Below, piece by piece: positions 1 through 64,000 of a stretch of DNA of 64,000 bases; the first letter of the stretch is position 1; every line of letters starts with the position of its first letter. Both the position numbers and the translations under genes were made by a program. Under the pieces are notes generated by a model that had not been told where the DNA came from, ran no database searches, and saw nothing but the letters and a program-made list of their open reading frames with translations. The stretch covers positions 1 to 64,000 of IMG/VR virus record IMGVR_UViG_3300036766_000194. The stretch is one strand, 5' to 3'.

Positions 1-1241
1 ATGACCAAGGGAACAAAGTTCAGCGTGATCTGGCTGAATACGATGTTTTGGTGCGGGACTTAACCGGGCGGGAAATTCTCAAGAAGGTATTGGCGAAACA
101 CCCAGGACCGTTCTTAAACTCAACGACTCTACAGAGAAAGCCGTTTGGTCCTCGTACAACGGACAGATATTTTGACGAATCCCAAATGACCGCGTTGAAC
201 GGGTCATTGAATCTGGTGCCGTGTTTGACAAAAGGCGGGAAGACTCTCTGGGTGGAATCTTCTAAAGTAGATGCCAACCAGGACGCCATAGGACTTTGGA
301 AAGTGGTAGTTCCCGCCGCGTCTGGCCCTACCCCGCGTCCTGATGCTCTAGGCCGATTCATCCTTCTAGGCAACACTGGTTGGATACTTCCGCCAGGTTC
401 CGTCTGTAGCGAAACCTATCTCGTGGTTTTCACATCTTTAGATGAGGAAGAAGCCAAACGAGCACTGGTTTTTGTTCGTTCAAAACTTTCTCAATTCCTG
501 TTGTATCTTCACGCTGGAGGTAATAACGTAAGTCAAAAGTCCTTCTCCTTCGTCCCTCTTATGGACCTCAGCCAATCCTGGGACGACGCCAAACTGGCGG
601 CCCATTTCAATCTCACAGCTGAAGAAGTCGCCTACATAGAAAGCAAAATCAAATGAGGATCTTATGAAGTTGAGCAGTTTCATCCGAGAGCAGCTATCCC
701 ATCCCAAACGAATCATTGTGGTTGGAAATCCGCCGTACCAGAAGGGCGCGGGGCGGCTTTCCACCACCCTCTATCACAAATTCATCGAAGCCGCACAGGA
801 GTTCGCGGAAGAAGTTCTCTTTGTGATCCCCTCCCGTTGGTACGCCGGGGGCAAGGGATTAGACGGATTTCGCAAAGCCACGCTCACCGAAGGCCACGTA
901 TACCAATTACGTGATTTCGCAGATGCGAGAGCCATATTTCCAAACGTTGACATCTCAGGTGGTGTTTGTTTTCTCCACTGGAAGAAGGACTACACGGGGC
1001 TGTGCAATTGGACGGATGACCAAGGGAACAAAGTTCAGCGTGATCTGGCTGAATACGATGTTTTGGTGCGGGACTTAACCGGGCGGGAAATTCTCAAGAA
1101 GGTATTGGCGAAACACCCAGGACCGTTCTTAAACTCAACGACTCTACAGAGAAAGCCGTTTGGTCCTCGTACAACGGACAGATATTTTGACGAATCCCAA
1201 ATGACCGCGTTGAACGGGTCATTGAATCTGGTGCCGTGTTT
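1..1241 (+). repeat. Direct repeat of at least 226 bp (1-226 = 1016-1241) between tandem MTase paralogs
   Basis: Base-by-base identity at offset 1015. Sequences then diverge and reconverge in gaagaagtcgcctacatagaaagcaaaatcaa at both 3' ends. Confidence 0.95.
3..656 (+). CDS. 5'-partial Eco57I/TaqI-like adenine methyltransferase catalytic/specificity half (copy A)
   Basis: Open frame runs off the window start. nt 1-226 are identical to 1016-1241 of the NPPY gene downstream. C-terminus WDDAKLA...EEVAYIESKIK is shared. Confidence 0.8.
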   Translation, partial: DQGNKVQRDLAEYDVLVRDLTGREILKKVLAKHPGPFLNSTTLQRKPFGPRTTDRYFDESQMTALNGSLNLVPCLTKGGKTLWVESSKVDANQDAIGLWKVVVPAASGPTPRPDALGRFILLGNTGWILPPGSVCSETYLVVFTSLDEEEAKRALVFVRSKLSQFLLYLHAGGNNVSQKSFSFVPLMDLSQSWDDAKLAAHFNLTAEEVAYIESKIK

Positions 1242-1668
1242 AACCGCCAGGGGGAAAATGCTCTGGGTTGAGGCCGTTAGAGTGGATTCTAATCAAGACG
1301 CCGTAGGTCTTTGGAAAGTGGTCACTGCTGCCGCTGGAGCAGCCAGCGGACGAGCCGGGAACGACGGCAAGTACAACATCATCGGTAACTCGTGCCACCT
1401 GTTGCCACCGGGAACGGTTTGCACGGAGACCTTTCTGGTGTTATTCTCTTCGGCGGAAGAAATCCAAGCAACAGTCTTCCTTGCGTACCTTCGCACCAGA
1501 TTTGCTCAATTCTTGTTGAGCTTGCGCGCCACCATGAATTTGAGCGCTTCCTCTTTCTCCTGGGTGCCGCTTCTCGACTTCACCCAATCCTGGGACGACG
1601 CCAAGCTCGCCGTCCACTTCGGCCTCACGCCGGAAGAAGTCGCCTACATAGAAAGCAAAATCAAGTGA
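664..1668 (+). CDS. N6-adenine DNA methyltransferase, motif IV plus target-recognition half (copy B)
   Basis: IVVGNPPY motif IV, LYHKFIE, VIPSRWY, FPNVDISGGVC. No SAM-binding motif I in this ORF. Confidence 0.85.
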   Translation: MKLSSFIREQLSHPKRIIVVGNPPYQKGAGRLSTTLYHKFIEAAQEFAEEVLFVIPSRWYAGGKGLDGFRKATLTEGHVYQLRDFADARAIFPNVDISGGVCFLHWKKDYTGLCNWTDDQGNKVQRDLAEYDVLVRDLTGREILKKVLAKHPGPFLNSTTLQRKPFGPRTTDRYFDESQMTALNGSLNLVPCLTARGKMLWVEAVRVDSNQDAVGLWKVVTAAAGAASGRAGNDGKYNIIGNSCHLLPPGTVCTETFLVLFSSAEEIQATVFLAYLRTRFAQFLLSLRATMNLSASSFSWVPLLDFTQSWDDAKLAVHFGLTPEEVAYIESKIK

Positions 1669-2129
1669 TCCACACCAAACAAAAAATCGCAGATTTCGGT
1701 GAAGTCTTCACCTCGGCTAAGACCGTGGAAGAGATGCTCGATATGCTTGACTGGGGTGACCCCGGTAGTGTCTTTGTGGAAACTTCCTGCGGTGAAGGGG
1801 CTTTTCTAACGGCTATTTTACGCAGGCGCGTGGAGGCCCTAAAGACAAGTCATACCCTGCGCCAAGCTCTCAGCATCACCCTCAATACTGTGTGGGGTCG
1901 GGAGATACAACGTAAAAATGCTCAAGCCTGCCTCCACCGTCTTCACAGTGTGGTAGCTGAATATACCGATGATGAAGAATTTCTTCTCTACGCGGCGGCT
2001 GTCCTTCAGTATCAAATCAAGTGCGGGGACGGCTTAAAATTCAAGATGGGACCGTGCTTTGACCAACTTCCCGAAGATGTCAAAAAGCACAGGATAGACA
2101 AGATACGAACGCACAACCAGCGTCGCTAA
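1665..2129 (+). CDS. Stand-alone SAM-binding half of an adenine methyltransferase (motifs X/I)
   Basis: GTG start overlaps the TGA of the upstream gene (GTGA). FGEVFTS and VETSCGEGAFL motifs. Confidence 0.8.
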   Translation: MIHTKQKIADFGEVFTSAKTVEEMLDMLDWGDPGSVFVETSCGEGAFLTAILRRRVEALKTSHTLRQALSITLNTVWGREIQRKNAQACLHRLHSVVAEYTDDEEFLLYAAAVLQYQIKCGDGLKFKMGPCFDQLPEDVKKHRIDKIRTHNQRR

Positions 2130-3010
2130 TAATAATATCGAAGTTTGCGTAATTCACCTAGTCGTATTGCTTCATAACGATTAAACTCGCATAAACATCC
2201 CTGCATGTCTTGCGCATCTAGAACTTTTTCTAATTTCAATTCTTGACGTAATTGATTGACTTCATTTGCCCATTGAAGTTGTTCTGCTAGAGTCATATCT
2301 ATCATTCGCCAGAAACCACCCTTACTTCGTGTTCCCTGTTTTGTGGTACTCATGCTGGTTAGCCAAGGGAGGCCGTTTACTCGGTTCAATCCACGAACTG
2401 AGCCTGGACCGGGTACTACAAAAGTCCACCAATCTCTGGCCCCGCGTAACCACTTAGTATATTTCAAGTCAGCTATAATCTGAGAACTGAACCACGGGCC
2501 TATGTTTTTTGTTTTTGACAAACGTGCATGGTAACTAGCTAAGGCTTCATTTTCAACTGGCCGCAAATTTATTCGTTGCTCCCAAATTGGAGAGAGTACA
2601 ATATCTGCTAGCAGTTGAGATTGAGTACCCTTATGACCGGGCACCACCAGCTGGTAGGCTTGAGTATTTAGGGTCTTTTCACCCCGCGCTTTACGGTCCC
2701 TGAGAATTGTCTTAAATTTACTTGGATCCCATGGTACGGGATAACCGAGTTCCTCTAAAGTTTCAGTGTGATTAGTTCCCCGGCGAGCAACAAGGAGAGC
2801 AAACCACAAATCTGGGTCGTTTTCATGGGGATCACGCCAGTTGATTTTAATCCACTTAGAAACTTTGTCATCCTCTCGTCGTAAATTACAGAAAAAATGA
2901 TGCTGTAGTATCATATCTTCTGTCCAAGGTCGTGGCTCCCCAGCCTCCTTTTTGACCCGGATGCGTTCTCTTTCAACCATGAAGATTCGTAATGGTTCTA
3001 AATTTTTCAT
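2126..3010 (-). CDS. aGPT-Pplase1 / 5-hmdU DNA kinase helical-domain family protein (copy 1)
   Basis: ERERIRVKKEAGEPRPWTEDMILQHHFFCNLRREDD, IADLKYT, PGPGSVRGLNR and D.QGCLCEF match this DNA-glycosylase-fold family. Start placed at ATG 3010. Confidence 0.75.
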   Translation of the reverse strand: MKNLEPLRIFMVERERIRVKKEAGEPRPWTEDMILQHHFFCNLRREDDKVSKWIKINWRDPHENDPDLWFALLVARRGTNHTETLEELGYPVPWDPSKFKTILRDRKARGEKTLNTQAYQLVVPGHKGTQSQLLADIVLSPIWEQRINLRPVENEALASYHARLSKTKNIGPWFSSQIIADLKYTKWLRGARDWWTFVVPGPGSVRGLNRVNGLPWLTSMSTTKQGTRSKGGFWRMIDMTLAEQLQWANEVNQLRQELKLEKVLDAQDMQGCLCEFNRYEAIRLGELRKLRYYY

Positions 3011-3405
3011 CCGACTATTTCTTTCTGACTGAGCCGATTTTGACAACCTATATTGCGTGAAATTATGATTTTTGCTCGTTTAATAGCTTTTGGATTTTGA
3101 GTTATGGATTGAACAAAAGTCAGTAGTCGTTTACGACAAGTCGTGATGTTTTTCTTTTGAATTTCTCCTGCAAATATAGTCTCAAGAGCAGTTAATACGG
3201 CTTCCTCCGTTCCTCCCAATGCTTGAGTTCGTTTCTGAAGCAATTGAATTACAATGGCCCCATCACCACAAGTTGGCTCAAGTAATATAGCACTTACATC
3301 TCCCCAGATTTTGACAGGTAATTGGTTGAGAGCTAAGGATACCAATGGATCAGGACTAAATACTTCCCCGAATTTTCGTACTTGTTTTCGTTTCCCCTGT
3401 TTCAT
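3007..3405 (-). CDS. Second stand-alone SAM-binding methyltransferase half
   Basis: KFGEVFSP and LEPTCGDGAI motifs. Coupled to the stop of the upstream gene (TAAcATG). Confidence 0.75.
   Translation of the reverse strand: MKQGKRKQVRKFGEVFSPDPLVSLALNQLPVKIWGDVSAILLEPTCGDGAIVIQLLQKRTQALGGTEEAVLTALETIFAGEIQKKNITTCRKRLLTFVQSITQNPKAIKRAKIIISRNIGCQNRLSQKEIVG
3011..3035 (+). repeat. 25-bp direct repeat, copy 1
   Basis: ccgactatttctttctgactgagcc, identical to 5632-5656. Confidence 0.95.
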
Positions 3406-3406
3406 G

Positions 3407-5179
3407 TTATTCCGTCATCAAGGCAAGAATAGCCGGGAGTTCACTTTCAAGATCAAGGTGCTTTGCCGTTTCTGTGATACTCCAAGATCTGGCTAAATCA
3501 AAATAAGGTAGGATGTTAAATCGCTCCTGACACACATCTGTGGTCCCTGTGTATTGCTCAAGCGCGTAGCGAAAGATGGGATTGTTTATGATTGCGCGAC
3601 CATTTTCCATGCTCTGCGCAGACCCTTCTGCCAAAACTAAATACTCCTCACCACACCTAACGCCGGGGTTGAGTACCTTTGCGCCGTTATGACCTCGTAA
3701 AAGGCCTCTTGCCACTAAGGGGACTAAACCATAAGTACAGCTTCTTCCTATGATTAAAGTGGATTCACTTGGGGAAGGAAATTTGAATGCAGAATCAGCG
3801 ACAAACTGAATTGTCCCTCCTGTCAATTTACCAGCAGTGGTGAAAACTGGAGCAGTTCCTGGAGGAAGTTTGCTATAGCCGCATACATAGGGGTCGCGTA
3901 CCCCAAAGCGCGACAGACTGGCTCCGGCCCAAGGGCCATGACGTTCAACAGCGGCCAAAAGTTTCTTGATAATCGTAACAGCAAGAGTGGTATTGGGTAT
4001 TACCGGGAGTTCGTTCAAATTACGCTGCTCCGCCTGTTGTCCATATATACAAAATTCTGCTAGGGGGCGGCCTTGGTGATTTTTGTCCCAGTAAACAATA
4101 TCAAGCCCCAAATCAGGATTTGCGTCCAACCATTCTTTAGGATGGGGAAGATGTAGAATACGATACACGCCGGGAAGATACTTAGCTCGCACCTTTTCAT
4201 GCTGCAAACTCCAACGCCAACGGGCTGGGGCAATATCAACCATCATATCCGGGTTGTCTTTTAAGTCACGGTCAATAAAGCTCCACCATTGACCAAAGGG
4301 GTGGTTTTTTATGAGTATTAAGGGCATACTTGTTAATACCTGATTTGATTGGAGATGATCAATATCTATTCCCCACCTATCTAAAACAGAATACATGACT
4401 TGAGGGTATGTAAGTGGTTGGCGGTTTTTATCAGTAAGACCCCCAACTCGTAGCCGTGAAATGATTGAGGGATCAAGTTTTAATAATCCCAGGACAAACG
4501 CTCCGTCTCGCTCCGACAAAACTTGAATATTGCTTGTAGGTATGCGATCAACTAATCGGGTATCATCAAGCGCGACTGTTACAAGTTCCCGGCTATTCAC
4601 AGGATGTACTACAGCCTTCACTTGACCCCTATTTGCGCTACTTCTCTTTTTATTGGATGGGGCATAAATTTTAGATAATTCACTTTCAAAGGTTGGGTTT
4701 TGGGGCGATTTTGTGACACTGGAAGGTAGAAGCGAATCGGGGTTAATTAATTCGTAGATAAATCCCCGCACTGGATCTGCTTTATACTTCCAAAGTTCAA
4801 ACGGATAAGCTACGAAACTTCCGTTGGCATCTTGGTAAAAGGACCTTTGGAGTAATCGAACAAACCGGGAGCCATACCCTGTTGCCACAAACTTGATAGG
4901 GCCGCTTTTTCCGTATCGTTCTTGAATGCGTAGAAAGTATTCTTCTCCGCGTGCAGTGTGACCATCATCAAGGTCGTGTACCATGGCCTCAATGGGTCCG
5001 AAATTCTCTTTGTTTTTATAGAGAATATCTGTCCTACCCCCACCAGAAAGGGTAACTTCGCGCTCCCCCGTTTCTGCGCCCAAAATGGACAAGTGGCGTA
5101 GGATATGTTCTTGAAGATCATCTTCATTATAATCTGGAATCATTACGGGCATGGCAGCGAGTTGACGTAGAGGATCCAT
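3407..5179 (-). CDS. PD-(D/E)XK (NucS-like) nuclease fused to a divergent MTase catalytic/specificity region
   Basis: N-terminal GRTDILY...IEAM...DDGH. Central IKNHPF...APARWRW aligns by eye with GNPPY...IPSRWY. C-terminus EEYLVL...PYFDLARSW aligns with the ETYLVV...PLMDLSQSW specificity domain. Confidence 0.6.
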   Translation of the reverse strand: MDPLRQLAAMPVMIPDYNEDDLQEHILRHLSILGAETGEREVTLSGGGRTDILYKNKENFGPIEAMVHDLDDGHTARGEEYFLRIQERYGKSGPIKFVATGYGSRFVRLLQRSFYQDANGSFVAYPFELWKYKADPVRGFIYELINPDSLLPSSVTKSPQNPTFESELSKIYAPSNKKRSSANRGQVKAVVHPVNSRELVTVALDDTRLVDRIPTSNIQVLSERDGAFVLGLLKLDPSIISRLRVGGLTDKNRQPLTYPQVMYSVLDRWGIDIDHLQSNQVLTSMPLILIKNHPFGQWWSFIDRDLKDNPDMMVDIAPARWRWSLQHEKVRAKYLPGVYRILHLPHPKEWLDANPDLGLDIVYWDKNHQGRPLAEFCIYGQQAEQRNLNELPVIPNTTLAVTIIKKLLAAVERHGPWAGASLSRFGVRDPYVCGYSKLPPGTAPVFTTAGKLTGGTIQFVADSAFKFPSPSESTLIIGRSCTYGLVPLVARGLLRGHNGAKVLNPGVRCGEEYLVLAEGSAQSMENGRAIINNPIFRYALEQYTGTTDVCQERFNILPYFDLARSWSITETAKHLDLESELPAILALMTE

Positions 5180-5631
5180 ATAGATATTCTACCGAACAGG
5201 ACGAAAAATAGCTATTCATTTCTACGCTGCTGTTGCTGAAGCAGCCAACCATCGTATCTTTTTGCAGAATTGACGCTGTTCTCTTAACCCCTTCGAAGTC
5301 ACCTTGTGCTCTTCCCGAGTGGGGTAGCAGGTGTTGCACTTGTCGGCTGCCAGTTTCTTGCGTTTCTTTGGTCCCCGAGTCTTTTTCTCAACGACCTTGA
5401 CTTCCGAGGCGGCAATCTCCCTGAGGTCACCCTTGCCCTTGCGAGCTTCCTTAGAACGTCCGTCTTTGCAAGCCTCTTGAGTTAATACTGGAATTTTGAC
5501 CTCGGGGTCGATTTTGCAAGGCTTGAAATTTGAACAATTGCCCGCTTGCTGGGAACTAACTCGCCGTGCGGAATGAACTTATCAGCCCTGCTCGGCACTA
5601 AGTGTGATAGCGCGAGCGTTGAATCTAAACG

Positions 5632-5656
5632 CCGACTATTTCTTTCTGACTGAGCC
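5632..5656 (+). repeat. 25-bp direct repeat, copy 2
   Basis: Identical to 3011-3035. Confidence 0.95.
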
Positions 5657-5719
5657 TACGGAAGTTAGTGAATCGCTAATGAAGAGGCTTTAGAAGGTAT
5701 TATAAAGTGAGGGAACGCT

Positions 5720-6646
5720 GTGTCGGATAATCAGTTACAAAGACTGCTGGATTTTATGGTAGAGCGGGAGCATATCCGAAAACTCAAGGATTCCGGACAA
5801 CTGTGGCCTTGGTCAAACGATCTCATCTTTCAGAATTTCTTCATTAGCAATCTCCGCTGTGAAGACGACAAAACAACGCGATGGCTGAAAACTAACTGGC
5901 GTGACCCCCACGAGGACAATCCTGATCTTTGGTTCTCAGAAGTCATCTTTCGACGTGGTATAAATTTCCCAGCCACTGCAGCAGAATTAGGCTTTCCCGT
6001 CCCCTGGAATCCTGAGAAATTCAAGAAAGTCGTAGAGGCTCGCAAGGCTCAAAAGCTCCCTTGGTGTAATGGTCGAGCCTATAAGCTGATGGTCGGACAC
6101 AAGAAGTCTTCTGGGGGTTTTCACGGTTCCCAGGAAGACATGTTAGTTCACTATGTATTCAATCCCGTTTGGGAATTGCGTAAGGATCTTCGTGTTCAGG
6201 TGAAAGAATCTATCGCTCACTATTTTGATCGTCTATCAAAAGCTCCCTGGATGGGTGGTTGGTACAGTTACCGTGTGATTTGTGACTTGAAATACACAAA
6301 ATGGTTGCGCGGCGCAGACGACTGGTGGAAATTTGTGGTGCCCGGCCCCGGTAGTATCCGAGGATTAAATAGAATTTTAGGGAGGCCCATTAACCAAAAT
6401 CTTCTACTCGCGCCACCTGGTCAGACAGGTGTTCTCCCAAGATTCACCGCAGCCGAACGCATTGCTTGGATTGAAGAAGTCAATGTTTTGAGATTAATAG
6501 TGGCGGCTTTGGGGTTCAATGAACCAGAACTCACCGGAATCACCGCTCAAACAATGGGTGGGGCACTTTGTGAGTTTGACAAGTATGAACGGATTCGTTT
6601 AGGAGACGGTGGTAAGGTTCGACCCTATTGTCACCAATCGCTGTAG
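5720..6646 (+). CDS. aGPT-Pplase1 / 5-hmdU DNA kinase helical-domain family protein (copy 2)
   Basis: Paralog of 2126-3010 (NWRDPHE.NPDLWF, DLKYTKWLRGA.DWW.FVVPGPGS.RGLNR, LCEFDKY). GTG start after gggaacgct. Confidence 0.75.
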   Translation: MSDNQLQRLLDFMVEREHIRKLKDSGQLWPWSNDLIFQNFFISNLRCEDDKTTRWLKTNWRDPHEDNPDLWFSEVIFRRGINFPATAAELGFPVPWNPEKFKKVVEARKAQKLPWCNGRAYKLMVGHKKSSGGFHGSQEDMLVHYVFNPVWELRKDLRVQVKESIAHYFDRLSKAPWMGGWYSYRVICDLKYTKWLRGADDWWKFVVPGPGSIRGLNRILGRPINQNLLLAPPGQTGVLPRFTAAERIAWIEEVNVLRLIVAALGFNEPELTGITAQTMGGALCEFDKYERIRLGDGGKVRPYCHQSL

Positions 6647-7309
6647 TACACGATCTTCTCTGGTTACACGATCTAATCCTAAAATCTTGTCAGAAAACGG
6701 GTTAGAGTTGAAGGTAAAGCACTTTCTCCAACCAAATTCAGCAGATTCTCCAGAAGGACGTTTGGCATTCATGGATGCGCCCACTCTCCTAAGTTCATTC
6801 CAATATTCAGCTTGCAAGCCCCTCATGGCTTCGGAGACAAGATCGGAACCCTGAGCAAAAGTGAAACGGGATAGTTTGCTGCTCGCGAAAACATAAATCG
6901 TGTTCCTTGCTGGGAGATTGTCGTTCAGGGTAGGACGCCCGTCCTTTGAAGACTTAATATCAATGAAGATTAGCTGTTTTCCAAAGATGAATACAAAGTC
7001 AGGAGAGGCCTGAGTTCCGAAGGGTTCCCTTACAAAGCCGTCGGGCAGCATCCACACACCTGAGTCGTGGTCGTTAAACGCCTTTTTCCAAGCCTTGGCT
7101 CTGTTTGCTTTTTTCCAACCCTTTTTGGGCGCTGGTCCCGGAGGAAAGGGAAATTGTTGTAATCCGAATCGCGCCGCCGTTTCTTCGATTACTCCTTCAG
7201 CTTGTTCACGGACCTTGCGCACCACCCCGTTATCTACCGAGAAAGACTGTTTCTGGAGGGTCTCAAAAATCTCCGTCAAAGCTGTTTTAGGTTGACCTGT
7301 TGTTATCAC
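6599..7309 (-). CDS. PD-(D/E)XK restriction endonuclease-like protein
   Basis: PFGTQASPDF...FIDIKSSK...P..NDNLP catalytic pattern. GTG start at 7309 after RBS ggagg. Confidence 0.65.
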   Translation of the reverse strand: MITTGQPKTALTEIFETLQKQSFSVDNGVVRKVREQAEGVIEETAARFGLQQFPFPPGPAPKKGWKKANRAKAWKKAFNDHDSGVWMLPDGFVREPFGTQASPDFVFIFGKQLIFIDIKSSKDGRPTLNDNLPARNTIYVFASSKLSRFTFAQGSDLVSEAMRGLQAEYWNELRRVGASMNAKRPSGESAEFGWRKCFTFNSNPFSDKILGLDRVTREDRVLQRLVTIGSNLTTVS

Positions 7310-7613
7310 AGCGTTCCTCCACATCTAATCGGACCCTCAAATTATTGTGGCGAAAGGCGGCTTCAAAGATAACAAGCACTTCGAGGTCTTTCATGAGGTT
7401 GGCGGTTTCGGCCACTGCTTTATCAAAGTCTAAAGTCTCCACTAGTACCCCACCAGGAAAACTACTTCGCGCCAACGCACCCACGATATTGCCTTGCTCT
7501 TTGATGCCAATACCGATTTCTTCTCCCAGCTGAGGCTGATTGATTTGCAGCCACTCGCGCTTGAGGCATTGACGTCCTGCTATGAATTTTGACTTTGAGA
7601 TGTGAACCAACAC
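7287..7613 (-). pseudogene. Truncated DUF2779/Cas4-like nuclease N-terminus
   Basis: ISKSKFIAGRQCLKREWL...FPGGVLV...IFEAAF...RVRLDV matches the family N-terminus, but the ORF stops at 108 aa. Confidence 0.6.
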
Positions 7614-7701
7614 GAATCCTCCAAATTATACTCTACTCGGATGGAGTGAAAAGAGTTATTGATTAGCTGCTTTAACTTTCTAGCTCGTAGAATGAAGCCA
7701 C

Positions 7702-8649
7702 ATGAATACTCCTCTCATTGACGCCTCCTATAAGAAGAAGCCTCATCACAGTGCTTTCTATTTTCAAAAGTTTTCCGAAATGAAAGATCTTCTTGAGAAG
7801 TCTCTCTCCTCCAAACACATATGGAATGTTGAGTATGAAGAAATTAAGCACTTCTTCTCCTCTGTTTGCGAAGGAGCCATGGATCAAGTTAGTCAACAGT
7901 TCAACGATGCCAATCGTGATCCTAAATTCACTCGCTGGCCCGACGATCCACGCAACCTAATCCCTTACTTTTTTGGTCCTCACCTTGCCGAATCTTATCT
8001 CAAGCGTCTTCTCAAGTGGCAGAAAAAAGAGAACTATCCGAAGATGCAAGAGATGATTGATCTCTACACAGAAGTTGCCGCCATCTATGACCAATTGAAA
8101 CAAGTCAAGCCTTTTATCGAAAAGGGTCGCAAACCGGACCCCAATGCTCCTCCTCCTGATCTTACTCACACGGGTCAGTGTGGAATCTGTATGCGCGTCA
8201 TCAAATTGGGTCCGGGAAATTTTATGGTAGCTCATGGATTTCAAATTAGTGGAGGTTACGGACACTATTTTGGTTATCGCCAAGGAAACTGCTTTGGAGT
8301 TAAGTACCAACCGCTGGAACTTTCCAACAAGGCCAATATAGCATTTAAGAAGAACTTGGAAGGCCAACTTAAATCCAATGAAGAACATCTCTCCGATTTG
8401 AAGGCTGGTCATCCTTCTTTGCTTTGGGAAGGCTATAAGCAAAACAAGATTGTTAAGGAATGGACTACAGACACCGATCCTCGTTATGCGAAACTGCATT
8501 CAGACTCCATACGAAATACGGAGCGGGATATCAAATATCTCAAGGATTATATACAAGATCAAGAGAGAATCATAACGAATTGGGTGGCGACGCCGCTCAA
8601 GCACGGCGGGCACAGCGCAAAAGTTTTGTCTTTTCTTAAAAAGAATTAG
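7702..8649 (+). CDS. Hypothetical phage protein with CxxC motif
   Basis: 315-aa ORF with CGICMR...HGF...GNCFGV segment. Confidence 0.75.
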   Translation: MNTPLIDASYKKKPHHSAFYFQKFSEMKDLLEKSLSSKHIWNVEYEEIKHFFSSVCEGAMDQVSQQFNDANRDPKFTRWPDDPRNLIPYFFGPHLAESYLKRLLKWQKKENYPKMQEMIDLYTEVAAIYDQLKQVKPFIEKGRKPDPNAPPPDLTHTGQCGICMRVIKLGPGNFMVAHGFQISGGYGHYFGYRQGNCFGVKYQPLELSNKANIAFKKNLEGQLKSNEEHLSDLKAGHPSLLWEGYKQNKIVKEWTTDTDPRYAKLHSDSIRNTERDIKYLKDYIQDQERIITNWVATPLKHGGHSAKVLSFLKKN

Positions 8650-8720
8650 CTTTTCTAGAAATCCACACGTAGAATATCTTTAGAAAAGCGATAATGAATT
8701 TGTGATTTGAACTTTTTCTG

Positions 8721-8728
8721 AGTATTAT
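8721..8728 (+). promoter_or_regulatory. -10-like element (AGTATTAT) 14 nt before the RNA/tRNA operon
   Basis: Same 14-nt spacing to a gene or RNA start as at 14097, 19358, 33445, 38540 and 59165. Confidence 0.5.
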
Positions 8729-8734
8729 ACAGTT

Positions 8735-8819
8735 GCTGAGTGGACTGGCCCTTTAGTCTAGCAAACCCAGAAATGGGCTGCTATGACGGTTTTATGTTTG
8801 GGAGCGCGTTGCAGTCAGC
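8735..8819 (+). ncRNA. Unassigned ~85-nt structured RNA at the head of the tRNA array
   Basis: gctga/tcagc closing stem, tggact/agtcta hairpin, ccca-GAAA-tggg hairpin. Confidence 0.45.
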
Positions 8820-8835
8820 CTCTAATCTCCGTTTT

Positions 8836-8911
8836 GGGTGTGTAGCTCATCTGGGAGAGCGTCTCGCTTGCACCGAGAAGGCGGCAGGTTCAAGTCCTGT
8901 CACATCCACCA
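8836..8911 (+). tRNA. tRNA-Ala(TGC)
   Basis: Cloverleaf, tctcg-cttgcac-cgaga anticodon arm, TTC T-loop, encoded CCA. Confidence 0.95.
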
Positions 8912-8920
8912 AAAGTTTTT

Positions 8921-9270
8921 GCTTCCTGAGGCCGAAAGGCTTTTGGAAGCTCAGTGAAACTTGATTCCCGTACCAGGATCCGCGTCTGGTGAGTTAATCT
9001 GTTCAAGGGAATCCCACTTTTAGTCAGGTGGAGAACGGATGAAGTTGGGGATGTAGTCTGATGTCGTAAGATGTTGGGGAACACCATCGGGGGAGGTACC
9101 GCAAGGTACTTCCCTCGGCCAAAACGAGATTACTATGAAGACGATCACCAACTCGAACCGTTTCACCAAAGGAACGGTAGGAGTGTTTACGGGGATCGTC
9201 GTCGTCACCTTCGGTGGCGAAGATACCAAGGGTATTGAGGGGTAATACCCTCGCTACCCGGACCTACCCA
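8921..9270 (+). ncRNA. Unassigned ~350-nt multi-hairpin RNA between tRNA-Ala and tRNA-Val
   Basis: Stems gcttcc/ggaagc, gattccc/gggaatc, gtac-cgcaag-gtac, gacgatc/gatcgtc, cacc-ttc-ggtg, gggtatt/aataccc. No credible ORF. Confidence 0.55.
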
Positions 9271-9286
9271 AACAAATTTAACGCAT

Positions 9287-9362
9287 TAGCCTGTTAGCTC
9301 ATCGGTCAGAGCGTCCGGTTTACACCCGGAATAGGGGGGTTCAATTCCCTCACGGGCTACCA
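9287..9362 (+). tRNA. tRNA-Val(TAC)
   Basis: tccgg-tttacac-ccgga arm, CCA end. Confidence 0.93.
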
Positions 9363-9400
9363 AGTTTTTGGAGTTTACTGTGGTTTAGTTTAGAAAGGAG

Positions 9401-9436
9401 TAAACTGGGGTAAACTGGGATAAACTGGAGTAAACT
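9401..9436 (+). repeat. Four TAAACT units at 10-bp period
   Basis: taaactgggg taaactggga taaactggag taaact. Confidence 0.9.
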
Positions 9437-9479
9437 CAGTAGCTTGAGCAGGTATGGCGGTACCAAGTTTTTAGAGTTT

Positions 9480-9554
9480 AGTCGTGAGGCTCTCCGGGTG
9501 AGCACCGTCTTGATAAGGCGGCATGAGTAGGTTCGATTCCTACCACGACTACCA
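9480..9554 (+). tRNA. tRNA-Ile(GAT)
   Basis: agtcgtg/cacgact acceptor, ccgtc-ttgataa-ggcgg arm, CCA. Confidence 0.9.
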
Positions 9555-9570
9555 AGTTTTGGGATGATCG

Positions 9571-9641
9571 TGGGTCGTAGCTTAATGGTAGAGCAGCGGC
9601 GTTAAGCCGCTGGTGCGAGGTTCGACTCCTCGCCGACTGAA
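9571..9641 (+). pseudogene. Degenerate tRNA-Asn-derived gene (loop CGTTAAG)
   Basis: Good D and T arms. Anticodon loop lacks U33, acceptor stem is mismatched, no CCA. Confidence 0.65.
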
Positions 9642-9721
9642 ATGCGACCGGGATTCCTAAACACGGGGAGGAAGGATTGGCAGCGGCTCGCACCGTCTGT
9701 TGAACTGGACTCCTCGGCTTT

Positions 9722-9795
9722 CCCCTGGTAGCACAATGGGAGTGCCCTGGTCTGAAGAACCAGTTACGGTGGTTCGATTCCACCCCTTGGGACCA
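9722..9795 (+). tRNA. tRNA-Phe(GAA)
   Basis: ctggt-ctgaaga-accag arm, CCA. Two acceptor mismatches. Confidence 0.85.
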
Positions 9796-9799
9796 ATTT

Positions 9800-9874
9800 A
9801 GGTGCGTAGCTCAGTGGCTAGAGCGTACCCTTGACATGGGTAAAACGAGTGTTCGATTCACTCCGTGCCTACCA
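9800..9874 (+). tRNA. tRNA-Val(GAC)
   Basis: taccc-ttgacat-gggta arm, CCA. Confidence 0.93.
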
Positions 9875-9877
9875 TAT

Positions 9878-9952
9878 GCGGGCATAGTTTAATGGCAAAA
9901 CCTCTGCCTTCCAAGCAGATGACCGCCGAATCGGTATCGGCTGCCCGCTCCA
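9878..9952 (+). tRNA. tRNA-Gly(TCC) with atypical T-loop
   Basis: tctgc-cttccaa-gcaga arm. T-arm gccga-atcggta-tcggc. CCA. Confidence 0.85.
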
Positions 9953-9988
9953 GAATTTTTGCAGTAGAATAAAACAGGAGTAAAATCT

Positions 9989-10054
9989 GCGGGAGTAGCT
10001 CAACGGTAGAGCGCATCGTTGCCAACGATGATACGTCGGTCCAACACCGCTCCA
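9989..10054 (+). pseudogene. tRNA-Gly(GCC) with a deletion in the T-arm/acceptor junction
   Basis: Canonical 5' half and catcg-ttgccaa-cgatg arm, but only 66 nt with a collapsed T-arm. Confidence 0.75.
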
Positions 10055-10068
10055 AAGAAGGTGATTGT

Positions 10069-10617
10069 ATGAATGTCTGGTTGATTCCGGATACCCATTT
10101 CAACCCGAACGGGATTGAAACGTATTGCATCCGGCCAGAAGGATATGGTGAGCGCATTCAAAAGTTGTGGCGCAACACCGTAAAGCCGGAAGACACGGTT
10201 ATCCACCTTGGTGACGTTATCATAGGGGGATATGACAAGGCCAAGGAAATCTTGGACAGTCTGCCGGGGAACAAGATTCTCGTCATGGGAAACCATGACT
10301 GGAGTAAGTCGGCAACCTGGTGGATGCGTAACGGTTTTTCGTTCGCTTGTCACGGAATGCTTTGGGGACGTGTTTGGTTGAGTCATTACCCGGTTGATTT
10401 TTTGCCACAGTACGCAAAGATCAACATTCACGGGCACTGTCACATCAACCGTCGTTCTTGGGCAGGCTTGAATCCGTTTAACAAGCTGTTCTGTCTTGAA
10501 TATGGGCTAGGTGGAAACGTAGCAAGCGCCTACAGTCCTGTCAAGCTGGAAAAGTTCGTGGATTCGAAGAAGATTACGGAATTGGGTGGTGATTACAAGC
10601 ATCCTCTTCCGTGGTAG
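10069..10617 (+). CDS. Calcineurin-like metallophosphoesterase
   Basis: DTHF, HLGD, GNHD, HGHCH motifs. Confidence 0.9.
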   Translation: MNVWLIPDTHFNPNGIETYCIRPEGYGERIQKLWRNTVKPEDTVIHLGDVIIGGYDKAKEILDSLPGNKILVMGNHDWSKSATWWMRNGFSFACHGMLWGRVWLSHYPVDFLPQYAKINIHGHCHINRRSWAGLNPFNKLFCLEYGLGGNVASAYSPVKLEKFVDSKKITELGGDYKHPLPW

Positions 10618-10687
10618 TAAAACGGCCCACAGAGAGCCGTGAGAGGGATAGATAAATCCTGTGTGAAATATGCCCTCTCATAATTTT

Positions 10688-10761
10688 GGCCTCGTCGTCT
10701 ATGGGTAGGATCTTGGGTTTTCAACCCAAGTAAGAGAGTTCGAGTCTCTCCGAGGCTACCA
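10688..10761 (+). tRNA. tRNA-Glu(TTC)
   Basis: ttggg-ttttcaa-cccaa arm, CCA. Confidence 0.92.
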
Positions 10762-10772
10762 GTTTTAAGTTT

Positions 10773-10847
10773 GGTGCCATGGTCAAGCGGAACTGACGTC
10801 GCCCTGTCACGGCGAAAGCGCGGGTTCAACTCCCGCTGGCACCGCCA
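10773..10847 (+). tRNA. tRNA-Asp(GTC)
   Basis: tcgcc-ctgtcac-ggcga arm, CCA. Confidence 0.95.
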
Positions 10848-10855
10848 TTTTCTTT

Positions 10856-10932
10856 GGCGCGTTAGTGCAGAGGCCCAGCACACTTGGTTCTCAACCAAGA
10901 AATCACCAGTTCGAATCTGGTACGCGCTACCA
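10856..10932 (+). tRNA. tRNA-Glu(CTC)
   Basis: cttgg-ttctcaa-ccaag arm, CCA. Confidence 0.92.
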
Positions 10933-10971
10933 ATATTACTCATTTCTCTCTCCACAGTAGTATATAAGAGT

Positions 10972-11715
10972 ATGAAACTTCAACTCATCTCAGATCTCCA
11001 CACGGAGTTTCATCAGGGACCAAAGCGTCTATTGGCGTCCCTGCCCATCGCTCCTAACTTAGACTTTCTGGTTGTAGCAGGGGACTCTGTAGTTATCCAG
11101 CGTCAGCATGAACAGGACATTCTTCCTTTCTTTAAATGGGCTTCAGCCCAAGCACGACATGTTCTTTGGATTGAGGGCAACCACGAATATTACGGCTCAA
11201 ACAATTCTCAACAAACAGACATTCAAATCGCCGCCTATGTTGGGAAGTACCCCAATATTCATTGGTTGCGAAATGAAGAAATAACTTTGGATGGAGTTCA
11301 TTTTTACGGTGGTTGTATGTGGTTTCCCAATGCCGACGGACTTAACAGTTTGTACGAGCGGGAACTGTCAGACTTTTCTCAAATCAAAGACATTCGTAAT
11401 TGGGTCTACGGTAGCAATCTACAGTTCCGTTTCAACGCAGATAGATTGGTACGAGAGGATACCATTGTTATCTCACATCATCTTCCCCACCCCAATTCTA
11501 CTCCTCCTATGTTCCGAGGGTCTAGCACCAATAGGTTCTTTGTAAGCGACGAATCAAACTTGATTTTGGAGAAGCAACCCCGACTGTGGTTTCATGGACA
11601 TACGCATGGGGCTTGTGACTATACATTGGGTAGAACCCGAATTATTTGTAATCCTTACGGCTATCCCAGTGAACGTGGCAGTTCTGAATACCCACAGATT
11701 GTGTTGGATGTATGA
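10972..11715 (+). CDS. Metallophosphoesterase
   Basis: MKLQLISDLH, AGD, GNHEYY, HGHTH, NPYGYP. Start re-placed to ATG 10972. Confidence 0.9.
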   Translation: MKLQLISDLHTEFHQGPKRLLASLPIAPNLDFLVVAGDSVVIQRQHEQDILPFFKWASAQARHVLWIEGNHEYYGSNNSQQTDIQIAAYVGKYPNIHWLRNEEITLDGVHFYGGCMWFPNADGLNSLYERELSDFSQIKDIRNWVYGSNLQFRFNADRLVREDTIVISHHLPHPNSTPPMFRGSSTNRFFVSDESNLILEKQPRLWFHGHTHGACDYTLGRTRIICNPYGYPSERGSSEYPQIVLDV

Positions 11716-11730
11716 AACATCTTTTGTATA

Positions 11731-11862
11731 ATGCTGGGAATTTTTGTGTGTCTATTTTTAGCCACTTGGCTGTTCAGCCGTTTAACCCTATTTATATTTT
11801 GGACCCCTCCTCTTTCCGTATTACTTGTTCTTCTAGGGGTGGCTGTTTTTTGTAACGATTAG
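11731..11862 (+). CDS. Small membrane peptide (43 aa)
   Basis: MLGIFVCLFLATWLFSRLTLFIFWTPPLSVLLVLLGVAVFCND, two hydrophobic stretches. Below the ORF-track cutoff. Confidence 0.4.
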   Translation: MLGIFVCLFLATWLFSRLTLFIFWTPPLSVLLVLLGVAVFCND

Positions 11863-11931
11863 ATCTATTAGAAAATTCTTCTCTTAATTTCCTCCACAAA
11901 ATAACTTCGGCTCCCAAATAGAGGGAGCACC

Positions 11932-12165
11932 GTGTTCAAGTCTAAGCTCTTTAAATTAGGGTATGGCTACGACATCAGTGGAGAAACTGGTTCTGGTGGG
12001 GGTACGTCCGGGCAACAGAAAGAAGTTAGCGATCAAGCCCAGCCGTGGACTCAACATCAAACTGGACCTAGTCCTGTAAATGTGATGCGGGATTCTGATG
12101 CTGAAGAAGAATTTCCTCAAATAGTTAAAAAACCAAACATCTTTCCTTCAAGGAACGTTAAGTAA
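11932..12165 (+). CDS. Hypothetical protein
   Basis: RBS gaggga, GTG start, coupled to the next gene. Confidence 0.6.
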   Translation: MFKSKLFKLGYGYDISGETGSGGGTSGQQKEVSDQAQPWTQHQTGPSPVNVMRDSDAEEEFPQIVKKPNIFPSRNVK

Positions 12166-12620
12166 TGGGAACTTACAAAACAGTACTCTTCAATACTCTT
12201 ACAAATTTGATAGAAGTTGCTCCTATTGCTTCTACAGATTACCTAGGACAAACTGCTTCGGTAGGACCTATTGTTCTAACCACCCCGGTAGATAATGGAG
12301 TCTACAGAGTTTCTGTCTATGAAGAGTGTACCGTGGCAGGAGCGGCGGCGGGGGGTTCTCCCTATGGAACTGGTTTGTATGGTTCCGGAGTCTACAATCC
12401 CGCAAATGACACATTACAGACTACAATTTATTGGACAGATGAAGCTGGGACTAGATTTACCACTCCAATTATAACTCCTTTGGACTTAAGTGATACAAAT
12501 GCCTCTAGTGGCTCTACGGTTGTTCGTTCCGTAAGTGGACAGCCTATTTCATTTTCATCAACCTTAGTAAAGACTGGATCACCCACTTACGGGGTGTCGG
12601 TACGAATAGAAAGACTGTAA
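12165..12620 (+). CDS. Putative virion structural protein
   Basis: Thr/Ser/Gly-rich beta-type sequence with YGTGLYGSGVY motif. Confidence 0.55.
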   Translation: MGTYKTVLFNTLTNLIEVAPIASTDYLGQTASVGPIVLTTPVDNGVYRVSVYEECTVAGAAAGGSPYGTGLYGSGVYNPANDTLQTTIYWTDEAGTRFTTPIITPLDLSDTNASSGSTVVRSVSGQPISFSSTLVKTGSPTYGVSVRIERL

Positions 12621-12652
12621 TTTAACTTTTGGAACGTAATTAGGGGAATAAA

Positions 12653-13603
12653 ATGCCAACGTCAACAACCTACATGGGTCTCAGTAAGCCAAGTGTCGGA
12701 GGAGACTCCAATACTTGGGGAACCTTGATAAATGCCGATCTAGACTCTCTCGATGCTTTGTCAGTCTATAACGTAGTTTCTGTGAGTATTACCGGAGCAC
12801 TATCTGTCTATAACGGCCCCGCTCTTATTAAGGCCACCGGAGGAGTAGGAGGTATAACTCTGACCCTCCCCGATGCCACTATAACTGCCAATAAGGGTCG
12901 TGTATATATTATAAATAAGGTGGATTCAGCAGCAGGAACCATTACCGTTAACACTACGAGTGCCCAGACAATTTCCGGTGCTTCTAGTACTTCTATAAGT
13001 CAGCAGTGGCATGCTAAGATTGTTCAATCTGATGGAGCTAACTGGGTATCTGTAGGAACACATCTATCGGACACTACAACAGGCACGGGTTCAAACGTTC
13101 TCTCCGCTTCTCCTGCTTTTACAGGTACAGTAGGTCTCCCCATTGTAACTTTGACAGGTGCTGTTACAAACTACAATAGCATTGCTACGGTTTCTAACGG
13201 TGTTCCTTCTGAATATGCCACCGTTGATTTGACCGCTCAGACAGTAGCTAAAACTTCTACTTTGTTATATGCTGTTCCTTCTGGTTCTCCTCCTGTTTCG
13301 GATATGTATCGTATTTCGTGGTCAGCTGCTATTACTACAGCAGACAGTGGTAGTCCTCCTAGCTCAACTTTGGGTGGAGCTAGTGGATTTCAAGTTAACT
13401 ACACTTCTCCCACAGATAGCGTATCAAAGACAACTATTGCGCAGGCAGATTGGTCTAGCAGCGCAAATACGACAGGAACAGCTGTTGGTGGTACAGTTGT
13501 GGTGTATGCAAAAGCAGGTACCAATATTAATTACACGTTCGGATATACCTCTTCAACTAACACCATGGCTTATGAGTTACATATAAAGCTAGAGGCTTTA
13601 TAA
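12653..13603 (+). CDS. Putative tail fibre / virion appendage protein
   Basis: N-terminal GLSKPSVGGDSNTWGTLIN typical of fibre N-termini. ITLTLP...INK...SDGANW module. Confidence 0.65.
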   Translation: MPTSTTYMGLSKPSVGGDSNTWGTLINADLDSLDALSVYNVVSVSITGALSVYNGPALIKATGGVGGITLTLPDATITANKGRVYIINKVDSAAGTITVNTTSAQTISGASSTSISQQWHAKIVQSDGANWVSVGTHLSDTTTGTGSNVLSASPAFTGTVGLPIVTLTGAVTNYNSIATVSNGVPSEYATVDLTAQTVAKTSTLLYAVPSGSPPVSDMYRISWSAAITTADSGSPPSSTLGGASGFQVNYTSPTDSVSKTTIAQADWSSSANTTGTAVGGTVVVYAKAGTNINYTFGYTSSTNTMAYELHIKLEAL

Positions 13604-13604
13604 A

Positions 13605-14090
13605 ATGAGTAAGTTTTTAACCGAACCAAGTGCTAAACCCACACAATCTTTTAGGTATTTTTTCTCTACAACCCATACAGACGCTGTGGCTGGGTGGAAG
13701 ACTTTTACAGTTCCTTTCCCGGTTTCTTTCTTTGATAGCAATTACACCCTAGTATTAGAGCTTCAAATAGATACAGCCAACATGGCTATTTGGCAAGCAA
13801 ATCACGCTTATACCACTAGTGACCAGGCTATTTATATTGGAAATGGACAAGTGGCCTATGTTACAGTAGGTGGTACTAGTGGAGGAACCGTTCCAACATG
13901 GCCTACTTCGGGAACCATAACCGACGGTAGCTTGTCCCCTCTCACCGCTGTTACTTGGCAGACTTATGGTTTTTCAACAGCGGTTTGGACGGGTGGTATT
14001 GTTTCTAAATCTTCCACGGGATTCGTGGAACAAATATCCACGCTAATCTATGCTCCTATGATTTTAAATGTAACAGCAACACACGACTAA
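13605..14090 (+). CDS. Putative virion protein with carbohydrate-binding-like motif
   Basis: WQANHAY...GTSGGTVPTWPTSGTITDG...TWQ. Confidence 0.55.
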   Translation: MSKFLTEPSAKPTQSFRYFFSTTHTDAVAGWKTFTVPFPVSFFDSNYTLVLELQIDTANMAIWQANHAYTTSDQAIYIGNGQVAYVTVGGTSGGTVPTWPTSGTITDGSLSPLTAVTWQTYGFSTAVWTGGIVSKSSTGFVEQISTLIYAPMILNVTATHD

Positions 14091-14110
14091 CTTTAGAGTA
14101 TTAACTCATC

Positions 14111-14275
14111 ATGAGTAGTTTTCAGTATCAAGAAGATTCAGACACTCGTAAAGAAGTAGAAATGGATTGCGAACATTACTACTTCGCAGAAGATCTAGGC
14201 ACAAAGATGCTTTGTATCTTAACCGCAGGACACCTGGGGTTACATTTAGATGCTACAGGAGTAGAATGGCCCTAA
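14111..14275 (+). CDS. Small hypothetical protein (54 aa), apparently leaderless
   Basis: MSSFQYQEDS...CEHY...LCILTAGHLGLH. ATG lies 14 nt after AGTATTAA. Confidence 0.55.
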   Translation: MSSFQYQEDSDTRKEVEMDCEHYYFAEDLGTKMLCILTAGHLGLHLDATGVEWP

Positions 14276-14937
14276 GAATCACAGTAGAATCATTGGGACT
14301 CCCGCAAAAAGATTTTTATCAAGTTAAAAACGAATTATTGTTAGTTGGTAAGAAATTCGATAAAGAAACTCTCCCTAGTATACCCTATTCTCAACTTCAT
14401 CTTTGTTCCCTAAGTTCTGCTAACTCCACCATTTGCTCTCTAAGATTAATTCAAGAAGAAAAACAATCTCGTCGTGAACGTTTCATTATCATGGATAGAG
14501 ATGAAATTTTACAGATGAAGAACTATCTTATCATTGAACGCATGTGGGATGATGTAGTCCAAGAACGTGCCTACAGGGTCCTCCCTCATTGGAATAATAT
14601 GAATGAGCGTCAACGGGTCTGGTTGAAACTCAATTGTGTATTCAATCATGTAGATGACCCAAACCAGAGGGGAGGAGAAATAATATCAGGATTAATAAAG
14701 TGTGGAGTAACTCGTCTTCTTCCCCCTGAAGTGGTGTTTAGTTTCTCTACTAAATTGAAGGATCTGTTGAAACTTTACCCAGTCAAGATTGCAGATAATA
14801 CGCTAAGAGATAGAATTTCTGTTTTGTCTGACGGTATACTACAATTTCTCCCCGAAGAAGAACGACAACTCATAGAAAATGAAGAAATACAAGAATATTC
14901 TTGTACTAGCGACTGTTACAGAGTACTTTTAGTCTAG
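14266..14937 (+). CDS. Hypothetical protein
   Basis: Long ORF. Start re-placed to ATG 14266, overlapping the previous gene. Confidence 0.7.
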   Translation: MALRITVESLGLPQKDFYQVKNELLLVGKKFDKETLPSIPYSQLHLCSLSSANSTICSLRLIQEEKQSRRERFIIMDRDEILQMKNYLIIERMWDDVVQERAYRVLPHWNNMNERQRVWLKLNCVFNHVDDPNQRGGEIISGLIKCGVTRLLPPEVVFSFSTKLKDLLKLYPVKIADNTLRDRISVLSDGILQFLPEEERQLIENEEIQEYSCTSDCYRVLLV

Positions 14938-15165
14938 AACAAACTAACCTTTTTCGTCTTATTCCGGTAGAATACCTGTGGAGGAACCCTACCATGGAAG
15001 AAGTCAATCGCGACGAAGACGTGACCGGAACAGAAGAATGGCTGGCTTGTGAAGTATATGGTCACAATTACACAAATAACGAGGACGGTAGCCATACTTG
15101 CCTTGACTGTGGCGATCATTATCAGGTGTGACTGAAGAGGGACAAATGGTATACGGCAACAACTA

Positions 15166-17934
15166 ATGTCTACTTCGGACAAACTCGTTACAATTAAGAC
15201 GGAGCCACTTAGCTTCGTTAAGAATTTGTCCGTAGAATATTCCCCCAATATTGAAGATCATTTTCCGTTTCCTACCGTTCGTGAAGCTCAGCGTCGTGCT
15301 ATGTCTGCTATTGTTCGCGCTAAGGAAGAGGGAAAGAAGTTTGTAATCATAGAAGCCCCTACGGGTATAGGAAAATGTCTAGGCCGGGGCACCCTAGTTT
15401 TGATGTTTGATGGATCTTTGCGGGAAGTTGAGGGTCTTCAAATCGGGGATCAGTTGATGGGACCAGATTCTAAACCCAGAACTATTTTATCTTTGACGCA
15501 AGGCACAGGTGAAATGTTTGAGATTTCTTCCGACACCAAAAAGAAAACGTCTCATTTTGAGTCCTATGTAGTGAACGGAGACCATGTCCTGGCATTGAAA
15601 TATTCTGGAGAGATAAGTCAAGGGCAGAGTTCCGACCTAGATACGGTTTATCATAGAAAATTTGTGATTGGGGATCACTTAGAACTTTCAGTCAGTGATT
15701 ATATTCAAAAATGCAAATGGTTCAAGCATTGTGTGAAAGGTTACAAAGTGGGTGTAGAATTTCCTGAAAGTCCCCTTACCGTAGACCCCTATTTTCTTGG
15801 TCTTTGGTTGGGTGACGGCTCCAGTGATTCTTCCGAAATTACGACCGCCGATGAAGAGATTAAGAAATACATTTACGAGGTCGCGGCTCAGTATGGACTA
15901 GGCGTGACCGTTGACGATAGGAAAGACGAAAGTGACTGCCCTTCTTATCACATATCGCGGGGAAGAAACAACAAAGAAGAAAATGGTCTCCTGATACAAA
16001 TGCAAAATTTGAAGGTGATTAACAACAAACATATACCCATGAACTACCTCATAAATTCGCGCTCAAATCGCTTGAAATTACTAGCCGGGTTGGTGGATTC
16101 AGATGGCTATGTTTCGAGCGGAACTTACGAGATAGCCACTAAGTGGGCGCATTTAGCAAATCAAATTAGGTACCTAGCCCGCTCTTTGGGTTTTGCAGCA
16201 CAATTTGAGATGAAGTGGGTTAAAAATCAATCAGAAAAGCGATTTAAGTCTTATGTACTCACTTTTTACGGCACCGGGCTAGAGGAACTCCCCGTTTTGC
16301 TTCCCCGTAAAAAGTCTCAGTCTAGGAAACAAATCAAGGATGCACTACGTTCGGGTCTGAACGTAGTTTCAAAAGGACTTGGAGACTATTTCGGTTTTAC
16401 CTTAAATGGTGACGGACTGTTTCTTCTAGGTGACTTTACGGTCACTCATAATAGCGGTATCGCTATTGCTGCCGCTTCCTGGGCTAAGACCTGGAATGCT
16501 CCAGGTTATGAACCAGGTGCTTATATTCTCACCCCTCAAAAAATTCTTGCTCAACAGTATATGAATGATTTTGCAAACTTTGGTTTGCTTGAACTTCGTG
16601 GTAAGGCTAATTATCACTGCGACACTTTTGACACCGATTGCGACAGCGGCGCGTTGATGAACGATTCTACTGAGGGTGGAGACAACCGTACCACCTGCCC
16701 CAGTTGTCCCTATAAACTAGCAAAGAAGGCTTTCATCGCCAACTCTCTGGGCACTACCAATTTTGCCTACTATTTGAATGAAACTCAGTATGCTGGGCAA
16801 CTTCCTCGTCGCAATATGTTGGTTCTGGATGAAGGACACAATACCGAGAGTAACCTACTTAATTTTGCCGACACGGTTATTTCTAAGTGGCGCATGAAGG
16901 AAATCGGACTTGGCGCTCTTCCTGTTTTCAAACCGGGTGAAAATATTGCCTGCCGCGATTGGCTGTTTCATACCTTCATCCCCCAATGCCAGCAGTTTAT
17001 GTCGGAATTGGAAAATCAGGTTGACGAAGCCAAGTTTGAAGGTCGTAAGGAAGATGCTTTGAAGTTGGTTAAGAAACTGGATAATTACGATAAATATATC
17101 TGCCGTCTGAATCGTTTTATGAATTCTGACGATCTCTCCAATTGGCTCTGCTTCACTACTGAAGACGATGAGAAGCGGGACACCCAGGCTGAGATTCTTA
17201 TCAAGCCTCTCACTGCTACTCTTGTGGCTGATGAGATTCTCTTCCGTAAGGCTTCCATGATTGTAATCATGAGCGCGACCATTCTTGACATAGCGACTTT
17301 TATGCGCAGCCTGGGGATAAAGGATGAGGAAGCCGTTGTTCTTACCCTCCCCAGCGAATTCCCAGTTGAAAATCGTCCCATCTATTACAAGCCCGTGGGC
17401 AAAATGAATTGGAACGAACGTGAAGCTACCATGCCCAGAATGCTAAAGTTCATTGAGAAGATTATGGATAAATATGAAGGCAAAAAGGGCATCATTCATA
17501 CTCACAGCTATGCCTTTAACAAGGCTATTACCGCTTACCTGCGTAACACTAAACATGCTAATAGGATTATCACACATACAGGGATACCTGGGTCTCGTGA
17601 TGCCGCTGTTGCGGAGCATTTTGAGCGTCCTGATGCCACGGTTTTGATTTCGCCCAGTCTGAATGAGGGATTGGATCTTAAAGAAGATCTGGCGCGGTTT
17701 TGCATCTTGATCAAGGTACCGTTTGCCTTCTTAGATCCCTATACTAAGGCTAGAATGCGTCGCGATCCTGCTTGGTATACTCTTCAAGCATCGCTTACTA
17801 TGATTCAAGCTACGGGGAGAATTATTCGTACCAAGGATGACAAGGGTCATTGCTTTATCCTTGACGCCGACTTTTCCAGTTTCCTTAATAGGGCAAGGCT
17901 ACCAACGTGGTGGACGGATGCCCTTGTTTTTTAG
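15166..17934 (+). CDS. DinG/Rad3-like SF2 helicase with intein
   Basis: EAPTGIGK|SG Walker A split by an intein. DEGH, SAT, HTHSY, EGLD and QATGRIIR motifs. Cys cluster. Confidence 0.9.
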   Translation: MSTSDKLVTIKTEPLSFVKNLSVEYSPNIEDHFPFPTVREAQRRAMSAIVRAKEEGKKFVIIEAPTGIGKCLGRGTLVLMFDGSLREVEGLQIGDQLMGPDSKPRTILSLTQGTGEMFEISSDTKKKTSHFESYVVNGDHVLALKYSGEISQGQSSDLDTVYHRKFVIGDHLELSVSDYIQKCKWFKHCVKGYKVGVEFPESPLTVDPYFLGLWLGDGSSDSSEITTADEEIKKYIYEVAAQYGLGVTVDDRKDESDCPSYHISRGRNNKEENGLLIQMQNLKVINNKHIPMNYLINSRSNRLKLLAGLVDSDGYVSSGTYEIATKWAHLANQIRYLARSLGFAAQFEMKWVKNQSEKRFKSYVLTFYGTGLEELPVLLPRKKSQSRKQIKDALRSGLNVVSKGLGDYFGFTLNGDGLFLLGDFTVTHNSGIAIAAASWAKTWNAPGYEPGAYILTPQKILAQQYMNDFANFGLLELRGKANYHCDTFDTDCDSGALMNDSTEGGDNRTTCPSCPYKLAKKAFIANSLGTTNFAYYLNETQYAGQLPRRNMLVLDEGHNTESNLLNFADTVISKWRMKEIGLGALPVFKPGENIACRDWLFHTFIPQCQQFMSELENQVDEAKFEGRKEDALKLVKKLDNYDKYICRLNRFMNSDDLSNWLCFTTEDDEKRDTQAEILIKPLTATLVADEILFRKASMIVIMSATILDIATFMRSLGIKDEEAVVLTLPSEFPVENRPIYYKPVGKMNWNEREATMPRMLKFIEKIMDKYEGKKGIIHTHSYAFNKAITAYLRNTKHANRIITHTGIPGSRDAAVAEHFERPDATVLISPSLNEGLDLKEDLARFCILIKVPFAFLDPYTKARMRRDPAWYTLQASLTMIQATGRIIRTKDDKGHCFILDADFSSFLNRARLPTWWTDALVF
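15376..16452 (+). mobile_element. Class 1 intein with LAGLIDADG endonuclease (359 aa)
   Basis: C1 (CLGRGT), block B NGDH, LGLWLGDG and LAGLVDSDG, ends THN followed by Ser+1. Confidence 0.92.
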
Positions 17935-18047
17935 GACGACCAATTTGATGATTTACAGGCAGACCCAAGAATTCTGCTTCCACCCTCTTCAAACGCTTGA
18001 GATATTTCTCCGATTTTAGGTATTTATTAGGTGAGAGAACAAATAGT

Positions 18048-18350
18048 ATGAGAAAGAAGCGTCCAATCTATCCCCGTAAACCGGATATTGATATAGTGCT
18101 TCGTGCTCTCCGATCATTGGTGCCTATGGATACTCCGCTTGAAATGTCTTGGAGGAATTCTCATGCAGGTAATCCGAATTTACGTGTAAAATCGTTAACT
18201 AAAAATATTGAGTGGGTAGTGGATGTATATCCAAGGAACTATTTTTATGTTTGCGTAGATAGACACTTCACCCAGGCGTGTCATTCAATTCCTTCTCTGG
18301 TAGGTTACATTTGTAGAATGCTGGGAGTAGTACCGAACCACCAGAGGTGA
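18048..18350 (+). CDS. Hypothetical protein
   Basis: ATG after ggtgag RBS-like site. Confidence 0.6.
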   Translation: MRKKRPIYPRKPDIDIVLRALRSLVPMDTPLEMSWRNSHAGNPNLRVKSLTKNIEWVVDVYPRNYFYVCVDRHFTQACHSIPSLVGYICRMLGVVPNHQR

Positions 18351-18354
18351 CAAA

Positions 18355-18654
18355 ATGTGGGAAAATCTTCTCCTACTTTTACCGAAAAATTATCTTCCTT
18401 ACGAAGTGGAGTTCCACCGTTCAAGAAGTCTCCGTGTGTATAGACAAGTTGTTGACAATTTCTATGCCACGGGGTACCGTGATAAAGAAGCTGTGAAGAT
18501 GGCTTATGAAAAAATTCATTACAGTATGAATGTTCTACAAAGGACTGATCCAACTATTTGGAAGAAGATAAATGACACTCATAACAGTTTGATGAATTTA
18601 CGAGGGTCTGTATTTAAGGCGAATGTTGCCCATATGGTAGTATCTAGACCTTAG
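18355..18654 (+). CDS. Hypothetical protein
   Basis: Tightly packed ORF. Confidence 0.65.
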   Translation: MWENLLLLLPKNYLPYEVEFHRSRSLRVYRQVVDNFYATGYRDKEAVKMAYEKIHYSMNVLQRTDPTIWKKINDTHNSLMNLRGSVFKANVAHMVVSRP

Positions 18655-18663
18655 AGACCCTCT

Positions 18664-19359
18664 ATGCCCGTAGCCACGATAGAAACTGTTCAAGATCTGT
18701 ATAGAATCCTAACGCTAAAGCGTATTATTAGCCGTCGCGCTAATGATGAATTATTGAAAATTGCGGGTGATCGTGTTCTAAAAAGTGTGAACCCTACAGA
18801 TGAAGAAACTCTTCAATTTATGAACGAAGAAAAAGGGCTTCTTCGTAAATATGCTAATTATCCTACATTGACTGAATGGGAACAGATGCCCCACTTACGA
18901 ATAGGAAGCAAATGGGGGAGTACTTTTGGTGTGACGATTTTAGTTGGAGAACTAGTGTTAGAAATTGTCAAAGAAGTCCATTCAGAATTCCCTACCTCTG
19001 TTCTACAGAAGATGTTATTTGGTATTTTAGGAGAATTAGATTCTCCTTCTGCTACCTATTTGATTGAACCCTTTGAAAAGATGATCACAATTAATGTAGA
19101 ACGTGTTGATAATAGAGAGATGACTCCTGAAGAAAAAAGTCAATTTGTTACTCGTGTATTGACTCATATTTTAGAGAGCTTTATGCTTGTGTTAGAAAAG
19201 TATGGATTAGTTGAAATCGATGGTGGAGTGGCAGTAGTAACCACTCTAGGAAGACGAGTATTGATGCATCTTAGAGATGCTAAGGAATTTGTTGACATAT
19301 TGAGTAAGGCCCATTCTCGACTTCAGTCTTCAAAAACGGATCTTACACTAGAGAACTAG
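18664..19359 (+). CDS. Hypothetical protein
   Basis: 231-aa ORF, tightly packed. Confidence 0.75.
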   Translation: MPVATIETVQDLYRILTLKRIISRRANDELLKIAGDRVLKSVNPTDEETLQFMNEEKGLLRKYANYPTLTEWEQMPHLRIGSKWGSTFGVTILVGELVLEIVKEVHSEFPTSVLQKMLFGILGELDSPSATYLIEPFEKMITINVERVDNREMTPEEKSQFVTRVLTHILESFMLVLEKYGLVEIDGGVAVVTTLGRRVLMHLRDAKEFVDILSKAHSRLQSSKTDLTLEN

Positions 19360-19371
19360 TATTAACTCTGT

Positions 19372-20298
19372 ATGCTATTTACTGAGAGACCCTTAGCAGT
19401 GGTGTTTGATTGGGATAAAACATTAAGTAGTCATTATATGCAGAAGCCCATATTTCAAGAGTATGGAGTGGATGAGAAACAATTTTGGGTAACTAGTAAT
19501 TCTCAGGCTTATGCTAATTCCAGTTATCTGGGACTCCAATGCTTCATAGAACATGCGTATCTTAATTCTATCCTAGACCTTGTTCGTAACGGAACTCTAC
19601 CAGGATTAAACAATAAGAAATTAAGTGAACTGGGTAAGAAGATAGTAGTTTACCCTGGAGTTGAAGACTTATTTCATAGGCTGAAGACCCATGGAGTGGA
19701 AATTTATATTGTCACTTCGGGTATTCGTTCAATGCTTAAAGAAATACCTTTTGTTAAAGATTGTGTGACAGAAATTTTTGGCGCAGATTACACAGACTAT
19801 GTCTTTGACAAAGAAGGTAATATAATTCCCTGTGACACAATACAATCCTTAGTTAGAACTGTCATTCCTTCGGATAAAGTAAGAATTCTTAATGAGATAT
19901 CTAAAGGGTCCGTACAGGGGAAATTTGACGCCTGCGTATGGATACCAGAAAATGAACGTCGCATACCGTTTAAGCATATTATTTATGTAGGAGACGGAGT
20001 CAGTGATATATATGCTTTTGAGACGGTTCGTAGCGGAGGAGGTTATGCGGTGGGCGTCTACAGTCCCACAGATCCTCAGTTTGAACAAATTGAAACCATT
20101 CGTGAAGATGGCTTCCTAGACATTTTAGGGTTGGCTGATTTTGGTGTCAATTCTACAGTAGGTACTTGGATTATTAAAAAAGTAGAACAGCTTCAATTTT
20201 CTCTTCGTAAAGAAGAACAAACAGTCAAAGAGGATGAATTCACCCAAGTAAGAAAACATTCTCCTAAGATTATCCATTCTTGGGGAAAAACTAAGTAA
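19372..20298 (+). CDS. HAD-superfamily hydrolase
   Basis: FDWDKT motif I, VTSG motif II, YVGDGVSD motif IV. Confidence 0.85.
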   Translation: MLFTERPLAVVFDWDKTLSSHYMQKPIFQEYGVDEKQFWVTSNSQAYANSSYLGLQCFIEHAYLNSILDLVRNGTLPGLNNKKLSELGKKIVVYPGVEDLFHRLKTHGVEIYIVTSGIRSMLKEIPFVKDCVTEIFGADYTDYVFDKEGNIIPCDTIQSLVRTVIPSDKVRILNEISKGSVQGKFDACVWIPENERRIPFKHIIYVGDGVSDIYAFETVRSGGGYAVGVYSPTDPQFEQIETIREDGFLDILGLADFGVNSTVGTWIIKKVEQLQFSLRKEEQTVKEDEFTQVRKHSPKIIHSWGKTK

Positions 20299-20316
20299 TA
20301 TATCTTTGGAGGCTCT

Positions 20317-20586
20317 ATGAGTACATTTCTTATTCTAGGATTAGCAGGATTGCTGACGGCTTTGATCTACATTTTTCGTAATGCTGTTGTCGCTGAAGTA
20401 GAATTGAAGTTCAATCAGGCACATGCTTGGGCTGTTTCTCAAGAGGCTGCTGTTGAACACAAAGTTGTGAATGAGTTAGAACATATTTGGACCGTAACGA
20501 TCACTTCGGCAGGAGTTGTTACCAAGGGCATCGGTGCCACCCTTACCGCTGCTGTAGAGAATCTCAAGTCTAAACTGTATGAGTAA
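20317..20586 (+). CDS. Small protein with N-terminal membrane anchor
   Basis: Hydrophobic first 22 aa, RBS ggagg. Confidence 0.65.
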   Translation: MSTFLILGLAGLLTALIYIFRNAVVAEVELKFNQAHAWAVSQEAAVEHKVVNELEHIWTVTITSAGVVTKGIGATLTAAVENLKSKLYE

Positions 20587-21349
20587 ATTCAGAACTGGTG
20601 TTGCCGCTGCTCCCGAATTTCCGACGACACCAGTTCTGTTATCTAAGGCGCGTTTTCAACGTAATAACATATTGGTTGGTAACGATCCTGTTCAAACTCG
20701 TTTCGCTGAACAATTTTTCGGAGTCCCTTGTAAAGAAGTAGATGTTGTTAGAGATGAAGACATTCTAAAAGACACTCCTACTTTGTATCAAGTTCTTATT
20801 TCAAAATCCATAGAAATCTCACCAGAACTCCGTCTAAAGACAGGTATATGGAGTTTATCTCCTGTAGTAAAGGGGAGTGCCTCGGCCACAGCCGTTATAA
20901 AGTCTGCCATGGAAATTTTAGATGTAAAACTAGACAAAGAATCCGTAAATAGAGCCTGTGATATTCTTACTGAGGAAGAAATCGGTGACGTAAGAGCCGC
21001 ATTGTGGAATGCGGTTTGGGTGATAGCAGGAGAAATCCCCGCTCAACCTGAATTCTGGAAAGCTCCCTGGTCTAAAGGAAACTGGATGCCTAAAGGGGTA
21101 GACCCTAAGTACAGACTAAATGCTCTGTATAGGGAATTGGTGGGTTACGTTCTGGTTAGAGATAATGATGAACCAGCAGCTAGACGATTCGGGATATCTC
21201 CAGCAAAAATTAAGAAATTGAAAGCTCTAGCTCTAGACCTAGATAGAGTGTATAATTCTATTTCAGAACTTTCTAAATGGCGACAACTAAAGTATGACCC
21301 CTACCTTTGTGCTTTGAAAATTGCTAGAATCTGGAAAATACAGTATTAA
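20579..21349 (+). CDS. Hypothetical protein
   Basis: 256-aa ORF overlapping the upstream stop. Confidence 0.7.
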   Translation: MSKFRTGVAAAPEFPTTPVLLSKARFQRNNILVGNDPVQTRFAEQFFGVPCKEVDVVRDEDILKDTPTLYQVLISKSIEISPELRLKTGIWSLSPVVKGSASATAVIKSAMEILDVKLDKESVNRACDILTEEEIGDVRAALWNAVWVIAGEIPAQPEFWKAPWSKGNWMPKGVDPKYRLNALYRELVGYVLVRDNDEPAARRFGISPAKIKKLKALALDLDRVYNSISELSKWRQLKYDPYLCALKIARIWKIQY

Positions 21350-21391
21350 GAGTTTACTGGGCCAAATTTTTAAAAATCGAAAGGAAAATCA

Positions 21392-22141
21392 ATGAAATTT
21401 ATTAATTCAGTTATTGCTGTTCTCGCGCTAGTCCTCCTATCTGCAGGAGTAGCTTCCGCACAGAATGGTGTGTTTGCTCCTTATGTTAACGTTAATTTGT
21501 CTGTCACGGGAACCGGAGCGGCAATTGGTACTTCAAATCCTAACTATCGTATCGGTGGTGGTATTGAATCCAGCACCAAGCATTTGCTGTTCGATGCCAA
21601 TGGTCAGTTCGACTCAGCCAGTCTTACAACTCCATCTCTCATTTCTCTGGATGGTGGGGTGGTTAACAACCAAGGCGGTTACACAGGAACTTTCACAGCC
21701 TCGGCTTATTATAAGCTAGGTGGAGTAGTTCTTGTCGGAGCCGGAGTATCCTATTCAAATCAGGTGTTGACCGGACAGGCATTATTTGGTGAGTATGGGT
21801 TCAATCTTGGTCTCAATCGTAACCAGATTCGCCCATTTGTCGGAGTAGGATTGAACTTATCCCGCGATCGCATCATCGTCAATTATGTTCTGCCTGGTAA
21901 GGACCGTCTTAACACTGGGGGAGGAATCGTGGGAGAAGTCCTAGGGTCTAATGTTGTGACGGGTTTTAATGACCGCACAATTAACGTTCAGAACGAAATT
22001 ATTCTTGCTAAGAGTGGATTGTTCCATCATATCCGTTTAACGCAGAATGTTTCTGTTTCTACTTCTAATGTAGCGAGTGTATTTAAGTACATCCGTACAG
22101 AAGGTGTTACGGCTGGCGTTGGCGTCAAGTTCGTACTCTAA
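21392..22141 (+). CDS. Signal-peptide-bearing, outer-membrane beta-barrel-like protein
   Basis: MKFINS...GVASA signal peptide, alternating Gly/hydrophobic strands, C-terminal GVGVKFVL. Confidence 0.55.
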   Translation: MKFINSVIAVLALVLLSAGVASAQNGVFAPYVNVNLSVTGTGAAIGTSNPNYRIGGGIESSTKHLLFDANGQFDSASLTTPSLISLDGGVVNNQGGYTGTFTASAYYKLGGVVLVGAGVSYSNQVLTGQALFGEYGFNLGLNRNQIRPFVGVGLNLSRDRIIVNYVLPGKDRLNTGGGIVGEVLGSNVVTGFNDRTINVQNEIILAKSGLFHHIRLTQNVSVSTSNVASVFKYIRTEGVTAGVGVKFVL

Positions 22142-22154
22142 TTATTAACTCTAT

Positions 22155-22185
22155 AAAAGGCCAGGGAGAAATCCCTGGCCTTTTT
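22155..22185 (+). terminator. Rho-independent terminator (likely bidirectional)
   Basis: aaaaggccaggga-gaaa-tccctggccttttt. Confidence 0.9.
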
Positions 22186-22245
22186 GTTTTTCAAGTATTA
22201 ATAACCACATATACCCCGTAAAGGGGAACACTAGGAGATAACCGT

Positions 22246-23082
22246 ATGACTACATTTCAAGATGACGATGAGCTAGACGCGCTACCTGCAGCAAAAACGG
22301 AGGCTACAACCAAGACCACCACAACCCCTCCTACCACAGCAACTGCCACCACTGCCACTGCTACACCCCGCCCGGCTCCCGCTGCTATGGATGAGGACCT
22401 GGACGTTGATTTTGGTGATGAAAAGATTACTTCGTATTCAGATGGTCTGGAGAAAGTCAATCCTGAAAAAGGAAAGTCCATACGGTTTTCTCTGCTTACG
22501 GACATGCTTAAAGCTAAAGCAGCTTACACCCATTACGTTGAAAATGGGGAAAAGAAAGGTAGCTATCGCTGCCTTCGCCCAACCAAGGGAACTCTTTCTG
22601 AGCAGCCTATTTGCTGCACAAAGCTGGATGAGTCCTACCTGTACGTTGTAGCTCTTGTCCTTCTCTACACTAACGCCGATCAAAAAGGTGGTCTTCCTAC
22701 CGACAGCGCCAAGAATCCTATCGTGGAATGGAAGGTGGGTTTCGTAAAGCTGGGACGTGGAGTATTCCGCACTATCAGTGAACTTGTCAGTGAGGATGCT
22801 GAGGAATCTCAGGATAAGGTTCCTGTTGAGATGTTGGACATCAAGATGACGCGTCTCGCTAACAATAAGTTTGAAGTGAAGCGCGTTAACAAGAAGGCTA
22901 TCTGGCGTCGTAACCCTGAACTGGTGGCTGAAGTCACAGCTGCTCTTACTCCTTTCAAAGACGGCAAAAAGCTGGAGTCTAAGCTAGGCCGTAAGTTGGA
23001 CAATCTTGGTTATAAGGCTCTTTTTGCTTCTACCAGCGTTAAGGCCGAAGAAGCAGATTTGTCCGACGTTGATTCGCTGTAA
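22246..23082 (+). CDS. Putative single-stranded DNA-binding protein
   Basis: Acidic termini, Thr/Ala linker, HY...YRCL...CC core, located among recombination genes. Confidence 0.5.
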   Translation: MTTFQDDDELDALPAAKTEATTKTTTTPPTTATATTATATPRPAPAAMDEDLDVDFGDEKITSYSDGLEKVNPEKGKSIRFSLLTDMLKAKAAYTHYVENGEKKGSYRCLRPTKGTLSEQPICCTKLDESYLYVVALVLLYTNADQKGGLPTDSAKNPIVEWKVGFVKLGRGVFRTISELVSEDAEESQDKVPVEMLDIKMTRLANNKFEVKRVNKKAIWRRNPELVAEVTAALTPFKDGKKLESKLGRKLDNLGYKALFASTSVKAEEADLSDVDSL

Positions 23083-23102
23083 ACCTCTTACCGATAAAAG
23101 GG

Positions 23103-23131
23103 GAGCCGGAGATCGTTTAGATCTCCGGCTC
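23103..23131 (+). terminator. 12-bp intergenic hairpin
   Basis: gagccggagatc-gttta-gatctccggctc. Confidence 0.65.
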
Positions 23132-23141
23132 TAATTTTCTA

Positions 23142-23870
23142 ATGATACTACTCCTACTTGACTTTGAAACCACAGGGCTTGATCCTCACACGCACTCCAT
23201 CTGTGAAGTGGGTGTGGCATTGTGGGACACCGTTATACAGAGAATTATCCGTGTAGCTGATTACCTTGTTTATGAACCCAATGCTGTCTGGGAAGCGGCA
23301 GCAATGGAGAAAAATGGTCTTACTCCTGAATTGTGTGAAAAATATGGTATGCCCACGGATAAAGCCTTCCGCCAATTAATGACTTGGGCAAATAGTGCTG
23401 ATGTTTTTGTGGCCTATAATGGTAAAAGTTTCGATTTCCCAATGTGGGACGCTTGGGCCGAAAAACAGGGTTCTATAGTTCCCAATAGACTTCGTCTAGA
23501 CCCTATGGTAGATATTCAATGGCCGAAAGATTATAGATCACGAGAGTTATTCTATGTGGCGGCTAAACACGGAATTTTAAATCACTTCATACACACTGGT
23601 GCAGGAGACGTACTCACCATGGTTACTCTCCTTAGTAGACAACCCGACTTGGGGATGATCCTTGAATATGCTAAAATGCCCGATATTATTATTGAGGGAA
23701 GGTGCTCCATTGATGATCGTCAACGGGTTAAGTCAAACGGGTTCAATTGGCTTTTCCCTCCTGGGTTGTCTAAAACTAAAAAATGGATTAAAACCATAAA
23801 AGAGGGTATGTTGGATAAAGAAATTCAATTAGGAAAAGAAGTTGGTTATGAGGTAAGGAGACTGACCTAG
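23142..23870 (+). CDS. DEDDh 3'-5' exonuclease (Pol III epsilon-like)
   Basis: DFETTG, AYNGKSFD, HTGAGDV. Confidence 0.88.
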   Translation: MILLLLDFETTGLDPHTHSICEVGVALWDTVIQRIIRVADYLVYEPNAVWEAAAMEKNGLTPELCEKYGMPTDKAFRQLMTWANSADVFVAYNGKSFDFPMWDAWAEKQGSIVPNRLRLDPMVDIQWPKDYRSRELFYVAAKHGILNHFIHTGAGDVLTMVTLLSRQPDLGMILEYAKMPDIIIEGRCSIDDRQRVKSNGFNWLFPPGLSKTKKWIKTIKEGMLDKEIQLGKEVGYEVRRLT

Positions 23871-23964
23871 TTAGCGGGTAGATTTGTTTAACAAGTAGGT
23901 AGACGCCACACTTATCTACAAGACAGATTTTGGAAATGACTTCATGTTATAGAAATGGAAAGCC

Positions 23965-24825
23965 TTGATGCCAAAAGAAAAACGTTCATTGGTTGACATC
24001 CCTCTGAGGATCCCTGAGAAGCACGATGTGGATTCTTGGGTAGTCCTTGGTATAGATCCATCCTTGTCTCGTACGGGTCATGCTTTGCTTTTCGTAGAGA
24101 GTTTACAAAACTGGACGATTGCTAATTGGTCAGATGTGGGGTCTGCAAAACCAGAAGAAACTAAAGACCCGGTTTGGTTGCGCAGTAAACTGATTTCTAT
24201 GTATCTTTGTAGTCTCTTACATGATTTAATTGAACGGGAAGGCCATACCTGGAAAGGTAAGATTGGGTTGATTATCAGTATGGAGCAGCCAACTCCCTAT
24301 GATGATTTTCTTAACCGCATAAATGCCATAATCCACTGCGCTCTCCTGGAAGAAATCAGCAGCTTTCCTTCTGCTGTTACTGGGGGAATGCCTTTTGAAT
24401 TTGCTGAAGTACACATCCTACAGACGAATGCTTCTACTTTGCGTTCCCTGATGGGTCTGACCCAGAGGGGAAATAAGAATAAGATAGAAAACCAAATCAA
24501 GGCTCATGAATATTTGGACGATGCTAAGGCATTCCCTCAATTAGATACCGATGCCTGTGATGCGGTTCTTCTAGCTGTTATGGGTAGATTTGCGGCTTCA
24601 ATTCTGTTAGGGAAAGAAGCGGAAGTTCCTCAAAGATTCAAACAAACCTTATGTTCCTCCGAAGTAGTGGTAAAAGGAAAAGGACGAAATCAGCGGACCG
24701 AAATCAAGGGATTGTTTTGGAATAAACGGTATTTTAATACATACACTAAGAAGGATTTTGTAATCTTGTTGAAGAATGCTCGGTCACCAAAACTCAGACT
24801 TGACAGGAAAACATATACCATATGA
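23965..24825 (+). CDS. RuvC-like Holliday junction resolvase
   Basis: LGIDPSLSRTG, SMEQP, DACDAVLLA. Confidence 0.75.
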   Translation: MMPKEKRSLVDIPLRIPEKHDVDSWVVLGIDPSLSRTGHALLFVESLQNWTIANWSDVGSAKPEETKDPVWLRSKLISMYLCSLLHDLIEREGHTWKGKIGLIISMEQPTPYDDFLNRINAIIHCALLEEISSFPSAVTGGMPFEFAEVHILQTNASTLRSLMGLTQRGNKNKIENQIKAHEYLDDAKAFPQLDTDACDAVLLAVMGRFAASILLGKEAEVPQRFKQTLCSSEVVVKGKGRNQRTEIKGLFWNKRYFNTYTKKDFVILLKNARSPKLRLDRKTYTI

Positions 24826-26141
24826 CCCCCATTAAAAAGGAAGAAAAGAAGAAAGCCACTGTAGCAGACAAGGATCCGCGTGAACTTACTCCTAAAGAAC
24901 GTCGCGATAAGTTTCTAGCTCTGAAGAAAGCCAACATTAAATCCGAGGACTGGCGCATTCAAAAATCCGAAGTAGCCGAAGAGAAAATCCCCTTCGGTAT
25001 GATTGCTTTGGACAACGCTATGCAACTGGGTGGTCTACCCCGTCGTGGTAGAGTTATTCAGTTTCATGGTCAAGAACACGGCGGTAAGTCTACCATGTGC
25101 TGTAAGACCGTTGCAAATTATCAGGCGCAGACTGGTGAACCTGCTATGATCTGCGACTTTGAAGGAACTTTGTCCTGGAACTACTTACAAGCTATTGGTG
25201 TTGACCCCGACCTGGCGGAACTTTACACTCCGGACTCCGTTCAAGCCTGCTGTGCTAAGGTTATGGAATTCATGTTGGCGGGAACTCGTTTGTTTGTATT
25301 TGACTCTATTCCCGCTATGAAGGAAAAGATTGAAGCCAAAGAAATCATGAAGGGTTCAAAGGGTAAAGCATTCGCGGCTAATTACGCTGCACATGCTAAG
25401 ACTATGCAGCGTTTCTTTGACTTGATGATTCCGCACGCCAAGGAACATAATTGTACGTTCCTTATGGTGAACCAGGTTCGTGACCGTATTGATGGTACGC
25501 GTGAAGCTGAAATGGCTCAAAAGTATCCTTCGTTTACTAACCTTCCCTACATTTTGCCTGGTGGCCGCGCAAGCCGTTACTTGATGTCTGCTATGATTGA
25601 AGTTAATGTCAAGAAGGCGTGGAAAGCAGGCAAGGCTTATACCAGAGATGGTAGGGTGAATGACTGGGTTCTTGGCCCCGAACTCCCTGTAAATCAACAG
25701 GGTGATTTCATTGCCACTGAAGTTGTAGCTCGTGTTCTTAAGAACAAAATGAGTGGAGGTGGGTACCGGGGTGGAACGCTTTGGATGCGTCCTGGTATGG
25801 GAGTTGATGACGATATGTCCGTTCGTCAATTAGCCTATGATTATGATCTAATTTCCAGTGTGGGTAAGAAGTGGATTGTAGGCGAAGCCGCTTCTCCTCT
25901 TACTACCTACAACACAAAGGCAGATGCTCTTGCGGACTTGGTAACTACGCCAAACCGTGAAATCTTGGACCGCCTCAAGCCTCTTGTTGCTAGTTATATT
26001 GATCGTGATAAGTCCACTCGTTTTGAATCTGATATTGATGACAATGTCCGTAGTTACATGGAAGGCGAAAAGGACTTTGTTGATCCTCTAGAAAATGATG
26101 ATGAAGTGATCGTTAAAAATATTGATGTTGAAGAGTTATAG
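24822..26141 (+). CDS. recA: RecA/UvsX recombinase
   Basis: GGLPRRGRVIQFHGQEHGGKST, FVFDSIPAM, NQVRD, PGGRA, KNK motifs. Confidence 0.92.
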   Translation: MTPIKKEEKKKATVADKDPRELTPKERRDKFLALKKANIKSEDWRIQKSEVAEEKIPFGMIALDNAMQLGGLPRRGRVIQFHGQEHGGKSTMCCKTVANYQAQTGEPAMICDFEGTLSWNYLQAIGVDPDLAELYTPDSVQACCAKVMEFMLAGTRLFVFDSIPAMKEKIEAKEIMKGSKGKAFAANYAAHAKTMQRFFDLMIPHAKEHNCTFLMVNQVRDRIDGTREAEMAQKYPSFTNLPYILPGGRASRYLMSAMIEVNVKKAWKAGKAYTRDGRVNDWVLGPELPVNQQGDFIATEVVARVLKNKMSGGGYRGGTLWMRPGMGVDDDMSVRQLAYDYDLISSVGKKWIVGEAASPLTTYNTKADALADLVTTPNREILDRLKPLVASYIDRDKSTRFESDIDDNVRSYMEGEKDFVDPLENDDEVIVKNIDVEEL

Positions 26142-26576
26142 GTGAATCCTACAATGAAAGACTACTTTCTTCTAAGGAGCAAGTCCTCGGGTAAGTACTA
26201 CCGGAAGGTCCCATCCTTGGGAGGAGTAATCGCTTCTCAGGATGGTGTGCTGGATAATCCCACTTCATTGTTACAGCTGTTCTTTTTTGAAACTCCCGAA
26301 CAAGCCTTCAACTTTCTTAAAACTACAGGTGGAGGACTACCTCAAGATGACACAGAGGTTGTTCCGGTCACCCTTACTGTAAAGAATGTAGTCCCTTTGT
26401 ATGAAGCCGTGTTTACTGTTGAAGAATCTTTCACTCCCACCATTGAGTTACCTATAGCTCCTTCCAGTTATCGTTGTAACAAATGTAGCAGAGAGTATTC
26501 TATTATGAAATTGGGAGAAGTATGCGGGGCACCAATAGGACATTCTCACACAAGTTGTGATGGCGTGATAAAATGA
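26142..26576 (+). CDS. Hypothetical protein with C-terminal Cys motif
   Basis: CNKC...C...C. Confidence 0.6.
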   Translation: MNPTMKDYFLLRSKSSGKYYRKVPSLGGVIASQDGVLDNPTSLLQLFFFETPEQAFNFLKTTGGGLPQDDTEVVPVTLTVKNVVPLYEAVFTVEESFTPTIELPIAPSSYRCNKCSREYSIMKLGEVCGAPIGHSHTSCDGVIK

Positions 26577-27730
26577 AATTTAGTGGTAGGAATTTCCAGG
26601 CATGGGAAAAATTCGATCTAGATGTTCAGGGGCTTACGGTAATAACTGGCCCGTCTGATAAGGGTAAGTCAGCACTATTCCGCGCTCTAAAGGGACTATT
26701 CTACAATAAACTGTCCGAGTCCTATATTCGTGATGGACAAGAATCTTTAGAACTCACCGTAGAAATTGACGGCCATACCATAACAGCGAAGCGTAAACGT
26801 GAAAGTTCTTCTAAGTATACTGTGGATGGTAAAGAATTTGTTAAATTAGCCGGGGGTCGTCCCGAGACATTAAAGGCATTGGGAGTTAATGAGATTCGCA
26901 TAGGGGACACAGAACTTGATCCTATTTTTGCTTCTCAAAATGAAGAACAATTTCTAATTCAAGGAGTTTCCCCCGCTGAACTAAACAATATCCTCGGGGG
27001 ATTTGCTAGTACGGAGAAATTAGAACAAGGTAAACGTGAAGCTAATCTCCGCATAACGCAAAAGAATTCTGAGGCTCGCACTCTAGCTGTAGAGATTCAT
27101 GATGCTGAAGTACGCAAGGCTAAATTTGAAGAAAAAAGTATTTCTTTGATTCCTATCCTTGAAGACGTCACATTGATGGAAGAAATCGTCAAAAAATTAG
27201 AAGAAAGAGCTGACATAACCGAAATTGCCTTAGTTCACTTGTTAAACGTAAGATTATACCAAACAATACTTAATCGCATTGTCGTTCCCGATATTATACC
27301 TTTGGTCACTATGTTTCAAAGAGCCAAAACTGCTTACACTGCTCTATGCGCTTATGATGCCCAAACTCGTCACGTCTACCACCAGATGAAGATAGAAGAA
27401 ACCGTTGCTGCGTGGCGTGAAGTCAAGAAAATATACCTGGGTGTCCTGGCAGCCAGAGAAATTATAGTTGCTCAGAAAATTAAGAACCAAGCCGCTGAGT
27501 TGTCTAAGATAAACTTAAAGGATGAAACACTCATTGTTAAAATCCTTGACGGTATTAAGATTGCTAGAGAGTGTAGGTCTCGTCTAGCTGCTGTTGCTGA
27601 GCTAAAGAACTTTGAAATGGATTTGACTAATAAAATAGAAGAGCTATTGAATTCTGAAAAATGTCTCCACGAAACATTTTCTAAGGAAGTAATGATTTGT
27701 CCAAAATGTGGTGAAAGGTTTGTAAGATGA
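26573..27730 (+). CDS. Rad50/SbcC-like ATPase, N-terminal half ending at the zinc hook
   Basis: NFQAW, GPSDKGKS Walker A, Q-loop FASQ, coiled coil, terminal CPKCG. No signature or Walker B. Confidence 0.85.
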   Translation: MKFSGRNFQAWEKFDLDVQGLTVITGPSDKGKSALFRALKGLFYNKLSESYIRDGQESLELTVEIDGHTITAKRKRESSSKYTVDGKEFVKLAGGRPETLKALGVNEIRIGDTELDPIFASQNEEQFLIQGVSPAELNNILGGFASTEKLEQGKREANLRITQKNSEARTLAVEIHDAEVRKAKFEEKSISLIPILEDVTLMEEIVKKLEERADITEIALVHLLNVRLYQTILNRIVVPDIIPLVTMFQRAKTAYTALCAYDAQTRHVYHQMKIEETVAAWREVKKIYLGVLAAREIIVAQKIKNQAAELSKINLKDETLIVKILDGIKIARECRSRLAAVAELKNFEMDLTNKIEELLNSEKCLHETFSKEVMICPKCGERFVR

Positions 27731-28005
27731 ACTTCAAAGAAACCGAACAAGAAATACATGATCTTCAAGCCAGAGTAAAGGTTTTATCTACAAAGAGGGA
27801 TGGTATTATCCGCCAAGCTGGAAGCGAAGAGCAGAAGCTCCAGGAGGCTTACGCAAGATTGCGTGAGCTAGGTGTAGAGAATCCAGAGAAGCTCTCTACG
27901 GATGCCCTGGAGGGGTTAGCTGGCAGTTTACAGACGCAGTTAGGAGTAGCGGTAGCCGAACTTACTGCTAAGGTGGCGGAGGGAGAACGGCTGTTGTCGC
28001 AATAG
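27727..28005 (+). CDS. Small coiled-coil protein
   Basis: Heptad-rich 92 aa, coupled to the upstream gene. Confidence 0.7.
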   Translation: MNFKETEQEIHDLQARVKVLSTKRDGIIRQAGSEEQKLQEAYARLRELGVENPEKLSTDALEGLAGSLQTQLGVAVAELTAKVAEGERLLSQ

Positions 28006-28006
28006 T

Positions 28007-28564
28007 ATGAATTATCATGATTTGTATAACAAGCTGTTAGAAAAAACTCAAGCGGGAAGATGGGTTGTGGAAGAACCAACAGGACAATTGTTGATTCAAG
28101 GAGTAGGATTCAAGAAAATCGGGGAAGAAGAAACCGATTATGGAACGGGCGCGCATAGGGATAAACGACGTGGTAAGGGTGCGTTACAATTTGTTCCCTG
28201 GGATGCTATGTTTCTCGTCTCCCGCATCTATGAGGAAGGCAATATAGGACGTGGTCGCCCCGGAGAAAACGGGAATGACCGTAACTGGGAGAACGGGATG
28301 CCTATACAGGATCTTGTCCAGTCAGCTCTTAATCATTTGACAGCTTACTTGGCGGGGGACCGTAACGAACCTCATCTTCCTCAAGCTGTGTGGAACACCT
28401 TAAATGCTATTGCTATGAGTATCTGGGTATATATGGGGTGGCGTCCCGCGTCACTCAATAAATGTGTGAACCAACGGGGAGGAATGCCTGATGATGCTTC
28501 TCCGTGCCCATTGTCTCCACAAGAGATTGAGTGGTTGAAAGTGAAGGGGATTGAAAAGAAGTGA
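28007..28564 (+). CDS. dATP/dGTP diphosphohydrolase domain protein (DUF5664-like)
   Basis: GA.RD...GKG...VP, NWENG, SALNHL.AYL.GD..EPHL..A.WN. Confidence 0.75.
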   Translation: MNYHDLYNKLLEKTQAGRWVVEEPTGQLLIQGVGFKKIGEEETDYGTGAHRDKRRGKGALQFVPWDAMFLVSRIYEEGNIGRGRPGENGNDRNWENGMPIQDLVQSALNHLTAYLAGDRNEPHLPQAVWNTLNAIAMSIWVYMGWRPASLNKCVNQRGGMPDDASPCPLSPQEIEWLKVKGIEKK

Positions 28565-28962
28565 CAAAACTAGAATGCGGCCTTGAGGTTCTGAGAATCT
28601 GCGCAGAGCATGACATATGCGAGATGGTTTGGTGGCGTACAGATGATGAGTACGCGCCTGTCACGTTCTTGGTCAACGTGAATGACCAATTCTACCCCGC
28701 TGCAGATGCCGAGGCTATCACACCAGAAAACTTAGATGTGTTTAAGCAGGCAGTTGCTGATTGCGCAGAATTGGACCGTCAACAGCCGCCCACCCCGGAA
28801 GACATCGGTAAAGGAACGGATGGATACGCCATCTCTCGTGCCGATGTACTGTTTGTGGCCCGGTTGCGAAAGACCCGGCTTTGGAAACGGAAGCACGAGA
28901 AGTATCCGACACGTCTACAGCCGTTGCTGTTGGCTGCCGGGGATACGGGATGCGGGTGGTGA
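28561..28962 (+). CDS. Hypothetical protein
   Basis: Coupled ORF. Confidence 0.65.
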   Translation: MTKLECGLEVLRICAEHDICEMVWWRTDDEYAPVTFLVNVNDQFYPAADAEAITPENLDVFKQAVADCAELDRQQPPTPEDIGKGTDGYAISRADVLFVARLRKTRLWKRKHEKYPTRLQPLLLAAGDTGCGW

Positions 28963-28968
28963 GGTAAC

Positions 28969-29871
28969 ATGAGCAATCGTAAAACTCTTATTTGGGCTTA
29001 CAACATGGAGACAGGACGGCAGACCCGCGTAGCCAAAGTCTCGGACATTCTACTTCCGTGGGTTCCTGGCCGAGTTCCTCTAAGGAACACTAAGTGCAAC
29101 GACTGCGGGATTGAACTCTCTGACAGAAAATTGAGTCCTTGCTTGGACAAAGTTCTTCGCTGTAAGGATTGTGGAAGTTTCGTGTGGACTTTGAAGCAAT
29201 ACGGAATGACATTGGAGGATTTTCAAAAGCTGTCTGACAAACAGGGGAGCAAATGTGCCATCTGTAAAGAACTCCCTAAAGATGGTCAAAGGCTTTGCGT
29301 GGATCATGACCACAGCACAGGAAAGGTGCGTGGGTTGCTTTGCCGTTCTTGTAATCTCCTTCTCGGAAATTTGAAGGACAAATTGGCCAATGCACGCGCC
29401 GTTGTTTCCTACCTTTTGCGTCACGACGGACGTAGAAGTTGGGACCATTATTTCTTGGATATTGCAGAAGCGACAGCAACAAGAAGCAAGGATACCTCCG
29501 CCCAAGTCGGAGCTGTGCTGGTTAGAGATAGACAGGTGCTCGCAACGGGATATAATGGATTCCCGTCTGGTGTGAACGATGCTGTGCCAGAACGCCATGA
29601 ACGCCCCGCAAAATATATGTGGACTGTCCACGCCGAAGTGAATGCAATTTTGCAAGCAGGCAAACACGGTATTAGCACAGACAAAGCTACCCTGTATGTC
29701 AATCCGCTTTCACCGTGTTTGAATTGTGCCAAAGCTATAGTGCAAGCAGGAGTTAGAGAAGTCGTTTGCCCGAATCCGGGATCACTTGGGACTGGTGATG
29801 CTGCGGTTGAATTGGGAAAAGCTCTAGAGCTTCTGGCAGCAGCAAAGGTGCTAATTAGAAAACCCGATTAA
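28969..29871 (+). CDS. Endonuclease VII-like domain fused to dCMP deaminase
   Basis: CAIC...VDHDHSTGKVRGLLCRSCN, then WDHYFL..A...RSKD, GYNG, HAEVNAI, PCLNC. Confidence 0.9.
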   Translation: MSNRKTLIWAYNMETGRQTRVAKVSDILLPWVPGRVPLRNTKCNDCGIELSDRKLSPCLDKVLRCKDCGSFVWTLKQYGMTLEDFQKLSDKQGSKCAICKELPKDGQRLCVDHDHSTGKVRGLLCRSCNLLLGNLKDKLANARAVVSYLLRHDGRRSWDHYFLDIAEATATRSKDTSAQVGAVLVRDRQVLATGYNGFPSGVNDAVPERHERPAKYMWTVHAEVNAILQAGKHGISTDKATLYVNPLSPCLNCAKAIVQAGVREVVCPNPGSLGTGDAAVELGKALELLAAAKVLIRKPD

Positions 29872-29886
29872 AGAAAGAGGAGAATC

Positions 29887-30195
29887 ATGCCGACATTTCG
29901 AGAAGAAGTGAAGAGATTAGTGGGGCAGACTGCAGTGGGGTCGCCAACGGAAAATAGAGTGTTTTACCTTGTCCTTGACTCAACCGATCCCAACATTCTG
30001 GCAAGACTTATTGGGAATCTTTTCAAAACACTAGAAGAAAAGAAGATTCTAGCTCCCGCAGATATTGATGCTCTTTTGGCTGACAGCATTAGTCCTGAGG
30101 CTTCTGAACTTTTGAGAGGGAAGACTCTGGAGCAGTATCTTGAAGATTATCCAGAGGCCGCGCCGGGGAATAATCCGGTTGAGGCCCAGAGATAA
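29887..30195 (+). CDS. Hypothetical protein
   Basis: RBS gaggag. Confidence 0.65.
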   Translation: MPTFREEVKRLVGQTAVGSPTENRVFYLVLDSTDPNILARLIGNLFKTLEEKKILAPADIDALLADSISPEASELLRGKTLEQYLEDYPEAAPGNNPVEAQR

Positions 30196-30475
30196 TCGCT
30201 CCCGCCGCGACCGCTAACTGTTCTAATCTCTTATACATGCCGTTGAAGCGCCACTCCGACAGACGCGGGTAGTGGCAGGCGTGAGTAACGCAGTATCCCA
30301 GCCAGAAAGAATAGGCTTCTTGGGCGACAATCTTGGCCTCGCCGTCTGCTACATCTACGATGTTTTTGAGGTAATCCGCGAAGGTATCTTCGGCCTCTTT
30401 GGTGAGGTCTTTCTCGATGCAAAACCAGTCCCAGGTTGCCCGGATGGCGACGCCCGTCTCGTTAGAAAGTTCCAT
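30089..30475 (-). CDS. Hypothetical protein
   Basis: ATG 30475 after ggagg. Convergent 3' overlap with the neighbour. Confidence 0.55.
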   Translation of the reverse strand: MELSNETGVAIRATWDWFCIEKDLTKEAEDTFADYLKNIVDVADGEAKIVAQEAYSFWLGYCVTHACHYPRLSEWRFNGMYKRLEQLAVAAGAIISGPQPDYSPARPLDNLQDTAPESSLSKVQKPQD

Positions 30476-30603
30476 GAACCCTCCGGTCAAAATATTGCCA
30501 TCTAATTTGAATACGGTATTACAGAAGTAGGAGGCAAATTGAGAACACCCGACGGGAAGTCATTTTATCCTATTGTAGCATATACCCTGGCTCCCAGCCC
30601 ATA

Positions 30604-31953
30604 GTGGCCGTGGACACAGAAACTGGTATGAAATTTTCTCCCAATAGGATTGATACCAACAAACCTCTCAAAGAGGGAGATAGAGTGACTGCGCCACTCG
30701 AAGTCATTAAGCAGTACGTGGAGAATCAGAAAATGTCTGACCAGAAGCGTGGCATAAAAGGACGAGTGTATTTGACACCAGAAGAGGTGTCTCCCGCTGC
30801 GCAAGCATTCGGCTGCGACCGCTTCGTCTATAACCACCTTTTGGAATTTGAGCAGAATAGGTATGCCACAGACCAGACCAAAACAAACAAGAAAGACAGG
30901 AACATCGAATTCAATCGTCTCAAGCAAGAATTTCCTTGGCTGTATGATGTCAACGCTCAGATGCTTCAGCAGTCCACGAGGAAACTGGATACAGCGTGGG
31001 ACAATTTCTTCGCCACCTGCAAAACAACGAAACATTGGAGACGCCCGAAGTTCAAAAAGAAAACGAACAGGCAGTCAGCACGGTTCACCAAAGGTTCATT
31101 CAAGTTCGAGAACGGCGTGCTCACCCTCTCCAAAATTGGAGACATCTCAATACCTTGGTATCGCCGAGTAAAAGGCGAGCCATCATCTGTCGTTCTTAGC
31201 ATGACGCCTTCGGGTCGATATTATGCGTCGTTTCAAGTCGAGCAGCCGTTGCGTGTAGTCGGCTCCGCAATCAATCAGGTTGCCTCAATTGACATCAACA
31301 CCAAGACTTTCAATTTCTTTAACGGCAGGACGTATTCGCATGTTGCTCTGCCCCGCCCGTTGCTCGGTGCTCTGTCGCGGCTCCGCACGGCACAGAAGCA
31401 CCTGAGCCGCTGCACCAAAGGCTCCAAGAATCGGGAGAAAGCCCGTCTCAAAGTCGCCAAGATTCACCAGCGGGTGTCAGACATCCGCACTGATTTTCTC
31501 CAGAAGTTAAGCACTCAACTTGTTCACGAGAACCAAGTGATAGTAGTTGAAACGCTTCGCACCAAGAACATGCTCAAGAATCGCCATCTGTCTCGTGCAA
31601 TTTCAGATGCAGGCTTCGGCGGCTTCCTCCGCATGTTGGAATACAAGTGCAAGTGGTATGGCAGAATGCTCGTCAAAGTAAACACGTTCTTCCCATCATC
31701 AAAGTTGTGCTGCATTTGTCGAGAGAAGAATGCAGACCTCAAACTCCAAGACCGCTGGCAGTGCCCGAATTGCAAGACGGAACACCAGCGAGACGAGAAT
31801 GCTGTCGTAAACATTTTCGTAGAGGGTTTGAGAATCTTAGCCGAGGGACGCTCGGTATCAGCCTGCGGAGGCACAGCAAGACCTAATCGCAAGATTAGGC
31901 GTGTGCCTGTGAAGCAGGAAACATCGTTGGAGACGAGCAGCAATGCTGCTTAG
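30604..31953 (+). CDS. tnpB: TnpB (IS200/IS605 RNA-guided nuclease) with N-terminal extension containing a TnpA tail
   Basis: FGCDRFVYN, P.FKKK, RuvC SID / VVETL / RDENA, Zn finger CCIC...CPNC. Typical TnpB body starts near ATG 30733. Confidence 0.92.
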   Translation: MAVDTETGMKFSPNRIDTNKPLKEGDRVTAPLEVIKQYVENQKMSDQKRGIKGRVYLTPEEVSPAAQAFGCDRFVYNHLLEFEQNRYATDQTKTNKKDRNIEFNRLKQEFPWLYDVNAQMLQQSTRKLDTAWDNFFATCKTTKHWRRPKFKKKTNRQSARFTKGSFKFENGVLTLSKIGDISIPWYRRVKGEPSSVVLSMTPSGRYYASFQVEQPLRVVGSAINQVASIDINTKTFNFFNGRTYSHVALPRPLLGALSRLRTAQKHLSRCTKGSKNREKARLKVAKIHQRVSDIRTDFLQKLSTQLVHENQVIVVETLRTKNMLKNRHLSRAISDAGFGGFLRMLEYKCKWYGRMLVKVNTFFPSSKLCCICREKNADLKLQDRWQCPNCKTEHQRDENAVVNIFVEGLRILAEGRSVSACGGTARPNRKIRRVPVKQETSLETSSNAA

Positions 31954-31961
31954 TAACTCCA

Positions 31962-31995
31962 AAGAATCCCCCGCCTTTAGGCGTGGGAGTCTCAC
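31962..31995 (+). mobile_element. IS200/IS605 right end (3' scaffold of reRNA)
   Basis: aagaatcccccgcctttaggcgtgggagtctcac: subterminal hairpin typical of IS605 right ends, ending TCAC. Confidence 0.8.
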
Positions 31996-32015
31996 GACGA
32001 CGCGGACCAGTCGTG

Positions 32016-32141
32016 ATGTCACGTAGTAAACAACTGAAAAGAAGAATTCAAAACCGACACCGTCGGAGGCAGAAAATTCAAAATTTCAAACGGCAACCCA
32101 AAATCCTAACCCCGTTACCAAGCCACAGCCTCTGGCTGTAA
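32016..32141 (+). CDS. Small, very basic peptide (41 aa)
   Basis: MSRSKQLKRRIQNRHRRRQKIQNFKRQPK... No strong RBS. Confidence 0.3.
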   Translation: MSRSKQLKRRIQNRHRRRQKIQNFKRQPKILTPLPSHSLWL

Positions 32142-32324
32142 AATCTAACATCTGTAAACATAAGCGTTCCCGTAACCTTTGTGTCATATGTTCCGGCTGG
32201 TCAGTTTGCCTCTGGGTCCAGTGCGTTGGAGTTACAAACAGAGAGCCACTCTCCCCGGTGGTTATCCCAATGATGCGGATTGGGCAGCCCAGCAACTATT
32301 TGACGGCCTCCGGTGCCGTTGCAT

Positions 32325-33173
32325 TCAACACGGAGCCAATGGCTTGTAAGGGAACTTCCATCCTGGCGTCGCCTTCAATGCTTTTTTGGCGATGGCTATA
32401 AAGTTGATTTTAGACCCAGTTGCCGCCGCCACCGCCGCCGCCACCGCCGCCGCCTCCGTCGCCGCCTCCGTCGCCGCCCACATCGCCGCTTCCGCCAACG
32501 CCAGGTCCGCCCTTGCCAGCCCCCCTTCCGCCGCCGTCGCCGCGCCCACCGCCGCCGCCTCCGTCGCCGCCTCCGTCGCCGCCCACATCGCCGCTTCCGC
32601 CAACGCCAGGTCCGCCCTTGCCAGCCCCCCTTCCGCCGTCGCCGTCATCGCCGCTTCCGTTGCCACCCGCGCCGCCCTCTCCGCCGTCCTCGACGCAGCC
32701 GCCGATCTATCGTTCCCCGACATCCAGTTGTCGGCCCAAACATTCCATTTTTCATCTTTGCAAACTTCTTTCACGCAAAGAATTGCAAACATCACCCGCT
32801 GGGTCGGCGTTATAATCGGCAAGGAAATGCGCTTCGTGGTGGTGAGCCGACGGCAACCGACCTTGAGGCCGTAATCGTTCTTGCCGATTTTTCCTTGGGC
32901 CTCCCACAGTTGGGGATTCTGGAAATCCGCGTGTATAGGGTTCAGCAAAACAGCCAGGAGAGGATGAGTGTAAGCATGTATCCATCCAGGTCCGCACAAC
33001 TCCCCCTTGCCAGTGCCGGAATGCGTCACGCCCTCGCCCCATTGAGTTTCATCCCGTGTCTGTCCGCGTTCATTGGTCAATTTATAGAGTTTCATTTTCT
33101 CTCTCTCTCTCCTTTTCGGCGTCTCCCCGGTATCACCTTGATTTTGTGTTCCGTGTTTAGCTTTGCCAGCCAT
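32325..33173 (-). CDS. Phage protein with Ala-rich repeat C-terminus
   Basis: RBS ggagg. KLYKLT...WGEGVTH...LC..GWIHAY.HPLLA core, then AAT/AAE repeats. Confidence 0.75.
   Translation of the reverse strand: MAGKAKHGTQNQGDTGETPKRREREKMKLYKLTNERGQTRDETQWGEGVTHSGTGKGELCGPGWIHAYTHPLLAVLLNPIHADFQNPQLWEAQGKIGKNDYGLKVGCRRLTTTKRISLPIITPTQRVMFAILCVKEVCKDEKWNVWADNWMSGNDRSAAASRTAERAARVATEAAMTATAEGGLARADLALAEAAMWAATEAATEAAAVGAATAAEGGLARADLALAEAAMWAATEAATEAAAVAAAVAAATGSKINFIAIAKKALKATPGWKFPYKPLAPC
32441..32638 (+). repeat. 93-bp direct repeat, period 105 bp (32441-32533 = 32546-32638)
   Basis: Exact in-frame duplication inside the Ala-rich gene. Confidence 0.9.
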
Positions 33174-33178
33174 GGCAA

Positions 33179-33261
33179 CGTTCCTCCACTCTTATTCTAC
33201 TGTAGAGGATGGAAAAGAGTTAACAACTAACCTTTCCCCGTAGAATGAGGGTGGAGGAACG
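33179..33261. promoter_or_regulatory. Divergent promoter/RBS pair formed by a 22-bp inverted repeat
   Basis: gtagaataagagtggaggaacg (minus) versus gtagaatgagggtggaggaacg (plus): TAGAAT -10 plus GGAGG. Confidence 0.7.
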
Positions 33262-33262
33262 C

Positions 33263-33385
33263 ATGGATAAATTAACGCAGTTGCTATCGGTGATGGAGAT
33301 GACGCCGTCGGCGGCTTATTTTCTTACCAGATGGGCCAGAGAAAATCCAGCTGCGTCGGGACCTCGCCGCGTACTGCGCGGTTGA
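33263..33385 (+). CDS. Small hypothetical protein (40 aa)
   Basis: ATG right after a strong ggagg RBS. Confidence 0.4.
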   Translation: MDKLTQLLSVMEMTPSAAYFLTRWARENPAASGPRRVLRG

Positions 33386-33458
33386 CACCTTTGCTGTGGT
33401 AAAATTGCTGGAAAAGATAGAAGCTAGTTGTGTGGTCTCCCTCCCGTATTAACAGAGT

Positions 33459-33623
33459 ATGACAACAAAATCCTACACGCCCGGACATGATTTTGAACTT
33501 GATCTAGCCTATGGTCAGACGGGAGAACGTTGGATGAGGCACCGCTCGGTCCACGTTTGGGATAAATGCGCCGACGAACCCTCCTCCCTCCTAGCCCGCA
33601 TCCAACTGGAGGTGCCGAAATGA
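33459..33623 (+). CDS. Short ORF, possibly a truncated phage nuclease N-terminus
   Basis: DFELDLAYGQTGE motif. ATG 14 nt after CGTATTAA. Confidence 0.4.
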   Translation: MTTKSYTPGHDFELDLAYGQTGERWMRHRSVHVWDKCADEPSSLLARIQLEVPK

Positions 33624-33871
33624 ATACCGGAAAGTATAATCGCGGGCATCGAACAGGGTGCCCTTCGGATGTACCAGAAGGCTGGTACGGTTGTGGGTGT
33701 AGTTGCCAATGGCTTGAATTAGTTGATGCCGCCAGAAAAGAATCTGGATTTCATTGGCAGGAAGGAGTTTATTTTAAGCGTTTGGCGAACAAAATGGTTC
33801 AGATGAGAATTTTCGGGTCATACAACGGCACGCCTAACGTATCGAAAGGCTTTACAGTTTCACGACCCTGA
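33620..33871 (+). CDS. Hypothetical protein
   Basis: ATG 33620 after ggaggt, overlapping the upstream stop. Confidence 0.6.
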   Translation: MNTGKYNRGHRTGCPSDVPEGWYGCGCSCQWLELVDAARKESGFHWQEGVYFKRLANKMVQMRIFGSYNGTPNVSKGFTVSRP

Positions 33872-34015
33872 ATTTGAGCCAGAGCCAGCCGCCGCGAAGG
33901 AGAAGCCGTCTCCGGGAATAAGTGTTTCATGAACGCCGAAGTAGTATCTATTATTGAGGATGTTTGTTACGCAATAAACTGTATGAACTTTTCTACTGGG
34001 AATATGATATAGCCT

Positions 34016-35032
34016 ATGACCTCTAATACGAATTCAAAAGTTGTAAAACTTCCTCATATAAATGTAAATTTTACCTTCATTTCCGATTCTCATCTTTCTG
34101 CTGTACCTCCAGGTACAAGAAGAAGAGATGATTATGCTACTGCCATTCTTAATAAATTTGAATTTGTTAGAGAATTAACCGAAAAAATTCAAGGCGTGTG
34201 CTTACATGGAGGTGATTTTTGGCATATAAAAACTCCTCGTTCCCCAGCCAATAATCTTTCCATAATTTGTCGTGCTATCCGTTGCCTATCAAAATTTCCT
34301 ACCGGATGTATCTATACCACCCCCGGAAATCACGATTTGAGTCATGATTCTTTAGGGAGTTTGCCCCATCAACCCTTAGGAATACTAATGGCTGCTGGTG
34401 TTTGTCACGATTTATCAGTTACGTCCGTAATCTTTGAAAACAGTGATGGTTCCGTCCGTGTTCAAGTGGAGGCTTTTTCTTATGCAGACGAATCTGTCAC
34501 CATGGCCCGATTACTTGCCAGTGGTCCTCGTATCCCCGGATGTTACCGGGTGGGTATTGTTCACTCCTACGGATCTCCCAAATCTCACAGTCTCTGGGGA
34601 ATTGACACCCTCGGATACGATCAACTCATGGACTTGGACTACGACTTTTTACTTTGGGGACACGACCATTCAAGAGAAGAAACCATAACTGTAGGAAATG
34701 TGACTCATGTGCGATTGGGATCACTTTCTAGGGCATCCCTATCTACCGATGAAGTAGACCGCCCGGTTAGCGCCGCTGTGATCTCATTCACGACAGAAGG
34801 CATCAAGTACCAGGAGCGTCGCATCCCGGTTAAGCCTCTGGAATTGGCGTTTGTTACAGCCGATCATAACCTCGCCAACGTTGCCAAACTAGATGAAATC
34901 ACGACATTCTTTTCAGACATGGATCAGGCCGTCTCCGGAATTGAGAGTACGGACCCAAGAAATATCATTCAGTCCTTGACCGCAGAAGACCCCGCACTAA
35001 CGCAGATGATATTTGAATTATGCGAACTGTAA
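34016..35032 (+). CDS. Mre11/SbcD-like DNA repair exonuclease
   Basis: ISDSH, HGGDFWH, PGNHD, GIVH, WGHDH, GSLSR. Confidence 0.85.
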   Translation: MTSNTNSKVVKLPHINVNFTFISDSHLSAVPPGTRRRDDYATAILNKFEFVRELTEKIQGVCLHGGDFWHIKTPRSPANNLSIICRAIRCLSKFPTGCIYTTPGNHDLSHDSLGSLPHQPLGILMAAGVCHDLSVTSVIFENSDGSVRVQVEAFSYADESVTMARLLASGPRIPGCYRVGIVHSYGSPKSHSLWGIDTLGYDQLMDLDYDFLLWGHDHSREETITVGNVTHVRLGSLSRASLSTDEVDRPVSAAVISFTTEGIKYQERRIPVKPLELAFVTADHNLANVAKLDEITTFFSDMDQAVSGIESTDPRNIIQSLTAEDPALTQMIFELCEL

Positions 35033-35191
35033 TACGGATGTCCTTACAGATCAATATCTTATCTATGTTTTGCGCGATCCCAGAACTGGAGAGCCGCGCT
35101 ATGTCGGTCAGAGTTCGCGAGGATTAGAACGACCTCAAGAGCATCGATTTTGAGGAGCGTGAATCAACATCTGAATAACTGGAGAAGGATT

Positions 35192-35785
35192 ATGAAGAAC
35201 ATCTGGTTCAATAGCGATCTTCATCTGTCACATGCTAATATCATAAAGTATTGCAAGCGTCCCTTTGTGCGCACTGAATTCCCCGAAGACGATAAGCGTC
35301 ATTGGGATTACGAAACCATGGATGAGACTCTAGTAAAGAATCACAATGAACTTGTCGGATCTGATGATGATGTTTACAATCTTGGCGACCTGACTTTCGG
35401 TCGTGATGCGAACGTTGATCGTGCACGTCAACTGCTACGCCGCATGAACGGTAGGCACCATTTCATCTTTGGCAATCATGATAAAATAGCCACCCAACTT
35501 TCAGACATGTTTGTGTGGATGAAACACTATCATGAGTTCAAACAAGGTGAAATCACCATAATCCTCTTTCATTATGCCCTCCGGACATGGAATCATCAAT
35601 TCAAAGGTTCCATGCATCTCTATGGTCATAGTCACGGCACCCTACCCGAGGACAAGTCTCTGTCCTTTGACGTCGGTGTTGATACTCATGATTTTCGTCC
35701 TTATCACTTAGATGACATTATTAAGAAGATGGAGCGTAAACGTCGTGACAACTCAACCGGATTACCACCAGGCGACAGCAAGTAA
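35192..35785 (+). CDS. Calcineurin-like metallophosphoesterase
   Basis: FNSDLHLSH, NLGD, FGNHD, HYA, YGHSH, DVGVD. Confidence 0.9.
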   Translation: MKNIWFNSDLHLSHANIIKYCKRPFVRTEFPEDDKRHWDYETMDETLVKNHNELVGSDDDVYNLGDLTFGRDANVDRARQLLRRMNGRHHFIFGNHDKIATQLSDMFVWMKHYHEFKQGEITIILFHYALRTWNHQFKGSMHLYGHSHGTLPEDKSLSFDVGVDTHDFRPYHLDDIIKKMERKRRDNSTGLPPGDSK

Positions 35786-36710
35786 ATTCGCCGAACAAAT
35801 CAATTCAACATTCTCGACCGAAGAGAGTCTAAAGACTCTCTTCGAATCGTATTTCCCAGGACTTCCATTTGATCGGACAGATCATTGGAACGGTATTTTA
35901 AACCGTGAGATCACTAAGGCATGGCAAGAAGCCGGACCCGCCGTCAAGACTAATCCCACCATGACGGACATTCTTAAGATCTTAAAAGCATTACATCCTT
36001 TGCTTGATTACAATCTCTACACCCAAGTAGCCCTAAATTTGCAGAGTTTCACTGGGTTTGCTTATCAATCTGGCGACGCAACTAAGGAACTGGAACATTT
36101 ACGCCATAAATGGGTAGACCGGACTCTCAGTAGCAGTTATATCCAAGACCCTTTCGAACCCAAAGCCAAGATGATGAAGGAAGCCAACACAGATTTAGAC
36201 TTTGAATATAATTCTGATCTATCTGCTATTAAGGCGCTGCGAATTATTGCTAACTTCGGTCCCTTGTCTAGCTTTCGTGTATCTCCCAAGGGCAGCACTC
36301 CGGCATTTGCCGACAGTAAGAACATTTCTATGATTGGGATTGGTGGAGATCGTTTTATCAAAACTTTGCCTAACTTGAAAGTTCACTACATCACCTGGGA
36401 GTCCGCTCCTAACATTCTCACCCTACAACCCGACGGATCTTTCAGTGCTCAGAATATACCTTACAATTTTGTTTCAAAAAGCGGGGGACAAATTCTTAAC
36501 GAGGTTCTTTTTTCTCGTTGGTTGGCGTACAGGGTTTATGGAGTTGTGGATATGGTACAGAAACCCCTCACCGTTATTCCACGTATGAACAGTGTTATGA
36601 TTGTGTCTACTCATGTCCCTGAAGTAGAAGAATTCGTTAAAGATTTAAGAGCTTCTCAAAGAATATTTTTACACGAAGGAGCGCGTCCCGCGAATGCTAT
36701 ACTTTCCTAG
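35745..36710 (+). CDS. Hypothetical protein
   Basis: Long ORF. GTG start after ggag. Confidence 0.7.
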   Translation: MTTQPDYHQATASKFAEQINSTFSTEESLKTLFESYFPGLPFDRTDHWNGILNREITKAWQEAGPAVKTNPTMTDILKILKALHPLLDYNLYTQVALNLQSFTGFAYQSGDATKELEHLRHKWVDRTLSSSYIQDPFEPKAKMMKEANTDLDFEYNSDLSAIKALRIIANFGPLSSFRVSPKGSTPAFADSKNISMIGIGGDRFIKTLPNLKVHYITWESAPNILTLQPDGSFSAQNIPYNFVSKSGGQILNEVLFSRWLAYRVYGVVDMVQKPLTVIPRMNSVMIVSTHVPEVEEFVKDLRASQRIFLHEGARPANAILS

Positions 36711-37122
36711 CCGTGAATCTTGGACCACCTTCACTGTGTTTGACTGTCCTGAGGGAGATTACCTTGGAGGTCATGCTGTTGTGAGTAAGGGTAGGAATCA
36801 TTCTCCTCTTTCAGTAACTTATGGTTGGGCAGAGGACAAGGAATGTTACCTATTCGAAATTGCGTTAATATCCACTTCATCCCTCATATCTATAGCAGAG
36901 CATCCTGCCGAAGTTGCTCATGCTAAGGATGAACAAGAAGCCGTGAATATTGCTAACGATACGTCTGGTGGAGAAGCTGATATTGTAGGTGACGTTGCTC
37001 AAGGAGTGTTTGGAGTGAACGTGGTGTTATTAGACTATGGGGCGATGATAAATGTTGGGTTAGACCAACACGAAGATGCTATCGCTTGGTTAACCAGACG
37101 AATTAAAGAGTTGGTACAATGA
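36694..37122 (+). CDS. Hypothetical acidic protein
   Basis: Overlaps the upstream stop. Confidence 0.65.
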   Translation: MLYFPSRESWTTFTVFDCPEGDYLGGHAVVSKGRNHSPLSVTYGWAEDKECYLFEIALISTSSLISIAEHPAEVAHAKDEQEAVNIANDTSGGEADIVGDVAQGVFGVNVVLLDYGAMINVGLDQHEDAIAWLTRRIKELVQ

Positions 37123-37303
37123 GCATAATTCTTAAATTGTTGCTTTGGAATCGTGATAGAGATTTCCTAGGGAAACAGGCGACGGATCGTGCCCACCAGG
37201 TCCACATGGAGAAGGGGAAATAGTAGCGTATTGTGACTCTCCACAAGTTTGTATTAAACGATCAGATGGAACCACATTTTGGTGGAGAGCGGACCTTATA
37301 GAA

Positions 37304-37828
37304 CTAGTAACTTTGAATCAAAACAGTAACCAAGTTTGAAGTCACTAAAAATTGAATCTGGTTAAGGGTTTGGGTATAAAAGGAACTAGGAGTAATTGCT
37401 ATTTGAGCATGATCTGCGGTAGGAATTACATAACTTACAATGTCCGCTTTTCTTCCTAAGGAGTCCGGAGCAGAATAGATGGTAACGGTAGAATTTGTGT
37501 ATACCCCCCAGAAAGTTGTAGCAGAAGCAGGAGTCTGATTAAGGTTGGTCCCTGCGTTTGCTAATGCGATGTAAGTTGTAGTTACGGCAGGAGATCCAGC
37601 AGTTACGTTTACAACCCGACCTTGAGTGTACACTGTAGAGGAACTCCAAACAGAAGCGGCTGAAGTAGGGGAACAACTAAAAGTAATCAGGTCTCTACCA
37701 GAAGCAACAAAGTAGTTTCCATTGATAGGATCAACGGTTGAGAATGCAAGATTTAGAGACGTTCCCGTAGCTGGTCCCGAAGCTAATATAGAGCTAAGGG
37801 GTACGCTAGTTAAGAGTGTGTATGCCAT
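37304..37828 (-). CDS. Putative virion structural protein
   Basis: Ser/Thr-rich, WSSSTVYTQG..V...N..QTP...TFW motif. Confidence 0.6.
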   Translation of the reverse strand: MAYTLLTSVPLSSILASGPATGTSLNLAFSTVDPINGNYFVASGRDLITFSCSPTSAASVWSSSTVYTQGRVVNVTAGSPAVTTTYIALANAGTNLNQTPASATTFWGVYTNSTVTIYSAPDSLGRKADIVSYVIPTADHAQIAITPSSFYTQTLNQIQFLVTSNLVTVLIQSY

Positions 37829-37908
37829 GAAGTTTCCTCTTAATGGATCTTATAGTTTAGAAAATTTGACTTTCCGTCTGGTATTGCTACTGTTTGTATG
37901 CTCAGGGC

Positions 37909-38481
37909 TTACGGCGTAATAAGGTGGTACCACAAGGTAACTTTGACGCTTCCATCGCCGAGAGTAAAGTTCCCGTTGGAGGCGACAATGAAAACTCCTG
38001 CCCCAATGGTTGCGGCGTTGTACATCACGTTTCCCGAGGCTTGATTGTTGTTTGGGGAACCGAACCCAATGCTGCCCCCCGTGTTCACGGTCAAGTCAAT
38101 TGAGGCTTCGGCGTATGGACCAAAAGTAGCAGCGTTGTCCGTCTCGATTCCAAAAAACTGGCGTGCAGATGCACTTGCTGACGGAGTCGTATCGTATTGC
38201 AGGTTGAGTGTGTTGCCAGTGGCATTGCCGAAAGCGATGGGTCCGGGTCCAAGTTTGTACTGAGCGAGGCATCTCTCAACGAGGTAAAATTGTCCGGGAA
38301 CGGGCGGGAGACATTGCACAGACGTAGACAATGTTTTGAGTTGTGCCGATGACAAAGTCACGGAGATAGCAATTCCTCCTCCCGCATTATCAAGGATTTG
38401 TAGATTCTTGTTATCATCTAGATGTTCATCATCATTGTAAGCCGATAAAATCAGTCCAAGATTTTTTGTTGTATCAGGCAT
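37909..38481 (-). CDS. Putative virion/fibre protein
   Basis: MPDTTKNLGL...N.QILDNA start resembles fibre N-termini. Confidence 0.6.
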   Translation of the reverse strand: MPDTTKNLGLILSAYNDDEHLDDNKNLQILDNAGGGIAISVTLSSAQLKTLSTSVQCLPPVPGQFYLVERCLAQYKLGPGPIAFGNATGNTLNLQYDTTPSASASARQFFGIETDNAATFGPYAEASIDLTVNTGGSIGFGSPNNNQASGNVMYNAATIGAGVFIVASNGNFTLGDGSVKVTLWYHLITP

Positions 38482-38553
38482 ATAGTGTTCCTACCAAGAA
38501 GGAAATAGTTAGAATTTTAGCTAAAAATGTAGACTATCCAGTATAGTATAGAT

Positions 38554-38616
38554 ATGAGATACATGCGACCAAATTCGCCGTGCCCCAGTTTGCTGGGCAT
38601 CTATACCACCGATTAA
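38554..38616 (+). CDS. Putative leaderless 20-aa leader peptide ahead of the tRNA-Pro cluster
   Basis: ATG 14 nt after AGTATAGT. MRYMRPNSPCPSLLGIYTTD. Confidence 0.3.
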   Translation: MRYMRPNSPCPSLLGIYTTD

Positions 38617-38702
38617 CGCGGTATAGACACCCAGCGAGCCATCGTTTGGGTGTGTAGAAGTTCTTTCCGAGTAATAACCCCATACGATAATTAAGCGTCA
38701 CA

Positions 38703-38776
38703 CGGAGTGTACGTGGACGGACGACGGCAGGCGTCGGAAGCCTGAGCACCCGGTTCAATTCCGGGCACTCCGACCA
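38703..38776 (+). tRNA. tRNA-Pro(CGG)
   Basis: cggagtg/cactccg acceptor, caggc-gtcggaa-gcctg arm, CCA. Confidence 0.88.
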
Positions 38777-38782
38777 ATTTTT

Positions 38783-38861
38783 CGGGAAGTAGCGCAGCCT
38801 GGTCCAACGCGCCTGCTTTGGAAGCAGGAGGTCGTGGGTTCAAATCCCACCTTCCCGACCA
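38783..38861 (+). tRNA. tRNA-Pro(TGG)
   Basis: cctgc-tttggaa-gcagg arm, CCA. Confidence 0.95.
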
Positions 38862-38875
38862 AGTTTTTAGTTTTA

Positions 38876-38949
38876 CGGGGACAAGTGTTAAGGCCGCATA
38901 TATGCTTTGGGAGCATAGGGTCGGAGTTCAATTCTCCGGTCCCCGACCA
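38876..38949 (+). tRNA. tRNA-Pro(TGG), second divergent copy
   Basis: tatgc-tttggga-gcata arm, CCA. Confidence 0.88.
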
Positions 38950-39327
38950 GGAGCCGGAAGCCGTTGAAGAGTAAGCCTTGTAGAAGGCAACGGCAGGCTC
39001 CTCGTAATTTCTGTAGGGAGCAGCCGCCGTAAGGCGGAGGACGAGGCTGCAGTTGAAAGAGCCGTGGGGAAAGAGTGCCATTATCCTAACCCGTAAGGGA
39101 AGGACCTAAGTCCTGAGGGGAGCGTGGGTGAAACGCCTCCTGCTCACAGATTTTCGTTGTGGAAGATGCAGACCCCAACTTAATGGGGAGTCGGATTCGC
39201 ACAAGGAAAGATTCGGTCTAGTAGCCAAGTCTAACCGACCCAGGCGGATTTGCCGATAAACGGAGGAGCAGCTTTCCTGGAGCCTAGTGTTCCGTTGGAA
39301 GGTAAGACTTCACCGAACGCAACGGAA
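38950..39327 (+). ncRNA. Unassigned ~380-nt multi-domain structured RNA
   Basis: Consecutive closed domains: ggagcc/ggctcc, gcagcc/ggctgc, ttgtg/cacaa, ggaaag/ctttcc, ttccgttg/caacggaa. GNRA loops. Confidence 0.6.
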
Positions 39328-39331
39328 GTTT

Positions 39332-39409
39332 CGGGGACGTAGCGAAGCCTGTTATCGCGCACCCTTGGGGTGGGTGAGATCGCTGGTTAAAATCCAGTCG
39401 TCCCGACCA
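39332..39409 (+). tRNA. tRNA-Pro(GGG)
   Basis: caccc-ttggggt-gggtg arm, T-loop TTAAAAT, CCA. Confidence 0.9.
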
Positions 39410-39418
39410 AACTTGTCT

Positions 39419-40021
39419 GTGATATATCAAGTTTACCCCAGTTTATGTGATTGTGGCCTAAACTGGGGTAAACTTCGTATAGCCTTTTATAAATACGATG
39501 GTAGCAATCTACGCTGGGAGTGGGCACCCAAACGTGGCTGGTACAAGTATGGTACCCGGACGCAACTTTTTAATGAGACTGATCCGTTGTTCGGTCAGGC
39601 TATTCCCATATTCCAAGATACCATGGGAGCGGAAATAGCTCGTCGTTGTAAGGATGCCGAACGCGGAGTACAGAGAATTATTGTTTATACGGAATTCTTT
39701 GGACCTTCTAGCTTCGCCGGAGAGCATGAATTGGCGGAACCAAAGAAATTGAAGTTGTTTGACATTAAGTTGTACAAACGTGGAATAATGTCTCCGCGAC
39801 AGTTCGTAAAAACTTTTGGAGATTTGCCTTATTCAGCGCAAGTGACTTATGAAGGCAACCTTAACAAGCAATTTATTGATGATGTTCGTAAGGGAGTCTA
39901 TCCCGTTTGGGAAGGAGTCGTAGCCAAGGGGGATGATTTTATAATAAAGATAAAAACGGACATATACTTTAAAAAATTGAATGAAGTTTACGGAACCGAG
40001 TATAGGAACTATTGGGAATGA
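39419..40021 (+). CDS. ATP-dependent RNA ligase-like nucleotidyltransferase
   Basis: KYDGSN motif I, TEFFG, FDIK, EGVVAK, KIK. GTG start chosen so that YPS leads. Confidence 0.75.
   Translation: MIYQVYPSLCDCGLNWGKLRIAFYKYDGSNLRWEWAPKRGWYKYGTRTQLFNETDPLFGQAIPIFQDTMGAEIARRCKDAERGVQRIIVYTEFFGPSSFAGEHELAEPKKLKLFDIKLYKRGIMSPRQFVKTFGDLPYSAQVTYEGNLNKQFIDDVRKGVYPVWEGVVAKGDDFIIKIKTDIYFKKLNEVYGTEYRNYWE
39429..39475. repeat. 17-bp perfect inverted repeat at the start of the ligase gene
   Basis: aagtttaccccagttta / taaactggggtaaactt. Confidence 0.9.
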
Positions 40022-40081
40022 CTCAACGTGAGCGCATGAAGAATCGGTACCCTAAGAAGTTAGGCTTTGTAGTAAAGTAAT

Positions 40082-40158
40082 GGCTCTGTCGTATAATGGT
40101 CCAGTACGCCGCTCTCATAAAGCGGAGACGGTAGGTTCAATTCCTCCCAGAGCTACCA
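40082..40158 (+). tRNA. tRNA-Met or Ile2 (CAT)
   Basis: ccgct-ctcataa-agcgg arm, paired 1:72, CCA. Confidence 0.9.
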
Positions 40159-40177
40159 AAATTAAGTATCAAGTAGT

Positions 40178-40414
40178 ATGATCATAGAAGTGAAACCCTC
40201 TATAGGCCGTATCCCAGAATGGGGCGTCTTTATTGACGATGTTCTATTTGGGGTTAGTAAGCATAGTTGTGACGCGGATCTAGCTGCTTGGAAGTTACAG
40301 AGCATGTTTGCTGATGAGAAACCTGAAGTATTAAATCATCCTGAGAGAAGACAATTCCTTCTCCAGCAAATAGAAGAGATTAAAAAAGAAATAAAGAAAA
40401 CTACCCGAAAATAG
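40178..40414 (+). CDS. Hypothetical protein
   Basis: 78-aa ORF with no SD (probably leaderless). Confidence 0.6.
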   Translation: MIIEVKPSIGRIPEWGVFIDDVLFGVSKHSCDADLAAWKLQSMFADEKPEVLNHPERRQFLLQQIEEIKKEIKKTTRK

Positions 40415-40458
40415 AATTACAGGGTAGAATAAAAGAGCAGGAAAGAAGGAGAACATAG

Positions 40459-40611
40459 ATGCTCGTATTAAAAAGACCAATTAGGCCGTTGTGGCAGGCG
40501 CTGAGGTATCTAATTCCGCACCGTTTGACCATGTTTCATACGCCAACGATTTGGGCAATACTGTGGTGGAACTACTGGAATGAGCGAAAAGCTCTTTATC
40601 CACACAGTTAG
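40459..40611 (+). CDS. Small Trp-rich hypothetical protein (50 aa)
   Basis: RBS aaggag. Below the track cutoff. Confidence 0.5.
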   Translation: MLVLKRPIRPLWQALRYLIPHRLTMFHTPTIWAILWWNYWNERKALYPHS

Positions 40612-40655
40612 GGTTAGGGGAAGTTCAAGCTCAACTTGGACTTCCCGTATTAAAT

Positions 40656-40937
40656 TGCAGGGATAGGTATGGGGCGACAAAAGGGCAGCAAAACCATGCT
40701 GACTATAAATCGCCTGCCTTTTCGAGACGCCATAGCGCCTCGAAGGGAACCCAGCCTTTGATGGTTGGTCCTGCATGCGCACTTGAGCCGCTCTCCGGGA
40801 AGGCTCATGACGAAGAGAACTTCTTTCTTGAAGTTCTCTTCGACCCCGGTAAATTTTAAGGTGGCAGATCCGTCAAGATGTGAACGGCGACCGTTCCGGA
40901 TACTAATACCCAAAGGTCGAAAATCATGGGAGCCACC
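40656..40937 (+). ncRNA. Unassigned ~280-nt structured RNA
   Basis: tgcagg/cctgca, perfect 13-bp hairpin 40811-40842, ggtggc/gccacc. Preceded by CGTATTAA. Confidence 0.5.
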
Positions 40938-40944
40938 ATGAAAA

Positions 40945-41037
40945 TTGAACGTGCTGTGGTGTAATGGAGCACGCACGGTAGAATCCGTAATCCATCAGGG
41001 CTAAGAGGTCCCAGACGAGTCTGGGTAGCGCGTTCAA
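40945..41037 (+). ncRNA. tRNA-like RNA with an 11-bp closing stem
   Basis: ttgaacgtgct/agcgcgttcaa, D-arm-like gtggtgtaatggagcac, acgg/ccgt arm, cccaga/tctggg arm. Confidence 0.45.
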
Positions 41038-41067
41038 TACTTTTAAATAAAGAAATAGGAGACGACA

Positions 41068-41481
41068 GTGGCAAAAGCACAAAAATCGGCATTACCGAAG
41101 GGTGACAAGCCCGAGATTTCCAGAGAAGAGATGCTGCGTGTCGTCATTATGAACACGAAGCAGGGACTCTTTACCGGAAATGTTGACTATGTCAACGTTC
41201 TGGTGGAATCGTATGAAATGGAGAAGGATGCCGTCGCTACTCTTGCCCCGGCTTGTTCTGGACTGTTGAAGCGTGCCGAGACGGCGGAAGCAGAGGTTGC
41301 TTCTTTGAGGGAGGAAGTTCTCAACCTCCGTATGGAGGTCATGGGACTTCGGGCAGGTCTGAACAGCGGAATTGAAGCAGTCATGGAAAGGGTCGCTGCT
41401 CAAGAAGAGTCTCAGGACGGTATTGCAACTCCGGCTGGAGTAAGCGCATCGTTGAATGAGTGCGAAGCAACGGGATCTTGA
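41068..41481 (+). CDS. Coiled-coil hypothetical protein
   Basis: RBS aggag, GTG start. Confidence 0.7.
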   Translation: MAKAQKSALPKGDKPEISREEMLRVVIMNTKQGLFTGNVDYVNVLVESYEMEKDAVATLAPACSGLLKRAETAEAEVASLREEVLNLRMEVMGLRAGLNSGIEAVMERVAAQEESQDGIATPAGVSASLNECEATGS

Positions 41482-41517
41482 AAAGATTTGACTGAAAGTT
41501 ATTCAGTCTAAATGATT

Positions 41518-41891
41518 TGTGATGGACTGGACTGTCGCTGGCGACTGCTAGAATGAGTTGCGGGAGGAAGTTCGGGGCAGCATCAGAGCAACGTGCCAGG
41601 TAATAACTGGGCATCGGAGAAATCCGATGACGGAAAGTGGAACAGAAAATAACCGCCACGGCGCAAGCCGGGGTAAGGGTGCAAAGGTAGGGTAAGAGCC
41701 TACCAGCACGGCGGTAACGTCGTGGCTGCTAAACCCCACGTGCTGCAATGCCAAATAAGGATGGGATGATCTGCTCGATCGTTTTTCTCATCCGGGTAGG
41801 CAGCTTGAGATCATAGGTGACTATGATCCTAGACGAATGACAGTCACTCAGCATGGGCTGATGACAGAACCCCGGCTATAGGTTCATCACA
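41518..41891 (+). ncRNA. rnpB: RNase P RNA (bacterial type A-like)
   Basis: P1 tgtgatggac/gttcatcaca. P4 halves GAGGAAGTTCGGGG and ACAGAACCCCGGCTA. Also GAAAGTGGAACAGAAA, GGTAAGAGC, GCTAAACCC and AGACGAATG conserved segments. Confidence 0.93.
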
Positions 41892-41892
41892 A

Positions 41893-42036
41893 ATGAAAAA
41901 TAGTCACAAACGTGAGTCTAAACAATTGGGAATAAATGTCCAAACGGCAACCAATCGTTTGGTTAGAATGCTGCTGTTCAAATTCGCCCTCGAAACAAAG
42001 AGGGAGAATTGGAATAAATTCCCAACGATTTGCTGA
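41893..42036 (+). pseudogene. Truncated HNH endonuclease-type N-terminus
   Basis: SKQLGINVQTATNRLVRMLLFKF resembles the start of phage HNH genes. ORF stops at 47 aa before any HNH motif. Confidence 0.45.
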
Positions 42037-42188
42037 TTTCTCTAGGGTATTGAAGTAGAAGGCTGTGGTGCGTGGAGGAATTCCACGACGTTACTTACCA
42101 ACTCTCTGTAAACAGAGAAATTTGGGAGTGGCAGTGAATCACTTTTTACTTCAATGTTTTTAGTTTTAGCAGTATTAGTAGACTACAG

Positions 42189-42299
42189 CGCGGGGTGGAG
42201 CAGCCAGGTAGCTCGTTTGCCTCACGGAGAGGAATCCTAACGGGTTTCTCTTCGACCATAAGCAAAAGGTCGTCCGTTCAAATCGGACCCCCGCACCCA
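42189..42299 (+). tRNA. Initiator-type tRNA-fMet(CAT) interrupted by a 34-nt insert in the anticodon loop
   Basis: cgcggggtggagcagccaggtagctcg 5' half with C1:A72 mismatch. Removing 42223-42256 restores tttgc-ctcataa-gcaaa. CCA end. Confidence 0.9.
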
Positions 42300-42326
42300 G
42301 AATTACTAACGGGAGAAGTTTCCCAG

Positions 42327-42470
42327 TTATCCGTTCCGCTTAAACGGTTTGCAAGGGTGGGCAATCCACCCACGATTTTGTGGTGCTGAGACTCAGATCT
42401 ACACCTAATTGAGCAATCCCGAAAGGGTCGTTTGGAGAGACCGCTCTCCGTCGAGGCTCGAACGGGATAA
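42327..42470 (+). ncRNA. Unassigned ~145-nt multi-hairpin RNA upstream of the repeat protein
   Basis: ttatccgttc/gaacgggataa closing stem, gggtgg/ccaccc, ccc-GAAA-ggg, ggagag/ctctcc. Confidence 0.45.
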
Positions 42471-42493
42471 ATCGCCGCCGCGAAGGAGAAGCC

Positions 42494-42886
42494 ATGATGA
42501 CACATGCCGACTACGAAGCGCAACGCGCACTGCTCTATGACGACTACGAGGCGCAATGCGCACCGCTTTATGCCGACCACAAGGCGCAACTCGCACTGCT
42601 CGATGACGACCACTACGAAGCGAAACACGCACTCGATGACGACTACGAGACGCAACTCGCACTGCTCGATGACGACTACAAGGCGCAACGCGCACTCGAT
42701 GACGACTACGAGACGCAACTCGCACTGCTCGATGACGACTACGAAGCGAAACACGCACTGCTCTATGACGACTACAAGGCGCAACGCGCACCGATCGATG
42801 CCGACTACGAAGCGAAACGCGCACTGCTCGATGACGACTACGAGGCGCAACGATCAGTAATCGAAAATCCGTTCAAAGTTTCATGA
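42494..42886 (+). CDS. Acidic 11-aa (33-bp) tandem-repeat protein
   Basis: RBS aaggag. About 11 units of DYEAQRALLDD with point variants and 10/12-aa indel units. Confidence 0.8.
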   Translation: MMTHADYEAQRALLYDDYEAQCAPLYADHKAQLALLDDDHYEAKHALDDDYETQLALLDDDYKAQRALDDDYETQLALLDDDYEAKHALLYDDYKAQRAPIDADYEAKRALLDDDYEAQRSVIENPFKVS

Positions 42887-42924
42887 GTTTTGCTCCAAGC
42901 AGGGCGCACACGAGCCGATATTTG

Positions 42925-43002
42925 TGCGGGGATAGAGCAAAGGTAGCTCGGGAGTCTCATAAACTCCACGATGGCAGGTTTCGATACCGCCCCCCGCTAC
43001 CA
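42925..43002 (+). tRNA. Second fMet-like tRNA(CAT)
   Basis: ggagt-ctcataa-actcc arm, U1:U72 mismatch, irregular T-arm, CCA. Confidence 0.8.
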
Positions 43003-43005
43003 ATT

Positions 43006-43067
43006 TGTAGCGTAGCATGTGATGGGCAGGAACTTCACACCTGACTCTTTTTATGTGGGACGCTACA
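43006..43067 (+). ncRNA. ~62-nt extended hairpin
   Basis: tgtagcgt/acgctaca plus cagg/cctg. Confidence 0.35.
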
Positions 43068-43076
43068 AAACAGTTT

Positions 43077-43252
43077 GTAACGTGGTCCTTGTTGGTGTCC
43101 GTCGGAAAGCTGCCTGGCTTAACGGCCTTGCCTAAGATTTACTAGTAATCCCCGACGAGTAGACGATAAGGAAAGAGCGGCGGCTATGAGACCGTGCAGC
43201 GAATCTGGGGAAGCACAGGGCCAGGGAAATAAATGCTGGCATACCACGTTAC
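43077..43252 (+). ncRNA. 176-nt rod-like RNA, 6S RNA-like architecture
   Basis: Perfect 10-bp closing stem gtaacgtggt/accacgttac, central asymmetric bubble, inner cctggc/gccagg. Confidence 0.5.
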
Positions 43253-43261
43253 TTTAAGTTT

Positions 43262-43338
43262 GGTTCGAGTCGAGATTTCCGGCGCATTGGTTGGTGCGCA
43301 GTTAACCGGATGGGGAACACTGCAGCCCCCGCTCACCA
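43262..43338 (+). ncRNA. 77-nt tRNA-sized RNA ending in ACCA
   Basis: ggt..gag/ctc..acc closure, tccgg/ccgga and gggg/cccc arms, tRNA-type aagtttt trailer. Confidence 0.4.
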
Positions 43339-43358
43339 AAGTTTTTTAGGATAAACTA

Positions 43359-43499
43359 ATGTCCACTCGTTTGACCTGCCCACGTTGTAGCGCAATAGCA
43401 AAAGATACCAGTAAAGAGCGGAAGCGTTTTTTGCTCAGACACTCAGTCTCTGGCCCATGTATTACTCCGGGCAGGAAGATTGTTCTTGAGAGTAATTAA
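43359..43499 (+). CDS. Small CxxC peptide (46 aa)
   Basis: RBS agga. MSTRLTCPRC. Confidence 0.45.
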   Translation: MSTRLTCPRCSAIAKDTSKERKRFLLRHSVSGPCITPGRKIVLESN

Positions 43500-43528
43500 G
43501 GTCTTATATGTCGGCTGAGACCGAACAG

Positions 43529-43534
43529 TATAAT
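43529..43534 (+). promoter_or_regulatory. Consensus -10 box TATAAT
   Basis: 7-8 nt upstream of the structured RNA starting near 43542. Confidence 0.6.
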
Positions 43535-43541
43535 AAGTGGT

Positions 43542-43736
43542 GGAGCTATATCCAACGGGAAACCGTTGAATTTATGGTCCTGCGTAACCGTTCACGCATG
43601 TAGTAGAGAACGGATGGCTGGACTATACCCAGGGAGTTCCCGTACACTCTGAAATGAATGGTACGGGTGGAAGGGTTCCGTTCCCTGGTGATGATTTAGA
43701 GCGGAAGGTGGCGGGTTGCGGCAATAGCCGTGTCTC
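43542..43736 (+). ncRNA. Unassigned ~200-nt pseudoknotted RNA with its own promoter and terminator
   Basis: ggag/ctcc closure, caacgg-GAAA-ccgttg, tgcgt/acgca with loop ccgttc complementary to downstream gaacgg, ccaggga/tccctgg, cccgtac/gtacggg. Confidence 0.6.
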
Positions 43737-43741
43737 CAAGA

Positions 43742-43786
43742 AAGGGAGGAACTTGGTAGGTGTCTAGTTCCTCCCTTTTTCTTTTT
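43742..43786 (+). terminator. Rho-independent terminator
   Basis: aagggaggaact...agttcctcccttttt followed by ctttttt. Confidence 0.88.
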
Positions 43787-43792
43787 AGGATT

Positions 43793-43956
43793 TCTCGGTT
43801 GTGGCGGAAAAGACGATTAATAAATAAAGACGCACCGGACTTAACACTCCGGGATTCTACGAGCTTACTGGTTTATGAGACCATCCGTACCCCGTGAGGG
43901 ATCGGGCGTAGGATTCAAGTCCAGGGTGGAGAATCGGGAATCCCTGGCAATCGAGA
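43793..43956 (+). ncRNA. 164-nt expanded tRNA-Leu(TAA)-like RNA
   Basis: tctcggttg/caatcgaga acceptor, Leu-type D arm gcgg...agacgc with expanded loop, ccgga-cttaacac-tccgg (8-nt loop), branched variable arm, enlarged T-loop, no CCA. Confidence 0.7.
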
Positions 43957-44008
43957 ATAATTTTCAACTATAGACCTTCATACAGTCCAACAAAATTTTG
44001 GAGACTGT

Positions 44009-44296
44009 ATGCATAATAGAGAATGTTGTGGTTGTGAGAATGAAGTTCCTCAGCAGCAATGTAGTTGTAAATGTCATCGTCAATACGATTGTGAATATTG
44101 GGAGACTCTAGCATTTATTTGGATATGTGATGCTCCCGACGAATTCCGTCGTGAAGACGCCTGGCATAGATTTTGTCAAGCCTTCCCTGAATATGGGCAT
44201 GAAACTCATCATGAGTTTTGGAACCGTATTCTCCGCACTAAGTGGTATCATAAACAGGGACATCACCATCATCGAGGACATCAGCACGATTACTAA
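44009..44296 (+). CDS. Cys/His-rich small protein
   Basis: RBS ggag. CCGC...CSCKC and C-terminal GHHHHRGHQH. Confidence 0.65.
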   Translation: MHNRECCGCENEVPQQQCSCKCHRQYDCEYWETLAFIWICDAPDEFRREDAWHRFCQAFPEYGHETHHEFWNRILRTKWYHKQGHHHHRGHQHDY

Positions 44297-44339
44297 TTTC
44301 AACCCCATTACATAAGTTCTGCGCGATAAGAACACGGAG

Positions 44340-45410
44340 GTGGTAGAAATGCCAAGACCCCCTGTTCGCCAGAAGCTCAACCCCGCCGCTCGTTCAGATG
44401 AAACGAGAGAATTTGGGGAGAATTTACGAGCCAAAATAGTTGGACAAGATGAAGGTGTTAAAGCACTTACGGACATCTACCAGGTATTCTGCGCTGGACT
44501 TAACTCACCAAATCGTCCTGTGGGAAATTTCCTATTCCTCGGTCCTACGGGTTCTGGTAAAACACGCATAGTAGAAGCTGCGGCTGAAATACTCTTTGGG
44601 GATCCTCGTGCGGTTATAAAAGTAGACTGCGCGGAATTCCAACACTCTCACGAAATTGCAAAATTAATCGGTTCTCCTCCAGGGTACCTAGGACATAAGG
44701 AGACTCATCCTCTTATCACGCAAGAAGCACTAGCTCAATATCATAAAGATGAGTTAAAATTATCCTTTCTTCTTTTTGATGAAATAGAAAAGGCTAGTGA
44801 CTCCCTGTGGCAATTGTTACTAGGAGTAATGGATAAAGCCACCTTGACTTTAGGAGACAACCGTAGAGTGGATCTTTCTGGTACCATAATATTTCTAACT
44901 TCAAATCTAGGTGGAGGAAGAATCTCTGAACTTATGAATGGTGGCATGGGATTTGTTCAATCGTCTGATACTAACCTGGACAATAAAATAGACTCCGCTG
45001 CTGTAGACGCGGCTAGACGAAATTTTTCTCCTGAGTTTATGAATCGTCTTGATAGAGTGGTCGTATTTCATCCACTAACTCGCATACAACTAGATGATAT
45101 TCTTAGTATTGAATTGGATCATGTACAACAAAGAATATTGGGCACGGCCAAGGGGCAATTCTTGTTACAAGTCACCCGGTCCGCCCGTGATCTTATTTTG
45201 AGAGAAGGTACTGACAGCCGCTTTGGGGCTAGACATTTAAAGAGAGCTATTGAACGTCTCTTAGTTCATTCCATAGCAAACCTCTTGTCCACTGAACAAT
45301 TAAAAGCAGGAGATGTTCTCTGTATAGATTGGGATCGTAAAAGTGATGATTTATTTTTTACACGTGAGGAACATAACGTATTAGTCAATCCAGAACAGCA
45401 TGATTTCTAA
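44340..45410 (+). CDS. ClpA/ClpB-type AAA+ ATPase, D2 domain only
   Basis: IVGQD, FLFLGPTGSGKT, KLIGSPPGYLG, LFDEIEKA, FLTSNLG, PEFMNRLD, GARHLKRAI. Confidence 0.9.
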   Translation: MVEMPRPPVRQKLNPAARSDETREFGENLRAKIVGQDEGVKALTDIYQVFCAGLNSPNRPVGNFLFLGPTGSGKTRIVEAAAEILFGDPRAVIKVDCAEFQHSHEIAKLIGSPPGYLGHKETHPLITQEALAQYHKDELKLSFLLFDEIEKASDSLWQLLLGVMDKATLTLGDNRRVDLSGTIIFLTSNLGGGRISELMNGGMGFVQSSDTNLDNKIDSAAVDAARRNFSPEFMNRLDRVVVFHPLTRIQLDDILSIELDHVQQRILGTAKGQFLLQVTRSARDLILREGTDSRFGARHLKRAIERLLVHSIANLLSTEQLKAGDVLCIDWDRKSDDLFFTREEHNVLVNPEQHDF

Positions 45411-45520
45411 AACAACCCATATCATCCAAGGATGGTGGAGTAGAAAATCGCTAATGTAGGAAATTCTTGGTTATCCTTTCCCCCTTATGTAGGTCAAAAT
45501 GACCAATTTGTGAGGATACC

Positions 45521-46054
45521 ATGAAGAATGAAACTAAGAAGTCTCAAGAAGTAGCAAAAATAAAACTTAACAATGAACAAAAGCACTATGTAGAAGTGCT
45601 TCAACTTGTAGAGGATGATATAAAGAAGAAAACAGCTGCATTAGAACGTGCTGAGGCTCGCATCGCTAAAGCTCGTAAAGAAGTGATAGAGTTAAAAGGT
45701 TCTTTGAATAGCTTGGAACAGATAAAGAAGGGTGCTGAGGCTGTTCTTTCTAGCACCCCCGCCCCCCTACAGTGGGAGAATGTTTTCAAAACTGTGTACG
45801 AACATCACTACCATTATCACTATCCAAACACTCCCGTTTATTACCCCCCCTACATTACTCCCTGGTGGAGTACCATAACTTCGTCAGGGACAGTTAACCT
45901 GAACACGGTTACAACTCTTGTTACTAACACCACACCAACCGTAAATGGTACATTTACCTTGGAAATGCTTCCTACTCTTGTAACAAATTCATCTGTAAAT
46001 CCTAGTGTCTCTTTCAGTACAGGGACTACAATGTATAGTAATGGACCTAAATAA
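45521..46054 (+). CDS. Coiled-coil protein with His/Tyr/Pro and Thr-rich tail
   Basis: RBS gagga. Confidence 0.7.
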   Translation: MKNETKKSQEVAKIKLNNEQKHYVEVLQLVEDDIKKKTAALERAEARIAKARKEVIELKGSLNSLEQIKKGAEAVLSSTPAPLQWENVFKTVYEHHYHYHYPNTPVYYPPYITPWWSTITSSGTVNLNTVTTLVTNTTPTVNGTFTLEMLPTLVTNSSVNPSVSFSTGTTMYSNGPK

Positions 46055-46161
46055 ATAAGTTCTATCACGGGTGGCTCCCTTAATGGTTAAGGCCGACCTT
46101 GAGCATCCTCCGGGCGTCTCGCTTAAACGTTTGGGATACAGGGGGCGAATGTGGTACAGAC

Positions 46162-46209
46162 AAAAATGGCGGGCGTCTGAAAAACAGACCAACCCGCCAT
46201 TTGCGTTTT
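46162..46209. terminator. Bidirectional terminator between convergent units
   Basis: aaatggcggg...cccgccattt 10-bp stem with A/T flanks. Confidence 0.8.
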
Positions 46210-47164
46210 AAGAGACTTGTTCTTTGATCCATCTGTAGGTCGGGATAAGACCATCAGCAAGTAAGGTCTTGGGTTCCCATCCGAGGACTTGGCGGAGGAG
46301 ACTATTGTCACTGTTGCGCCCACGTACCCCTTGGGGCTTGGTAAGATCGTGCTTCTTCGTCAGGCTCTTTCCCGCGATACCACAAACGAGGTCTACCAGG
46401 CCATCTATTGTAACCAATTCATCAGTTCCCAGGTTGAGAGGTTTTTGGTAGTCGGACGCCATCAAGCGCAGAATACCTTCCACGCAGTCGTTAATGTACA
46501 TGTAAGATCGGGTTGCCTGCCCGTCACCCCATATTTCAATCTCTCCACCGTTTTGTGCTAGAGCCACTTTGCGGCAAATTGCCGCAGGAGACTTTTCCTT
46601 GCCACCTTCATAAGTTCCCAGTGGGCCGTAGACGTTATGAAATCGTACTATGCGGATGTTTAGACCATAGTCCTTAGCGTAGTATTCACACATCTGTTCG
46701 GCAAAGAGTTTCTCCCAGCCGTAGCCGGGTTCCGGGAGTGCCGGATAAGCGTCCTCTTCCTTGAGTGGTGTCACGTTAGCATCGCGCTGTTTGTCTTGGT
46801 TATAGACACAGGCCGAAGAGGTGTAGAGATATTTTCCCACCTTGAAATTCTTGGCTTCTTCCAGCATGTTGACGTTAATCAGAATGTTGTTGCGAGCGAT
46901 ATCGGCCAGGTACTGTGTAATGTAGCCGATTCCACCCATGTCCGCTGCGAGATTATAGACCTCGTCAAAAGTCTCGTCATTGAAAGAGTGAACCGCGTTA
47001 GCCGCATGACGTAGATCATAAATCCAAAAATCATCAGCAACAGTCCGCTCAAACTCGGGATACTTGATGTCAATACCCCGGACAAAGTTTCCCTCAGCCT
47101 TGAGCCGTTTGACAAGATGATGTCCAATGAAACCACCTGCTCCAGTTACAAGAACTTTCTTCAT
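46208..47164 (-). CDS. GDP-mannose 3',5'-epimerase-like SDR
   Basis: GAGGFIG, LAADMGGIG, SSACVY, YGWEK, GGKEKSPAA, RSYMYI.DC, GVRGRNSDN. Confidence 0.88.
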   Translation of the reverse strand: MKKVLVTGAGGFIGHHLVKRLKAEGNFVRGIDIKYPEFERTVADDFWIYDLRHAANAVHSFNDETFDEVYNLAADMGGIGYITQYLADIARNNILINVNMLEEAKNFKVGKYLYTSSACVYNQDKQRDANVTPLKEEDAYPALPEPGYGWEKLFAEQMCEYYAKDYGLNIRIVRFHNVYGPLGTYEGGKEKSPAAICRKVALAQNGGEIEIWGDGQATRSYMYINDCVEGILRLMASDYQKPLNLGTDELVTIDGLVDLVCGIAGKSLTKKHDLTKPQGVRGRNSDNSLLRQVLGWEPKTLLADGLIPTYRWIKEQVS

Positions 47165-48489
47165 TTGTCTTCTCCAACACCTAAAGGCCAATACTTAATC
47201 CCATTACACTCTGCAAGATTAGGTAATACACGCCAACAATCAACAACGATGCGGTCGGTTCCCGAACCGTCACGACGTTGCTCGGCAGTACGTGCCCAAG
47301 CGGTTGGTTCAAGAGCAATTACTTCAGGATAGGGAAGCATCACAATGACCAAATCAGTTTCTTCAATACATTGACGCAAATCAGTCATTCTTTTCACACC
47401 TCTTAGTATAGGACTAGAAAACAAGGGATCATAAACATAGAGGTCAACATATTTTTCATGAAGCGCAAGCATCATTTTCCAACCTGCCGATTCTTCAATG
47501 ACTTCGGATCCTATTTTGTAAGTTAATCCTATGATAGCTACTCGACGTCCTAGTGCTCGACTCATCACTCTTTTTACTAGTGAATCAACACGGTGAATAT
47601 TACTATTATGAACTTCTCTAGGAACAGAGACATCAACACCTAAAGATTCTCCCAGAGCCTTTAATGCAACATTGTCTCTCGGGAAACAGGGACCACCGAA
47701 GGCGACGCCACCCTTGAGGTATTTTATCCCGATACGACTATCGGCTCCAATTGCCGCCGCAACCACATCAACGTTGGCTCCCGATAATTTGTCACAAAAA
47801 TCAGCCAGCATGTTCGCATACGCGATTTTTGTAGTCACGAACGTGTTGACGGCAATCTTCGTCAACTCAGCCTCGACGGGCTTCATAAGAGCGATTATGG
47901 GAAAACTGTTAACAAATGTGCCATAGAATGTCTTCAGCGTGTCCCCGACACGGGAGTCGTCTGTTCCAATGAGGAGCAAGTCGGGGTTGTGTAAATCGTG
48001 AATCACGGACCCGAGTGCGATAAATTCCGGATTGTACGCAACACCGAAATCAACACCGTGTTTCTTTCCACTGGCGTGCTCAAGTGCCGCTGTGACCTCT
48101 GCTGTCTGACCAGGCATGACCGTGCTTGTCAAGATGATAGTGTGGTATGTGCTCTTTTGTGAGATGGCCGCACCGATACTTTCGCAAACGGGGAGCACAT
48201 ATTTAAGGGAAAATTTGCCATCTTCTTGTGAAGGCGTGGCGACAATGATGAAGGTCATATCGGTGTTGATAATTGCAGAACCCGTGTCAGTGGTGGCTGA
48301 GAGACGATTGGGTGGTAAAGAGCTTATAAGCTCTTCGAGTCCCGGTTCGCCGACGGGAGCATGACCGGAGTTAACGGTGTCACACTTGCTTGCATCGAGG
48401 TCCACGCCAATCAACATGTGGCCCGCCGCCGCGAAAACTGCACACATTGGAGAACCAAGTTTGCCGAGACCGATTACAGAAATTTTCAT
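47161..48489 (-). CDS. UDP-glucose/GDP-mannose dehydrogenase
   Basis: GLGKLG, IVATP, STVMPG, YNPEFIALG, AELTK.A.N, GGPCFPRD. Confidence 0.92.
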   Translation of the reverse strand: MKISVIGLGKLGSPMCAVFAAAGHMLIGVDLDASKCDTVNSGHAPVGEPGLEELISSLPPNRLSATTDTGSAIINTDMTFIIVATPSQEDGKFSLKYVLPVCESIGAAISQKSTYHTIILTSTVMPGQTAEVTAALEHASGKKHGVDFGVAYNPEFIALGSVIHDLHNPDLLLIGTDDSRVGDTLKTFYGTFVNSFPIIALMKPVEAELTKIAVNTFVTTKIAYANMLADFCDKLSGANVDVVAAAIGADSRIGIKYLKGGVAFGGPCFPRDNVALKALGESLGVDVSVPREVHNSNIHRVDSLVKRVMSRALGRRVAIIGLTYKIGSEVIEESAGWKMMLALHEKYVDLYVYDPLFSSPILRGVKRMTDLRQCIEETDLVIVMLPYPEVIALEPTAWARTAEQRRDGSGTDRIVVDCWRVLPNLAECNGIKYWPLGVGEDK

Positions 48490-49256
48490 ATTGGCTCCGC
48501 TGTAATTAATAGATGCCAACCCAAAAATCGTTCAAGGATATGGAAGAGAACATTAGGCATCCAGCGGTAGTACCAGCATTTCACATATCGATGTTGAATG
48601 TAATCCGAAATCTTCCAAGGGAAAATATGGGTCTTACGAATCTCCGTGACCTTGAATCCCGCCTCATTTAACAGATCCTTAACTTCCTCCTTCGTCCATA
48701 CAGTAGCAATCGGACATCCAGCCTGAGCTTCCGGTTGTTGCATAGTAAGGTTCTTGATGCTCCACTTGGCATACAACATGATTTTAATCGTTGTGCCTTT
48801 GTGACAATATTTTCGCATTTCTTTAAGAACAGCTTCAGGATTAGGTGTGTGGTGAATGACACCAAACGAATAGATCAAATCGTAAGGTTCAACCGGGACG
48901 TACTTGGATAATTCTTCTGCATTGAGTTGGTAGAACGTGATCCAATCTTGAAGACTATAGACTTGCGAACGTTGGATTGAGAGCTTGAGAGATTCGTCGG
49001 ACAGATCAACGGCAGTGACCTTGCAGCCATACCGGGCGAAATTCATCGTATCGGTGCCAATTCCACATCCAACCTCTAAGACTTTGGAATCTTTGTGTTG
49101 AAAGAAATCTGCAAAGCCGGGTATGTGCGGTTCTACAAAATATTTTCGTTGCTCAACTTCATCAAAATATTGCCTGCTGCCAACGGGAGCTGTAGAGTGC
49201 CGTAGATTGCACGGCCTGGCATCCCAAAAATATCTAATAGTTTCAATTGTTGTCAT
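48486..49256 (-). CDS. Class I SAM-dependent methyltransferase
   Basis: VLEVGCGIGTD, DLIYSFGVIHHTP. Confidence 0.9.
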   Translation of the reverse strand: MTTIETIRYFWDARPCNLRHSTAPVGSRQYFDEVEQRKYFVEPHIPGFADFFQHKDSKVLEVGCGIGTDTMNFARYGCKVTAVDLSDESLKLSIQRSQVYSLQDWITFYQLNAEELSKYVPVEPYDLIYSFGVIHHTPNPEAVLKEMRKYCHKGTTIKIMLYAKWSIKNLTMQQPEAQAGCPIATVWTKEEVKDLLNEAGFKVTEIRKTHIFPWKISDYIQHRYVKCWYYRWMPNVLFHILERFLGWHLLITAEPI

Positions 49257-49302
49257 CGCAACCCCTGATATCATTTTGGGTTGCGTAAAGCCTTTTAGAT
49301 GA

Positions 49303-50442
49303 TTAAATATCAGATTGTGTGGGGATAAAGAATTTTCCTTCATAGTTATACTTGAAACGTTCCATGATTTCCTGAGCATAATTCCATGAGAAGATGCAAG
49401 TGTAATCAGGTCGCGCTTCTAACCAATTCTTTGGATATAGAACCTCAGTTCTGGTTCCTGGAATAAATTTTTGAAATTTAGCCGGGGCATCATCTGCAAC
49501 TGCTTCAATCAAAGTGTGATCAATGTTGCAATAATTCATCATGACGGTTGCCTTAGCCGCCGCACCGAAACCCCATACTCGTTTGCCTTTTTCTTTTAAT
49601 TTAAGTAGGGTACTTTTTAGTTTGACGGCGATTTCATCTACTTGTTGTTGAAGTGTTGGCACTCCTTCTAGCCCCCACTCTTCAAACTGACAAGAAGTCC
49701 CGTTCTTGCTTGCTGTAATGCGCAGAGAACCCCCTTGTGATTCTAGATGCTCCACTTCTTGAATGTGAAGTCCATTTCGACCGAATAGGATGGCTAGAGA
49801 TTTGAAAGAAAAATAGAAAACATGCTCATGATAGATGGTGTCAAAATTGCCCTTACTTATTAAATCTCCAAAATAGGGAACTTCCACGATACAAACCCCG
49901 TCGGGCTTCAAAACTTCTGCGATTCCTGCAACAAAGTCATTGGTGCTGGGTACATGAGCTAAGACATTGTTAGCGTGAATCACATCGGCTTTGGGAAGTT
50001 GCTTCGCCAATTTCAGGGAGAAGAAATCTTGTACAGTGGGAATTCCTTTTAGGGCAGCTTCGTTAGCAGGTCCTCGCGCCGGATCTATTCCCAAGACCTG
50101 AATTCCTAACCCGTCATAGAACTGTAGTAAATAGCCGTCATTGCTTGCGATTTCTATCACCAAGGCATCTTCAGAGAGAGTTTTGCTAACCCGTTCTACC
50201 AAAGTTCGTGCCGCATTGACAACAGAATTGGACACTGTAGAATAGTAGAGATACTCCACAAACATCTTTTCAGGTAGCACAACGTCTCGTAATTGTCCTA
50301 GCGAACATGATAAACAATACATTACTTCTAGAGGATAGCACTCAAATGGAGAATCGGCGGTAGTCAGCAATTCGTTGGCAAGAGGCTGTTTCTTCAAGGA
50401 AAGAACTAGTTCAGTTGGCGCTCCACAACTTCTACAATTCAT
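49303..50442 (-). CDS. NDP-hexose C-methyltransferase
   Basis: CRSC/CLSC zinc module, EIASNDG, NNVLAH, YHEH, GAAAK. Confidence 0.9.
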   Translation of the reverse strand: MNCRSCGAPTELVLSLKKQPLANELLTTADSPFECYPLEVMYCLSCSLGQLRDVVLPEKMFVEYLYYSTVSNSVVNAARTLVERVSKTLSEDALVIEIASNDGYLLQFYDGLGIQVLGIDPARGPANEAALKGIPTVQDFFSLKLAKQLPKADVIHANNVLAHVPSTNDFVAGIAEVLKPDGVCIVEVPYFGDLISKGNFDTIYHEHVFYFSFKSLAILFGRNGLHIQEVEHLESQGGSLRITASKNGTSCQFEEWGLEGVPTLQQQVDEIAVKLKSTLLKLKEKGKRVWGFGAAAKATVMMNYCNIDHTLIEAVADDAPAKFQKFIPGTRTEVLYPKNWLEARPDYTCIFSWNYAQEIMERFKYNYEGKFFIPTQSDI

Positions 50443-51377
50443 AGACTTAACCCCTCAAGCATTTTGATGTTATAGTATTTTGGACTATCCCAATCGGAAA
50501 AACTCTCAACATTTGCCACCAATTCCTCCACTATCTGTTCCACCTTTTGTTGAGGATGGAATGACAAAATTGCTTTTGCTTTTGCCGTAGAAATCTTGTA
50601 ATTTCTAAGATCGGGACCCGATTTTGTTTTGACATTAACTTGGAGTATATCCGCAACTATTTTTCCAACTTTTCCCACCGTGTAGTTTTCAGAGGCAATG
50701 TTGAATGCTCCAGAAATAGCAAGATCGGCCTCTGTTGCTTTGATATATGCTTGAGTTGCATCGGAGATGCTTAGAATGGGTCTCCAAACCTCGGGGTTAA
50801 CAACCGTGATAGCCTTATCTTTCAGAGCTGATTTTACCATCGCATTCACAATAAGATCTAAACGCATGCGAGGACTATACCCACACACCGTTCCCATGCG
50901 GAATGCGATTACAGAAAAGATTTCATCTTGTAAGTGCAAAACTCCTTGCTCCCCAAGAAGTTTAGACATTGCGTAGGGGTGAGAACAAGAAGGGGAAAAA
51001 GTCTCTCTACACGATTCGTTTAGGGGAGCTTCATAGACTGAACAAGTGCTGGCATAGATAAATCGTTTAACCCCAGCCCGTTTGGCACAATATGCAAGAT
51101 AACTAGGAGCTGCCGCATTGAAGATGAAATTCTTTGCAGGCAAGATTTCAGCAGTAGGAACACTAGAAACTCCGGCCACAAAGATCACTTGATCGTACTG
51201 TTCTAGATCAGACTCTACTAGTTTGAAAACATCATTTTGGATTAGTTTAACGCTTGTGGGTAGGTAATTTCCAAACCAAAGTAGGTCTATGACATCTACG
51301 TCATATCCATGTTCCAACAAGGCTGGCACAAGCCGTGAACCAAGATATCCCGCTCCACCTGCAACTAGAATCTTCAT
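50439..51377 (-). CDS. NAD-dependent epimerase/dehydratase (SDR)
   Basis: GGAGYLG, ASTCSVY, YAMSK, GYSPRMRLDL..N. Confidence 0.9.
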   Translation of the reverse strand: MKILVAGGAGYLGSRLVPALLEHGYDVDVIDLLWFGNYLPTSVKLIQNDVFKLVESDLEQYDQVIFVAGVSSVPTAEILPAKNFIFNAAAPSYLAYCAKRAGVKRFIYASTCSVYEAPLNESCRETFSPSCSHPYAMSKLLGEQGVLHLQDEIFSVIAFRMGTVCGYSPRMRLDLIVNAMVKSALKDKAITVVNPEVWRPILSISDATQAYIKATEADLAISGAFNIASENYTVGKVGKIVADILQVNVKTKSGPDLRNYKISTAKAKAILSFHPQQKVEQIVEELVANVESFSDWDSPKYYNIKMLEGLSL

Positions 51378-51415
51378 TCAATCTTCCCCTCTTTAGAGAG
51401 GGAAAGTCATGATTT

Positions 51416-51568
51416 TTAGAGATTTTCTAACTTTCCTGTACGCATCTTACGACCCCAATTGTCTTTAGCACATTCATCGCAAAGGACAATAACACTATCG
51501 TCGTAGCACCGTTCTTGGACGGTTTTGTCTTGCTTGGCGCAATATTGGCACATCAGTTCTTCAGACAT
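51416..51568 (-). CDS. Small zinc-finger-like protein
   Basis: CQYC...LCDEC. Confidence 0.5.
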   Translation of the reverse strand: MSEELMCQYCAKQDKTVQERCYDDSVIVLCDECAKDNWGRKMRTGKLENL

Positions 51569-52505
51569 TATGTGTTCTAAGACGAGCAGCCTGTTCAATG
51601 GCATTCACTCTATTTATGTATGTATGTTTTGCCGCAACTTCATCCATTAATTCATGCAAATCCTTGAGTGGAATTTGAGGCAGCTGTTCTTTTGCTGTAT
51701 AGAATAATTGGCGTGAATCTGAGTTGAAGATTAGACGGTCTTCAAAAACTGCATTAACATGTTTGGATGTTGTCACTCCATATTGACCATACGAGATATT
51801 CTTAAAGATTCGGCAAGGCGCATATCCTTGCATCTGAGAATTCGCGGGAATCGTTGGCGCGATATACGATTCCTGGACTAGTCTGATATTTTCTTCCAGA
51901 GTAACAGGAGGAGTACCAGAATAACCGCCTATAGCTCGGAACTCAATACCATTCTTTTGGCATTCATCAGCAAAAGGTGGAACGGTGCCACCGTTGTGTC
52001 GGGGTTCGTAAGTACCCACCCAATTGACCACTTTGCTTTCACTACGAAACACCCGATTGGGTTTGAGTGCTTCTATCTCGTGTGGAAGTAGATCAGTTGC
52101 CCATTGTATTTCCACCCCGTTTGGCGGGACAAAATAGGTGTTGATTGCAAGTTTGACGCAACCAGGCACACGGAGTTCACGATGTGTTCGTTCTTCTTCG
52201 TAATAATAGCACCAGAAATGGAGTTGAGGACAGTCTACAAGATATTCTCGGCACTTCGGGTCACCACCGTTGTAGTTAACATAAAGACAATCTTTACGCC
52301 GGGGGATATTAAGACATACATCATTTTCAGTTAGGAAGAGAGTGTTGGAAAAGTCAGAACCGTCATCTTCGTCAAGCCAGCGCACGTTCTTTCCCATGAA
52401 CTGAAGCGCCCTGTAGAACCCCGCGTGGATATAGGTGTGAGTATGCCAGTTATTCTTGAACCCCCAGATCACCCAGTTACAAGTGTCAAGGTTGAATTCA
52501 TTCAT
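51561..52505 (-). CDS. Putative glycosyltransferase
   Basis: HTH.YIH, WATDLLP.EI, PCRIFKNISYG, HTYINR; located in the sugar operon. Confidence 0.55.
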   Translation of the reverse strand: MNEFNLDTCNWVIWGFKNNWHTHTYIHAGFYRALQFMGKNVRWLDEDDGSDFSNTLFLTENDVCLNIPRRKDCLYVNYNGGDPKCREYLVDCPQLHFWCYYYEEERTHRELRVPGCVKLAINTYFVPPNGVEIQWATDLLPHEIEALKPNRVFRSESKVVNWVGTYEPRHNGGTVPPFADECQKNGIEFRAIGGYSGTPPVTLEENIRLVQESYIAPTIPANSQMQGYAPCRIFKNISYGQYGVTTSKHVNAVFEDRLIFNSDSRQLFYTAKEQLPQIPLKDLHELMDEVAAKHTYINRVNAIEQAARLRTHNV

Positions 52506-53028
52506 GTGTCCACCAATCTTCAAAAGGAGTACGATTTTGATTCGGTCCCCAAGCTGGAGCAAGAACATCTGGCTTGATTAAGGTATAACCCGCACCAGAT
52601 AGAAGTTCCCGTTCTTTACGTTTAATTTCAGGTTCGTTATCGTGTTCTATCGTGATGACGTGAAATGAAAATCCAGCTTCTAATAATGCTTTCATAATGT
52701 CAGGTTCTTCGTCCATTAGGTCTAATGAAAGAAAGTCAATGATGCTGCCCAAGCCTGCTGCGGTTAATTCAGTTTTCCAATCAATGGTTAGCGCGTTTTC
52801 GCAAATGGCGTGGGTTATCCGCGAAGTGTTAAATTTTGCAACAATTTCAGGATTGTAGTCTACGCCAACCCCATGCCAACCGATTAGTTCCAAGCCATAA
52901 GTATTGTTGCAATCAAAAGGATCACCACAACCAATGTCTAAGAATGTTCCAGTGGAAAGTTTATGAGCCTTCGCCCAATCGTAGGCAAAACGGTCTTGTT
53001 CAACTTCTCCAAATGCTTTGTAGTTCAT
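52498..53028 (-). CDS. FkbM-like methyltransferase
   Basis: FLDIGC.DP...NNTY.LE..GW.G, IDFLSLD, ITIEHD. Confidence 0.75.
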   Translation of the reverse strand: MNYKAFGEVEQDRFAYDWAKAHKLSTGTFLDIGCGDPFDCNNTYGLELIGWHGVGVDYNPEIVAKFNTSRITHAICENALTIDWKTELTAAGLGSIIDFLSLDLMDEEPDIMKALLEAGFSFHVITIEHDNEPEIKRKERELLSGAGYTLIKPDVLAPAWGPNQNRTPFEDWWTHE

Positions 53029-53831
53029 AAAGCTAAAACTTTCTTCAGCCATATAGTTTTTTTGGCATGATAGTCATTTGATTGATGATTCCAATTAGAA
53101 CCGCTCACATAGTGTAGAATGGTAGGTGTGGTTTCTAACCAGTATTTCATGTAATTAGCAGGGGCAAAATCTACTTGAGGGTCATCGTAAATGCGTTCTT
53201 CTTTGACGTGAAGTCTAGTTAATTCTGGATGTGCTCTTAGATAGCAAAAGGTCTGACCACCTACATCTACTGGGATGCCTTCGGCTTTTCCACACCACCA
53301 ATTAATGCTTTCTGGTTCTGGAATTTGGCTTAAATCAGCTAAGAAAAAACCGCTATGCATATGTTCTGCACTTCTACCTACCGGAGTGTTGGAACTCTGT
53401 GGAACATAGATTATTTGATACTTTTGCAGATAATCTGTCAAACGGACAGGAGTCATCAGAAACATATCTGATTCAATAAACAATATCGGACCTTTTTCTT
53501 TTACAATGTAATTGTCCCAAGCCCAAGCGAGCGGATATGCGCAAGCAATACACGCATTGTAATATTCACCTGCTGAGGTAAATAGGGGGCAGGCTTCAAA
53601 ACTTTGGTAGTGATCTACTGTGGTTTGTTCTTTAATAACATCAATCATTGGAAGTCCCAGCCGTTCACACTCTGAGCGAATTTGTTTGGCGATTTGTTTA
53701 TCGTTGAGATCAAAGTGTGCGTTGTTAAGAATGGTGAGTATAAAATCTTCTTGCAGATGTTTTTGAAAGGACTTTAGTTGTAATTCGATAAAATCCGGTC
53801 GCTTATGTGAGGAAGTATAGATCTTTAGCAT
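53025..53831 (-). CDS. Putative GT-A fold glycosyltransferase
   Basis: RPDFIELQ, FIESDMF, DVGG, LHY..GSNW. Confidence 0.5.
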   Translation of the reverse strand: MLKIYTSSHKRPDFIELQLKSFQKHLQEDFILTILNNAHFDLNDKQIAKQIRSECERLGLPMIDVIKEQTTVDHYQSFEACPLFTSAGEYYNACIACAYPLAWAWDNYIVKEKGPILFIESDMFLMTPVRLTDYLQKYQIIYVPQSSNTPVGRSAEHMHSGFFLADLSQIPEPESINWWCGKAEGIPVDVGGQTFCYLRAHPELTRLHVKEERIYDDPQVDFAPANYMKYWLETTPTILHYVSGSNWNHQSNDYHAKKTIWLKKVLAL

Positions 53832-53840
53832 CTTTGGTTC

Positions 53841-54506
53841 CTATTCGGTCAAACCCAATGAACGTAGTTTATTTCTCACATCCCAATACAAAGAGTTGCT
53901 TGTGGGCCATTCGGCATGGAACTCAACTTGCATTTGTTTGATATGATTTTTTAAAACTTCTGGTCCGGTGCTCATAATCACTTCGTGCTCTGCCCCTTCT
54001 ATATCCATTTTTACAAAATCCCAAATGGTGTCACCAAGAGCATCTGTAAGAGACACACAAGGTACCATAGTTGCGTCTGATATACCGCTTGTTTGAATTA
54101 GCCCATTACGACAAAAGTGTCCTCTTTCTGACTTGTGCCCACCACCTTGAAATTTTATTTCTCCTGTATATGTCCATATGGCCGCGTTGATGGCACTGAC
54201 CTTTAGACCAGTTTGCGTAAGCATATCGGTCAAGATTTTATAAGTTATAGGATCAGCTTCATAAGCAGTAACTTTAGCCCCATTAAGCGCCCAATACGCA
54301 GTAAGCAGCCCTGCGTTCGCCCCAATATCCAGGACGTTAGCTCCTGAAAATGGTTTGAAGTGTTGTTCATTATCGAGTATAAGAGTTTCTACGGACCATG
54401 GATTGTCTAAAGAGTCATGTTCATGTGTAAATTCAGGATGTTCCGAAGCCATTCGCGACCAGATCCTTAAACATGCTTCTTTGTGGGTTTCTTCTCTATC
54501 CTTCAT
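53841..54506 (-). CDS. FkbM-family methyltransferase
   Basis: VLDIGANAG, AYEAD, VKMDIEGAE, VEFH. Confidence 0.88.
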   Translation of the reverse strand: MKDREETHKEACLRIWSRMASEHPEFTHEHDSLDNPWSVETLILDNEQHFKPFSGANVLDIGANAGLLTAYWALNGAKVTAYEADPITYKILTDMLTQTGLKVSAINAAIWTYTGEIKFQGGGHKSERGHFCRNGLIQTSGISDATMVPCVSLTDALGDTIWDFVKMDIEGAEHEVIMSTGPEVLKNHIKQMQVEFHAEWPTSNSLYWDVRNKLRSLGLTE

Positions 54507-55866
54507 TGTTACCTTCTACATAAAATATTGTCTCTGTACATGCAGTGCCCCAAGCCTCGCCAACAATCGTCTCTTCTGTGTAACTTTGAAAATGCTTTGT
54601 CAAATCTTCTTTACGGAAAGAGAAAATCGGAATTCCAAATTCATCAAAACTTAGCAGCTGCGTTGTTTCTGCAAACGGGGTACAGATCACAATCGCGAGT
54701 TTCTTGCAAGATATCAATGCGTTTTTCAAGATAGCTTCCCACTCAAAATTATGTTCTAACACGTGGCGCAGAAGAATACCATAAGTGTTGGATTTGTGTT
54801 TTGCCAAGTCAGCGACTATATCGCAATAATCAGGTGTTCCATCCACCCCGGTATACTTATTTGTGACAAGTTTTTTCGCGTAAACTGTTCCGCAACCCCA
54901 ATCTTCCACTGGTCCGTGATCAATAAATGCTACAGATTTTCTATAGGTTTCTTCAACCCCATAGCACTCACCACCCATAGTGTCTTTTCTCGCCCCCATC
55001 CATCTGTTAAGCATGCTACGTTCCTCGGTAGGCCAGAGATCTGTGTGTAGGGTTCGCATTCTAGAAATCAATTCCTGTCGCTTTTTAGTTGCTTCTTGAA
55101 GCATAGACCCAGGCTTTTCTCGATAGTGAAAAAGACATTCAGGAAGAATTTTAATCTTATAACCTCGTTTCATAATGTCAAGCCAGAGATTCCAATCCTC
55201 ATAACCCGTTAAGTGCTTGTTATAACCACTTAAAGCCGGATTGTAGCCCCCAACTTCTTTCAACACTCCACGTTTAATCAAGGAGCAACAGGGAATATGA
55301 TTGTCTTCCATTAGCTGTTCAATAGTAGGTACCCATGTTTGCCACGTATAATCCCTAACACCAAACACAGCGGCCCAAGTTCCTACAACAGCCACGCGGT
55401 CTTTCATCAAGGGTACTACCTTACTCAGGTAATTTGATTCAATCCAATCATCGGCGTCAAGCGGGAGAATGAATTCGTGGAGTTCGGTAGAAGAAGCGTT
55501 GATCCCCGCATTTCGTGCTAAGGCAAGACCCATATTATTTTGTTTGAGGATTTTCATTTTTGGTGACCAATGAAGTTTCTCAGCAGCAGTTTGAGCTTCT
55601 TTTAAAGTCATGGGATTATCTTTATTTTTTTCTTCTCTATATTGTTGAGTGTAGTGAATTATCAGGGCATCAATAGTAGCCTGATAAACATATTCTATCT
55701 TTTTTAAATGAGACATGGCAACTTCGTAGGAATTATCAGTAGAACCATCATCAATGACAATTACTTCAACATTGGGATAGTCTTGACCGAGGGCTGATTC
55801 GATAGCCTGTGACAAATACTGTGCTTGATTGTAACAGGGAATGATAATAGATACCTTGTCTGACAT
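54496..55866 (-). CDS. GT2 glycosyltransferase fused to a methyltransferase-like C-terminal domain
   Basis: IIIPCYN, DDGSTD, LDADD, EDW. Tail VEDWGCG...RHVLEHN. Confidence 0.85.
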   Translation of the reverse strand: MSDKVSIIIPCYNQAQYLSQAIESALGQDYPNVEVIVIDDGSTDNSYEVAMSHLKKIEYVYQATIDALIIHYTQQYREEKNKDNPMTLKEAQTAAEKLHWSPKMKILKQNNMGLALARNAGINASSTELHEFILPLDADDWIESNYLSKVVPLMKDRVAVVGTWAAVFGVRDYTWQTWVPTIEQLMEDNHIPCCSLIKRGVLKEVGGYNPALSGYNKHLTGYEDWNLWLDIMKRGYKIKILPECLFHYREKPGSMLQEATKKRQELISRMRTLHTDLWPTEERSMLNRWMGARKDTMGGECYGVEETYRKSVAFIDHGPVEDWGCGTVYAKKLVTNKYTGVDGTPDYCDIVADLAKHKSNTYGILLRHVLEHNFEWEAILKNALISCKKLAIVICTPFAETTQLLSFDEFGIPIFSFRKEDLTKHFQSYTEETIVGEAWGTACTETIFYVEGNNEG

Positions 55867-56547
55867 TTATCGTTGTCCTCTCTTTTCTAATACCATAAAA
55901 ATGGGTTTGTATTGAGAAGCAGGCCAGCCGTAATTTCCTGTGTAACTCTCAGGATAGCAAAATGAAGGTGAAAGTACAAGAGCCGGAGGATGGTCAAATA
56001 AATAACGATTCAGATGGCTTTCATCATGCCAAACTGCGACAATGCCCTTGGCTTTGTCTGAGTCTACTCCTTGGCGAATCACTTCTGCCATCTTTAAATA
56101 GGCTTCGCTTGTTCCGCCGTTAAATCCCCCACAAAAGTATGTACACAGATGAGGTAGATAGGCAGCAGACTCAGGATTTCTTTCGGGTGAACCTTGCTGA
56201 TTTTGTACATGATATCCAGAATGAACCGTGGCTGTAATACCTTCTGAGAATATGTCTTCTTCTTCTACCGGAGCAACAAACAATGCGTCAGCATCGCCAT
56301 AAAAGATGTTATCGTATTTTGATAGTAAGTCTCGTTGGGATAGTACAATGTGGTAACGATAGAGTGTGGCATCCGGATAGCCTAGCGGCTCCTGTGTAAA
56401 CTGATAACACACATCAAAGGGTTCTTCTCTGTCCGTGAACAAGATAACGTCATGGGGCACAAAGAATTTCTTTGCTGAGGCAATTAGATCCTCTGCAAAT
56501 TTCCAGTATCGTGGTCTAGTTGCTATGATTATCAGAGCTGTACTCAT
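55867..56547 (-). CDS. GT6 (ABO-type) glycosyltransferase
   Basis: IIAT..Y, SAKKFF, LFTD, DAD, YFCGGFNGG, WHDESHLNRY. Confidence 0.88.
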   Translation of the reverse strand: MSTALIIIATRPRYWKFAEDLIASAKKFFVPHDVILFTDREEPFDVCYQFTQEPLGYPDATLYRYHIVLSQRDLLSKYDNIFYGDADALFVAPVEEEDIFSEGITATVHSGYHVQNQQGSPERNPESAAYLPHLCTYFCGGFNGGTSEAYLKMAEVIRQGVDSDKAKGIVAVWHDESHLNRYLFDHPPALVLSPSFCYPESYTGNYGWPASQYKPIFMVLEKRGQR

Positions 56548-57401
56548 AGCTTCAACCATCTTTCGGGAATAATGTCCATAGGGTCCGCCTCATCTGACCC
56601 GGCTACGAACCATGCTTTGGGCGCAATGATGATACGTTGTCCTAAAGTTTCTTTGGGCGATAGCCACGCGCCCCACCAAGAAAAGGTACTATTAGCAAGA
56701 ATACCATGATCACACAGACTCATCAAATACAAATCTTCCACCTCCCGTCCTTCATTGTTGCGGTGGATAATTCCGCTACTATCACAGATTCCGCTCATTG
56801 GATTACAATCAATCACGGTTGCATCTCTGTATTTCATGTTTTGTTTACACCAAGCAGCCTCGTCTGAGAACAGATAAAAATGGACATTTGAAATTTGTCC
56901 CCGGATAAGGTCCATTGCCGTTTTGTAATAGTTTTCGCCTAACTCTCCATGGAATACTCTGGCCCGTTGTGAAAGATTATCAGAACGTCTTATATGTAGG
57001 AAAGCTGATGGCCCTTGTTTGATCTTTTCTGCCACCTGTCTCGTTTCTTCGCTAAGTGGCATTCCTCGGAAAACTTCTGAACGAATTTTGTGTTGAACAC
57101 GTTTGAAGTATTGTTCACATTGCCAATATCCTTGTAGGAAAAGATCATTATCCATACCAAACTCTAGAATCTCTGGTTTGAAGCGAAGACTTCCTTCAAC
57201 AAATTTTGGACTCTCACACCGATGAACTAATTGTAAATTTGTTAATCCGAGTTTATCCAGCAGATAAACACGACCCATGTCATTATCAATCGCTGACATG
57301 TCATACTGAATGTCACCCGGCGCATTAATTTCCAATGAACGTCCAAGTGCATATTGGAACAATTGATTTCCAAGGCCTCCAGATAGTCCTATAGTTAACA
57401 T
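56544..57401 (-). CDS. GT11 alpha-1,2-fucosyltransferase
   Basis: GGLGNQLFQYA, GYWQ, LHIRR.D, FSDE..W, NSTFSWWGAWL. Confidence 0.92.
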   Translation of the reverse strand: MLTIGLSGGLGNQLFQYALGRSLEINAPGDIQYDMSAIDNDMGRVYLLDKLGLTNLQLVHRCESPKFVEGSLRFKPEILEFGMDNDLFLQGYWQCEQYFKRVQHKIRSEVFRGMPLSEETRQVAEKIKQGPSAFLHIRRSDNLSQRARVFHGELGENYYKTAMDLIRGQISNVHFYLFSDEAAWCKQNMKYRDATVIDCNPMSGICDSSGIIHRNNEGREVEDLYLMSLCDHGILANSTFSWWGAWLSPKETLGQRIIIAPKAWFVAGSDEADPMDIIPERWLKL

Positions 57402-57982
57402 ATGTTTCTCAAATCTTTAACTTGTGTGATTAGAATCGGGTTATTTGACTTATAGAAATTATAGCTTTGCACGATGTAGTCTGGAATTTCCTTGAAAAAG
57501 ATTCCTTCATTACCTAGAGTTTGACCTACCCATCTGTCTTCGGCCCAGTCGTTGATGGCAGCATCAATTAGGATCTTCATAGAACGTTCTGACAGCCAGT
57601 ATCCACCACCACTGGCATAATCAAATTTTATAGTACCAAGGGGAAGAGGAGGAATATTTAAATTGGGCATTCCCATGTCATTTTTGGGTATCCATATTCC
57701 CGCATAATCTTCATGAATAATTTTAAATCGTTCAACATTCAGGTAGGCATCATCGTCTAGTTTTAACAATCGTTTGTAACCGTGATCCAAAGCCCACTGA
57801 CATAAAGTCCTAACTTTTAAAGGGAGGGACATGTAGTCGTCGGGAACATTCAGTCTTTCACCATCAAATACTTCAACAGTATATCCGTATGCCTGCGCTT
57901 TAGGAATCCAGGTATCCTGTTGCGCCTGAACTCGGTGGGCATATTTCTTACAACTTACGATAGCAATAAGAGTATCACTCAC
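57395..57982 (-). CDS. GT31/Fringe-like glycosyltransferase
   Basis: DDYMSLPLK, LKLDDDAY, YASGGGYWLS, AEDRWVG. Confidence 0.7.
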   Translation of the reverse strand: MSDTLIAIVSCKKYAHRVQAQQDTWIPKAQAYGYTVEVFDGERLNVPDDYMSLPLKVRTLCQWALDHGYKRLLKLDDDAYLNVERFKIIHEDYAGIWIPKNDMGMPNLNIPPLPLGTIKFDYASGGGYWLSERSMKILIDAAINDWAEDRWVGQTLGNEGIFFKEIPDYIVQSYNFYKSNNPILITQVKDLRNIC

Positions 57983-58625
57983 CTAATAGTCCTGCGACCG
58001 TCGCCCAGGGAACAGGAGCATATTCTCTTCCTAACGATTTTTTACAGGCATTATTAGGATGAACTGACGCCACTATCAAGGTAGGATCATTAAGATCACA
58101 CCTTGATTCCTGAGGGATCTGTTTAAGAATGTTATAGTCTGCCCCTGCCAAAATACTATCAAAACGATTCCCTTCCCAATAAGATTTGCGTACCGCGATA
58201 CTCGCCATCCAACCGATAGTAGAAGGAGAAGTGTATTGAAAAGCTCTCTTATCTGGTGTGTAGTAGTACAGTGTGGTGGATCCGGTTATTTGGATAGAAG
58301 GATTTTCTATAAATGGAAGAATCTGACGAGAGATTCTGTTGGCAGCGTAAACGTCATCATCATCCCAGACTATCCCTATTTCTCCATTAGAAAGTTCAAA
58401 ACAACGATTCATTTTCTCCCCATGATTTCTCTTAGGAAGTTCATAGAAGTATTTAATTCGAGAATCGTCTGGAAGTAGATTTTTTATTGAGTCAGTGCCA
58501 TCATCAAGGATTACAAGTTCCACATACCAATCAGTAGGATATTGTTGGGATAAAAAACAAGAAATTGAACGAGGCACGAACTCTCGACGATTATAGGTTG
58601 GCATCAACGCTGATACAGTTACCAT
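57975..58625 (-). CDS. GT2 glycosyltransferase
   Basis: LMPTYNR, ILDDG, WDDDDVY...RI..Q. Confidence 0.88.
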   Translation of the reverse strand: MVTVSALMPTYNRREFVPRSISCFLSQQYPTDWYVELVILDDGTDSIKNLLPDDSRIKYFYELPKRNHGEKMNRCFELSNGEIGIVWDDDDVYAANRISRQILPFIENPSIQITGSTTLYYYTPDKRAFQYTSPSTIGWMASIAVRKSYWEGNRFDSILAGADYNILKQIPQESRCDLNDPTLIVASVHPNNACKKSLGREYAPVPWATVAGLLGE

Positions 58626-58672
58626 TCAATCACCCTCTTAACACATAGGATAGTATAAATACTCTTAAAATG

Positions 58673-58696
58673 AAAAAGCCTCCTATTGTAGGAGGC
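58673..58696 (-). terminator. Rho-independent terminator
   Basis: Minus strand gcctcctacaataggaggc followed by ttttt. Confidence 0.8.
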
Positions 58697-58721
58697 CTCT
58701 TCAAGAAATATTTATCCGGTT

Positions 58722-59123
58722 TTAGTTGGACATCACAACTGTTGCCATTGGGAGGTTCTCGAAGCAGGTAAGCGTCAAGGATCTGACATAGCTTGTGACA
58801 TTTGCTGGAGATCCAATAGCGTTATTGGCTACAAGGTTCATCCAGTAGATGAGTGCCACACCGCCATCAGCAGAAATTTCATAGGTGTTGGAGTTGGTAG
58901 TCGAACTAAGTATGGTTGCGTGAGTGCTCGGAGACGCGTTTGCCAGGACAACGAACTGAAAAATGTTGTTGTTGATAGAGATGGTTGGACACCCAACAAC
59001 GTACTGGTGGGCCTCAGCGGGGGATCCCGAAGTGTTAGCATTTTCGGCTATGTATTCGTTAACCAGTGCCGCACCGCCTGATGCAGAGATGTTAAAAAGT
59101 TTTCCAATGAATCCGTTTGCCAT
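58722..59123 (-). CDS. Hypothetical protein
   Basis: RBS aggag, downstream terminator. Confidence 0.7.
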   Translation of the reverse strand: MANGFIGKLFNISASGGAALVNEYIAENANTSGSPAEAHQYVVGCPTISINNNIFQFVVLANASPSTHATILSSTTNSNTYEISADGGVALIYWMNLVANNAIGSPANVTSYVRSLTLTCFENLPMATVVMSN

Positions 59124-59178
59124 GTATTTTCTCCTGGCGGTAATTTCCGCTCATTATGAAGTCTAGTATTAAGTGATT

Positions 59179-59541
59179 ATGGACGCAAACACCCTATGTC
59201 AAAAATTATATTCTTCTAAGTTTAACTTTTCCAATGAGTTAGAGCTACAACTTGGGATAGAACAACTTTTAATTTCTCTCCCCGTTCATTATCAAAAAGA
59301 AGTAATCTTCTCTCCAGAGGATAGAATAGACTTTTTAGTCGTTCTTGATACTGAAGTAAAAGTGGGGATAGAAGTCAAGGTAGACGGTTCATTAATTTCG
59401 GTGACTAGACAACTGTGGAGATATTCTCAGTCATCATTGGCCGATGTTCTGGTTTTAGTAACAACTCGAACCAAACATAGACATCAGCCTGTGGAAATAA
59501 ATGGGAAAACCATATTTGTCGTGGTCTTATGCTCCTTATGA
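59179..59541 (+). CDS. Small PD-(D/E)XK nuclease-like protein
   Basis: E...Q..I, DRIDF...IEVK, QLWRY. ATG 14 nt after AGTATTAA. Confidence 0.7.
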   Translation: MDANTLCQKLYSSKFNFSNELELQLGIEQLLISLPVHYQKEVIFSPEDRIDFLVVLDTEVKVGIEVKVDGSLISVTRQLWRYSQSSLADVLVLVTTRTKHRHQPVEINGKTIFVVVLCSL

Positions 59542-59697
59542 AAATCATAGATCTATCAGGACAACAATAAAGGCTACACAAAAGAAAACTGCACTGTTTG
59601 CTGTAAAACTTGCAACTATGCCAAAGGGAATCGTTATACCTTTGAAGAATGGGTTGCAATGACAAAAGCACTTCGAAAAGTAAGATCCAAGTTTTGA
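59538..59697 (+). pseudogene. Internally deleted HNH endonuclease remnant
   Basis: MKIIDLSGQ start joined out of frame to DNNKGYTKENCTVCCKTCNYAKG. Confidence 0.65.
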
Positions 59698-59738
59698 GCA
59701 GTATAAAGGAAGTCAGGATTTCAGGACCTTTGCAAATC

Positions 59739-62700
59739 ATGTCGAAAACCTACGGAACACTAGAATACGACAAGAAGAAACGGGTCTTCCTGATTGAGTG
59801 TGCTCCTCATGTTGCTATTAGGGTCAAGCGCGTATTCGCTAAGATAAACACTTACGAGTATGGTAAGCTGAAGTTATCTGCTACTCCTGAGAACGCCAGG
59901 GATCTTGAATGGTTCCTGGAACGCTATCCCATGGAAGTAAAGCACCCAGAAATTCTTAAGGAACTCGCCACCCAACAAAAAGAACGCGCCATCCTAGTTG
60001 AACAACTTTTGAATGGATATTCTGCTCGCCAATTCCCCTTGAAACTTCCAGCCCGAGACTATCAATCCTTGGCTGCTAATATGTGGTTAGTAGCAGGAGG
60101 ACTCCTTCTAGCGGACGATGTGGGTCTCGGGAAGGCTCAGACCCTTTCCGCTAAGATCCTCACTCCTACGGGATGGACTACCATGGGAGAAATTAAAGTG
60201 GGTGACGCCGTAGTCGATCCCGACGGCGGCATAGGGTATGTAGAGGGGGTGTATCCTCAAGGAGAGAAGGAAATCTTCCTCATGACAACTTCTGATGGGG
60301 TGGAAGTTGAGTGTTGTGACGAGCACTTGTGGTGGGTCCAAACTCACAATGACCGAATGCGTAATAGTTCGCGTGTTGTACCTTTGAAGGATTTTCGTAA
60401 TGATTTGTTTGGAAAGGAACACGATAGTTGCTGGCACGCCAAATGGTTTATTCCAGTAGTTCAACCTCTTGTTATGCAAAGAATTGAGTTTTCCTTTCCT
60501 CCCTACCTTTTGGGATGTCTTTTAGGAGACGGTTCCCTTAGGAACAGCATACAAACGTTGACCTGTTCGGAGTCTCAGATTATAGAAAAGATAAAGAAAT
60601 CACTTCCTTTGGATTTGCGGGTTAAGAATGCTAGCAACCCCATAGAATGGTCTTTTCCTAGAAAAATCTATAGCAACAAGCCGCACCCCTTTACAGTCCA
60701 ACTGCGCAAATGGGGTCTTTGGACAAAATACTCCTACGAAAAGTGGATCCCTCTCGATTGTTTCTTTTGGTCAGTGGAACATCGTATTGAACTTCTTCGT
60801 GGCTTAATGGATACCGATGGAGAATGTGGCAAATCCTATGGTGCGTATTTCTCTTCTACCTCTAAGCAACTCGCTGATGGATTGGCGGACTTAGTTCGTT
60901 CCTTGGGGGGACTAGCTAAAGTTAAGTATGTAGGGAAGGGAAACTATCGAAAGGAAGATGGTACTGTAAAGGTGTGTAGGGATTCTTGGAATGTCTCTGT
61001 TCAAACTTTATTTGTGCCTTTTCATTTGAAAAGAAAAACTGAACGTTGGCACAAGCCTAATATGGCTAGAGCGATAAAGAAAGTGGAGTCAATTGGTTAC
61101 AAAATCGCCAAATGTATCAAAGTTTCTACTAAGCGTCATTTATACATTACGGATGGATATCTTCCAACTCACAACACTTGCACAGCCATCGCAGGACTCA
61201 CGGACTCTAGGCTCCTCCCTTCCTTAATCGTATGTCCCACCCACTTACCCCCTCAATGGGAGAATGAGGTTCATAAGTTCACCGATCTTACGGTCCATCG
61301 TCTTCGTCAAGCCACTCCTTATGACATCACCAAATATACCAACGGTATATTCCCCGACGTGATAATTTCCAACTATCATAAATTGTCAGGATGGGCTGAG
61401 ACAATTGCTCCCTGCGTCAAGAGCATCATTTTCGATGAAGTTCAAGACTTACGTCATACAGGTTCTAACAAATATATGGCAGCTAAACACATAGCGGATT
61501 CATGTGAGTGGCGTCTGGGCCTCAGTGTGGGACCAGATTCTTTGTTGCTATTACGGGGTGGCCCCTTTGGGGGTGGGTGGCAGGGGACTATAGAACAGGC
61601 TTATCAGATGGTTTTAACTTCATCCAGGGTGATCTTGGAAGGTGGGTATAGTCTCCTACCTGTGAAACACTCGAATATAGAAAGTCGCGGTTGGGAACAA
61701 GATGGCTTTTGTTGGAAAACAGTTAAGACATTTATACGGCATAAGTGTGACAAGCCAGTCCGAGAAATAGAAGTAAGAGGTTCTCGTCTTCTCCTCACCG
61801 ATGATCACTCCTTGTTCAAAATTACTAAGGGGAAGATAGCATGTGTATCCAGTGAGCAGTTGAAACTTCATGACTGTTTGCCTTTGGATAATGGAAAGAA
61901 TTGGGAAATCGGGGCAAATAAAGAAGTCGTGTTAGATATTGCTTCTATCATAGATCCTCATAAAAAGGTTCAAGTCTTGGTGGACATTTCTGGTTTAACT
62001 CGTAAGGAGGTAGGTGTAAATCCTCAAAACTGGTATAATTTTAAGAAAGAAAGGAAATTTGGACCAAGAATACCGCTTAGATATTTTCTAACCCATCGTC
62101 GTAAATTACCAGCACCGCAAGGTTTATATTTTAGCCAAACTAGAGGCAAGGCTAGAGTGATTGGGAATCTGACTTTGCGGCTTAGTAATTGGGCCTATGT
62201 TTTGGGATTCTTTTTAGGGGCTGGTTGGCTTAATAGGGATAGCCGAGGTGTTATTACGAGTGTCAGCTTTTCTGTGGATGCACCTCATTACAAAAAATTG
62301 TGCACTGCCTTGGGAGCCATTAAAGAAACACCCCTGCGTATCCGAGAACGCTTCAGCACAGTTGCAATGGTTGAGATTGAGTGCGATAACAAATTCTTCG
62401 CAGAAATTTTGGCTTACGTTTTCAAGGGGGCAAAGAAATGTTGGGAAAAAGAACTTCCTACAGAATGGACAACTACTTGGTCCAGGAAAGCTCGTGAACA
62501 GCTATTGGAAGGACTTAGAGATTCAGACGGCGTAGCAGCTGGTTCTAATCCAACTACTAGTAGTGCCTATACAACCACTTCTCTGGCTTTAGCAAAATCA
62601 ATTCTTCTCTTGCTGAGGAGTCTAGGTATATCGGGGAGTTACAGTGAACACTCTCCGAGTCTTGGGGGGTGGGTTAAGGAAAAGGACGGTTCATTACGTC

Positions 62701-63917
62701 AGATACAAGGTAAAAGAATTTCCTACATAATTGGGTGGAGTGTTGGAACGGGTCATTGGGGTTCGGCTTTGCCCTATAAATCCCCCGAATTGTGGAATCA
62801 AGCCCCAATACATAGGATTAAGGATGTCGTTCCGCCATCACATGTATACGATTTAGAAATGGAAGGTCATCCTTCTTTTTGCCTTGAAGGAATTGGTATG
62901 CTAGGAAAAAATTCCGCGACTCCAATTTACAACTATGGAGGAGAGATGTTTAACGTTCTAGATGTTCTCTATCCAGGTTGCCTAGGAACTTGGGATGAAT
63001 TTAGCCGCGAGTGGGTTGCTTATGCTTTTGGGGATAAACCCAAGATAAAGGATCCTAAAGCGTTTGGTGTTTATACTCGTGAAGCTGGACTCATGCTACG
63101 TCGGACCCGTATAGAGGTACGCCGCGAATTGCCTGAGGTTACGGTCGTCCCACACAGCATTGATTGTGACACGGCCATCCTTGACAAGATGAAGGGCAAG
63201 GCTATTGAGCTTGCCAAACTGATCCTTGCGCAGAAGCAAGATTTTCGTGGGCAAAAGATGCAAGCTGCTGGAGAATTTGATTTGCGTATGCGTCAAGCTA
63301 CAGGTATTGCCAAGGCTCCCTATGTTTGCGAATTTGTAAAATTCTTGATACAAGAGAGTAACGAACCTATTGTATTGTTCGGATGGCACAGGGAAGTTTA
63401 CGAGATCTATCTAGAAAAATTGAAAGAGTTTAATCCTGTGATGTATACAGGGAGTGAGACAGCTGTACAAAAGGAAGAGTCTAAGCAGAAATTTATCAAA
63501 GGTCAGAGTAAGGTTATGATAATCAGCCTCCGCTCTGGGGCGGGGCTGGATGGTTTACAGGATATTTGTCACATCGCGGTATTCGGAGAGTTAGACTGGT
63601 CAAATTCTGTTCATACTCAGTGTGTGGGTCGTATTCATAGAGATGGTCAGGATGAACCTGTCATCGCCTATTATTTGCTGAGTACTGATGGCTGTGATCC
63701 TATTATGTGCGATGTCTTAGGGATCAAACGGCAGCAATCTGAAGGCATATTAAATCCGTTAGGTGAGTTCGTAGGAGAAAACATAATACGGGAGCAGTAT
63801 ATAAGGGACCTAGCCGCCGATTTTTTGACGAAACAGGGAGTTGACGTTGAGAAGATTGAAAAACCCAAAGAAATCTCTGAAACACAAGTTTCCTCAGATA
63901 GCCCAGGAATGGCATGA
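59739..63917 (+). CDS. SNF2-family helicase with two inteins
   Basis: LADDVGLGK|T, FDEVQ, LGL|SATP, GAGLDGL, Q.VGRIHR.GQ. Start placed at ATG 59739. Confidence 0.9.
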   Translation: MSKTYGTLEYDKKKRVFLIECAPHVAIRVKRVFAKINTYEYGKLKLSATPENARDLEWFLERYPMEVKHPEILKELATQQKERAILVEQLLNGYSARQFPLKLPARDYQSLAANMWLVAGGLLLADDVGLGKAQTLSAKILTPTGWTTMGEIKVGDAVVDPDGGIGYVEGVYPQGEKEIFLMTTSDGVEVECCDEHLWWVQTHNDRMRNSSRVVPLKDFRNDLFGKEHDSCWHAKWFIPVVQPLVMQRIEFSFPPYLLGCLLGDGSLRNSIQTLTCSESQIIEKIKKSLPLDLRVKNASNPIEWSFPRKIYSNKPHPFTVQLRKWGLWTKYSYEKWIPLDCFFWSVEHRIELLRGLMDTDGECGKSYGAYFSSTSKQLADGLADLVRSLGGLAKVKYVGKGNYRKEDGTVKVCRDSWNVSVQTLFVPFHLKRKTERWHKPNMARAIKKVESIGYKIAKCIKVSTKRHLYITDGYLPTHNTCTAIAGLTDSRLLPSLIVCPTHLPPQWENEVHKFTDLTVHRLRQATPYDITKYTNGIFPDVIISNYHKLSGWAETIAPCVKSIIFDEVQDLRHTGSNKYMAAKHIADSCEWRLGLSVGPDSLLLLRGGPFGGGWQGTIEQAYQMVLTSSRVILEGGYSLLPVKHSNIESRGWEQDGFCWKTVKTFIRHKCDKPVREIEVRGSRLLLTDDHSLFKITKGKIACVSSEQLKLHDCLPLDNGKNWEIGANKEVVLDIASIIDPHKKVQVLVDISGLTRKEVGVNPQNWYNFKKERKFGPRIPLRYFLTHRRKLPAPQGLYFSQTRGKARVIGNLTLRLSNWAYVLGFFLGAGWLNRDSRGVITSVSFSVDAPHYKKLCTALGAIKETPLRIRERFSTVAMVEIECDNKFFAEILAYVFKGAKKCWEKELPTEWTTTWSRKAREQLLEGLRDSDGVAAGSNPTTSSAYTTTSLALAKSILLLLRSLGISGSYSEHSPSLGGWVKEKDGSLRQIQGKRISYIIGWSVGTGHWGSALPYKSPELWNQAPIHRIKDVVPPSHVYDLEMEGHPSFCLEGIGMLGKNSATPIYNYGGEMFNVLDVLYPGCLGTWDEFSREWVAYAFGDKPKIKDPKAFGVYTREAGLMLRRTRIEVRRELPEVTVVPHSIDCDTAILDKMKGKAIELAKLILAQKQDFRGQKMQAAGEFDLRMRQATGIAKAPYVCEFVKFLIQESNEPIVLFGWHREVYEIYLEKLKEFNPVMYTGSETAVQKEESKQKFIKGQSKVMIISLRSGAGLDGLQDICHIAVFGELDWSNSVHTQCVGRIHRDGQDEPVIAYYLLSTDGCDPIMCDVLGIKRQQSEGILNPLGEFVGENIIREQYIRDLAADFLTKQGVDVEKIEKPKEISETQVSSDSPGMA
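60135..61175 (+). mobile_element. Class 3 intein (Ala1) with LAGLIDADG endonuclease (347 aa)
   Basis: Starts AQTL. WCT signature: EHLW, block F KCI, PTHN then Thr+1. LGCLLGDG and LRGLMDTDG. Confidence 0.88.
61524..62912 (+). mobile_element. Ser1 intein with degenerate LAGLIDADG domain (463 aa)
   Basis: Starts SVGPDS, block B TDDH, block F VYDLE, ends GKN then Ser+1. Motifs LGFFLGAG and LEGLRDSDG. Confidence 0.85.
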
Positions 63918-64000
63918 TGAGAAGAACACTCCAATTACGCCCGAAACTATTTTTGCAAGTTCTAATTTTCGAGCTTGGTGGATCTGCGGGCGCGGTCACG
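63847..64000 (+). CDS. 3'-partial DUF4379-like zinc-ribbon repeat protein
   Basis: TTG start after ggag. SLKHKFPQIAQEWHDEKN..ITP....S...WWICGRGH. Overlaps the helicase end. Absent from the ORF track. Confidence 0.7.
   Translation, partial: MRRLKNPKKSLKHKFPQIAQEWHDEKNTPITPETIFASSNFRAWWICGRGH

What the first reader, a model, noticed from the sequence alone, without database searches (positions are those of the whole stretch)
42189..42299. Initiator tRNA with a 34-nt hairpin mini-intron splitting the anticodon
Seen: precise removal of 42223-42256 restores a 77-nt tRNA-fMet with loop CUCAUAA. The insert folds into a 13-bp hairpin (42225-42254, UAAC loop). The CA duplication makes the junction ambiguous among 33/34, 34/35 and 35/36. 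Established: bacterial tRNA-fMet introns at 33/34 are self-splicing group I introns of roughly 200 nt or more, and archaeal short introns need a bulge-helix-bulge, which I cannot form here. Inference: a protein-spliced intron type handled by a nuclease plus the phage RNA ligase, or a stored or decoy form shielded from anticodon nucleases such as VapC.
Basis: partly seen in the sequence, partly recalled or inferred. Interest (0 to 1): 0.8.

Follow-up and report, generated by a model that had tools for sequence, protein, structure and literature searches.

The report
Hairpin mini-intron in phage initiator tRNA
A giant phage carries an initiator-type methionine tRNA gene whose anticodon is split by a 34-base hairpin, and similar interrupted genes recur in other giant phages, so this looks like a maintained but mechanistically unexplained small tRNA intron rather than a chance defect.

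Summary
Window 42189-42299 is an initiator-type tRNA (C1xA72, A11:U24, encoded CCA) carrying a 34-nt insert: a 13-bp hairpin plus ACCA. The window is a 300-kb IMG/VR phage contig.

- **Recurrence:** collection scans found ten distinct interrupted initiator tRNA genes in phage tRNA clusters, forming six sequence families, with unrelated 21-34-nt hairpin inserts. All restore CAU. Only junction 35/36 fits all of them.
- **Intronless counterparts:** these exist, and one has exactly the window's joined anticodon arm.
- **Selection:** in the best-sampled family the hairpin covaries. Exons are 86-90% identical against 40-48% for the insert, and presence is patchy on protein trees.
- **Homing endonuclease:** an I-Ssp6803I-type gene lies 7-8 nt downstream of the interrupted gene in two relatives, but not in the window.
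- **Excluded:** group I, bulge-helix-bulge, dispersed repeat, and tRNA-Val(CAC).
- **Neighbours:** an ATP-dependent RNA ligase (structure-confirmed) and a phage RNase P RNA lie 2.2 kb and 0.3 kb upstream.

Best reading: an enzyme-spliced mini-intron, probably maintained through homing-endonuclease conflict. "Enigmatic" tRNA introns in Lak megaphages are the precedent.

The parts
42189..42224 (+). 5' exon: tRNA positions 1-35 (acceptor 5' strand, D arm, anticodon stem 5' strand UUUGC, C32 U33 C34 A35)
   Evidence: Direct reading; ARAGORN -i cloverleaf; 5' half 89-92% identical to initiator tRNAs of other phages
42225..42258 (+). 34-nt intervening sequence under the 35/36 junction: 13-bp hairpin 42225-42254 (loop UAAC, three G.U pairs) plus single-stranded ACCA 42255-42258. 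Equally possible by sequence alone: 42223-42256 or 42224-42257.
   Evidence: Folds; single copy; the 35/36 junction is inferred from the other interrupted genes
42259..42299 (+). 3' exon: U36 A37 A38, anticodon stem 3' strand GCAAA, variable loop AGGUC, T arm, acceptor 3' strand, C73, CCA
   Evidence: Direct reading; the joined arm UUUGC-CUCAUAA-GCAAA is found uninterrupted in L137/L138/L139
41519..41894 (+). Phage-encoded RNase P RNA (bacterial class A), 294 nt upstream of the interrupted tRNA
   Evidence: Rfam RF00010, 255 bits, full length; homologues lie next to the interrupted tRNA in L002 and L006, but also in intronless relatives
39413..40021 (+). Minimal ATP-dependent RNA ligase of about 200 aa. 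The ORF call starts at 39287 and overlaps tRNA-Pro, so the true start is probably near 39413.
   Evidence: Ligase motifs KxDG, TEFxG, EGVVxK and KIKT are conserved. PHROG 548 'RNA ligase' E 7e-6. Pfam PF09414 in 7 of 27 homologues. AlphaFold model pLDDT 89; best PDB matches are T. brucei REL1, T4 Rnl1, T4 Rnl2 and Naegleria Rnl.
40082..40158 (+). Uninterrupted tRNA(CAU) with a paired 1:72, so elongator Met or Ile2 type, not an initiator
   Evidence: ARAGORN and Rfam
42926..42998 (+). Second uninterrupted tRNA(CAU) with G1-C72, so not an initiator. The interrupted gene is the only initiator-type tRNA in the window.
   Evidence: ARAGORN
35150..35785 (+). Phosphoesterase (context only; a possible RNA end-healing enzyme)
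   Evidence: PHROG 547, E 1e-44; the neighbouring ORF 34016-35032 is Metallophos

Best explanation
The locus is a phage-encoded initiator-type tRNA-Met(CAU) gene. Its anticodon is split, most likely between A35 and U36, by a 34-nt intervening sequence made of a 13-bp RNA hairpin and an ACCA tail. It belongs to a recurrent set of interrupted initiator tRNA genes in the tRNA clusters of very large phages. I conclude that the insert is a maintained intron, not a dead insertion, and that it is too small and of the wrong shape to self-splice or to be a bulge-helix-bulge intron.

Proposed mechanism (inferred):
- The pre-tRNA folds as a cloverleaf whose anticodon stem continues, across an internal loop, into the intron hairpin.
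- An endonuclease that reads the tRNA body cuts both strands of that loop. Its identity is unknown and it could be host or phage encoded.
- The anticodon loop is resealed by the ATP-dependent RNA ligase that this phage group keeps inside its tRNA clusters. That ligase requires 3'-OH and 5'-phosphate ends.

Why the insert sits there (inferred by analogy with relatives): it splits the near-palindromic anticodon-arm DNA. That is the kind of site recognised by I-Ssp6803I-type PD-(D/E)XK homing endonucleases, which populate phage tRNA clusters. The insert would therefore persist as endonuclease immunity and spread or be lost like a mobile intron.

Shown: the gene, the hairpin, the series of homologues, intronless alleles, covariation, exon conservation, patchy distribution, the ligase fold, and endonuclease adjacency in two relatives.
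Inferred: splicing itself, the exact junction, the enzymes involved, and the endonuclease's target.
For: (1) Ten distinct interrupted initiator-like tRNA genes sit in phage tRNA clusters: window (=L044), L002, L119, L006, L034, L010, L031, L032, L041. Their inserts are 21-34 nt, unrelated in sequence between families, and each contains a hairpin. Each restores a 7-nt loop with CAU when one contiguous segment is removed.
(2) Intronless counterparts exist. L137-139 carry exactly UUUGC-CUCAUAA-GCAAA. L121, L124 and L129 carry UUCAUAC where L002, L119, L006 and L034 are interrupted.
(3) In that family the hairpin keeps pairing through double changes (A-U to G-C, U-A to C-G). The 3' tail AAGGA is invariant. 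Exons are 86-90% identical against 40-48% for the insert, on a protein background of 43-77% identity.
(4) The window hairpin has three G.U pairs, so it pairs only in the sense-strand RNA.
(5) Interrupted and intronless genes are interleaved on four protein trees.
(6) A PF11645 endonuclease (E 1e-29; matches PDB 2ost) starts 7-8 nt after the interrupted tRNA in L119 and L006, and a remnant survives in L002. Its relatives all sit inside phage tRNA clusters.
(7) The ligase is conserved next to tRNA clusters in 63 phage loci and is structurally an RNA ligase.
(8) Precedent: unexplained introns in Lak megaphage tRNAs (PMC6784885).
Against:
- No candidate endonuclease gene is shared by interrupted loci across clades within 10 kb either side.
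- The window has no PD-(D/E)XK endonuclease homologue in its 64 kb, so the immunity argument rests on relatives.
- The ligase and the RNase P RNA are equally present in intronless relatives. They are not specific to introns and may serve ordinary tRNA repair and processing.
- The window's only close relative (L044) is nearly identical, so the window's own hairpin has no covariation support.
- The internal-loop geometry differs between members, and two tRNA-Asn introns sit at other or non-identical positions. A single ruler rule is therefore unproven.
- The anticodon stem lacks the three G:C pairs typical of initiators.
Confidence: 0.5

Rival explanations
1. Unspliced scar: the insert is a target-site-disrupting insertion, for example filler from repair of a homing-endonuclease break. 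It protects the DNA from cleavage but leaves a non-functional tRNA gene, which is tolerated because the host supplies initiator tRNA.
For: The endonuclease gene is adjacent in L119 and L006. No splicing enzyme was identified. Window and L044 are too similar to show selection. The patchy distribution can arise by recombination alone.
Against: In the L002 family the exons stay 86-90% identical, with compensatory T-stem changes, while the insert diverges to 40-48%. The hairpin covaries and a 5-nt tail is invariant. All 20 stem pairs of the window tRNA are intact. The G.U pairs indicate an RNA-level hairpin.
Confidence: 0.2
2. RNase P-dependent 'minihelix' intron. The window insert (13-bp helix plus 3' ACCA) mimics the acceptor/T-stem minihelix with the CCA end of this phage's own tRNAs. 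The phage RNase P would cut at its 5' base, exactly after A35. A 3' processing activity would cut after CCA. The resulting 3'-OH and 5'-P ends would be sealed directly by the ATP-dependent ligase.
For: - The hairpin starts at the first intron nucleotide under the independently inferred 35/36 junction, and ACCA follows it immediately.
- 11 of the window's 17 tRNA genes end in ACCA.
- RNase P RNA lies 294 nt upstream, and also next to the interrupted gene in L002 and L006.
- The L083 tRNA-Asn intron and the Lak phage introns contain acceptor-plus-T-arm-like elements.
- The end chemistry matches the ligase type. The properties of RNase P minihelix substrates are from my own knowledge.
Against: - Other members have 5-9-bp hairpins and no CCA.
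- The hairpin base coincides with an allowed junction in only about 4 of 9 genes (my reading).
- RNase P RNA is present in intronless relatives and absent from the 20-kb loci that hold the tRNA-Asn introns.
- The CA of ACCA may simply be the anticodon, so only AC would be free (chance about 1/16).
- No known enzyme is established to cut precisely after an internal CCA here.
Confidence: 0.12
3. A functional unspliced tRNA-like RNA: a decoy or sponge for anticodon nucleases, MetRS or formyltransferase, or a stored inactive form.
For: The tRNA body is conserved. Phage tRNAs are known to evade anticodon nucleases (PMC10264068, listed).
Against: Every member keeps C34 A35 and U36 A37 A/C38 exactly, so that one excision restores a canonical loop. 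A decoy does not need this. Hairpin sequence and length vary freely. Nothing in the window points to a cognate nuclease.
Confidence: 0.08
4. tRNA-Val(CAC) with an intron one base 3' of the anticodon, as ARAGORN calls it. It would complete the window's Val(UAC) and Val(GAC) set, or act as a GUG-reading initiator.
For: ARAGORN -i call. The window already has two other tRNA(CAU) genes and Val UAC/GAC genes.
Against: The body is of initiator type (C1xA72, A11:U24). The identical anticodon arm with CAU exists uninterrupted in L137-139. All other interrupted members give CAU. No BHB forms for this junction either.
Confidence: 0.03
5. A self-splicing (group I-like) intron or an archaeal-type BHB intron.
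For: Known tRNA-fMet introns in cyanobacteria are group I (PMC1995217).
Against: The insert is 34 nt against 655 nt for the Synechocystis intron. There is no Rfam hit at E<=1. A35 rather than U precedes the common junction. No BHB forms in any register.
Confidence: 0.02

Closest known systems
'Enigmatic' tRNA introns of Lak megaphages (Devoto et al. 2019, PMC6784885)
   Same: Inserts in the anticodon loop of tRNA genes in huge-phage tRNA clusters. Presence or absence varies between related phages, boundaries are defined by alignment with intronless alleles, there is no Rfam match, and the mechanism is unknown.
   Different: The Lak introns are 79-93 nt, sit just 3' of the anticodon in elongator tRNAs (Tyr, Phe, Gly, Thr) and contain tRNA-like acceptor plus T-arm elements. 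Here the insert is a 21-34-nt simple hairpin inside the anticodon of initiator-type tRNAs, with a homing endonuclease gene adjacent in some relatives.
Cyanobacterial tRNA-fMet group I intron encoding I-Ssp6803I
   Same: The same gene type and the same region (anticodon loop) are interrupted. An endonuclease of the same PD-(D/E)XK family (PF11645, PDB 2ost) is associated.
   Different: That intron is a 655-nt self-splicing ribozyme with the endonuclease gene inside it. Here the insert is 34 nt with no ribozyme, the endonuclease gene is free-standing downstream (in relatives only), and the junction follows A35, not a U.
Collaborative homing: a free-standing homing endonuclease plus an ORF-less intron at its target site (reviewed in PMC3984707)
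   Same: An endonuclease gene lies next to an interrupted gene, the insert lies where an endonuclease of that family is known to cut, and the distribution among relatives is patchy.
   Different: The described cases use self-splicing group I introns. Here the interrupting element cannot self-splice, and the endonuclease's target has not been tested.
Archaeal/eukaryal protein-spliced tRNA introns (EndA/Sen endonuclease plus RtcB or Trl1)
   Same: A short intron in the anticodon loop that depends on protein enzymes. Recognition may be through the mature tRNA domain.
   Different: No bulge-helix-bulge forms. The position is inside the anticodon, not 37/38. The neighbouring ligase is of the 3'-OH/5'-P type, whereas those endonucleases leave a 2',3'-cyclic phosphate and a 5'-OH (own knowledge). 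No EndA-like gene was seen.
Phage T4 anticodon-loop repair (PrrC cut, then Pnkp and Rnl1)
   Same: A phage ATP-dependent RNA ligase reseals a broken tRNA anticodon loop. The window's ligase model matches T4 Rnl1 and Rnl2, and phosphoesterases lie nearby.
   Different: T4 repairs damage to an uninterrupted tRNA and removes no intervening sequence.

Membership tests
Bacterial initiator tRNA (tRNA-fMet) | Unpaired 1:72 (C1xA72) | tested here: met
   C42189 faces A42295. 1:72 is unpaired in 6 of 7 genes of the L002 family.
Bacterial initiator tRNA (tRNA-fMet) | Purine11:pyrimidine24 (A11:U24) | tested here: met
   D stem GAGC/GCUC gives A11:U24. That this is a defining feature is from my own knowledge.
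Bacterial initiator tRNA (tRNA-fMet) | Three consecutive G:C pairs 29-31:39-41 in the anticodon stem | tested here: not met
   The stem is UUUGC/GCAAA, so only G30:C40 and C31:G39 qualify. The intronless L137-139 have the same stem.
Bacterial initiator tRNA (tRNA-fMet) | Anticodon CAU in a 7-nt loop | tested here: inconclusive
   Present only after removal of 34 nt. Removal was not observed because no RNA data were available.
Group I intron | Conserved ribozyme core (P3-P8) of roughly 200 nt or more | tested here: not met
   The insert is 34 nt and there is no Rfam match at E<=1 in 38000-44500.
Group I intron | U at the end of the 5' exon | tested here: inconclusive
   U33 would fit a 33/34 junction, but the junction common to all members follows A35.
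Archaeal-type BHB tRNA intron | Two 3-nt bulges separated by a 4-bp helix that hold both splice sites | tested here: not met
   Brute-force test of all four junctions, both orientations and both cut registers gave at most 3 of 4 central pairs, never with both outer helices.
Archaeal-type BHB tRNA intron | EndA-type splicing endonuclease encoded or available | not testable with these tools
   None was found among the scanned ORFs of the window. However, 236 kb of the phage and the host are unseen.
Huge-phage tRNA introns (Lak type) | Insert in the anticodon loop of a tRNA within a huge-phage tRNA cluster | tested here: met
   300-kb viral contig with 17 tRNA genes in the window.
Huge-phage tRNA introns (Lak type) | Related phages carry the same tRNA without the insert, with precise boundaries | tested here: met
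   L137-139 for the window's arm; L121, L124 and L129 for the L002 family.
Huge-phage tRNA introns (Lak type) | Removal from the RNA | not testable with these tools
Removal is not shown in the Lak paper either, as far as I read it.
Collaborative homing / endonuclease-immunity insert | Free-standing homing endonuclease gene adjacent to the interrupted gene | tested here: not met
   No PF11645 homologue in the window (tblastn E<=1) and no endonuclease domain in the neighbouring ORFs. The feature is met in relatives L119 and L006, with a remnant in L002.
Collaborative homing / endonuclease-immunity insert | The endonuclease cuts the uninterrupted allele at the insertion site | not testable with these tools
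   This needs a cleavage assay. Only family membership with I-Ssp6803I is shown.
Dispersed palindromic repeat (REP/MITE-like) | Multiple related copies in the genome | tested here: not met
   Single copy in the window and in the relatives' loci.

The most novel reading that the evidence does not exclude
Huge phages may carry a previously unrecognised class of tRNA introns that are excised by the tRNA end-processing machinery. The intron would present itself as a tRNA-like minihelix; in the window this is a 13-bp helix ending in ACCA. The phage's own RNase P would cut at its 5' base, inside the anticodon, and a 3'-end activity would cut after the tail. The phage's minimal ATP-dependent RNA ligase would then join the 3'-OH and 5'-P ends. 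That would be a third route to tRNA splicing, alongside group I self-splicing and BHB endonuclease pathways, and it would explain why these phages encode RNase P RNA.
Probability: 0.12. Interest if true: 0.85.

Novelty: new variant of a known kind. Interest (0 to 1): 0.6.

Why it matters
Bacterial and phage tRNA introns are textbook group I ribozymes. Short, enzyme-dependent tRNA introns are considered an archaeal and eukaryotic trait.

A recurrent, selected 21-34-nt hairpin inside the anticodon of phage initiator tRNAs therefore implies one of two things. Either an unknown splicing activity operates in infected bacteria, or phage genes are kept in a deliberately interrupted state because of homing-endonuclease conflict.

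The system is small and fully specified: a 111-nt transcript, a 200-aa ligase and a 376-nt RNase P RNA. That makes the open question raised in 2019 by the Lak megaphage introns directly testable in vitro.

It also matters for annotation. Standard tRNA finders miss these genes, or call the wrong anticodon (Val instead of Met).

Tried and rejected
- **Known phages:** blastn of 41400-43100 against GenBank phages found no match.
- **Pattern error:** my first wide pattern had one N too many before the T loop and missed the window itself. It was corrected.
- **False positives:** most pattern hits were ordinary tRNAs or partial tandem duplications.
- **Rfam:** nothing matched the insert or its flanks.
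- **Dispersed repeat:** rejected.
- **BHB:** rejected.
- **RNase P RNA as an intron-specific partner:** rejected as a correlation. It is present in intronless relatives and absent from seven 20-kb loci, including both tRNA-Asn intron loci.
- **Shared endonuclease gene:** the search for a protein family shared only by interrupted loci found none across clades.
- **Neighbouring ORFs:** Pfam, PHROG and NCBIfam scans of ORFs next to the interrupted genes in the window, L010, L032 and L041 gave nothing.
- **Ligase by sequence against PDB:** these searches gave only spurious barstar hits or nothing. The structure search settled the question.
- **L044:** too close to the window to be informative.
- **Kink-turn:** I considered by eye a kink-turn in the internal loop and found no consistent tandem G.A arrangement. 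This was not a tool test.
- **Papers not held:** Zhao et al. 2007 and Paquin et al. 1997. The exact cleavage site of I-Ssp6803I and the position of the group I intron therefore remain unverified here.

Full report
**1. What is at the coordinates**

The window is part of IMG/VR contig IMGVR_UViG_3300036766_000194, which is 299,875 bp. Its gene content is that of a very large phage:
- two 5-hmdU DNA kinase paralogues, a RecA-like protein and intein-bearing helicases;
- a TnpB gene, an EndoVII-deaminase fusion and a glycosyltransferase cluster;
- 17 tRNA genes and a full-length class A RNase P RNA.

Read directly, 42189-42224 and 42259-42299 together form a 77-nt tRNA with perfect stems. It has C1 opposite A72, A11:U24, variable loop AGGUC, T loop UUCAAAU, C73 and an encoded CCA.

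Between A35 and U36 lie 34 nt. These form a 13-bp hairpin (42225-42254, loop UAAC, three G.U pairs) followed by ACCA. The hairpin is the minimum-energy structure, at -18.6 kcal/mol and z = -4.4. It occurs once in the window.

Standard ARAGORN and Rfam do not report the gene at all.

**2. It is not unique**

I scanned the collections for an initiator-type D arm and variable/T region separated by an over-long anticodon arm: viral contigs, metagenome contigs and genome contigs. I then ran ARAGORN on 63 phage loci related through a neighbouring protein.

After discarding ordinary tRNAs and partial duplications, ten distinct interrupted genes remain. All are initiator-like, with 1:72 mismatched or U:A, and all lie in phage tRNA clusters:
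- the window, and its near-identical relative L044;
- L002 (=L118), L119, L006 and L034, which form one family;
- L010 (next to a terminase gene), L031, L032 and L041.

Their inserts are 21-34 nt and unrelated in sequence between families. Each contains a hairpin. In every case one contiguous excision restores C/U-U-C-A-U-A-A/C.

The junctions allowed by sequence differ between genes:
- 33/34 to 35/36 in the window;
- 34/35 or 35/36 in the L002 family;
- 34/35 to 36/37 in L032;
- 35/36 or 36/37 in L041;
- 34/35 to 38/39 in L010 and L031.

The only junction common to all is 35/36, inside the anticodon between A and U. This is an inference. It assumes one rule applies to all members.

**3. Intronless counterparts and the anticodon identity**

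A scan for the window's 5' half found an uninterrupted phage tRNA (L137-139) whose anticodon arm is exactly UUUGC-CUCAUAA-GCAAA. That is the window's two exon ends joined.

Relatives of the L002 family (L121, L124, L129) carry the uninterrupted loop UUCAUAC where L002, L119, L006 and L034 have 25-26 extra bases. Other relatives of the window phage (L091, L097/L098, L099) have ordinary intronless initiator tRNAs.

This settles the Met(CAU) reading against Val(CAC).

**4. Evidence for selection**

In the L002 family the two subfamilies have hairpins of different sequence, but pairing is kept through double changes: A-U to G-C and U-A to C-G. Further pair-preserving changes occur within each subfamily. 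The 3' tail AAGGA and the flanking loop bases are invariant.

Exons are 86-90% identical between subfamilies, with compensatory T-stem changes. The insert is 40-48% identical. Neighbouring proteins are only 43-77% identical. The interrupted gene has therefore stayed under tRNA-type constraint while carrying the insert, and the insert is constrained as an RNA hairpin plus tail.

The window's three G.U pairs make the same point for the sense-strand RNA. L044 is too close to the window to add anything.

**5. Mobile-element behaviour and a homing endonuclease**

On four protein trees the interrupted loci are not monophyletic. L118 and L119 group with the intronless L124, and L006 groups with the intronless L121.

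Seven to eight nucleotides downstream of the interrupted tRNA, L119 encodes a 131-aa PD-(D/E)XK endonuclease (Pfam PF11645, E 1e-29). It matches PDB 2ost, which I recall as the I-Ssp6803I structure. The family is that of I-Ssp6803I, the homing endonuclease of the cyanobacterial tRNA-fMet group I intron. That enzyme recognises a 23-bp pseudo-palindromic target (PMC3384342 and PMC1995217).

The state of this gene varies among relatives:
- L006 has the same gene with an in-frame TGA.
- L002 retains an 18-codon remnant.
- The two copies are 79-85% identical, above every other shared protein.
- Relatives of this endonuclease in IMG/VR all sit inside phage tRNA clusters, directly after a tRNA gene.

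This is the pattern of collaborative homing (PMC3984707). A free-standing endonuclease targets a conserved site, and an insert at that site confers immunity. The window has no such gene in its 64 kb, so for the window this part rests on analogy.

**6. How might it be removed?**

Self-splicing is excluded by size and by the absence of any ribozyme match. A bulge-helix-bulge cannot form in any register, because both junctions face each other across one internal loop.

A roughly 200-aa protein encoded 2.2 kb upstream is conserved beside the tRNA clusters of 63 huge-phage loci. It carries the ligase motifs and hits PHROG 'RNA ligase' and Pfam PF09414. Its AlphaFold model (pLDDT 89) matches RNA ligases first: T. 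brucei REL1, T4 Rnl1, T4 Rnl2 and Naegleria Rnl. Such ligases join 3'-OH to 5'-phosphate (own knowledge).

RNase P RNA lies 294 nt upstream, and also next to the interrupted gene in L002 and L006. However, both the ligase and the RNase P RNA are equally present in intronless relatives. RNase P RNA was not found in seven further 20-kb loci. No endonuclease family is shared specifically by interrupted loci. The nuclease step therefore remains unknown.

One striking detail concerns the window. Under the 35/36 junction the intron is exactly a 13-bp helix plus ACCA, and ACCA is the 3' end of 11 of this phage's 17 tRNAs. That makes it look like an RNase P minihelix substrate. The L083 tRNA-Asn intron and the Lak introns also contain acceptor-plus-T-arm-like parts. 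Most other members do not fit this picture, so I keep it as the minority, most novel reading.

**7. Comparison with what is known**

Devoto et al. 2019 (PMC6784885) reported 'enigmatic introns' in Lak megaphage tRNAs and suggested that they may be common in large phage genomes. Those introns are 79-93 nt and sit 3' of the anticodon in elongator tRNAs.

Three text searches found nothing on short hairpin introns in phage initiator tRNAs. Two searches found nothing on phage-encoded RNase P RNA. Two huge-phage surveys do not mention either.

I therefore rate this a new variant of a known but unexplained kind.

**8. Verdict**

The feature is real, recurrent and under selection. It is most likely an enzyme-spliced mini-intron whose position reflects homing-endonuclease conflict (confidence 0.5).

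Noticed in passing
window 41519-41894 (+); also L002:5164-5495, L006:3672-4015, L119, L120-L122, L124, L125, L129, L130: Full-length bacterial class A RNase P RNA is encoded by huge phages next to their tRNA clusters (Rfam 255-304 bits; nhmmer hits in about 10 related loci). I found no mention of phage-encoded RNase P RNA in the papers searched.
   Followed up: partly
L083:561-686 and L107:3130-3236: Two tRNA-Asn(GUU) genes in related phages carry inserts. L083 has 50 nt at a unique 35/36 junction, containing an acceptor-like stem and a T-arm-like hairpin with loop UUCAAAU. L107 has 32 nt at 33/34 or 34/35, with a 10-bp hairpin.
   Followed up: partly
L116 (=L117): 1868-1995, 2006-2136, 2146-2280, 3612-3744: Four tRNA-like genes of about 130 nt in one phage share a conserved element of about 56 nt after the D arm. 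It includes a covarying hairpin (GUUCGG-GCAA-CCGAAC, GUUCAC-GCAA-GUGAAC, GUUCGC-UUCG-GUGAAC) and the motif AUGGUUAUC. It has no Rfam family and may be a mobile structured insert family.
   Followed up: partly
L031:548-656: Directly after the interrupted initiator tRNA lies a second tRNA-like gene (Rfam tRNA, 43.9 bits). It has a 37-nt insert of two tetraloop hairpins in the D loop and an odd anticodon loop, CGUAAAG.
   Followed up: no
genome loci L048, L051, L052, L057, L058, L062, L065-L067, L069-L071, L073, L074; metagenome loci L029, L037-L039, L042, L043: Marine Gammaproteobacteria (Shewanella, Neptuniibacter, Nitrincola, Catenovulum, Saccharospirillum) carry tRNA-fMet-like genes, often in tandem. 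Their anticodon arm is 27-35 nt (TCGGGCTCA...CGA) with a longer stem and no CAU. Some lack a matching 5' acceptor strand. This is a different phenomenon from the phage inserts.
   Followed up: no
window 9571-9641 (+) and 9995-10052 (+): There is a 71-nt tRNA with anticodon UUA (an ochre-suppressor type) and an imperfect acceptor stem, and a partial tRNA-like Rfam match (model positions 7-64). Relatives carry a CUA-anticodon tRNA (L086:4764-4841) and a permuted tmRNA (L107:20331-20548).
   Followed up: no
window 15166-17934 (+) and 59649-63917 (+): Two helicase genes (one DEAD/ResIII-type, one SNF2-type) are interrupted by inteins with LAGLIDADG homing endonuclease domains. This shows the genome is heavily colonised by homing elements.
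   Followed up: no
window 42494-42886 (+): The ORF immediately downstream of the tRNA consists of 66-nt tandem repeats (peptide repeats of the type DDDYEAQ.ALL). The repeat region and a 28-nt indel at 42427 are the main differences from the near-identical contig L044.
   Followed up: partly
window 40160-41068 and 43000-44340: Two stretches of 0.9 and 1.3 kb flanking the RNase P/tRNA region have no ORF over 100 aa, no Rfam match, and no nucleotide similarity to related loci.
   Followed up: partly
window 2126-3046 (-), 5720-6646 (+), 28969-29871 (+), 30604-31953 (+): There are two 5-hmdU DNA kinase paralogues, which suggests hypermodified thymidine in the phage DNA. There is also an Endonuclease VII-dCMP deaminase fusion and a TnpB (IS605 OrfB) gene.
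   Followed up: no
L006:330-725: The I-Ssp6803I-like endonuclease gene has a single in-frame TGA where its L119 homologue has a glycine codon. This is either a decaying gene or a recoded stop.
   Followed up: partly

What the first reader, a model, noticed from the sequence alone, without database searches (positions are those of the whole stretch)
43529..43786. Stand-alone pseudoknotted ncRNA gene with consensus promoter and terminator
Seen: TATAAT, then about 200 nt of nested stems with an H-type pseudoknot candidate (loop ccgttc with gaacgg), then a strong intrinsic terminator, with no ORF. Complete expression signals make it the best-supported independent ncRNA here. I recognise no known family.
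Basis: partly seen in the sequence, partly recalled or inferred. Interest (0 to 1): 0.72.

Follow-up and report, generated by a model that had tools for sequence, protein, structure and literature searches.

The report
Orphan structured RNA before phage terminator
A 250-base non-coding stretch at the end of a jumbo phage's cluster of RNA genes folds into several hairpins and ends in a strong transcription terminator. Its 'consensus promoter' and 'pseudoknot' do not hold up and no relative was found, so it is at best a lineage-specific small RNA of unproven function.

Summary
The window is the first 64 kb of a 299,875-bp jumbo phage from sediment metagenomes. Positions 43529-43790 lie at the 3' end of a + strand 'RNA island' that holds tRNAs and an RNase P RNA.

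**Confirmed:**
- There is no ORF and no Rfam match.
- A very strong intrinsic terminator sits at 43739-43790.
- About 200 nt of hairpins precede it.

**Not confirmed:**
- The 'consensus promoter' is a lone TATAAT with no -35 element. TATAAT is not enriched in this phage's non-coding DNA.
- The 'pseudoknot' (ccgttc/gaacgg) is an ordinary nested stem with pair probability 1.0.
- The fold of the body is only modestly better than chance: z about -2, the 8th percentile of random genome windows.

**Homologues:** none was found. I searched phage GenBank records, IMG/VR word scans, 23 viral records including about 11 clade relatives, their RNA islands with filters off, and 151 Acidobacteriota genomes. 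The same relatives do keep RNase P RNA, tmRNA and tRNAs. Covariation therefore cannot be tested, and no RNA-seq run was listed.

**Best reading (0.4):** a lineage-specific, terminator-capped small structured RNA. It may be made from its own weak promoter or cut out of the island transcript. **Main rival (0.3):** it is only the 3' trailer and terminator of that transcript. Interest is low to moderate.

The parts
43529..43534 (+). TATAAT hexamer, a possible -10 element. It has no -35 and no TG extension.
   Evidence: Read directly. Not called by the promoter scan. TATAAT is not enriched in non-coding DNA of this phage.
43541..43738 (+). Structured body of about 198 nt, closed by P1 (43541-43545 with 43734-43738)
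   Evidence: Folds. P1 pair probability is 0.65.
43553..43568 (+). P2: 6-bp hairpin with a GAAA tetraloop
   Evidence: pair probability 0.97.
43573..43627 (+). P3: long hairpin. Outer stem 43573-43580/43620-43627. 14-nt loop.
   Evidence: pair probabilities 0.97-1.0.
43629..43688 (+). P4: three-way junction. Closing stem 43629-43635/43682-43688, P4a 43639-43645/43661-43667, P4b 43669-43671/43677-43679. Competes with an alternative long hairpin used by the MFE fold.
   Evidence: probability about 0.7 for P4 against about 0.25 for the alternative.
43689..43717 (+). Purine-rich linker of about 29 nt, predicted single-stranded. AUUUAGAG (43694-43701) is complementary to CUCUGAAAU in the P4a loop (43647-43655), which makes an untested loop-linker pseudoknot candidate.
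   Evidence: Centroid fold. Duplex energy -8.8 kcal/mol.
43718..43731 (+). P5: 5-bp hairpin with an AAUA loop
   Evidence: pair probability 0.82.
43739..43790 (+). Intrinsic terminator: 15-bp stem (43739-43753 / 43766-43780), 12-nt loop, U-tract
   Evidence: I5; pair probability 0.92.

Best explanation
A lineage-specific small structured RNA of about 200-250 nt forms the last unit of the phage's + strand RNA-gene island. That island runs from four tRNA-Pro genes through an RNA-ligase-like ORF, tRNA-Met, RNase P RNA, an intron-bearing tRNA and a second tRNA-Met to this element.

Proposed working: RNA polymerase moving rightwards on the + strand transcribes the segment and stops at the 15-bp hairpin plus U-tract at 43739-43790. 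This step rests on sequence only. The 5' end arises either by initiation about 7 nt after the lone TATAAT, or by nuclease processing of a longer island transcript downstream of tRNA-Met 42926-42998; this is inferred. The terminator hairpin stacked directly on the closing helix P1 would protect the 3' end. The product would be a compact RNA with a GNRA hairpin, a long hairpin, a three-way junction and a 29-nt purine-rich single-stranded linker, which is the most likely contact surface for a protein or RNA partner; this is also inferred.

It would act in trans as a stable RNA, like the small stable RNAs of unknown function in the T4 tRNA cluster. It would not act as a pseudoknotted ribozyme or riboswitch.
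For: The stretch is non-coding. It lies in a 5-kb island where every recognised RNA gene is on the + strand. G+C is 0.49-0.51 against 0.43 for the genome. P2, P3 and the terminator are well defined. The raw MFE is in the top 2% of genome windows. Three G-U pairs and the U-tract favour the + strand. The strong terminator is rare in this genome. No Rfam family explains it. The sequence is identical in contigs from three samples (X1, X2 and Ga0315268).
Against: The z-score of the body is only about -2, the 8th percentile of random windows. P4 is ambiguous between two folds. The promoter is only a chance-level hexamer. No homologue was found in clade relatives that do conserve RNase P RNA, tmRNA and tRNAs, so there is no covariation. 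No transcript evidence was available.
Confidence: 0.4

Rival explanations
1. It is merely the 3' trailer plus terminator of the upstream transcription unit (tRNA-Met 42926-42998, the small ORF 43359-43499, or the whole RNA island). The hairpins are incidental or serve only as 3' stabilisers, and there is no separate gene.
For: This is the only strong + strand terminator between about 23.1 kb and 61.5 kb. There is no real promoter. The fold significance is modest. It is not conserved in relatives. The 46-aa ORF with an AGGA ribosome-binding site ends 30 nt upstream.
Against: A trailer has no need for 200 nt of G+C-enriched sequence with three high-probability helices. Phage intergenic DNA is usually A+T-rich and short (general knowledge).
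Confidence: 0.3
2. It is a cis-acting leader (attenuator, riboswitch or antitermination element) that controls read-through into the downstream 95-aa ORF and the ClpB-D2-like AAA gene (44009-45410).
For: The terminator sits 220 nt upstream of a + strand operon with no recognisable promoter between them. GAACGGA can pair either with CCGUUC copy 1 or with UCCGUUC copy 2. P4's 3' strand resembles the terminator's 3' arm and can pair with the terminator's 5' arm as 10 bp with a 2-nt bulge. A 31-codon ORF (43508-43603) with tandem Trp codons runs through P1-P3.
Against: The forced antiterminator costs 13 kcal/mol (-83.1 against -96.3). It is not chosen in folds of the nascent transcript. No riboswitch or T-box family matches. 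The bacterial homologues of the AAA gene have no related leader.
Confidence: 0.1
3. It is non-functional filler or the decayed remnant of an older RNA gene (tRNA or tmRNA fragment), and its residual hairpins are chance.
For: It is an orphan in every search. Its z lies at the 8th percentile. A T-arm-like hairpin (43673-43687) yields only a very poor pseudo-tRNA call at aragorn's 80% threshold. The island holds other odd RNA relics, such as a tRNA with a 34-nt insert.
Against: No tRNA or tmRNA model matches even at E<=10. The phage keeps a separate tmRNA at 234 kb. The element is retained unchanged in all samples, although those are near-clonal.
Confidence: 0.15
4. The functional strand is the minus strand, giving an antisense RNA.
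For: The minus-strand fold has the stronger z-score: -5.5 against -2.2.
Against: The z difference follows from the C/A-rich composition of that strand. The + strand has the lower MFE, three extra G-U pairs and the proper U-tract. All neighbouring RNA genes are on the + strand.
Confidence: 0.05

Closest known systems
Small stable RNAs of the phage T4 tRNA gene cluster (species 1 / species 2 RNAs; from my own knowledge)
   Same: A phage-encoded, non-coding, structured RNA of one to two hundred nucleotides, sitting among tRNA genes on the same strand, possibly cut from a polycistronic precursor, with function unknown.
   Different: No sequence match to any GenBank phage, T4 included. Here there is a dedicated strong terminator. 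Processing was not shown.
Rho-independent terminators and terminator-capped / 3'-UTR-derived bacterial sRNAs
   Same: A G+C-rich 15-bp hairpin plus U-tract at the 3' end, with the body upstream of it.
   Different: The body is longer and more branched than typical base-pairing sRNAs. No Hfq-type seed or target was identified.
Terminator/antiterminator leaders (riboswitches, T-box, trp-type attenuators)
   Same: A structured region followed by a terminator upstream of an operon, with some alternative pairings available.
   Different: No family match. The antiterminator is 13 kcal/mol worse than the terminator. The terminator lies 220 nt from the start codon.
phi29 pRNA (RF00044), and the GOLLD and ROOL RNAs of phages (both in Rfam)
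   Same: Phage-borne structured RNAs. pRNA has a three-way junction and its own terminator. GOLLD and ROOL sit next to tRNAs.
   Different: No Rfam hit at E<=10. The size is wrong for GOLLD or ROOL. The phage is not phi29-like.
tmRNA and Y-RNA-like YrlA
   Same: Translation- or RNA-quality-control RNAs carried by phages near tRNAs.
   Different: The phage's tmRNA is elsewhere, at 234274-234654. No Ro/TROVE or RtcB gene is present. No model match.

Membership tests
Intrinsic (Rho-independent) terminator | G+C-rich hairpin immediately followed by a U-tract on the transcribed strand | tested here: met
   15-bp stem 43739-43753/43766-43780 followed by TTCTTTTT. Pair probability 0.92.
Sigma-70 consensus promoter | -35 TTGACA-like hexamer 16-18 nt upstream of TATAAT, or a TG-extended -10 | tested here: not met
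   At most 1 of 6 matches at any spacing and no TG extension. The scan calls nothing on the + strand. TATAAT is at chance frequency in non-coding DNA.
H-type pseudoknot | Loop of a hairpin pairs with sequence outside that hairpin while the hairpin stays formed | tested here: not met
   The named ccgttc/gaacgg pair is itself the nested inner stem of P3 (probability 1.0). A different loop-linker candidate (43647-43655 with 43694-43701) exists, but cannot be tested without homologues.
Any Rfam 15 family (4227 models, including riboswitches, T-box, 6S, SRP, tmRNA, YrlA, pRNA, GOLLD, ROOL, raiA) | Covariance-model score at or near the gathering threshold | tested here: not met
   No hit for the body even at E<=10 on a 281-nt query. 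Only noise hits on the terminator hairpin.
Conserved structured ncRNA (generic criterion) | Homologues with helix-preserving covariation | tested here: inconclusive
   No homologue was found. The only other copies are 100% identical. Control: the phage's RNase P RNA finds all five relatives by nhmmer.
Independent transcription unit | A discrete transcript with mapped 5' and 3' ends | not testable with these tools
   No RNA run could be listed. The three DNA runs only show presence.
tRNA / tRNA-like element | Cloverleaf with a canonical T-loop and acceptor stem | tested here: not met
   aragorn and Rfam tRNA models find nothing at normal thresholds. There is only a very poor call at the 80% threshold.

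The most novel reading that the evidence does not exclude
The element is a functional structured ncRNA of a new family, carried by a huge phage alongside its own RNase P RNA, tmRNA and about 47 tRNAs. It would act in trans on the host's or the phage's translation or RNA-processing machinery, with the purine-rich linker and a loop-linker pseudoknot as its active surface.
Probability: 0.12. Interest if true: 0.55.

Novelty: new member of a known kind. Interest (0 to 1): 0.25.

Why it matters
If it is real, it would add an uncharacterised RNA to the RNA toolkit that huge phages carry (tRNAs, tmRNA and, in this clade, RNase P RNA). It would also mark the 'RNA island' as a place to look for more. 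As it stands, it is a single-genome orphan with modest structural statistics and no expression or covariation evidence, so it changes little by itself. The more remarkable observations are its neighbours: a clade-conserved phage RNase P RNA and a tRNA with a 34-nt intron.

Tried and rejected
1. **Rfam.** Searched at gathering threshold and at E<=10 on 2.6-kb and 281-nt queries. Only terminator noise came back.
2. **tmRNA idea** (the neighbour is a Clp-type ATPase). Rejected, because aragorn finds the phage's permuted tmRNA at 234 kb and no tmRNA model matches here.
3. **Y RNA (YrlA).** No Ro/TROVE or RtcB gene is present.
4. **Synteny through the ClpB-D2-like gene**. That gene is a recent import from Acidobacteriota at about 75% amino-acid identity, and its neighbours elsewhere are unrelated.
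5. **A 17.5-bit match of model R1 in contig G009**. It lies inside a 578-aa ORF, so it is a false positive.
6. **Clade relatives.** Found via the portal protein (54-58% identity) and via the RNA-ligase-like ORF (58-84% identity). R1, BLAST and nhmmer found nothing in whole records or in their RNA islands.
7. **Exact 19-25-mer scans of IMG/VR**: no match.
8. **The 137-aa neighbour in metagenome contigs**: no relative.
9. **Host-derived RNA.** R1 over 5 plus 151 Acidobacteriota genomes gave only chance-level hits.
10. **Population variation.** X1 and X2 contigs are identical across the element.
11. **Stop-codon recoding**, suggested by the suppressor tRNA. TAA is the commonest stop of long ORFs, and no long frame appears.
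12. **A shared phage promoter motif upstream of RNA genes.** None was found.
13. **Paralogues in the phage.** None.

Full report
**Context.** The window is bases 1-64000 of a 299,875-bp IMG/VR virus record with direct terminal repeats, judged 100% complete. It is a jumbo phage. Its DNA occurs in three sediment metagenome runs and in contigs from four or five samples.

The genome has 43.4% G+C. It carries about 47 tRNA genes, including a UUA-anticodon suppressor and a tRNA-SeC, plus a permuted tmRNA at 234 kb. Within the window, Rfam finds a full-length class-A RNase P RNA at 41519-41894 with 255 bits.

The finding lies at the right-hand end of a + strand 'RNA island' spanning about 38.7-43.8 kb. 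In order, the island holds four tRNA-Pro genes, an RNA-ligase-like ORF, tRNA-Met, about 450 nt of unexplained structured DNA, a 137-aa ORF, RNase P RNA, an intron-bearing tRNA, a repeat-rich ORF, a second tRNA-Met, a 46-aa ORF, and then the candidate. Downstream on the same strand are a 95-aa Cys/His-rich ORF (44009-44296) and a ClpB-D2-like AAA ATPase (44340-45410).

**Checking the observation: what holds.** TATAAT is at 43529-43534. The stretch has no ORF above 37 aa. Recoding any one stop codon does not create a credible gene, and TAA, the codon the suppressor tRNA would read, is the commonest stop of long ORFs. Three independent gene callers leave the region empty.

The terminator is real. 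It has a 15-bp stem (43739-43753 / 43766-43780), a 12-nt loop and then TTCTTTTT. My own scan found only 48 terminator-like hairpins in 300 kb. This is the only strong one on the + strand between 23 kb and 61 kb.

**The fold** (pair probabilities in brackets):
- P1: 43541-43545 / 43734-43738 (0.65).
- P2: a GAAA-tetraloop hairpin at 43553-43568 (0.97).
- P3: a long hairpin at 43573-43627 (0.97-1.0).
- P4: a three-way junction at 43629-43688 (about 0.7). It competes with an alternative long hairpin that the MFE fold uses (about 0.25).
- Linker: 29 nt, purine-rich and unpaired.
- P5: 43718-43731 (0.82).
- Terminator: directly abuts P1.

**Checking the observation: what does not hold.**
- *Promoter.* There is no -35 element and no extended -10, and the sigma-70 scan reports nothing on the + strand. 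TATAAT occurs 171 times in the genome. Twenty copies lie in the 10.9% that is non-coding, as chance predicts. I found no promoter motif shared with the other RNA genes.
A second CCGUUC at 43678-43683 offers a mutually exclusive alternative, which is not a pseudoknot. A different loop-linker pairing (CUCUGAAAU at 43647-43655 with AUUUAGAG at 43694-43701, -8.8 kcal/mol) is possible but untestable here.
- *Statistics.* The body alone gives z = -2.24, with 4 of 200 shuffles folding as well. With the terminator z = -3.59. Among 160 random 205-nt windows of the same genome, 8% have an equal or better z and 2% an equal or lower MFE.
- *Strand.* The minus strand gives a stronger z of -5.5. This reflects its C/A-rich composition. 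The + strand has the lower energy, three extra G-U pairs and the U-tract, and all neighbouring RNA genes are on the + strand.

**Search for relatives.**
- *Direct sequence searches.* There was no match among GenBank phages and no second copy in the phage. Exact 19-25-mers found nothing in IMG/VR.
- *Covariance model R1.* I built R1 from the sequence and the centroid fold. It scores 271 bits on itself and on an identical copy from another sample. It found nothing credible in 12 viral records reached through the AAA gene. One 17.5-bit hit there lies inside a 578-aa ORF.
- *The AAA gene.* It proved to be a recent import. Thousands of cellular proteins, mostly from Acidobacteriota (Acidoferrales, Acidiferrum), are 72-76% identical to it. 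Their loci show no related RNA.
- *True relatives.* These came from the portal protein (54-58% identity; contigs up to 456 kb) and from the RNA-ligase-like ORF (58-84% identity). R1 on their whole records, R1 with filters off on their RNA islands, BLAST and nhmmer all gave nothing.
- *Sensitivity control.* A single-sequence nhmmer search with this phage's RNase P RNA finds all five relatives' RNase P genes, with E from 5e-13 to 9e-4. The method therefore works at this distance for a highly constrained RNA. A less constrained 200-nt RNA could still escape it.
- *Host-derived RNA.* R1 over 5 plus 151 Acidobacteriota genomes gave only chance-level hits: the best per-genome E was 0.016 across 151 genomes.
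- *Population and expression data.* Contigs from runs X1 and X2 are identical over the element. No RNA run could be listed.
- *Outcome.* Covariation and expression therefore remain untested.

**Interpretation.** The solid parts are a non-coding, G+C-enriched segment (0.49-0.51 against 0.43) with three well-defined helices, and a strong + strand terminator at the end of an RNA-gene island.

I consider it most likely (0.4) that this yields a terminator-capped, lineage-specific small structured RNA. It would either start after the weak -10 element or be cut from the island transcript. It would resemble the small stable RNAs in the T4 tRNA cluster (from my own knowledge), with the unpaired purine-rich linker as the probable interaction surface.

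Almost as likely (0.3), it is only the 3' trailer and terminator of the upstream unit.

A regulatory leader for the downstream ORF95 and AAA operon is possible (0.1). Alternative pairings exist, and a 31-codon ORF with tandem Trp codons runs through P1-P3. However, the antiterminator is 13 kcal/mol worse than the terminator and does not appear in folds of the nascent chain.

Filler or a decayed remnant (0.15) and a minus-strand RNA (0.05) complete the list.

**Comparison and novelty.** The element fails every Rfam membership test. It fails the tests for a consensus promoter and for the named pseudoknot. It passes only the test for an intrinsic terminator. If it is real, it is a new, orphan member of a known kind: phage small RNAs embedded in tRNA clusters. 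Without homologues or transcripts, the claim stays weak and interest is low to moderate.

**Side observations.** The surroundings are more striking than the target.
- RNase P RNA is conserved in this huge-phage clade. It scored above the Rfam cut-off in 5 of the 9 related records tested. The jumbo-phage papers that headed my two literature searches do not mention RNase P.
- A tRNA at 42189-42299 carries a 34-nt insertion in the anticodon loop.

Noticed in passing
window 41519-41894 (+); relatives L054-L057, L079: A full-length class-A RNase P RNA (255 bits) is encoded by the phage. Of the 9 related huge-phage records tested, found via the portal or the RNA-ligase-like ORF, 5 also carry one (167-208 bits), four of them next to tRNA clusters and two of those also next to a tmRNA. 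The jumbo- and huge-phage papers that ranked highest in two literature searches contain no mention of RNase P.
   Followed up: partly
window 42189-42299 (+): A tRNA gene interrupted by a 34-nt insertion in the anticodon loop. Only aragorn's intron mode calls it, as tRNA-Val(CAC). A one-base shift of the junction would give CAU (Met). Its 5' half and T-arm resemble bacterial tRNA-Met/fMet. The insert forms a 7-bp hairpin. It is far too short for a group I intron.
   Followed up: partly
window 40600-41060 (+): About 450 nt with no credible ORF, G+C of 0.48-0.54 and several long perfect hairpins (z -3 to -4 on both strands), between tRNA-Met and the 137-aa ORF. No Rfam match at E<=5. It may be another unknown RNA.
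   Followed up: partly
window 43170-43245 (+); L071 459-538: A roughly 75-nt element is conserved (89% over its 45-nt core) with a short metagenome contig of a related phage, where it sits between tRNAs and the RNA-ligase-like gene. One hairpin pair changes A-U to G-C. nhmmer E = 9e-8. No other copy was found, including by an IMG/VR word scan.
   Followed up: partly
window 43800-43960 (+): Just after the terminator there is a second hairpin-rich stretch. It contains CCAGGG...CCCUGG with a GGGUGGAG motif resembling P4 of the candidate, and on the minus strand a CUCAUAA loop like a tRNA-Met anticodon arm. No tRNA model matches.
   Followed up: no
window 9571-9641; genome 234274-234654 (-) and 239973-240046 (-): A suppressor tRNA with anticodon UUA, a permuted (two-piece type) tmRNA and a tRNA-SeC are present in the phage. 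TAA is nevertheless the commonest stop codon of long ORFs, so global TAA recoding is unlikely.
   Followed up: partly
window 42494-42886 (+): A 130-aa ORF is built of eleven 33-nt tandem repeats (acidic 11-residue units). Its copy number and indels differ between samples: a 120-nt skip and 3-nt indels in runs X1 and X2, and a 91-aa version in another contig.
   Followed up: no
window 44340-45410 (+): A single-module ClpB-D2-like AAA ATPase is 72-76% identical to a 387-aa protein found in hundreds of Acidobacteriota (Acidoferrales, Acidiferrum) genomes. There it sits as a tandem pair next to an M48 peptidase. This suggests a recent host-to-phage transfer and an acidobacterial host.
   Followed up: partly
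window 59649-63917 (+): A 1422-aa helicase/primase-like ORF aligns end to end (residues 29-1404) with relatives whose matching stretch is only about 567 codons. This suggests large insertions (inteins?) in this phage's copy.
   Followed up: no
window 30604-31953 (+): A transposase-like ORF (phrog_506, annotated 'transposase', E = 7.5e-109) lies inside the phage genome. I did not look for an associated guide RNA.
   Followed up: no

What the first reader, a model, noticed from the sequence alone, without database searches (positions are those of the whole stretch)
55867..57982. GT31-like, GT11, GT6 in the order of ABO blood-group antigen synthesis
Seen: three overlapping genes transcribed GT31-like, then GT11, then GT6. 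The GT6 has a DAD motif. Established: beta-1,3-galactosylation, alpha-1,2-fucosylation and GT6 alpha-1,3 transfer build H and then A/B antigens. Most bacterial GT6 have NXN, while vertebrate and some phage GT6 have DXD. Inference: the phage builds a blood-group-like branched glycan, further methylated by the adjacent FkbM enzymes, probably as a virion shield or receptor mask.
Basis: partly seen in the sequence, partly recalled or inferred. Interest (0 to 1): 0.66.

Follow-up and report, generated by a model that had tools for sequence, protein, structure and literature searches.

The report
Phage blood-group-like glycan gene module
A 300-kb phage from sediment carries three adjacent sugar-transferase genes of the same families that build human H and A/B blood-group sugars; they form a recurring phage module inside a larger sugar-chain operon, and what the sugar chain is attached to is unknown.

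Summary
On the minus strand, three overlapping genes encode a minimal GT31-like transferase (57982-57395), a GT11 fucosyltransferase-like enzyme (57401-56544) and a GT6 (56559-55867) with a DAD motif.

They are the middle of a roughly 12.4-kb, 14-gene, one-strand operon (58625-46208). It holds at least 7 glycosyltransferases, 4-5 methyltransferases and 3 nucleotide-sugar enzymes, all soluble. The genome is a complete 299,875-bp phage record with no tyrosine integrase.

The link between the three genes is real:
- GT11 lies within 6 kb of the GT6 in 61 of 80 related viral loci.
- The GT31-like gene accompanies the GT6 in 19 viral loci and in 0 of 80 bacterial loci.
- In 8 loci (5 different proteins) it is fused to the GT6 in one reading frame.

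The GT6 residues match fucosylated-acceptor, GalNAc-type enzymes. An A/H-like cap is therefore plausible but unproven.

- Gene order is not conserved in relatives.
- DXD is the norm for this phage clade.
- FkbM is not part of the conserved module.

The target of the glycan (virion, host envelope or DNA) is unresolved. GT6 and GT11 in cyanophages have been known since 2005. This is a new variant of a known kind, of moderate interest.

The parts
57395..57982 (-). GT31-like minimal GT-A glycosyltransferase (195 aa, GTG start). DDD motif at 57749-57757; EDRW(VG) motif at 57530-57541.
   Evidence: Pfam Fringe 22.1 bits against a cut-off of 21. AlphaFold2 mean pLDDT 96. Foldseek top hits are all GT31 enzymes. 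In a 48-sequence alignment D76 is nearly invariant and D78 invariant; D149 and G153 are invariant and E148 nearly invariant.
56544..57401 (-). GT11 alpha-1,2-fucosyltransferase-like enzyme (285 aa). HIRRSD motif at 56979-56996; STFSWW at 56673-56690.
   Evidence: PF01531 E 1e-23. phrog_2644 E 4e-46. Motif positions. Homologue next to or near the GT6 in 61 of 80 viral loci.
55867..56559 (-). GT6 of the minimal DXD (phage/Parachlamydia) clade, 230 aa. DAD at 56287-56295, WHDES at 56017-56031, donor-pocket Cys-Gly-Gly at 56125-56133, His113, Gly115, Val223, Lys226.
   Evidence: PF03414 E 1e-22. BoGT6a E 2e-34 and human GTA about 3e-22. Residue mapping.
57975..58625 (-). GT2 glycosyltransferase (216 aa), first gene of the operon.
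   Evidence: PF00535 E 6e-15. Conserved at the same place in the close relatives L166 and L167.
54496..55866 (-). GT2 glycosyltransferase (456 aa) with an extra C-terminal domain of unknown kind. That domain carries a possible SAM-binding motif.
   Evidence: PF00535 E 1e-30. The C-terminal 176 aa are unrelated to GT6.
53841..54506 (-). FkbM-family methyltransferase (221 aa).
   Evidence: PF05050 E 8e-12. TIGR01444 82 bits against a cut-off of 37.7. Not found in the 80 viral loci.
53025..53831 (-). Unnamed GT-A-like glycosyltransferase candidate (268 aa).
   Evidence: No Pfam hit. The Atlas model resembles viral GT2- and GT92-like clusters, TM 0.69-0.80. Found in 12 of 80 viral loci.
52498..53052 (-). 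Unnamed 184-aa protein with a SAM-methyltransferase-like motif I.
   Evidence: Sequence. No family hit. Homologues in L166 and L167.
51561..52568 (-). Unnamed GT-B-like glycosyltransferase candidate. The probable true start is Met22, at 52505.
   Evidence: Atlas search: viral clusters, some carrying PF13524; TM 0.83-0.87. Found in 19 of 80 viral and 13 of 80 bacterial GT6 loci.
50439..51377 (-). SDR nucleotide-sugar epimerase/reductase. GalE is the best named match.
   Evidence: PF01370 E 9e-29. TIGR01179 77 bits, below its cut-off.
49303..50442 (-). NDP-sugar C-methyltransferase-like protein (379 aa).
   Evidence: PF08421, PF13489 and PF08484.
48486..49379 (-). Class I SAM methyltransferase (297 aa).
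   Evidence: PF13489 and PF13847. In L166 and L167 its homologue lies between GT11 and GT6.
47161..48519 (-). Nucleotide-sugar 6-dehydrogenase (452 aa).
   Evidence: TIGR03026 314 bits against a cut-off of 190. PF03721, PF00984 and PF03720.
46208..47191 (-). Fcl-like SDR (327 aa), the likely maker of the GDP-6-deoxyhexose donor for the GT11. Last gene of the operon.
   Evidence: Best NCBIfam match is GDP-L-fucose synthase NF047922, E 5e-40 but 138 bits against a cut-off of 500. Homologues in 47 of 80 viral loci. 49% identical to the gene placed before GT11-GT6 in cyanophage S-8S56.
58670..58700 (-). Terminator-like hairpin followed by a T run. It separates the small gene 59123-58722 from the operon start.
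   Evidence: Read directly from the sequence.

Best explanation
**What it is.** The three genes are a conserved phage glycan-capping module inside a self-contained, all-soluble glycan-assembly operon (58625-46208, minus strand) of a probably virulent 300-kb phage.

**Proposed steps.**
1. The GT31-like enzyme, which has the DDD motif of metal-dependent inverting GT-A enzymes, adds a beta-1,3-linked hexose, most simply Gal, to a growing chain.
2. The GT11 adds an alpha-1,2-linked L-fucose or a close GDP-6-deoxyhexose. The operon's Fcl-like reductase finishes that donor from a host-made GDP-4-keto intermediate.
3. The metal-dependent DXD GT6 adds an alpha-1,3-linked HexNAc, probably GalNAc, to the fucosylated galactose. 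The product is a branched A/H-like cap.
4. The other glycosyltransferases build the chain beneath the cap, and the methyltransferases decorate it.

**What is shown and what is inferred.**
- Shown: the family memberships, intact catalytic motifs, co-occurrence and fusion of the three genes, and the absence of membrane proteins.
- Inferred: every sugar, every linkage and the order of the steps.

**Target.** My leaning, at about 0.4, is that the chain is built in the cytoplasm on a phage protein, that is, virion glycosylation as in mycobacteriophages and chloroviruses. The reason is that the phage encodes no initiating lipid-carrier transferase, flippase, polymerase or ligase.
For: **Families and motifs:**

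**The three genes belong together.**
- A GT11 homologue lies within 6 kb in 61 of 80 viral GT6 loci, and an Fcl-like gene in 47 of 80.
- All three genes occur in 18 loci, which are 18 of the 19 loci whose GT6 is closest to the window's.
- Their GT6 sequences fall in one clade with support 0.90.
- GT31::GT6 fusion reading frames occur in 8 loci, 5 different proteins, in both domain orders.
- The GT31-like profile finds 19 strong viral loci and 0 of 80 bacterial loci.

**Specificity residues of the GT6.**
- His113, Gly115 and Val223 correspond to H233, G235 and A343 of human GTA and to H122, G124 and I228 of BoGT6a. These are the residues said to admit the 2'-fucose; the alpha-3-galactosyltransferase has Gln, Trp and Trp instead (PMC3516806).
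- The donor pocket Cys-Gly-Gly corresponds to Leu266-Gly267-Gly268 of GTA.
- PaGT6, of the same clade, is a metal-dependent GalNAc transferase that needs the fucosylated acceptor (PMC3516806).

**Soluble and self-contained.**
- No hydrophobic segment in any operon protein.
- No ORF with more than 5 such segments in the whole genome.
- No PF02397 or PF00953 initiating transferase.
- No tyrosine integrase.
Against: - No enzyme activity or glycan has been measured.
- GT31 enzymes also transfer GlcNAc, GalNAc or Glc, so Gal is only one option.
- The His-Gly-small-residue signature is found in nearly all prokaryotic and phage GT6, whether or not a GT11 gene is nearby. It therefore has no discriminating power here.
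- The closest NCBIfam model is named 'family 6 glucosyltransferase' and is matched below its cut-off.
- The phage has no GDP-mannose 4,6-dehydratase, and the Fcl-like protein scores far below the Fcl cut-off.
- In the closest relatives methyltransferase genes lie between GT11 and GT6. The acceptor of the GT6 could therefore be a methylated sugar.
- Nothing links the operon to structural genes.
- Soluble transferases are also normal for lipid-linked O-unit assembly in bacteria.
Confidence: 0.45

Rival explanations
1. Same enzymology, different target. During infection the module extends or caps host lipid-linked envelope glycans (lipopolysaccharide O-units, capsule or exopolysaccharide). This changes the cell surface and so blocks superinfection or stops progeny from sticking to infected cells and debris. 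It is the 'LPS cluster' idea proposed for cyanophage P-SSM2.
For: - P-SSM2 carries GT11 and GT6 in one of its two 'LPS' clusters, and its authors proposed cell-surface alteration (PMC1079782).
- Bacterial GT6 and GT11 of E. coli O86 and Bacteroides act on O-antigen units (PMC3516806; own knowledge for O86).
- Soluble transferases acting at the inner face of the membrane are usual in such pathways.
- Homologues of several operon genes also lie next to the GT6 in bacterial genomes.
Against: - The phage encodes no initiating transferase, flippase, polymerase or ligase. It would therefore need a host acceptor and host export machinery that tolerate a chain extended by 7 or more foreign transferases.
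- The phage clade lacks the C-terminal membrane-binding domain of the bacterial NXN enzymes (PMC3516806; the window's GT6 is 230 aa).
- The GT31-like partner is absent from all 80 bacterial GT6 loci.
Confidence: 0.3
2. The three enzymes cooperate, but the product is not A/B/H-like. For example, the GT31-like enzyme adds GlcNAc or Glc, the GT11 adds another GDP-6-deoxyhexose (possibly C- or O-methylated), and the GT6 adds glucose. The resemblance to the ABO pathway then stops at the family level.
For: - GT31 holds several donor specificities; the top structural match is B3GNT2, a GlcNAc transferase.
- The nearest NCBIfam model is named glucosyltransferase.
- A sugar C-methyltransferase and 3-4 other methyltransferases are in the operon.
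- Methyltransferase genes separate GT11 from GT6 in the closest relatives.
- The Fcl-like protein is divergent.
- Ser replaces the Pro of the conserved His-Pro-Gly next to the donor site.
Against: - All GT6 enzymes assayed so far, as cited in the papers read here, transfer Gal or GalNAc in alpha-1,3 linkage. Those with His, Gly and a small residue at the acceptor positions need the 2'-fucose (PMC3516806, PMC3961637).
- The GT11 motifs are intact.
- The tight GT11-GT6 linkage is what a fucose-dependent GT6 would predict.
Confidence: 0.35
3. The operon hypermodifies the phage's own DNA. A first transferase glycosylates 5-hydroxymethylcytosine and the others, including the trio, extend it to a branched glycan that blocks host nucleases.
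For: - The genome encodes a divergent thymidylate-synthase-family protein with Asp at the position of E. coli ThyA Asn177. That change is typical of dCMP hydroxymethylases (own knowledge). A NUDIX hydrolase gene lies next to it.
- Phage GT-A and GT-B enzymes are known to put mono- and disaccharides on 5hmC (bioRxiv 10.1101/2023.12.21.572611).
- The GT-B-like protein at 51561-52568 has a weak Atlas lead to T4 glucosyltransferase.
Against: - The thymidylate-synthase-like gene lies about 55 kb from the operon.
- Its homologue is present in only 1 of 5 trio-bearing phage records and is absent from the 99%-complete one.
- Cyanophages with GT11-GT6 clusters are not known to contain 5hmC (own knowledge).
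- No Tet/JBP enzyme was found, although that search had no positive control.
- GT6 and GT11 are known only to act on sugar acceptors.
- Homologues of the module occur in bacterial genomes.
Confidence: 0.07

Closest known systems
GT6 'clade 1': minimal catalytic domain with DXD (cyanophage P-SSM2 GT6, its marine metagenome homologues, Parachlamydia acanthamoebae PaGT6)
   Same: - About 230 aa, with no stem, transmembrane or C-terminal membrane-binding domain.
- DXD motif, WHDES catalytic Glu and the C-terminal Lys are present.
- 39% identical to the P-SSM2 and P-SSM5 GT6.
- Lies in a glycan gene cluster that also holds a GT11.
   Different: - It belongs to a separate, mostly viral subclade.
- The GT6 of that subclade travels with, and is sometimes fused to, a GT31-like enzyme. 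That enzyme is absent from the cyanophage clusters examined and from the bacterial loci.
- Ser replaces the Pro of the His-Pro-Gly motif.
Human ABO transferases GTA/GTB with FUT1/FUT2 (GT11) and beta-3-galactosyltransferases (GT31)
   Same: - The same three CAZy families.
- The GT6 catalytic and acceptor residues align (E about 3e-22).
- The donor pocket is GTA-like, with Gly at the position of residue 268.
   Different: - Soluble single-domain proteins encoded in one operon, not Golgi type II membrane proteins.
- The GT31-like enzyme is a 195-aa minimal version.
- The source is sediment, so there is no immune context.
- The product is unverified.
Bacterial blood-group mimics: E. coli O86 O-antigen genes (WbnI GT6, WbnK GT11, WbnJ beta-1,3-GalT) and Bacteroides ovatus GT6a
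   Same: A prokaryote-world gene cluster that combines a beta-1,3 transferase, a GT11 and a GT6. BoGT6a is the best PDB match (E 2e-34).
   Different: - Those GT6 enzymes have NXN, are metal-independent and carry a membrane-binding tail (PMC3516806, PMC3961637).
- The O86 beta-1,3-GalT is a GT2 enzyme, not GT31 (own knowledge).
- Those clusters sit with wzx/wzy-type O-antigen processing genes. The phage has no polytopic membrane protein.
Virus-encoded cytoplasmic glycosylation of virions: mycobacteriophage capsid and tail-tube glycans; chlorovirus PBCV-1 capsid glycans
   Same: - Soluble virus-encoded transferases together with methyltransferases and nucleotide-sugar enzymes.
- The PBCV-1 capsid-glycosylating transferase (2p6w) is among the structural matches of the GT31-like model.
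- Virion glycosylation is cited for large aquatic phages in PMC12619734.
   Different: No evidence here that any virion protein is glycosylated, and the operon is not next to recognisable structural genes.

Membership tests
CAZy GT6 (Pfam PF03414) | Significant match to the family model and to solved GT6 structures | tested here: met
   PF03414 80 bits against a cut-off of 25. BoGT6a E 2e-34 and human GTA about 3e-22.
CAZy GT6 (Pfam PF03414) | Catalytic Glu in the WHDES motif and the conserved C-terminal Lys | tested here: met
   WHDES at residues 177-181. Lys226 aligns with GTA K346.
GT6 minimal metal-dependent clade (P-SSM2/PaGT6 type) | DXD instead of NXN, and no membrane-binding tail | tested here: met
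   DAD at residues 89-91. The protein is 230 aa with no hydrophobic segment. 207 of 209 homologues have DxD.
GT6 minimal metal-dependent clade (P-SSM2/PaGT6 type) | Metal-dependent alpha-1,3 transfer of GalNAc or Gal to Fuc-alpha-1,2-Gal acceptors | not testable with these tools
   Only residue signatures are available: His113, Gly115, Val223 and Cys-Gly-Gly. The acceptor signature does not discriminate among prokaryotic GT6.
CAZy GT11 (Pfam PF01531) | Family model match and the HxRRxD GDP-fucose-binding motif | tested here: met
   84 bits against a cut-off of 23.9. HIRRSD starts at residue 136 and STFSWW at residue 238. The motif definition is from my own knowledge.
CAZy GT11 (Pfam PF01531) | GDP-L-fucose donor available | tested here: inconclusive
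   An Fcl-like SDR is present but scores 138 bits against a cut-off of 500. The genome has no GDP-mannose 4,6-dehydratase. The host would have to supply the intermediate or the finished donor.
CAZy GT31 (Pfam PF01762/PF02434) | Family model match | tested here: inconclusive
   Fringe 22.1 bits against a cut-off of 21; Galactosyl_T 18.9 bits against a cut-off of 23. Homologues and fused relatives pass the PF01762 threshold.
CAZy GT31 (Pfam PF01762/PF02434) | GT-A fold closest to GT31 structures, with the beta-3-GT motifs (TW, DDD, EDxxxG) | tested here: met
   The top Foldseek hits are all GT31 enzymes. T24/W25, D76/D78 and E148/D149/G153 are invariant or nearly invariant. The motif definitions are from my own knowledge.
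O-antigen type blood-group mimic cluster (E. coli O86 type) | Initiating lipid-carrier transferase and flippase/polymerase genes accompany the transferases | tested here: not met
   No PF02397 or PF00953 match. A crude hydrophobicity scan finds no ORF with more than 5 hydrophobic segments in the genome. The Wzx and Wzy families themselves were not searched by profile.
Phage DNA-glycosylation systems (5hmC-dependent) | Module linked to a 5hmC-forming enzyme | tested here: not met
   A thymidylate-synthase-like gene with an Asp signature exists about 55 kb away. Its homologue is found in only 1 of 5 trio-bearing phage records.
Virion glycosylation systems (mycobacteriophage/chlorovirus type) | Glycan attached to capsid or tail proteins | not testable with these tools
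   There is only indirect support: the machinery is soluble and self-contained.

The most novel reading that the evidence does not exclude
Environmental phages carry, as one mobile and sometimes fused module, all three enzyme families that vertebrates use to make H and A/B antigens (GT31, GT11, GT6). They use it to coat their own virions with a methylated A/H-like glycan made entirely in the cytoplasm. Such phage modules, rather than bacterial O-antigen genes, would then be the natural reservoir from which the GT6 enzyme, and perhaps the whole toolkit, reached other lineages. The BoGT6a authors proposed a prokaryotic DXD-type ancestor for the vertebrate GT6 (PMC3516806).
Probability: 0.12. Interest if true: 0.8.

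Novelty: new variant of a known kind. Interest (0 to 1): 0.5.

Why it matters
- **Scale.** If the predicted chemistry holds, a widespread group of large environmental phages makes a fucosylated, alpha-1,3-capped glycan with its own soluble enzymes. In this search GT6 homologues were plentiful in viral contigs: 282 confirmed stretches, of which the 80 best were kept. Three quarters of those 80 have a GT11 beside them.
- **Enzymes.** The GT31::GT6 fusions and the 195-aa GT31-like enzyme are compact, soluble candidates for making blood-group-type oligosaccharides enzymatically.
- **Phage biology.** The module is a concrete handle on an open question: what do the large 'LPS-like' clusters of virulent phages act on, the virion, the host surface or the DNA?
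- **Evolution.** It bears on the proposed prokaryote-to-vertebrate transfer of GT6.

Tried and rejected
- **Megablast of 52000-60000 against GenBank phages:** no match.
- **PDB sequence search with the GT11:** no hit.
- **Complex prediction for GT6 with the GT31-like protein:** Physical association, which the fusions suggest, therefore stays untested.
- **Do the GT6 acceptor residues track a nearby GT11?** They do not. His-Gly-small residue is near-universal with or without a GT11, so the signature is weak evidence.
- **Is the 209-aa gene upstream of GT11 in the closest relatives the GT31-like gene?** No. A divergent GT31-like copy lies one gene further upstream.
- **Is the C-terminal domain of the 456-aa GT2 a degenerate GT6, as in relative L166?** No similarity.
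- **FkbM as part of the conserved module:** rejected, 0 of 80 loci.
- **Host inference from bacterial GT6 hits:** they are at most 46% identical and taxonomically scattered, so I name no host.
- **One PDB search was wasted** on an E-value cut that was too strict.
- **Promoter and terminator consensus scans** inside the operon were no better than shuffled sequence.
- **Not used:** the big representative-protein search and read laying. The family scans settled the assignments, and only DNA contigs of sediment runs were on offer.
Full report
**1. What is there**

The window is the first 64 kb of a 299,875-bp virus record with direct terminal repeats, judged 100% complete. PHROG matches to helicases, a UvsX-like recombinase and an exonuclease, together with 16 tRNA genes, fit a jumbo phage. 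No tyrosine integrase was found. Runs from three sediment-metagenome studies hold the DNA.

On the minus strand lies an uninterrupted run of overlapping or abutting genes from 58625 down to 46208. In order of transcription they are:
- GT2 (216 aa)
- GT31-like (195 aa)
- GT11 (285 aa)
- GT6 (230 aa)
- GT2 with an extra C-terminal domain (456 aa)
- FkbM methyltransferase
- a GT-A-like protein (268 aa)
- a protein with a methyltransferase-like motif (184 aa)
- a GT-B-like protein (335 aa; probable start at Met22)
- a GalE-like SDR
- a sugar C-methyltransferase-like protein
- a class I methyltransferase
- a nucleotide-sugar dehydrogenase
- an Fcl-like SDR

A terminator-like hairpin at about 58700-58670 separates the operon from a small gene upstream that has its own promoter-like site. 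By tblastn the genome holds no further copy of any of these genes beyond a weak GT2-to-GT2 match inside the operon itself.

**2.

- The GT6 and GT11 assignments are strong: 80 and 84 bits against cut-offs of 25 and 23.9.
- The GT31 assignment is weak by Pfam for this protein alone: Fringe 22.1 bits against a cut-off of 21. I therefore tested it further.
  - 34 homologues from the word search and 13 from related loci gave a 48-row alignment.
  - The alignment gave an AlphaFold2 model with mean pLDDT 96.
  - Its best PDB matches are exclusively GT31 enzymes: B3GNT2, B3GalT5, B3GalT6, chondroitin synthase, Manic Fringe and C1GalT1.
  - The DDD motif and the EDxxxG motif are invariant or nearly so.
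- The DAD motif is residues 89-91 of the GT6 and aligns with the Asn-Ala-Asn of Bacteroides ovatus GT6a.

**3. The three genes belong together**

With the GT6 as query, 282 stretches in the viral contig collection encode a relative, and the 80 best loci were kept. I searched their reading frames, 6 kb to each side, with the window's operon proteins.

| Operon protein | Viral loci with a homologue (of 80) |
|---|---|
| GT11 | 61 |
| Fcl-like SDR | 47 |
| 456-aa GT2 | 30 |
| GalE-like SDR | 22 |
| GT31-like | 19 |
| GT-B-like | 19 |
| FkbM | 0 |

- All three genes occur in 18 loci. These are 18 of the 19 loci whose GT6 is most like the window's.
- In a maximum-likelihood tree their GT6 sequences and the window's form one clade with support 0.90: 19 viral tips, one tip from a metagenome-assembled genome, and the window.
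- In 8 loci (5 different proteins) the GT31-like and GT6 domains share one reading frame, in either order. In one case a GT2 domain is fused as well. Fusion in relatives is classic evidence that two enzymes act on the same substrate.
- A profile of the GT31-like family finds 19 strong viral loci and none of the 80 bacterial or archaeal genome loci that hold a GT6. A GT11 is near the GT6 in only 28 of those 80.
- Cyanophages have the shorter set. In S-8S56 the order is Fcl-like, GT11, GT6, with the Fcl-like protein 49% identical to the window's. In P-SSM2 GT11 and GT6 lie in one cluster. Neither has a GT31-like gene.

**4. Gene order is not informative**

Relatives show GT31-GT6-GT11, GT6-GT11-GT31, GT11-GT6-GT31 and GT31-GT11-GT6. 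In the two closest relatives (GT6 71-75% identical, one on a 325-kb contig) the operon is syntenic. However, methyltransferase genes lie between GT11 and GT6, and the GT31-like copy is divergent and separated from GT11 by another gene. The colinearity with the ABO pathway in this window is probably accidental.

**5. What the GT6 residues say**

The BoGT6a structure paper names the residues that admit the 2'-fucose: His122, Gly124 and Ile228. These are His233, Gly235 and Ala343 in human GTA. In the alpha-3-galactosyltransferase, which uses unfucosylated acceptors, they are Gln, Trp and Trp (PMC3516806).

- By the HMMER alignments the window's GT6 has His113, Gly115 and Val223 at these positions.
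- It also has the conserved Tyr141, Trp177 and Glu180, and the C-terminal Lys226.
- At the donor-discriminating positions Leu266/Gly268 of GTA (Met/Ala in GTB) it has Cys143/Gly145. This leaves room for an N-acetyl group.
- The same paper defines a GT6 clade of minimal DXD enzymes (P-SSM2, marine metagenome homologues, Parachlamydia PaGT6). It reports that PaGT6 needs Mg2+ or Mn2+, transfers GalNAc to H trisaccharide or 2'-fucosyllactose, and is inactive on LacNAc.

The window's enzyme belongs to that kind, so an A-like reaction is the best guess.

Two cautions apply. First, the His-Gly-small-residue signature is almost universal in prokaryotic and phage GT6 irrespective of a neighbouring GT11, so it does not discriminate. 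Second, DxD is the rule in this clade, in 207 of 209 homologues, so the motif is not a special feature of this phage.

**6. Donors**

- The Fcl-like SDR has GDP-L-fucose synthase as its best match but scores far below the equivalog cut-off.
- The phage has no GDP-mannose 4,6-dehydratase. The host must therefore provide the 4-keto intermediate or GDP-fucose itself.
- The GalE-like SDR could supply UDP-Gal or UDP-GalNAc. This is an inference.
- The C-methyltransferase and the other methyltransferases suggest that some sugars are methylated.

**7. What the glycan is attached to**

No operon protein has a hydrophobic segment. No reading frame in the whole genome has more than 5 such segments by a crude scan. 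No initiating lipid-carrier transferase was found. The machinery is therefore soluble and self-contained. This fits cytoplasmic glycosylation of a phage protein, as in mycobacteriophages and chloroviruses. It is also compatible with extension of host lipid-linked intermediates, the idea proposed for P-SSM2 (PMC1079782).

DNA is a third candidate.
- The genome has a thymidylate-synthase-family protein with Asp at the position of ThyA Asn177, and a NUDIX gene lies beside it. From my own knowledge this suggests a dCMP hydroxymethylase.
- Its homologue is present in only 1 of 5 trio-bearing phage records and is absent from the 99%-complete one. The module is therefore not tied to it.

My estimates for the target are: virion or other phage protein 0.4, host envelope 0.3, DNA below 0.1, and the rest unknown.

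**8. Prior knowledge and novelty**

- Phage GT6 and its DXD clade were described by 2012 (PMC3516806, PMC3961637).
- The P-SSM2 cluster was published in 2005 (PMC1079782).
- GT6 and GT11 were listed as enriched soil-phage auxiliary genes in 2025 (PMC12016548).
- In six full-text searches I found no paper describing the GT31-like partner, its fusion to GT6, or the trio as a module.
- 'Moraphages', a recently named lineage of large aquatic phages, have four core glycosyltransferases (PMC12619734). Whether this phage belongs to that lineage was not tested.

I rate this a new variant of a known kind, with interest 0.5.

**9. Limits**

Everything about sugars, linkages and the target is inferred. 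The complex prediction for the GT31-like protein with the GT6 could not be run. The host is unknown.

Noticed in passing
window 9571-9641 (+): ARAGORN predicts a suppressor tRNA with anticodon TTA, which would read UAA. It sits in a cluster of 10 tRNA genes, and the window holds 16 tRNA genes in all. TAA is nevertheless the commonest stop of long reading frames genome-wide (82 TAA, 43 TAG, 39 TGA), so no recoding is evident.
   Followed up: partly
G000:C1 about 111,324-112,148 (outside the window; L165:1354-2178): A divergent thymidylate-synthase-family protein has Asp where E. coli ThyA has Asn177, and a NUDIX hydrolase gene lies just upstream. This may be a dCMP hydroxymethylase with a dCTPase, which would mean modified cytosine in the phage DNA. 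A homologue is present in only 1 of 5 related phage records.
   Followed up: partly
window 58722-59123 (-): A small 133-aa protein, nearly uncharged and rich in Asn, Ser and Thr. It has its own promoter-like site (59234-59205), a strong ribosome-binding site and a terminator hairpin, directly upstream of the glycan operon. In relative L167 a homologue lies at the same place, and the N-terminus of a neighbouring Ice_binding (PF11999) protein is also similar. It could be an abundant structural protein or a glycan acceptor. Not tested.
   Followed up: partly
window 59649-63917 (+): A 1422-aa SNF2-type helicase gene is interrupted by intein-like and homing-endonuclease domains: LAGLIDADG_3, Intein_splicing and Hom_end.
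   Followed up: no
window 30604-31953 (+): A transposase of PHROG family 506 (E 8e-109), possibly TnpB-like, inside the phage genome, in a region of higher G+C.
   Followed up: no
L166:10682-12061 and L012:7466-9544: Other natural multi-domain transferases occur in relatives. One is a GT2 fused to a second GT6 domain (L166). Another is a 692-aa protein with a GT6 domain, a DXD sugar-binding region and a GT2 domain (L012).
   Followed up: partly
window 1-1668 (+): Two tandem paralogous reading frames. Positions 1-300 recur at 1016-1315 with 92% identity, and 540-656 recur at 1552-1668 with 82% identity.
   Followed up: no
window 42278-42853 (-): A reading frame of about 190 aa with 5 hydrophobic segments, one of only two such proteins in the genome, next to a tRNA-Met gene.
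   Followed up: no
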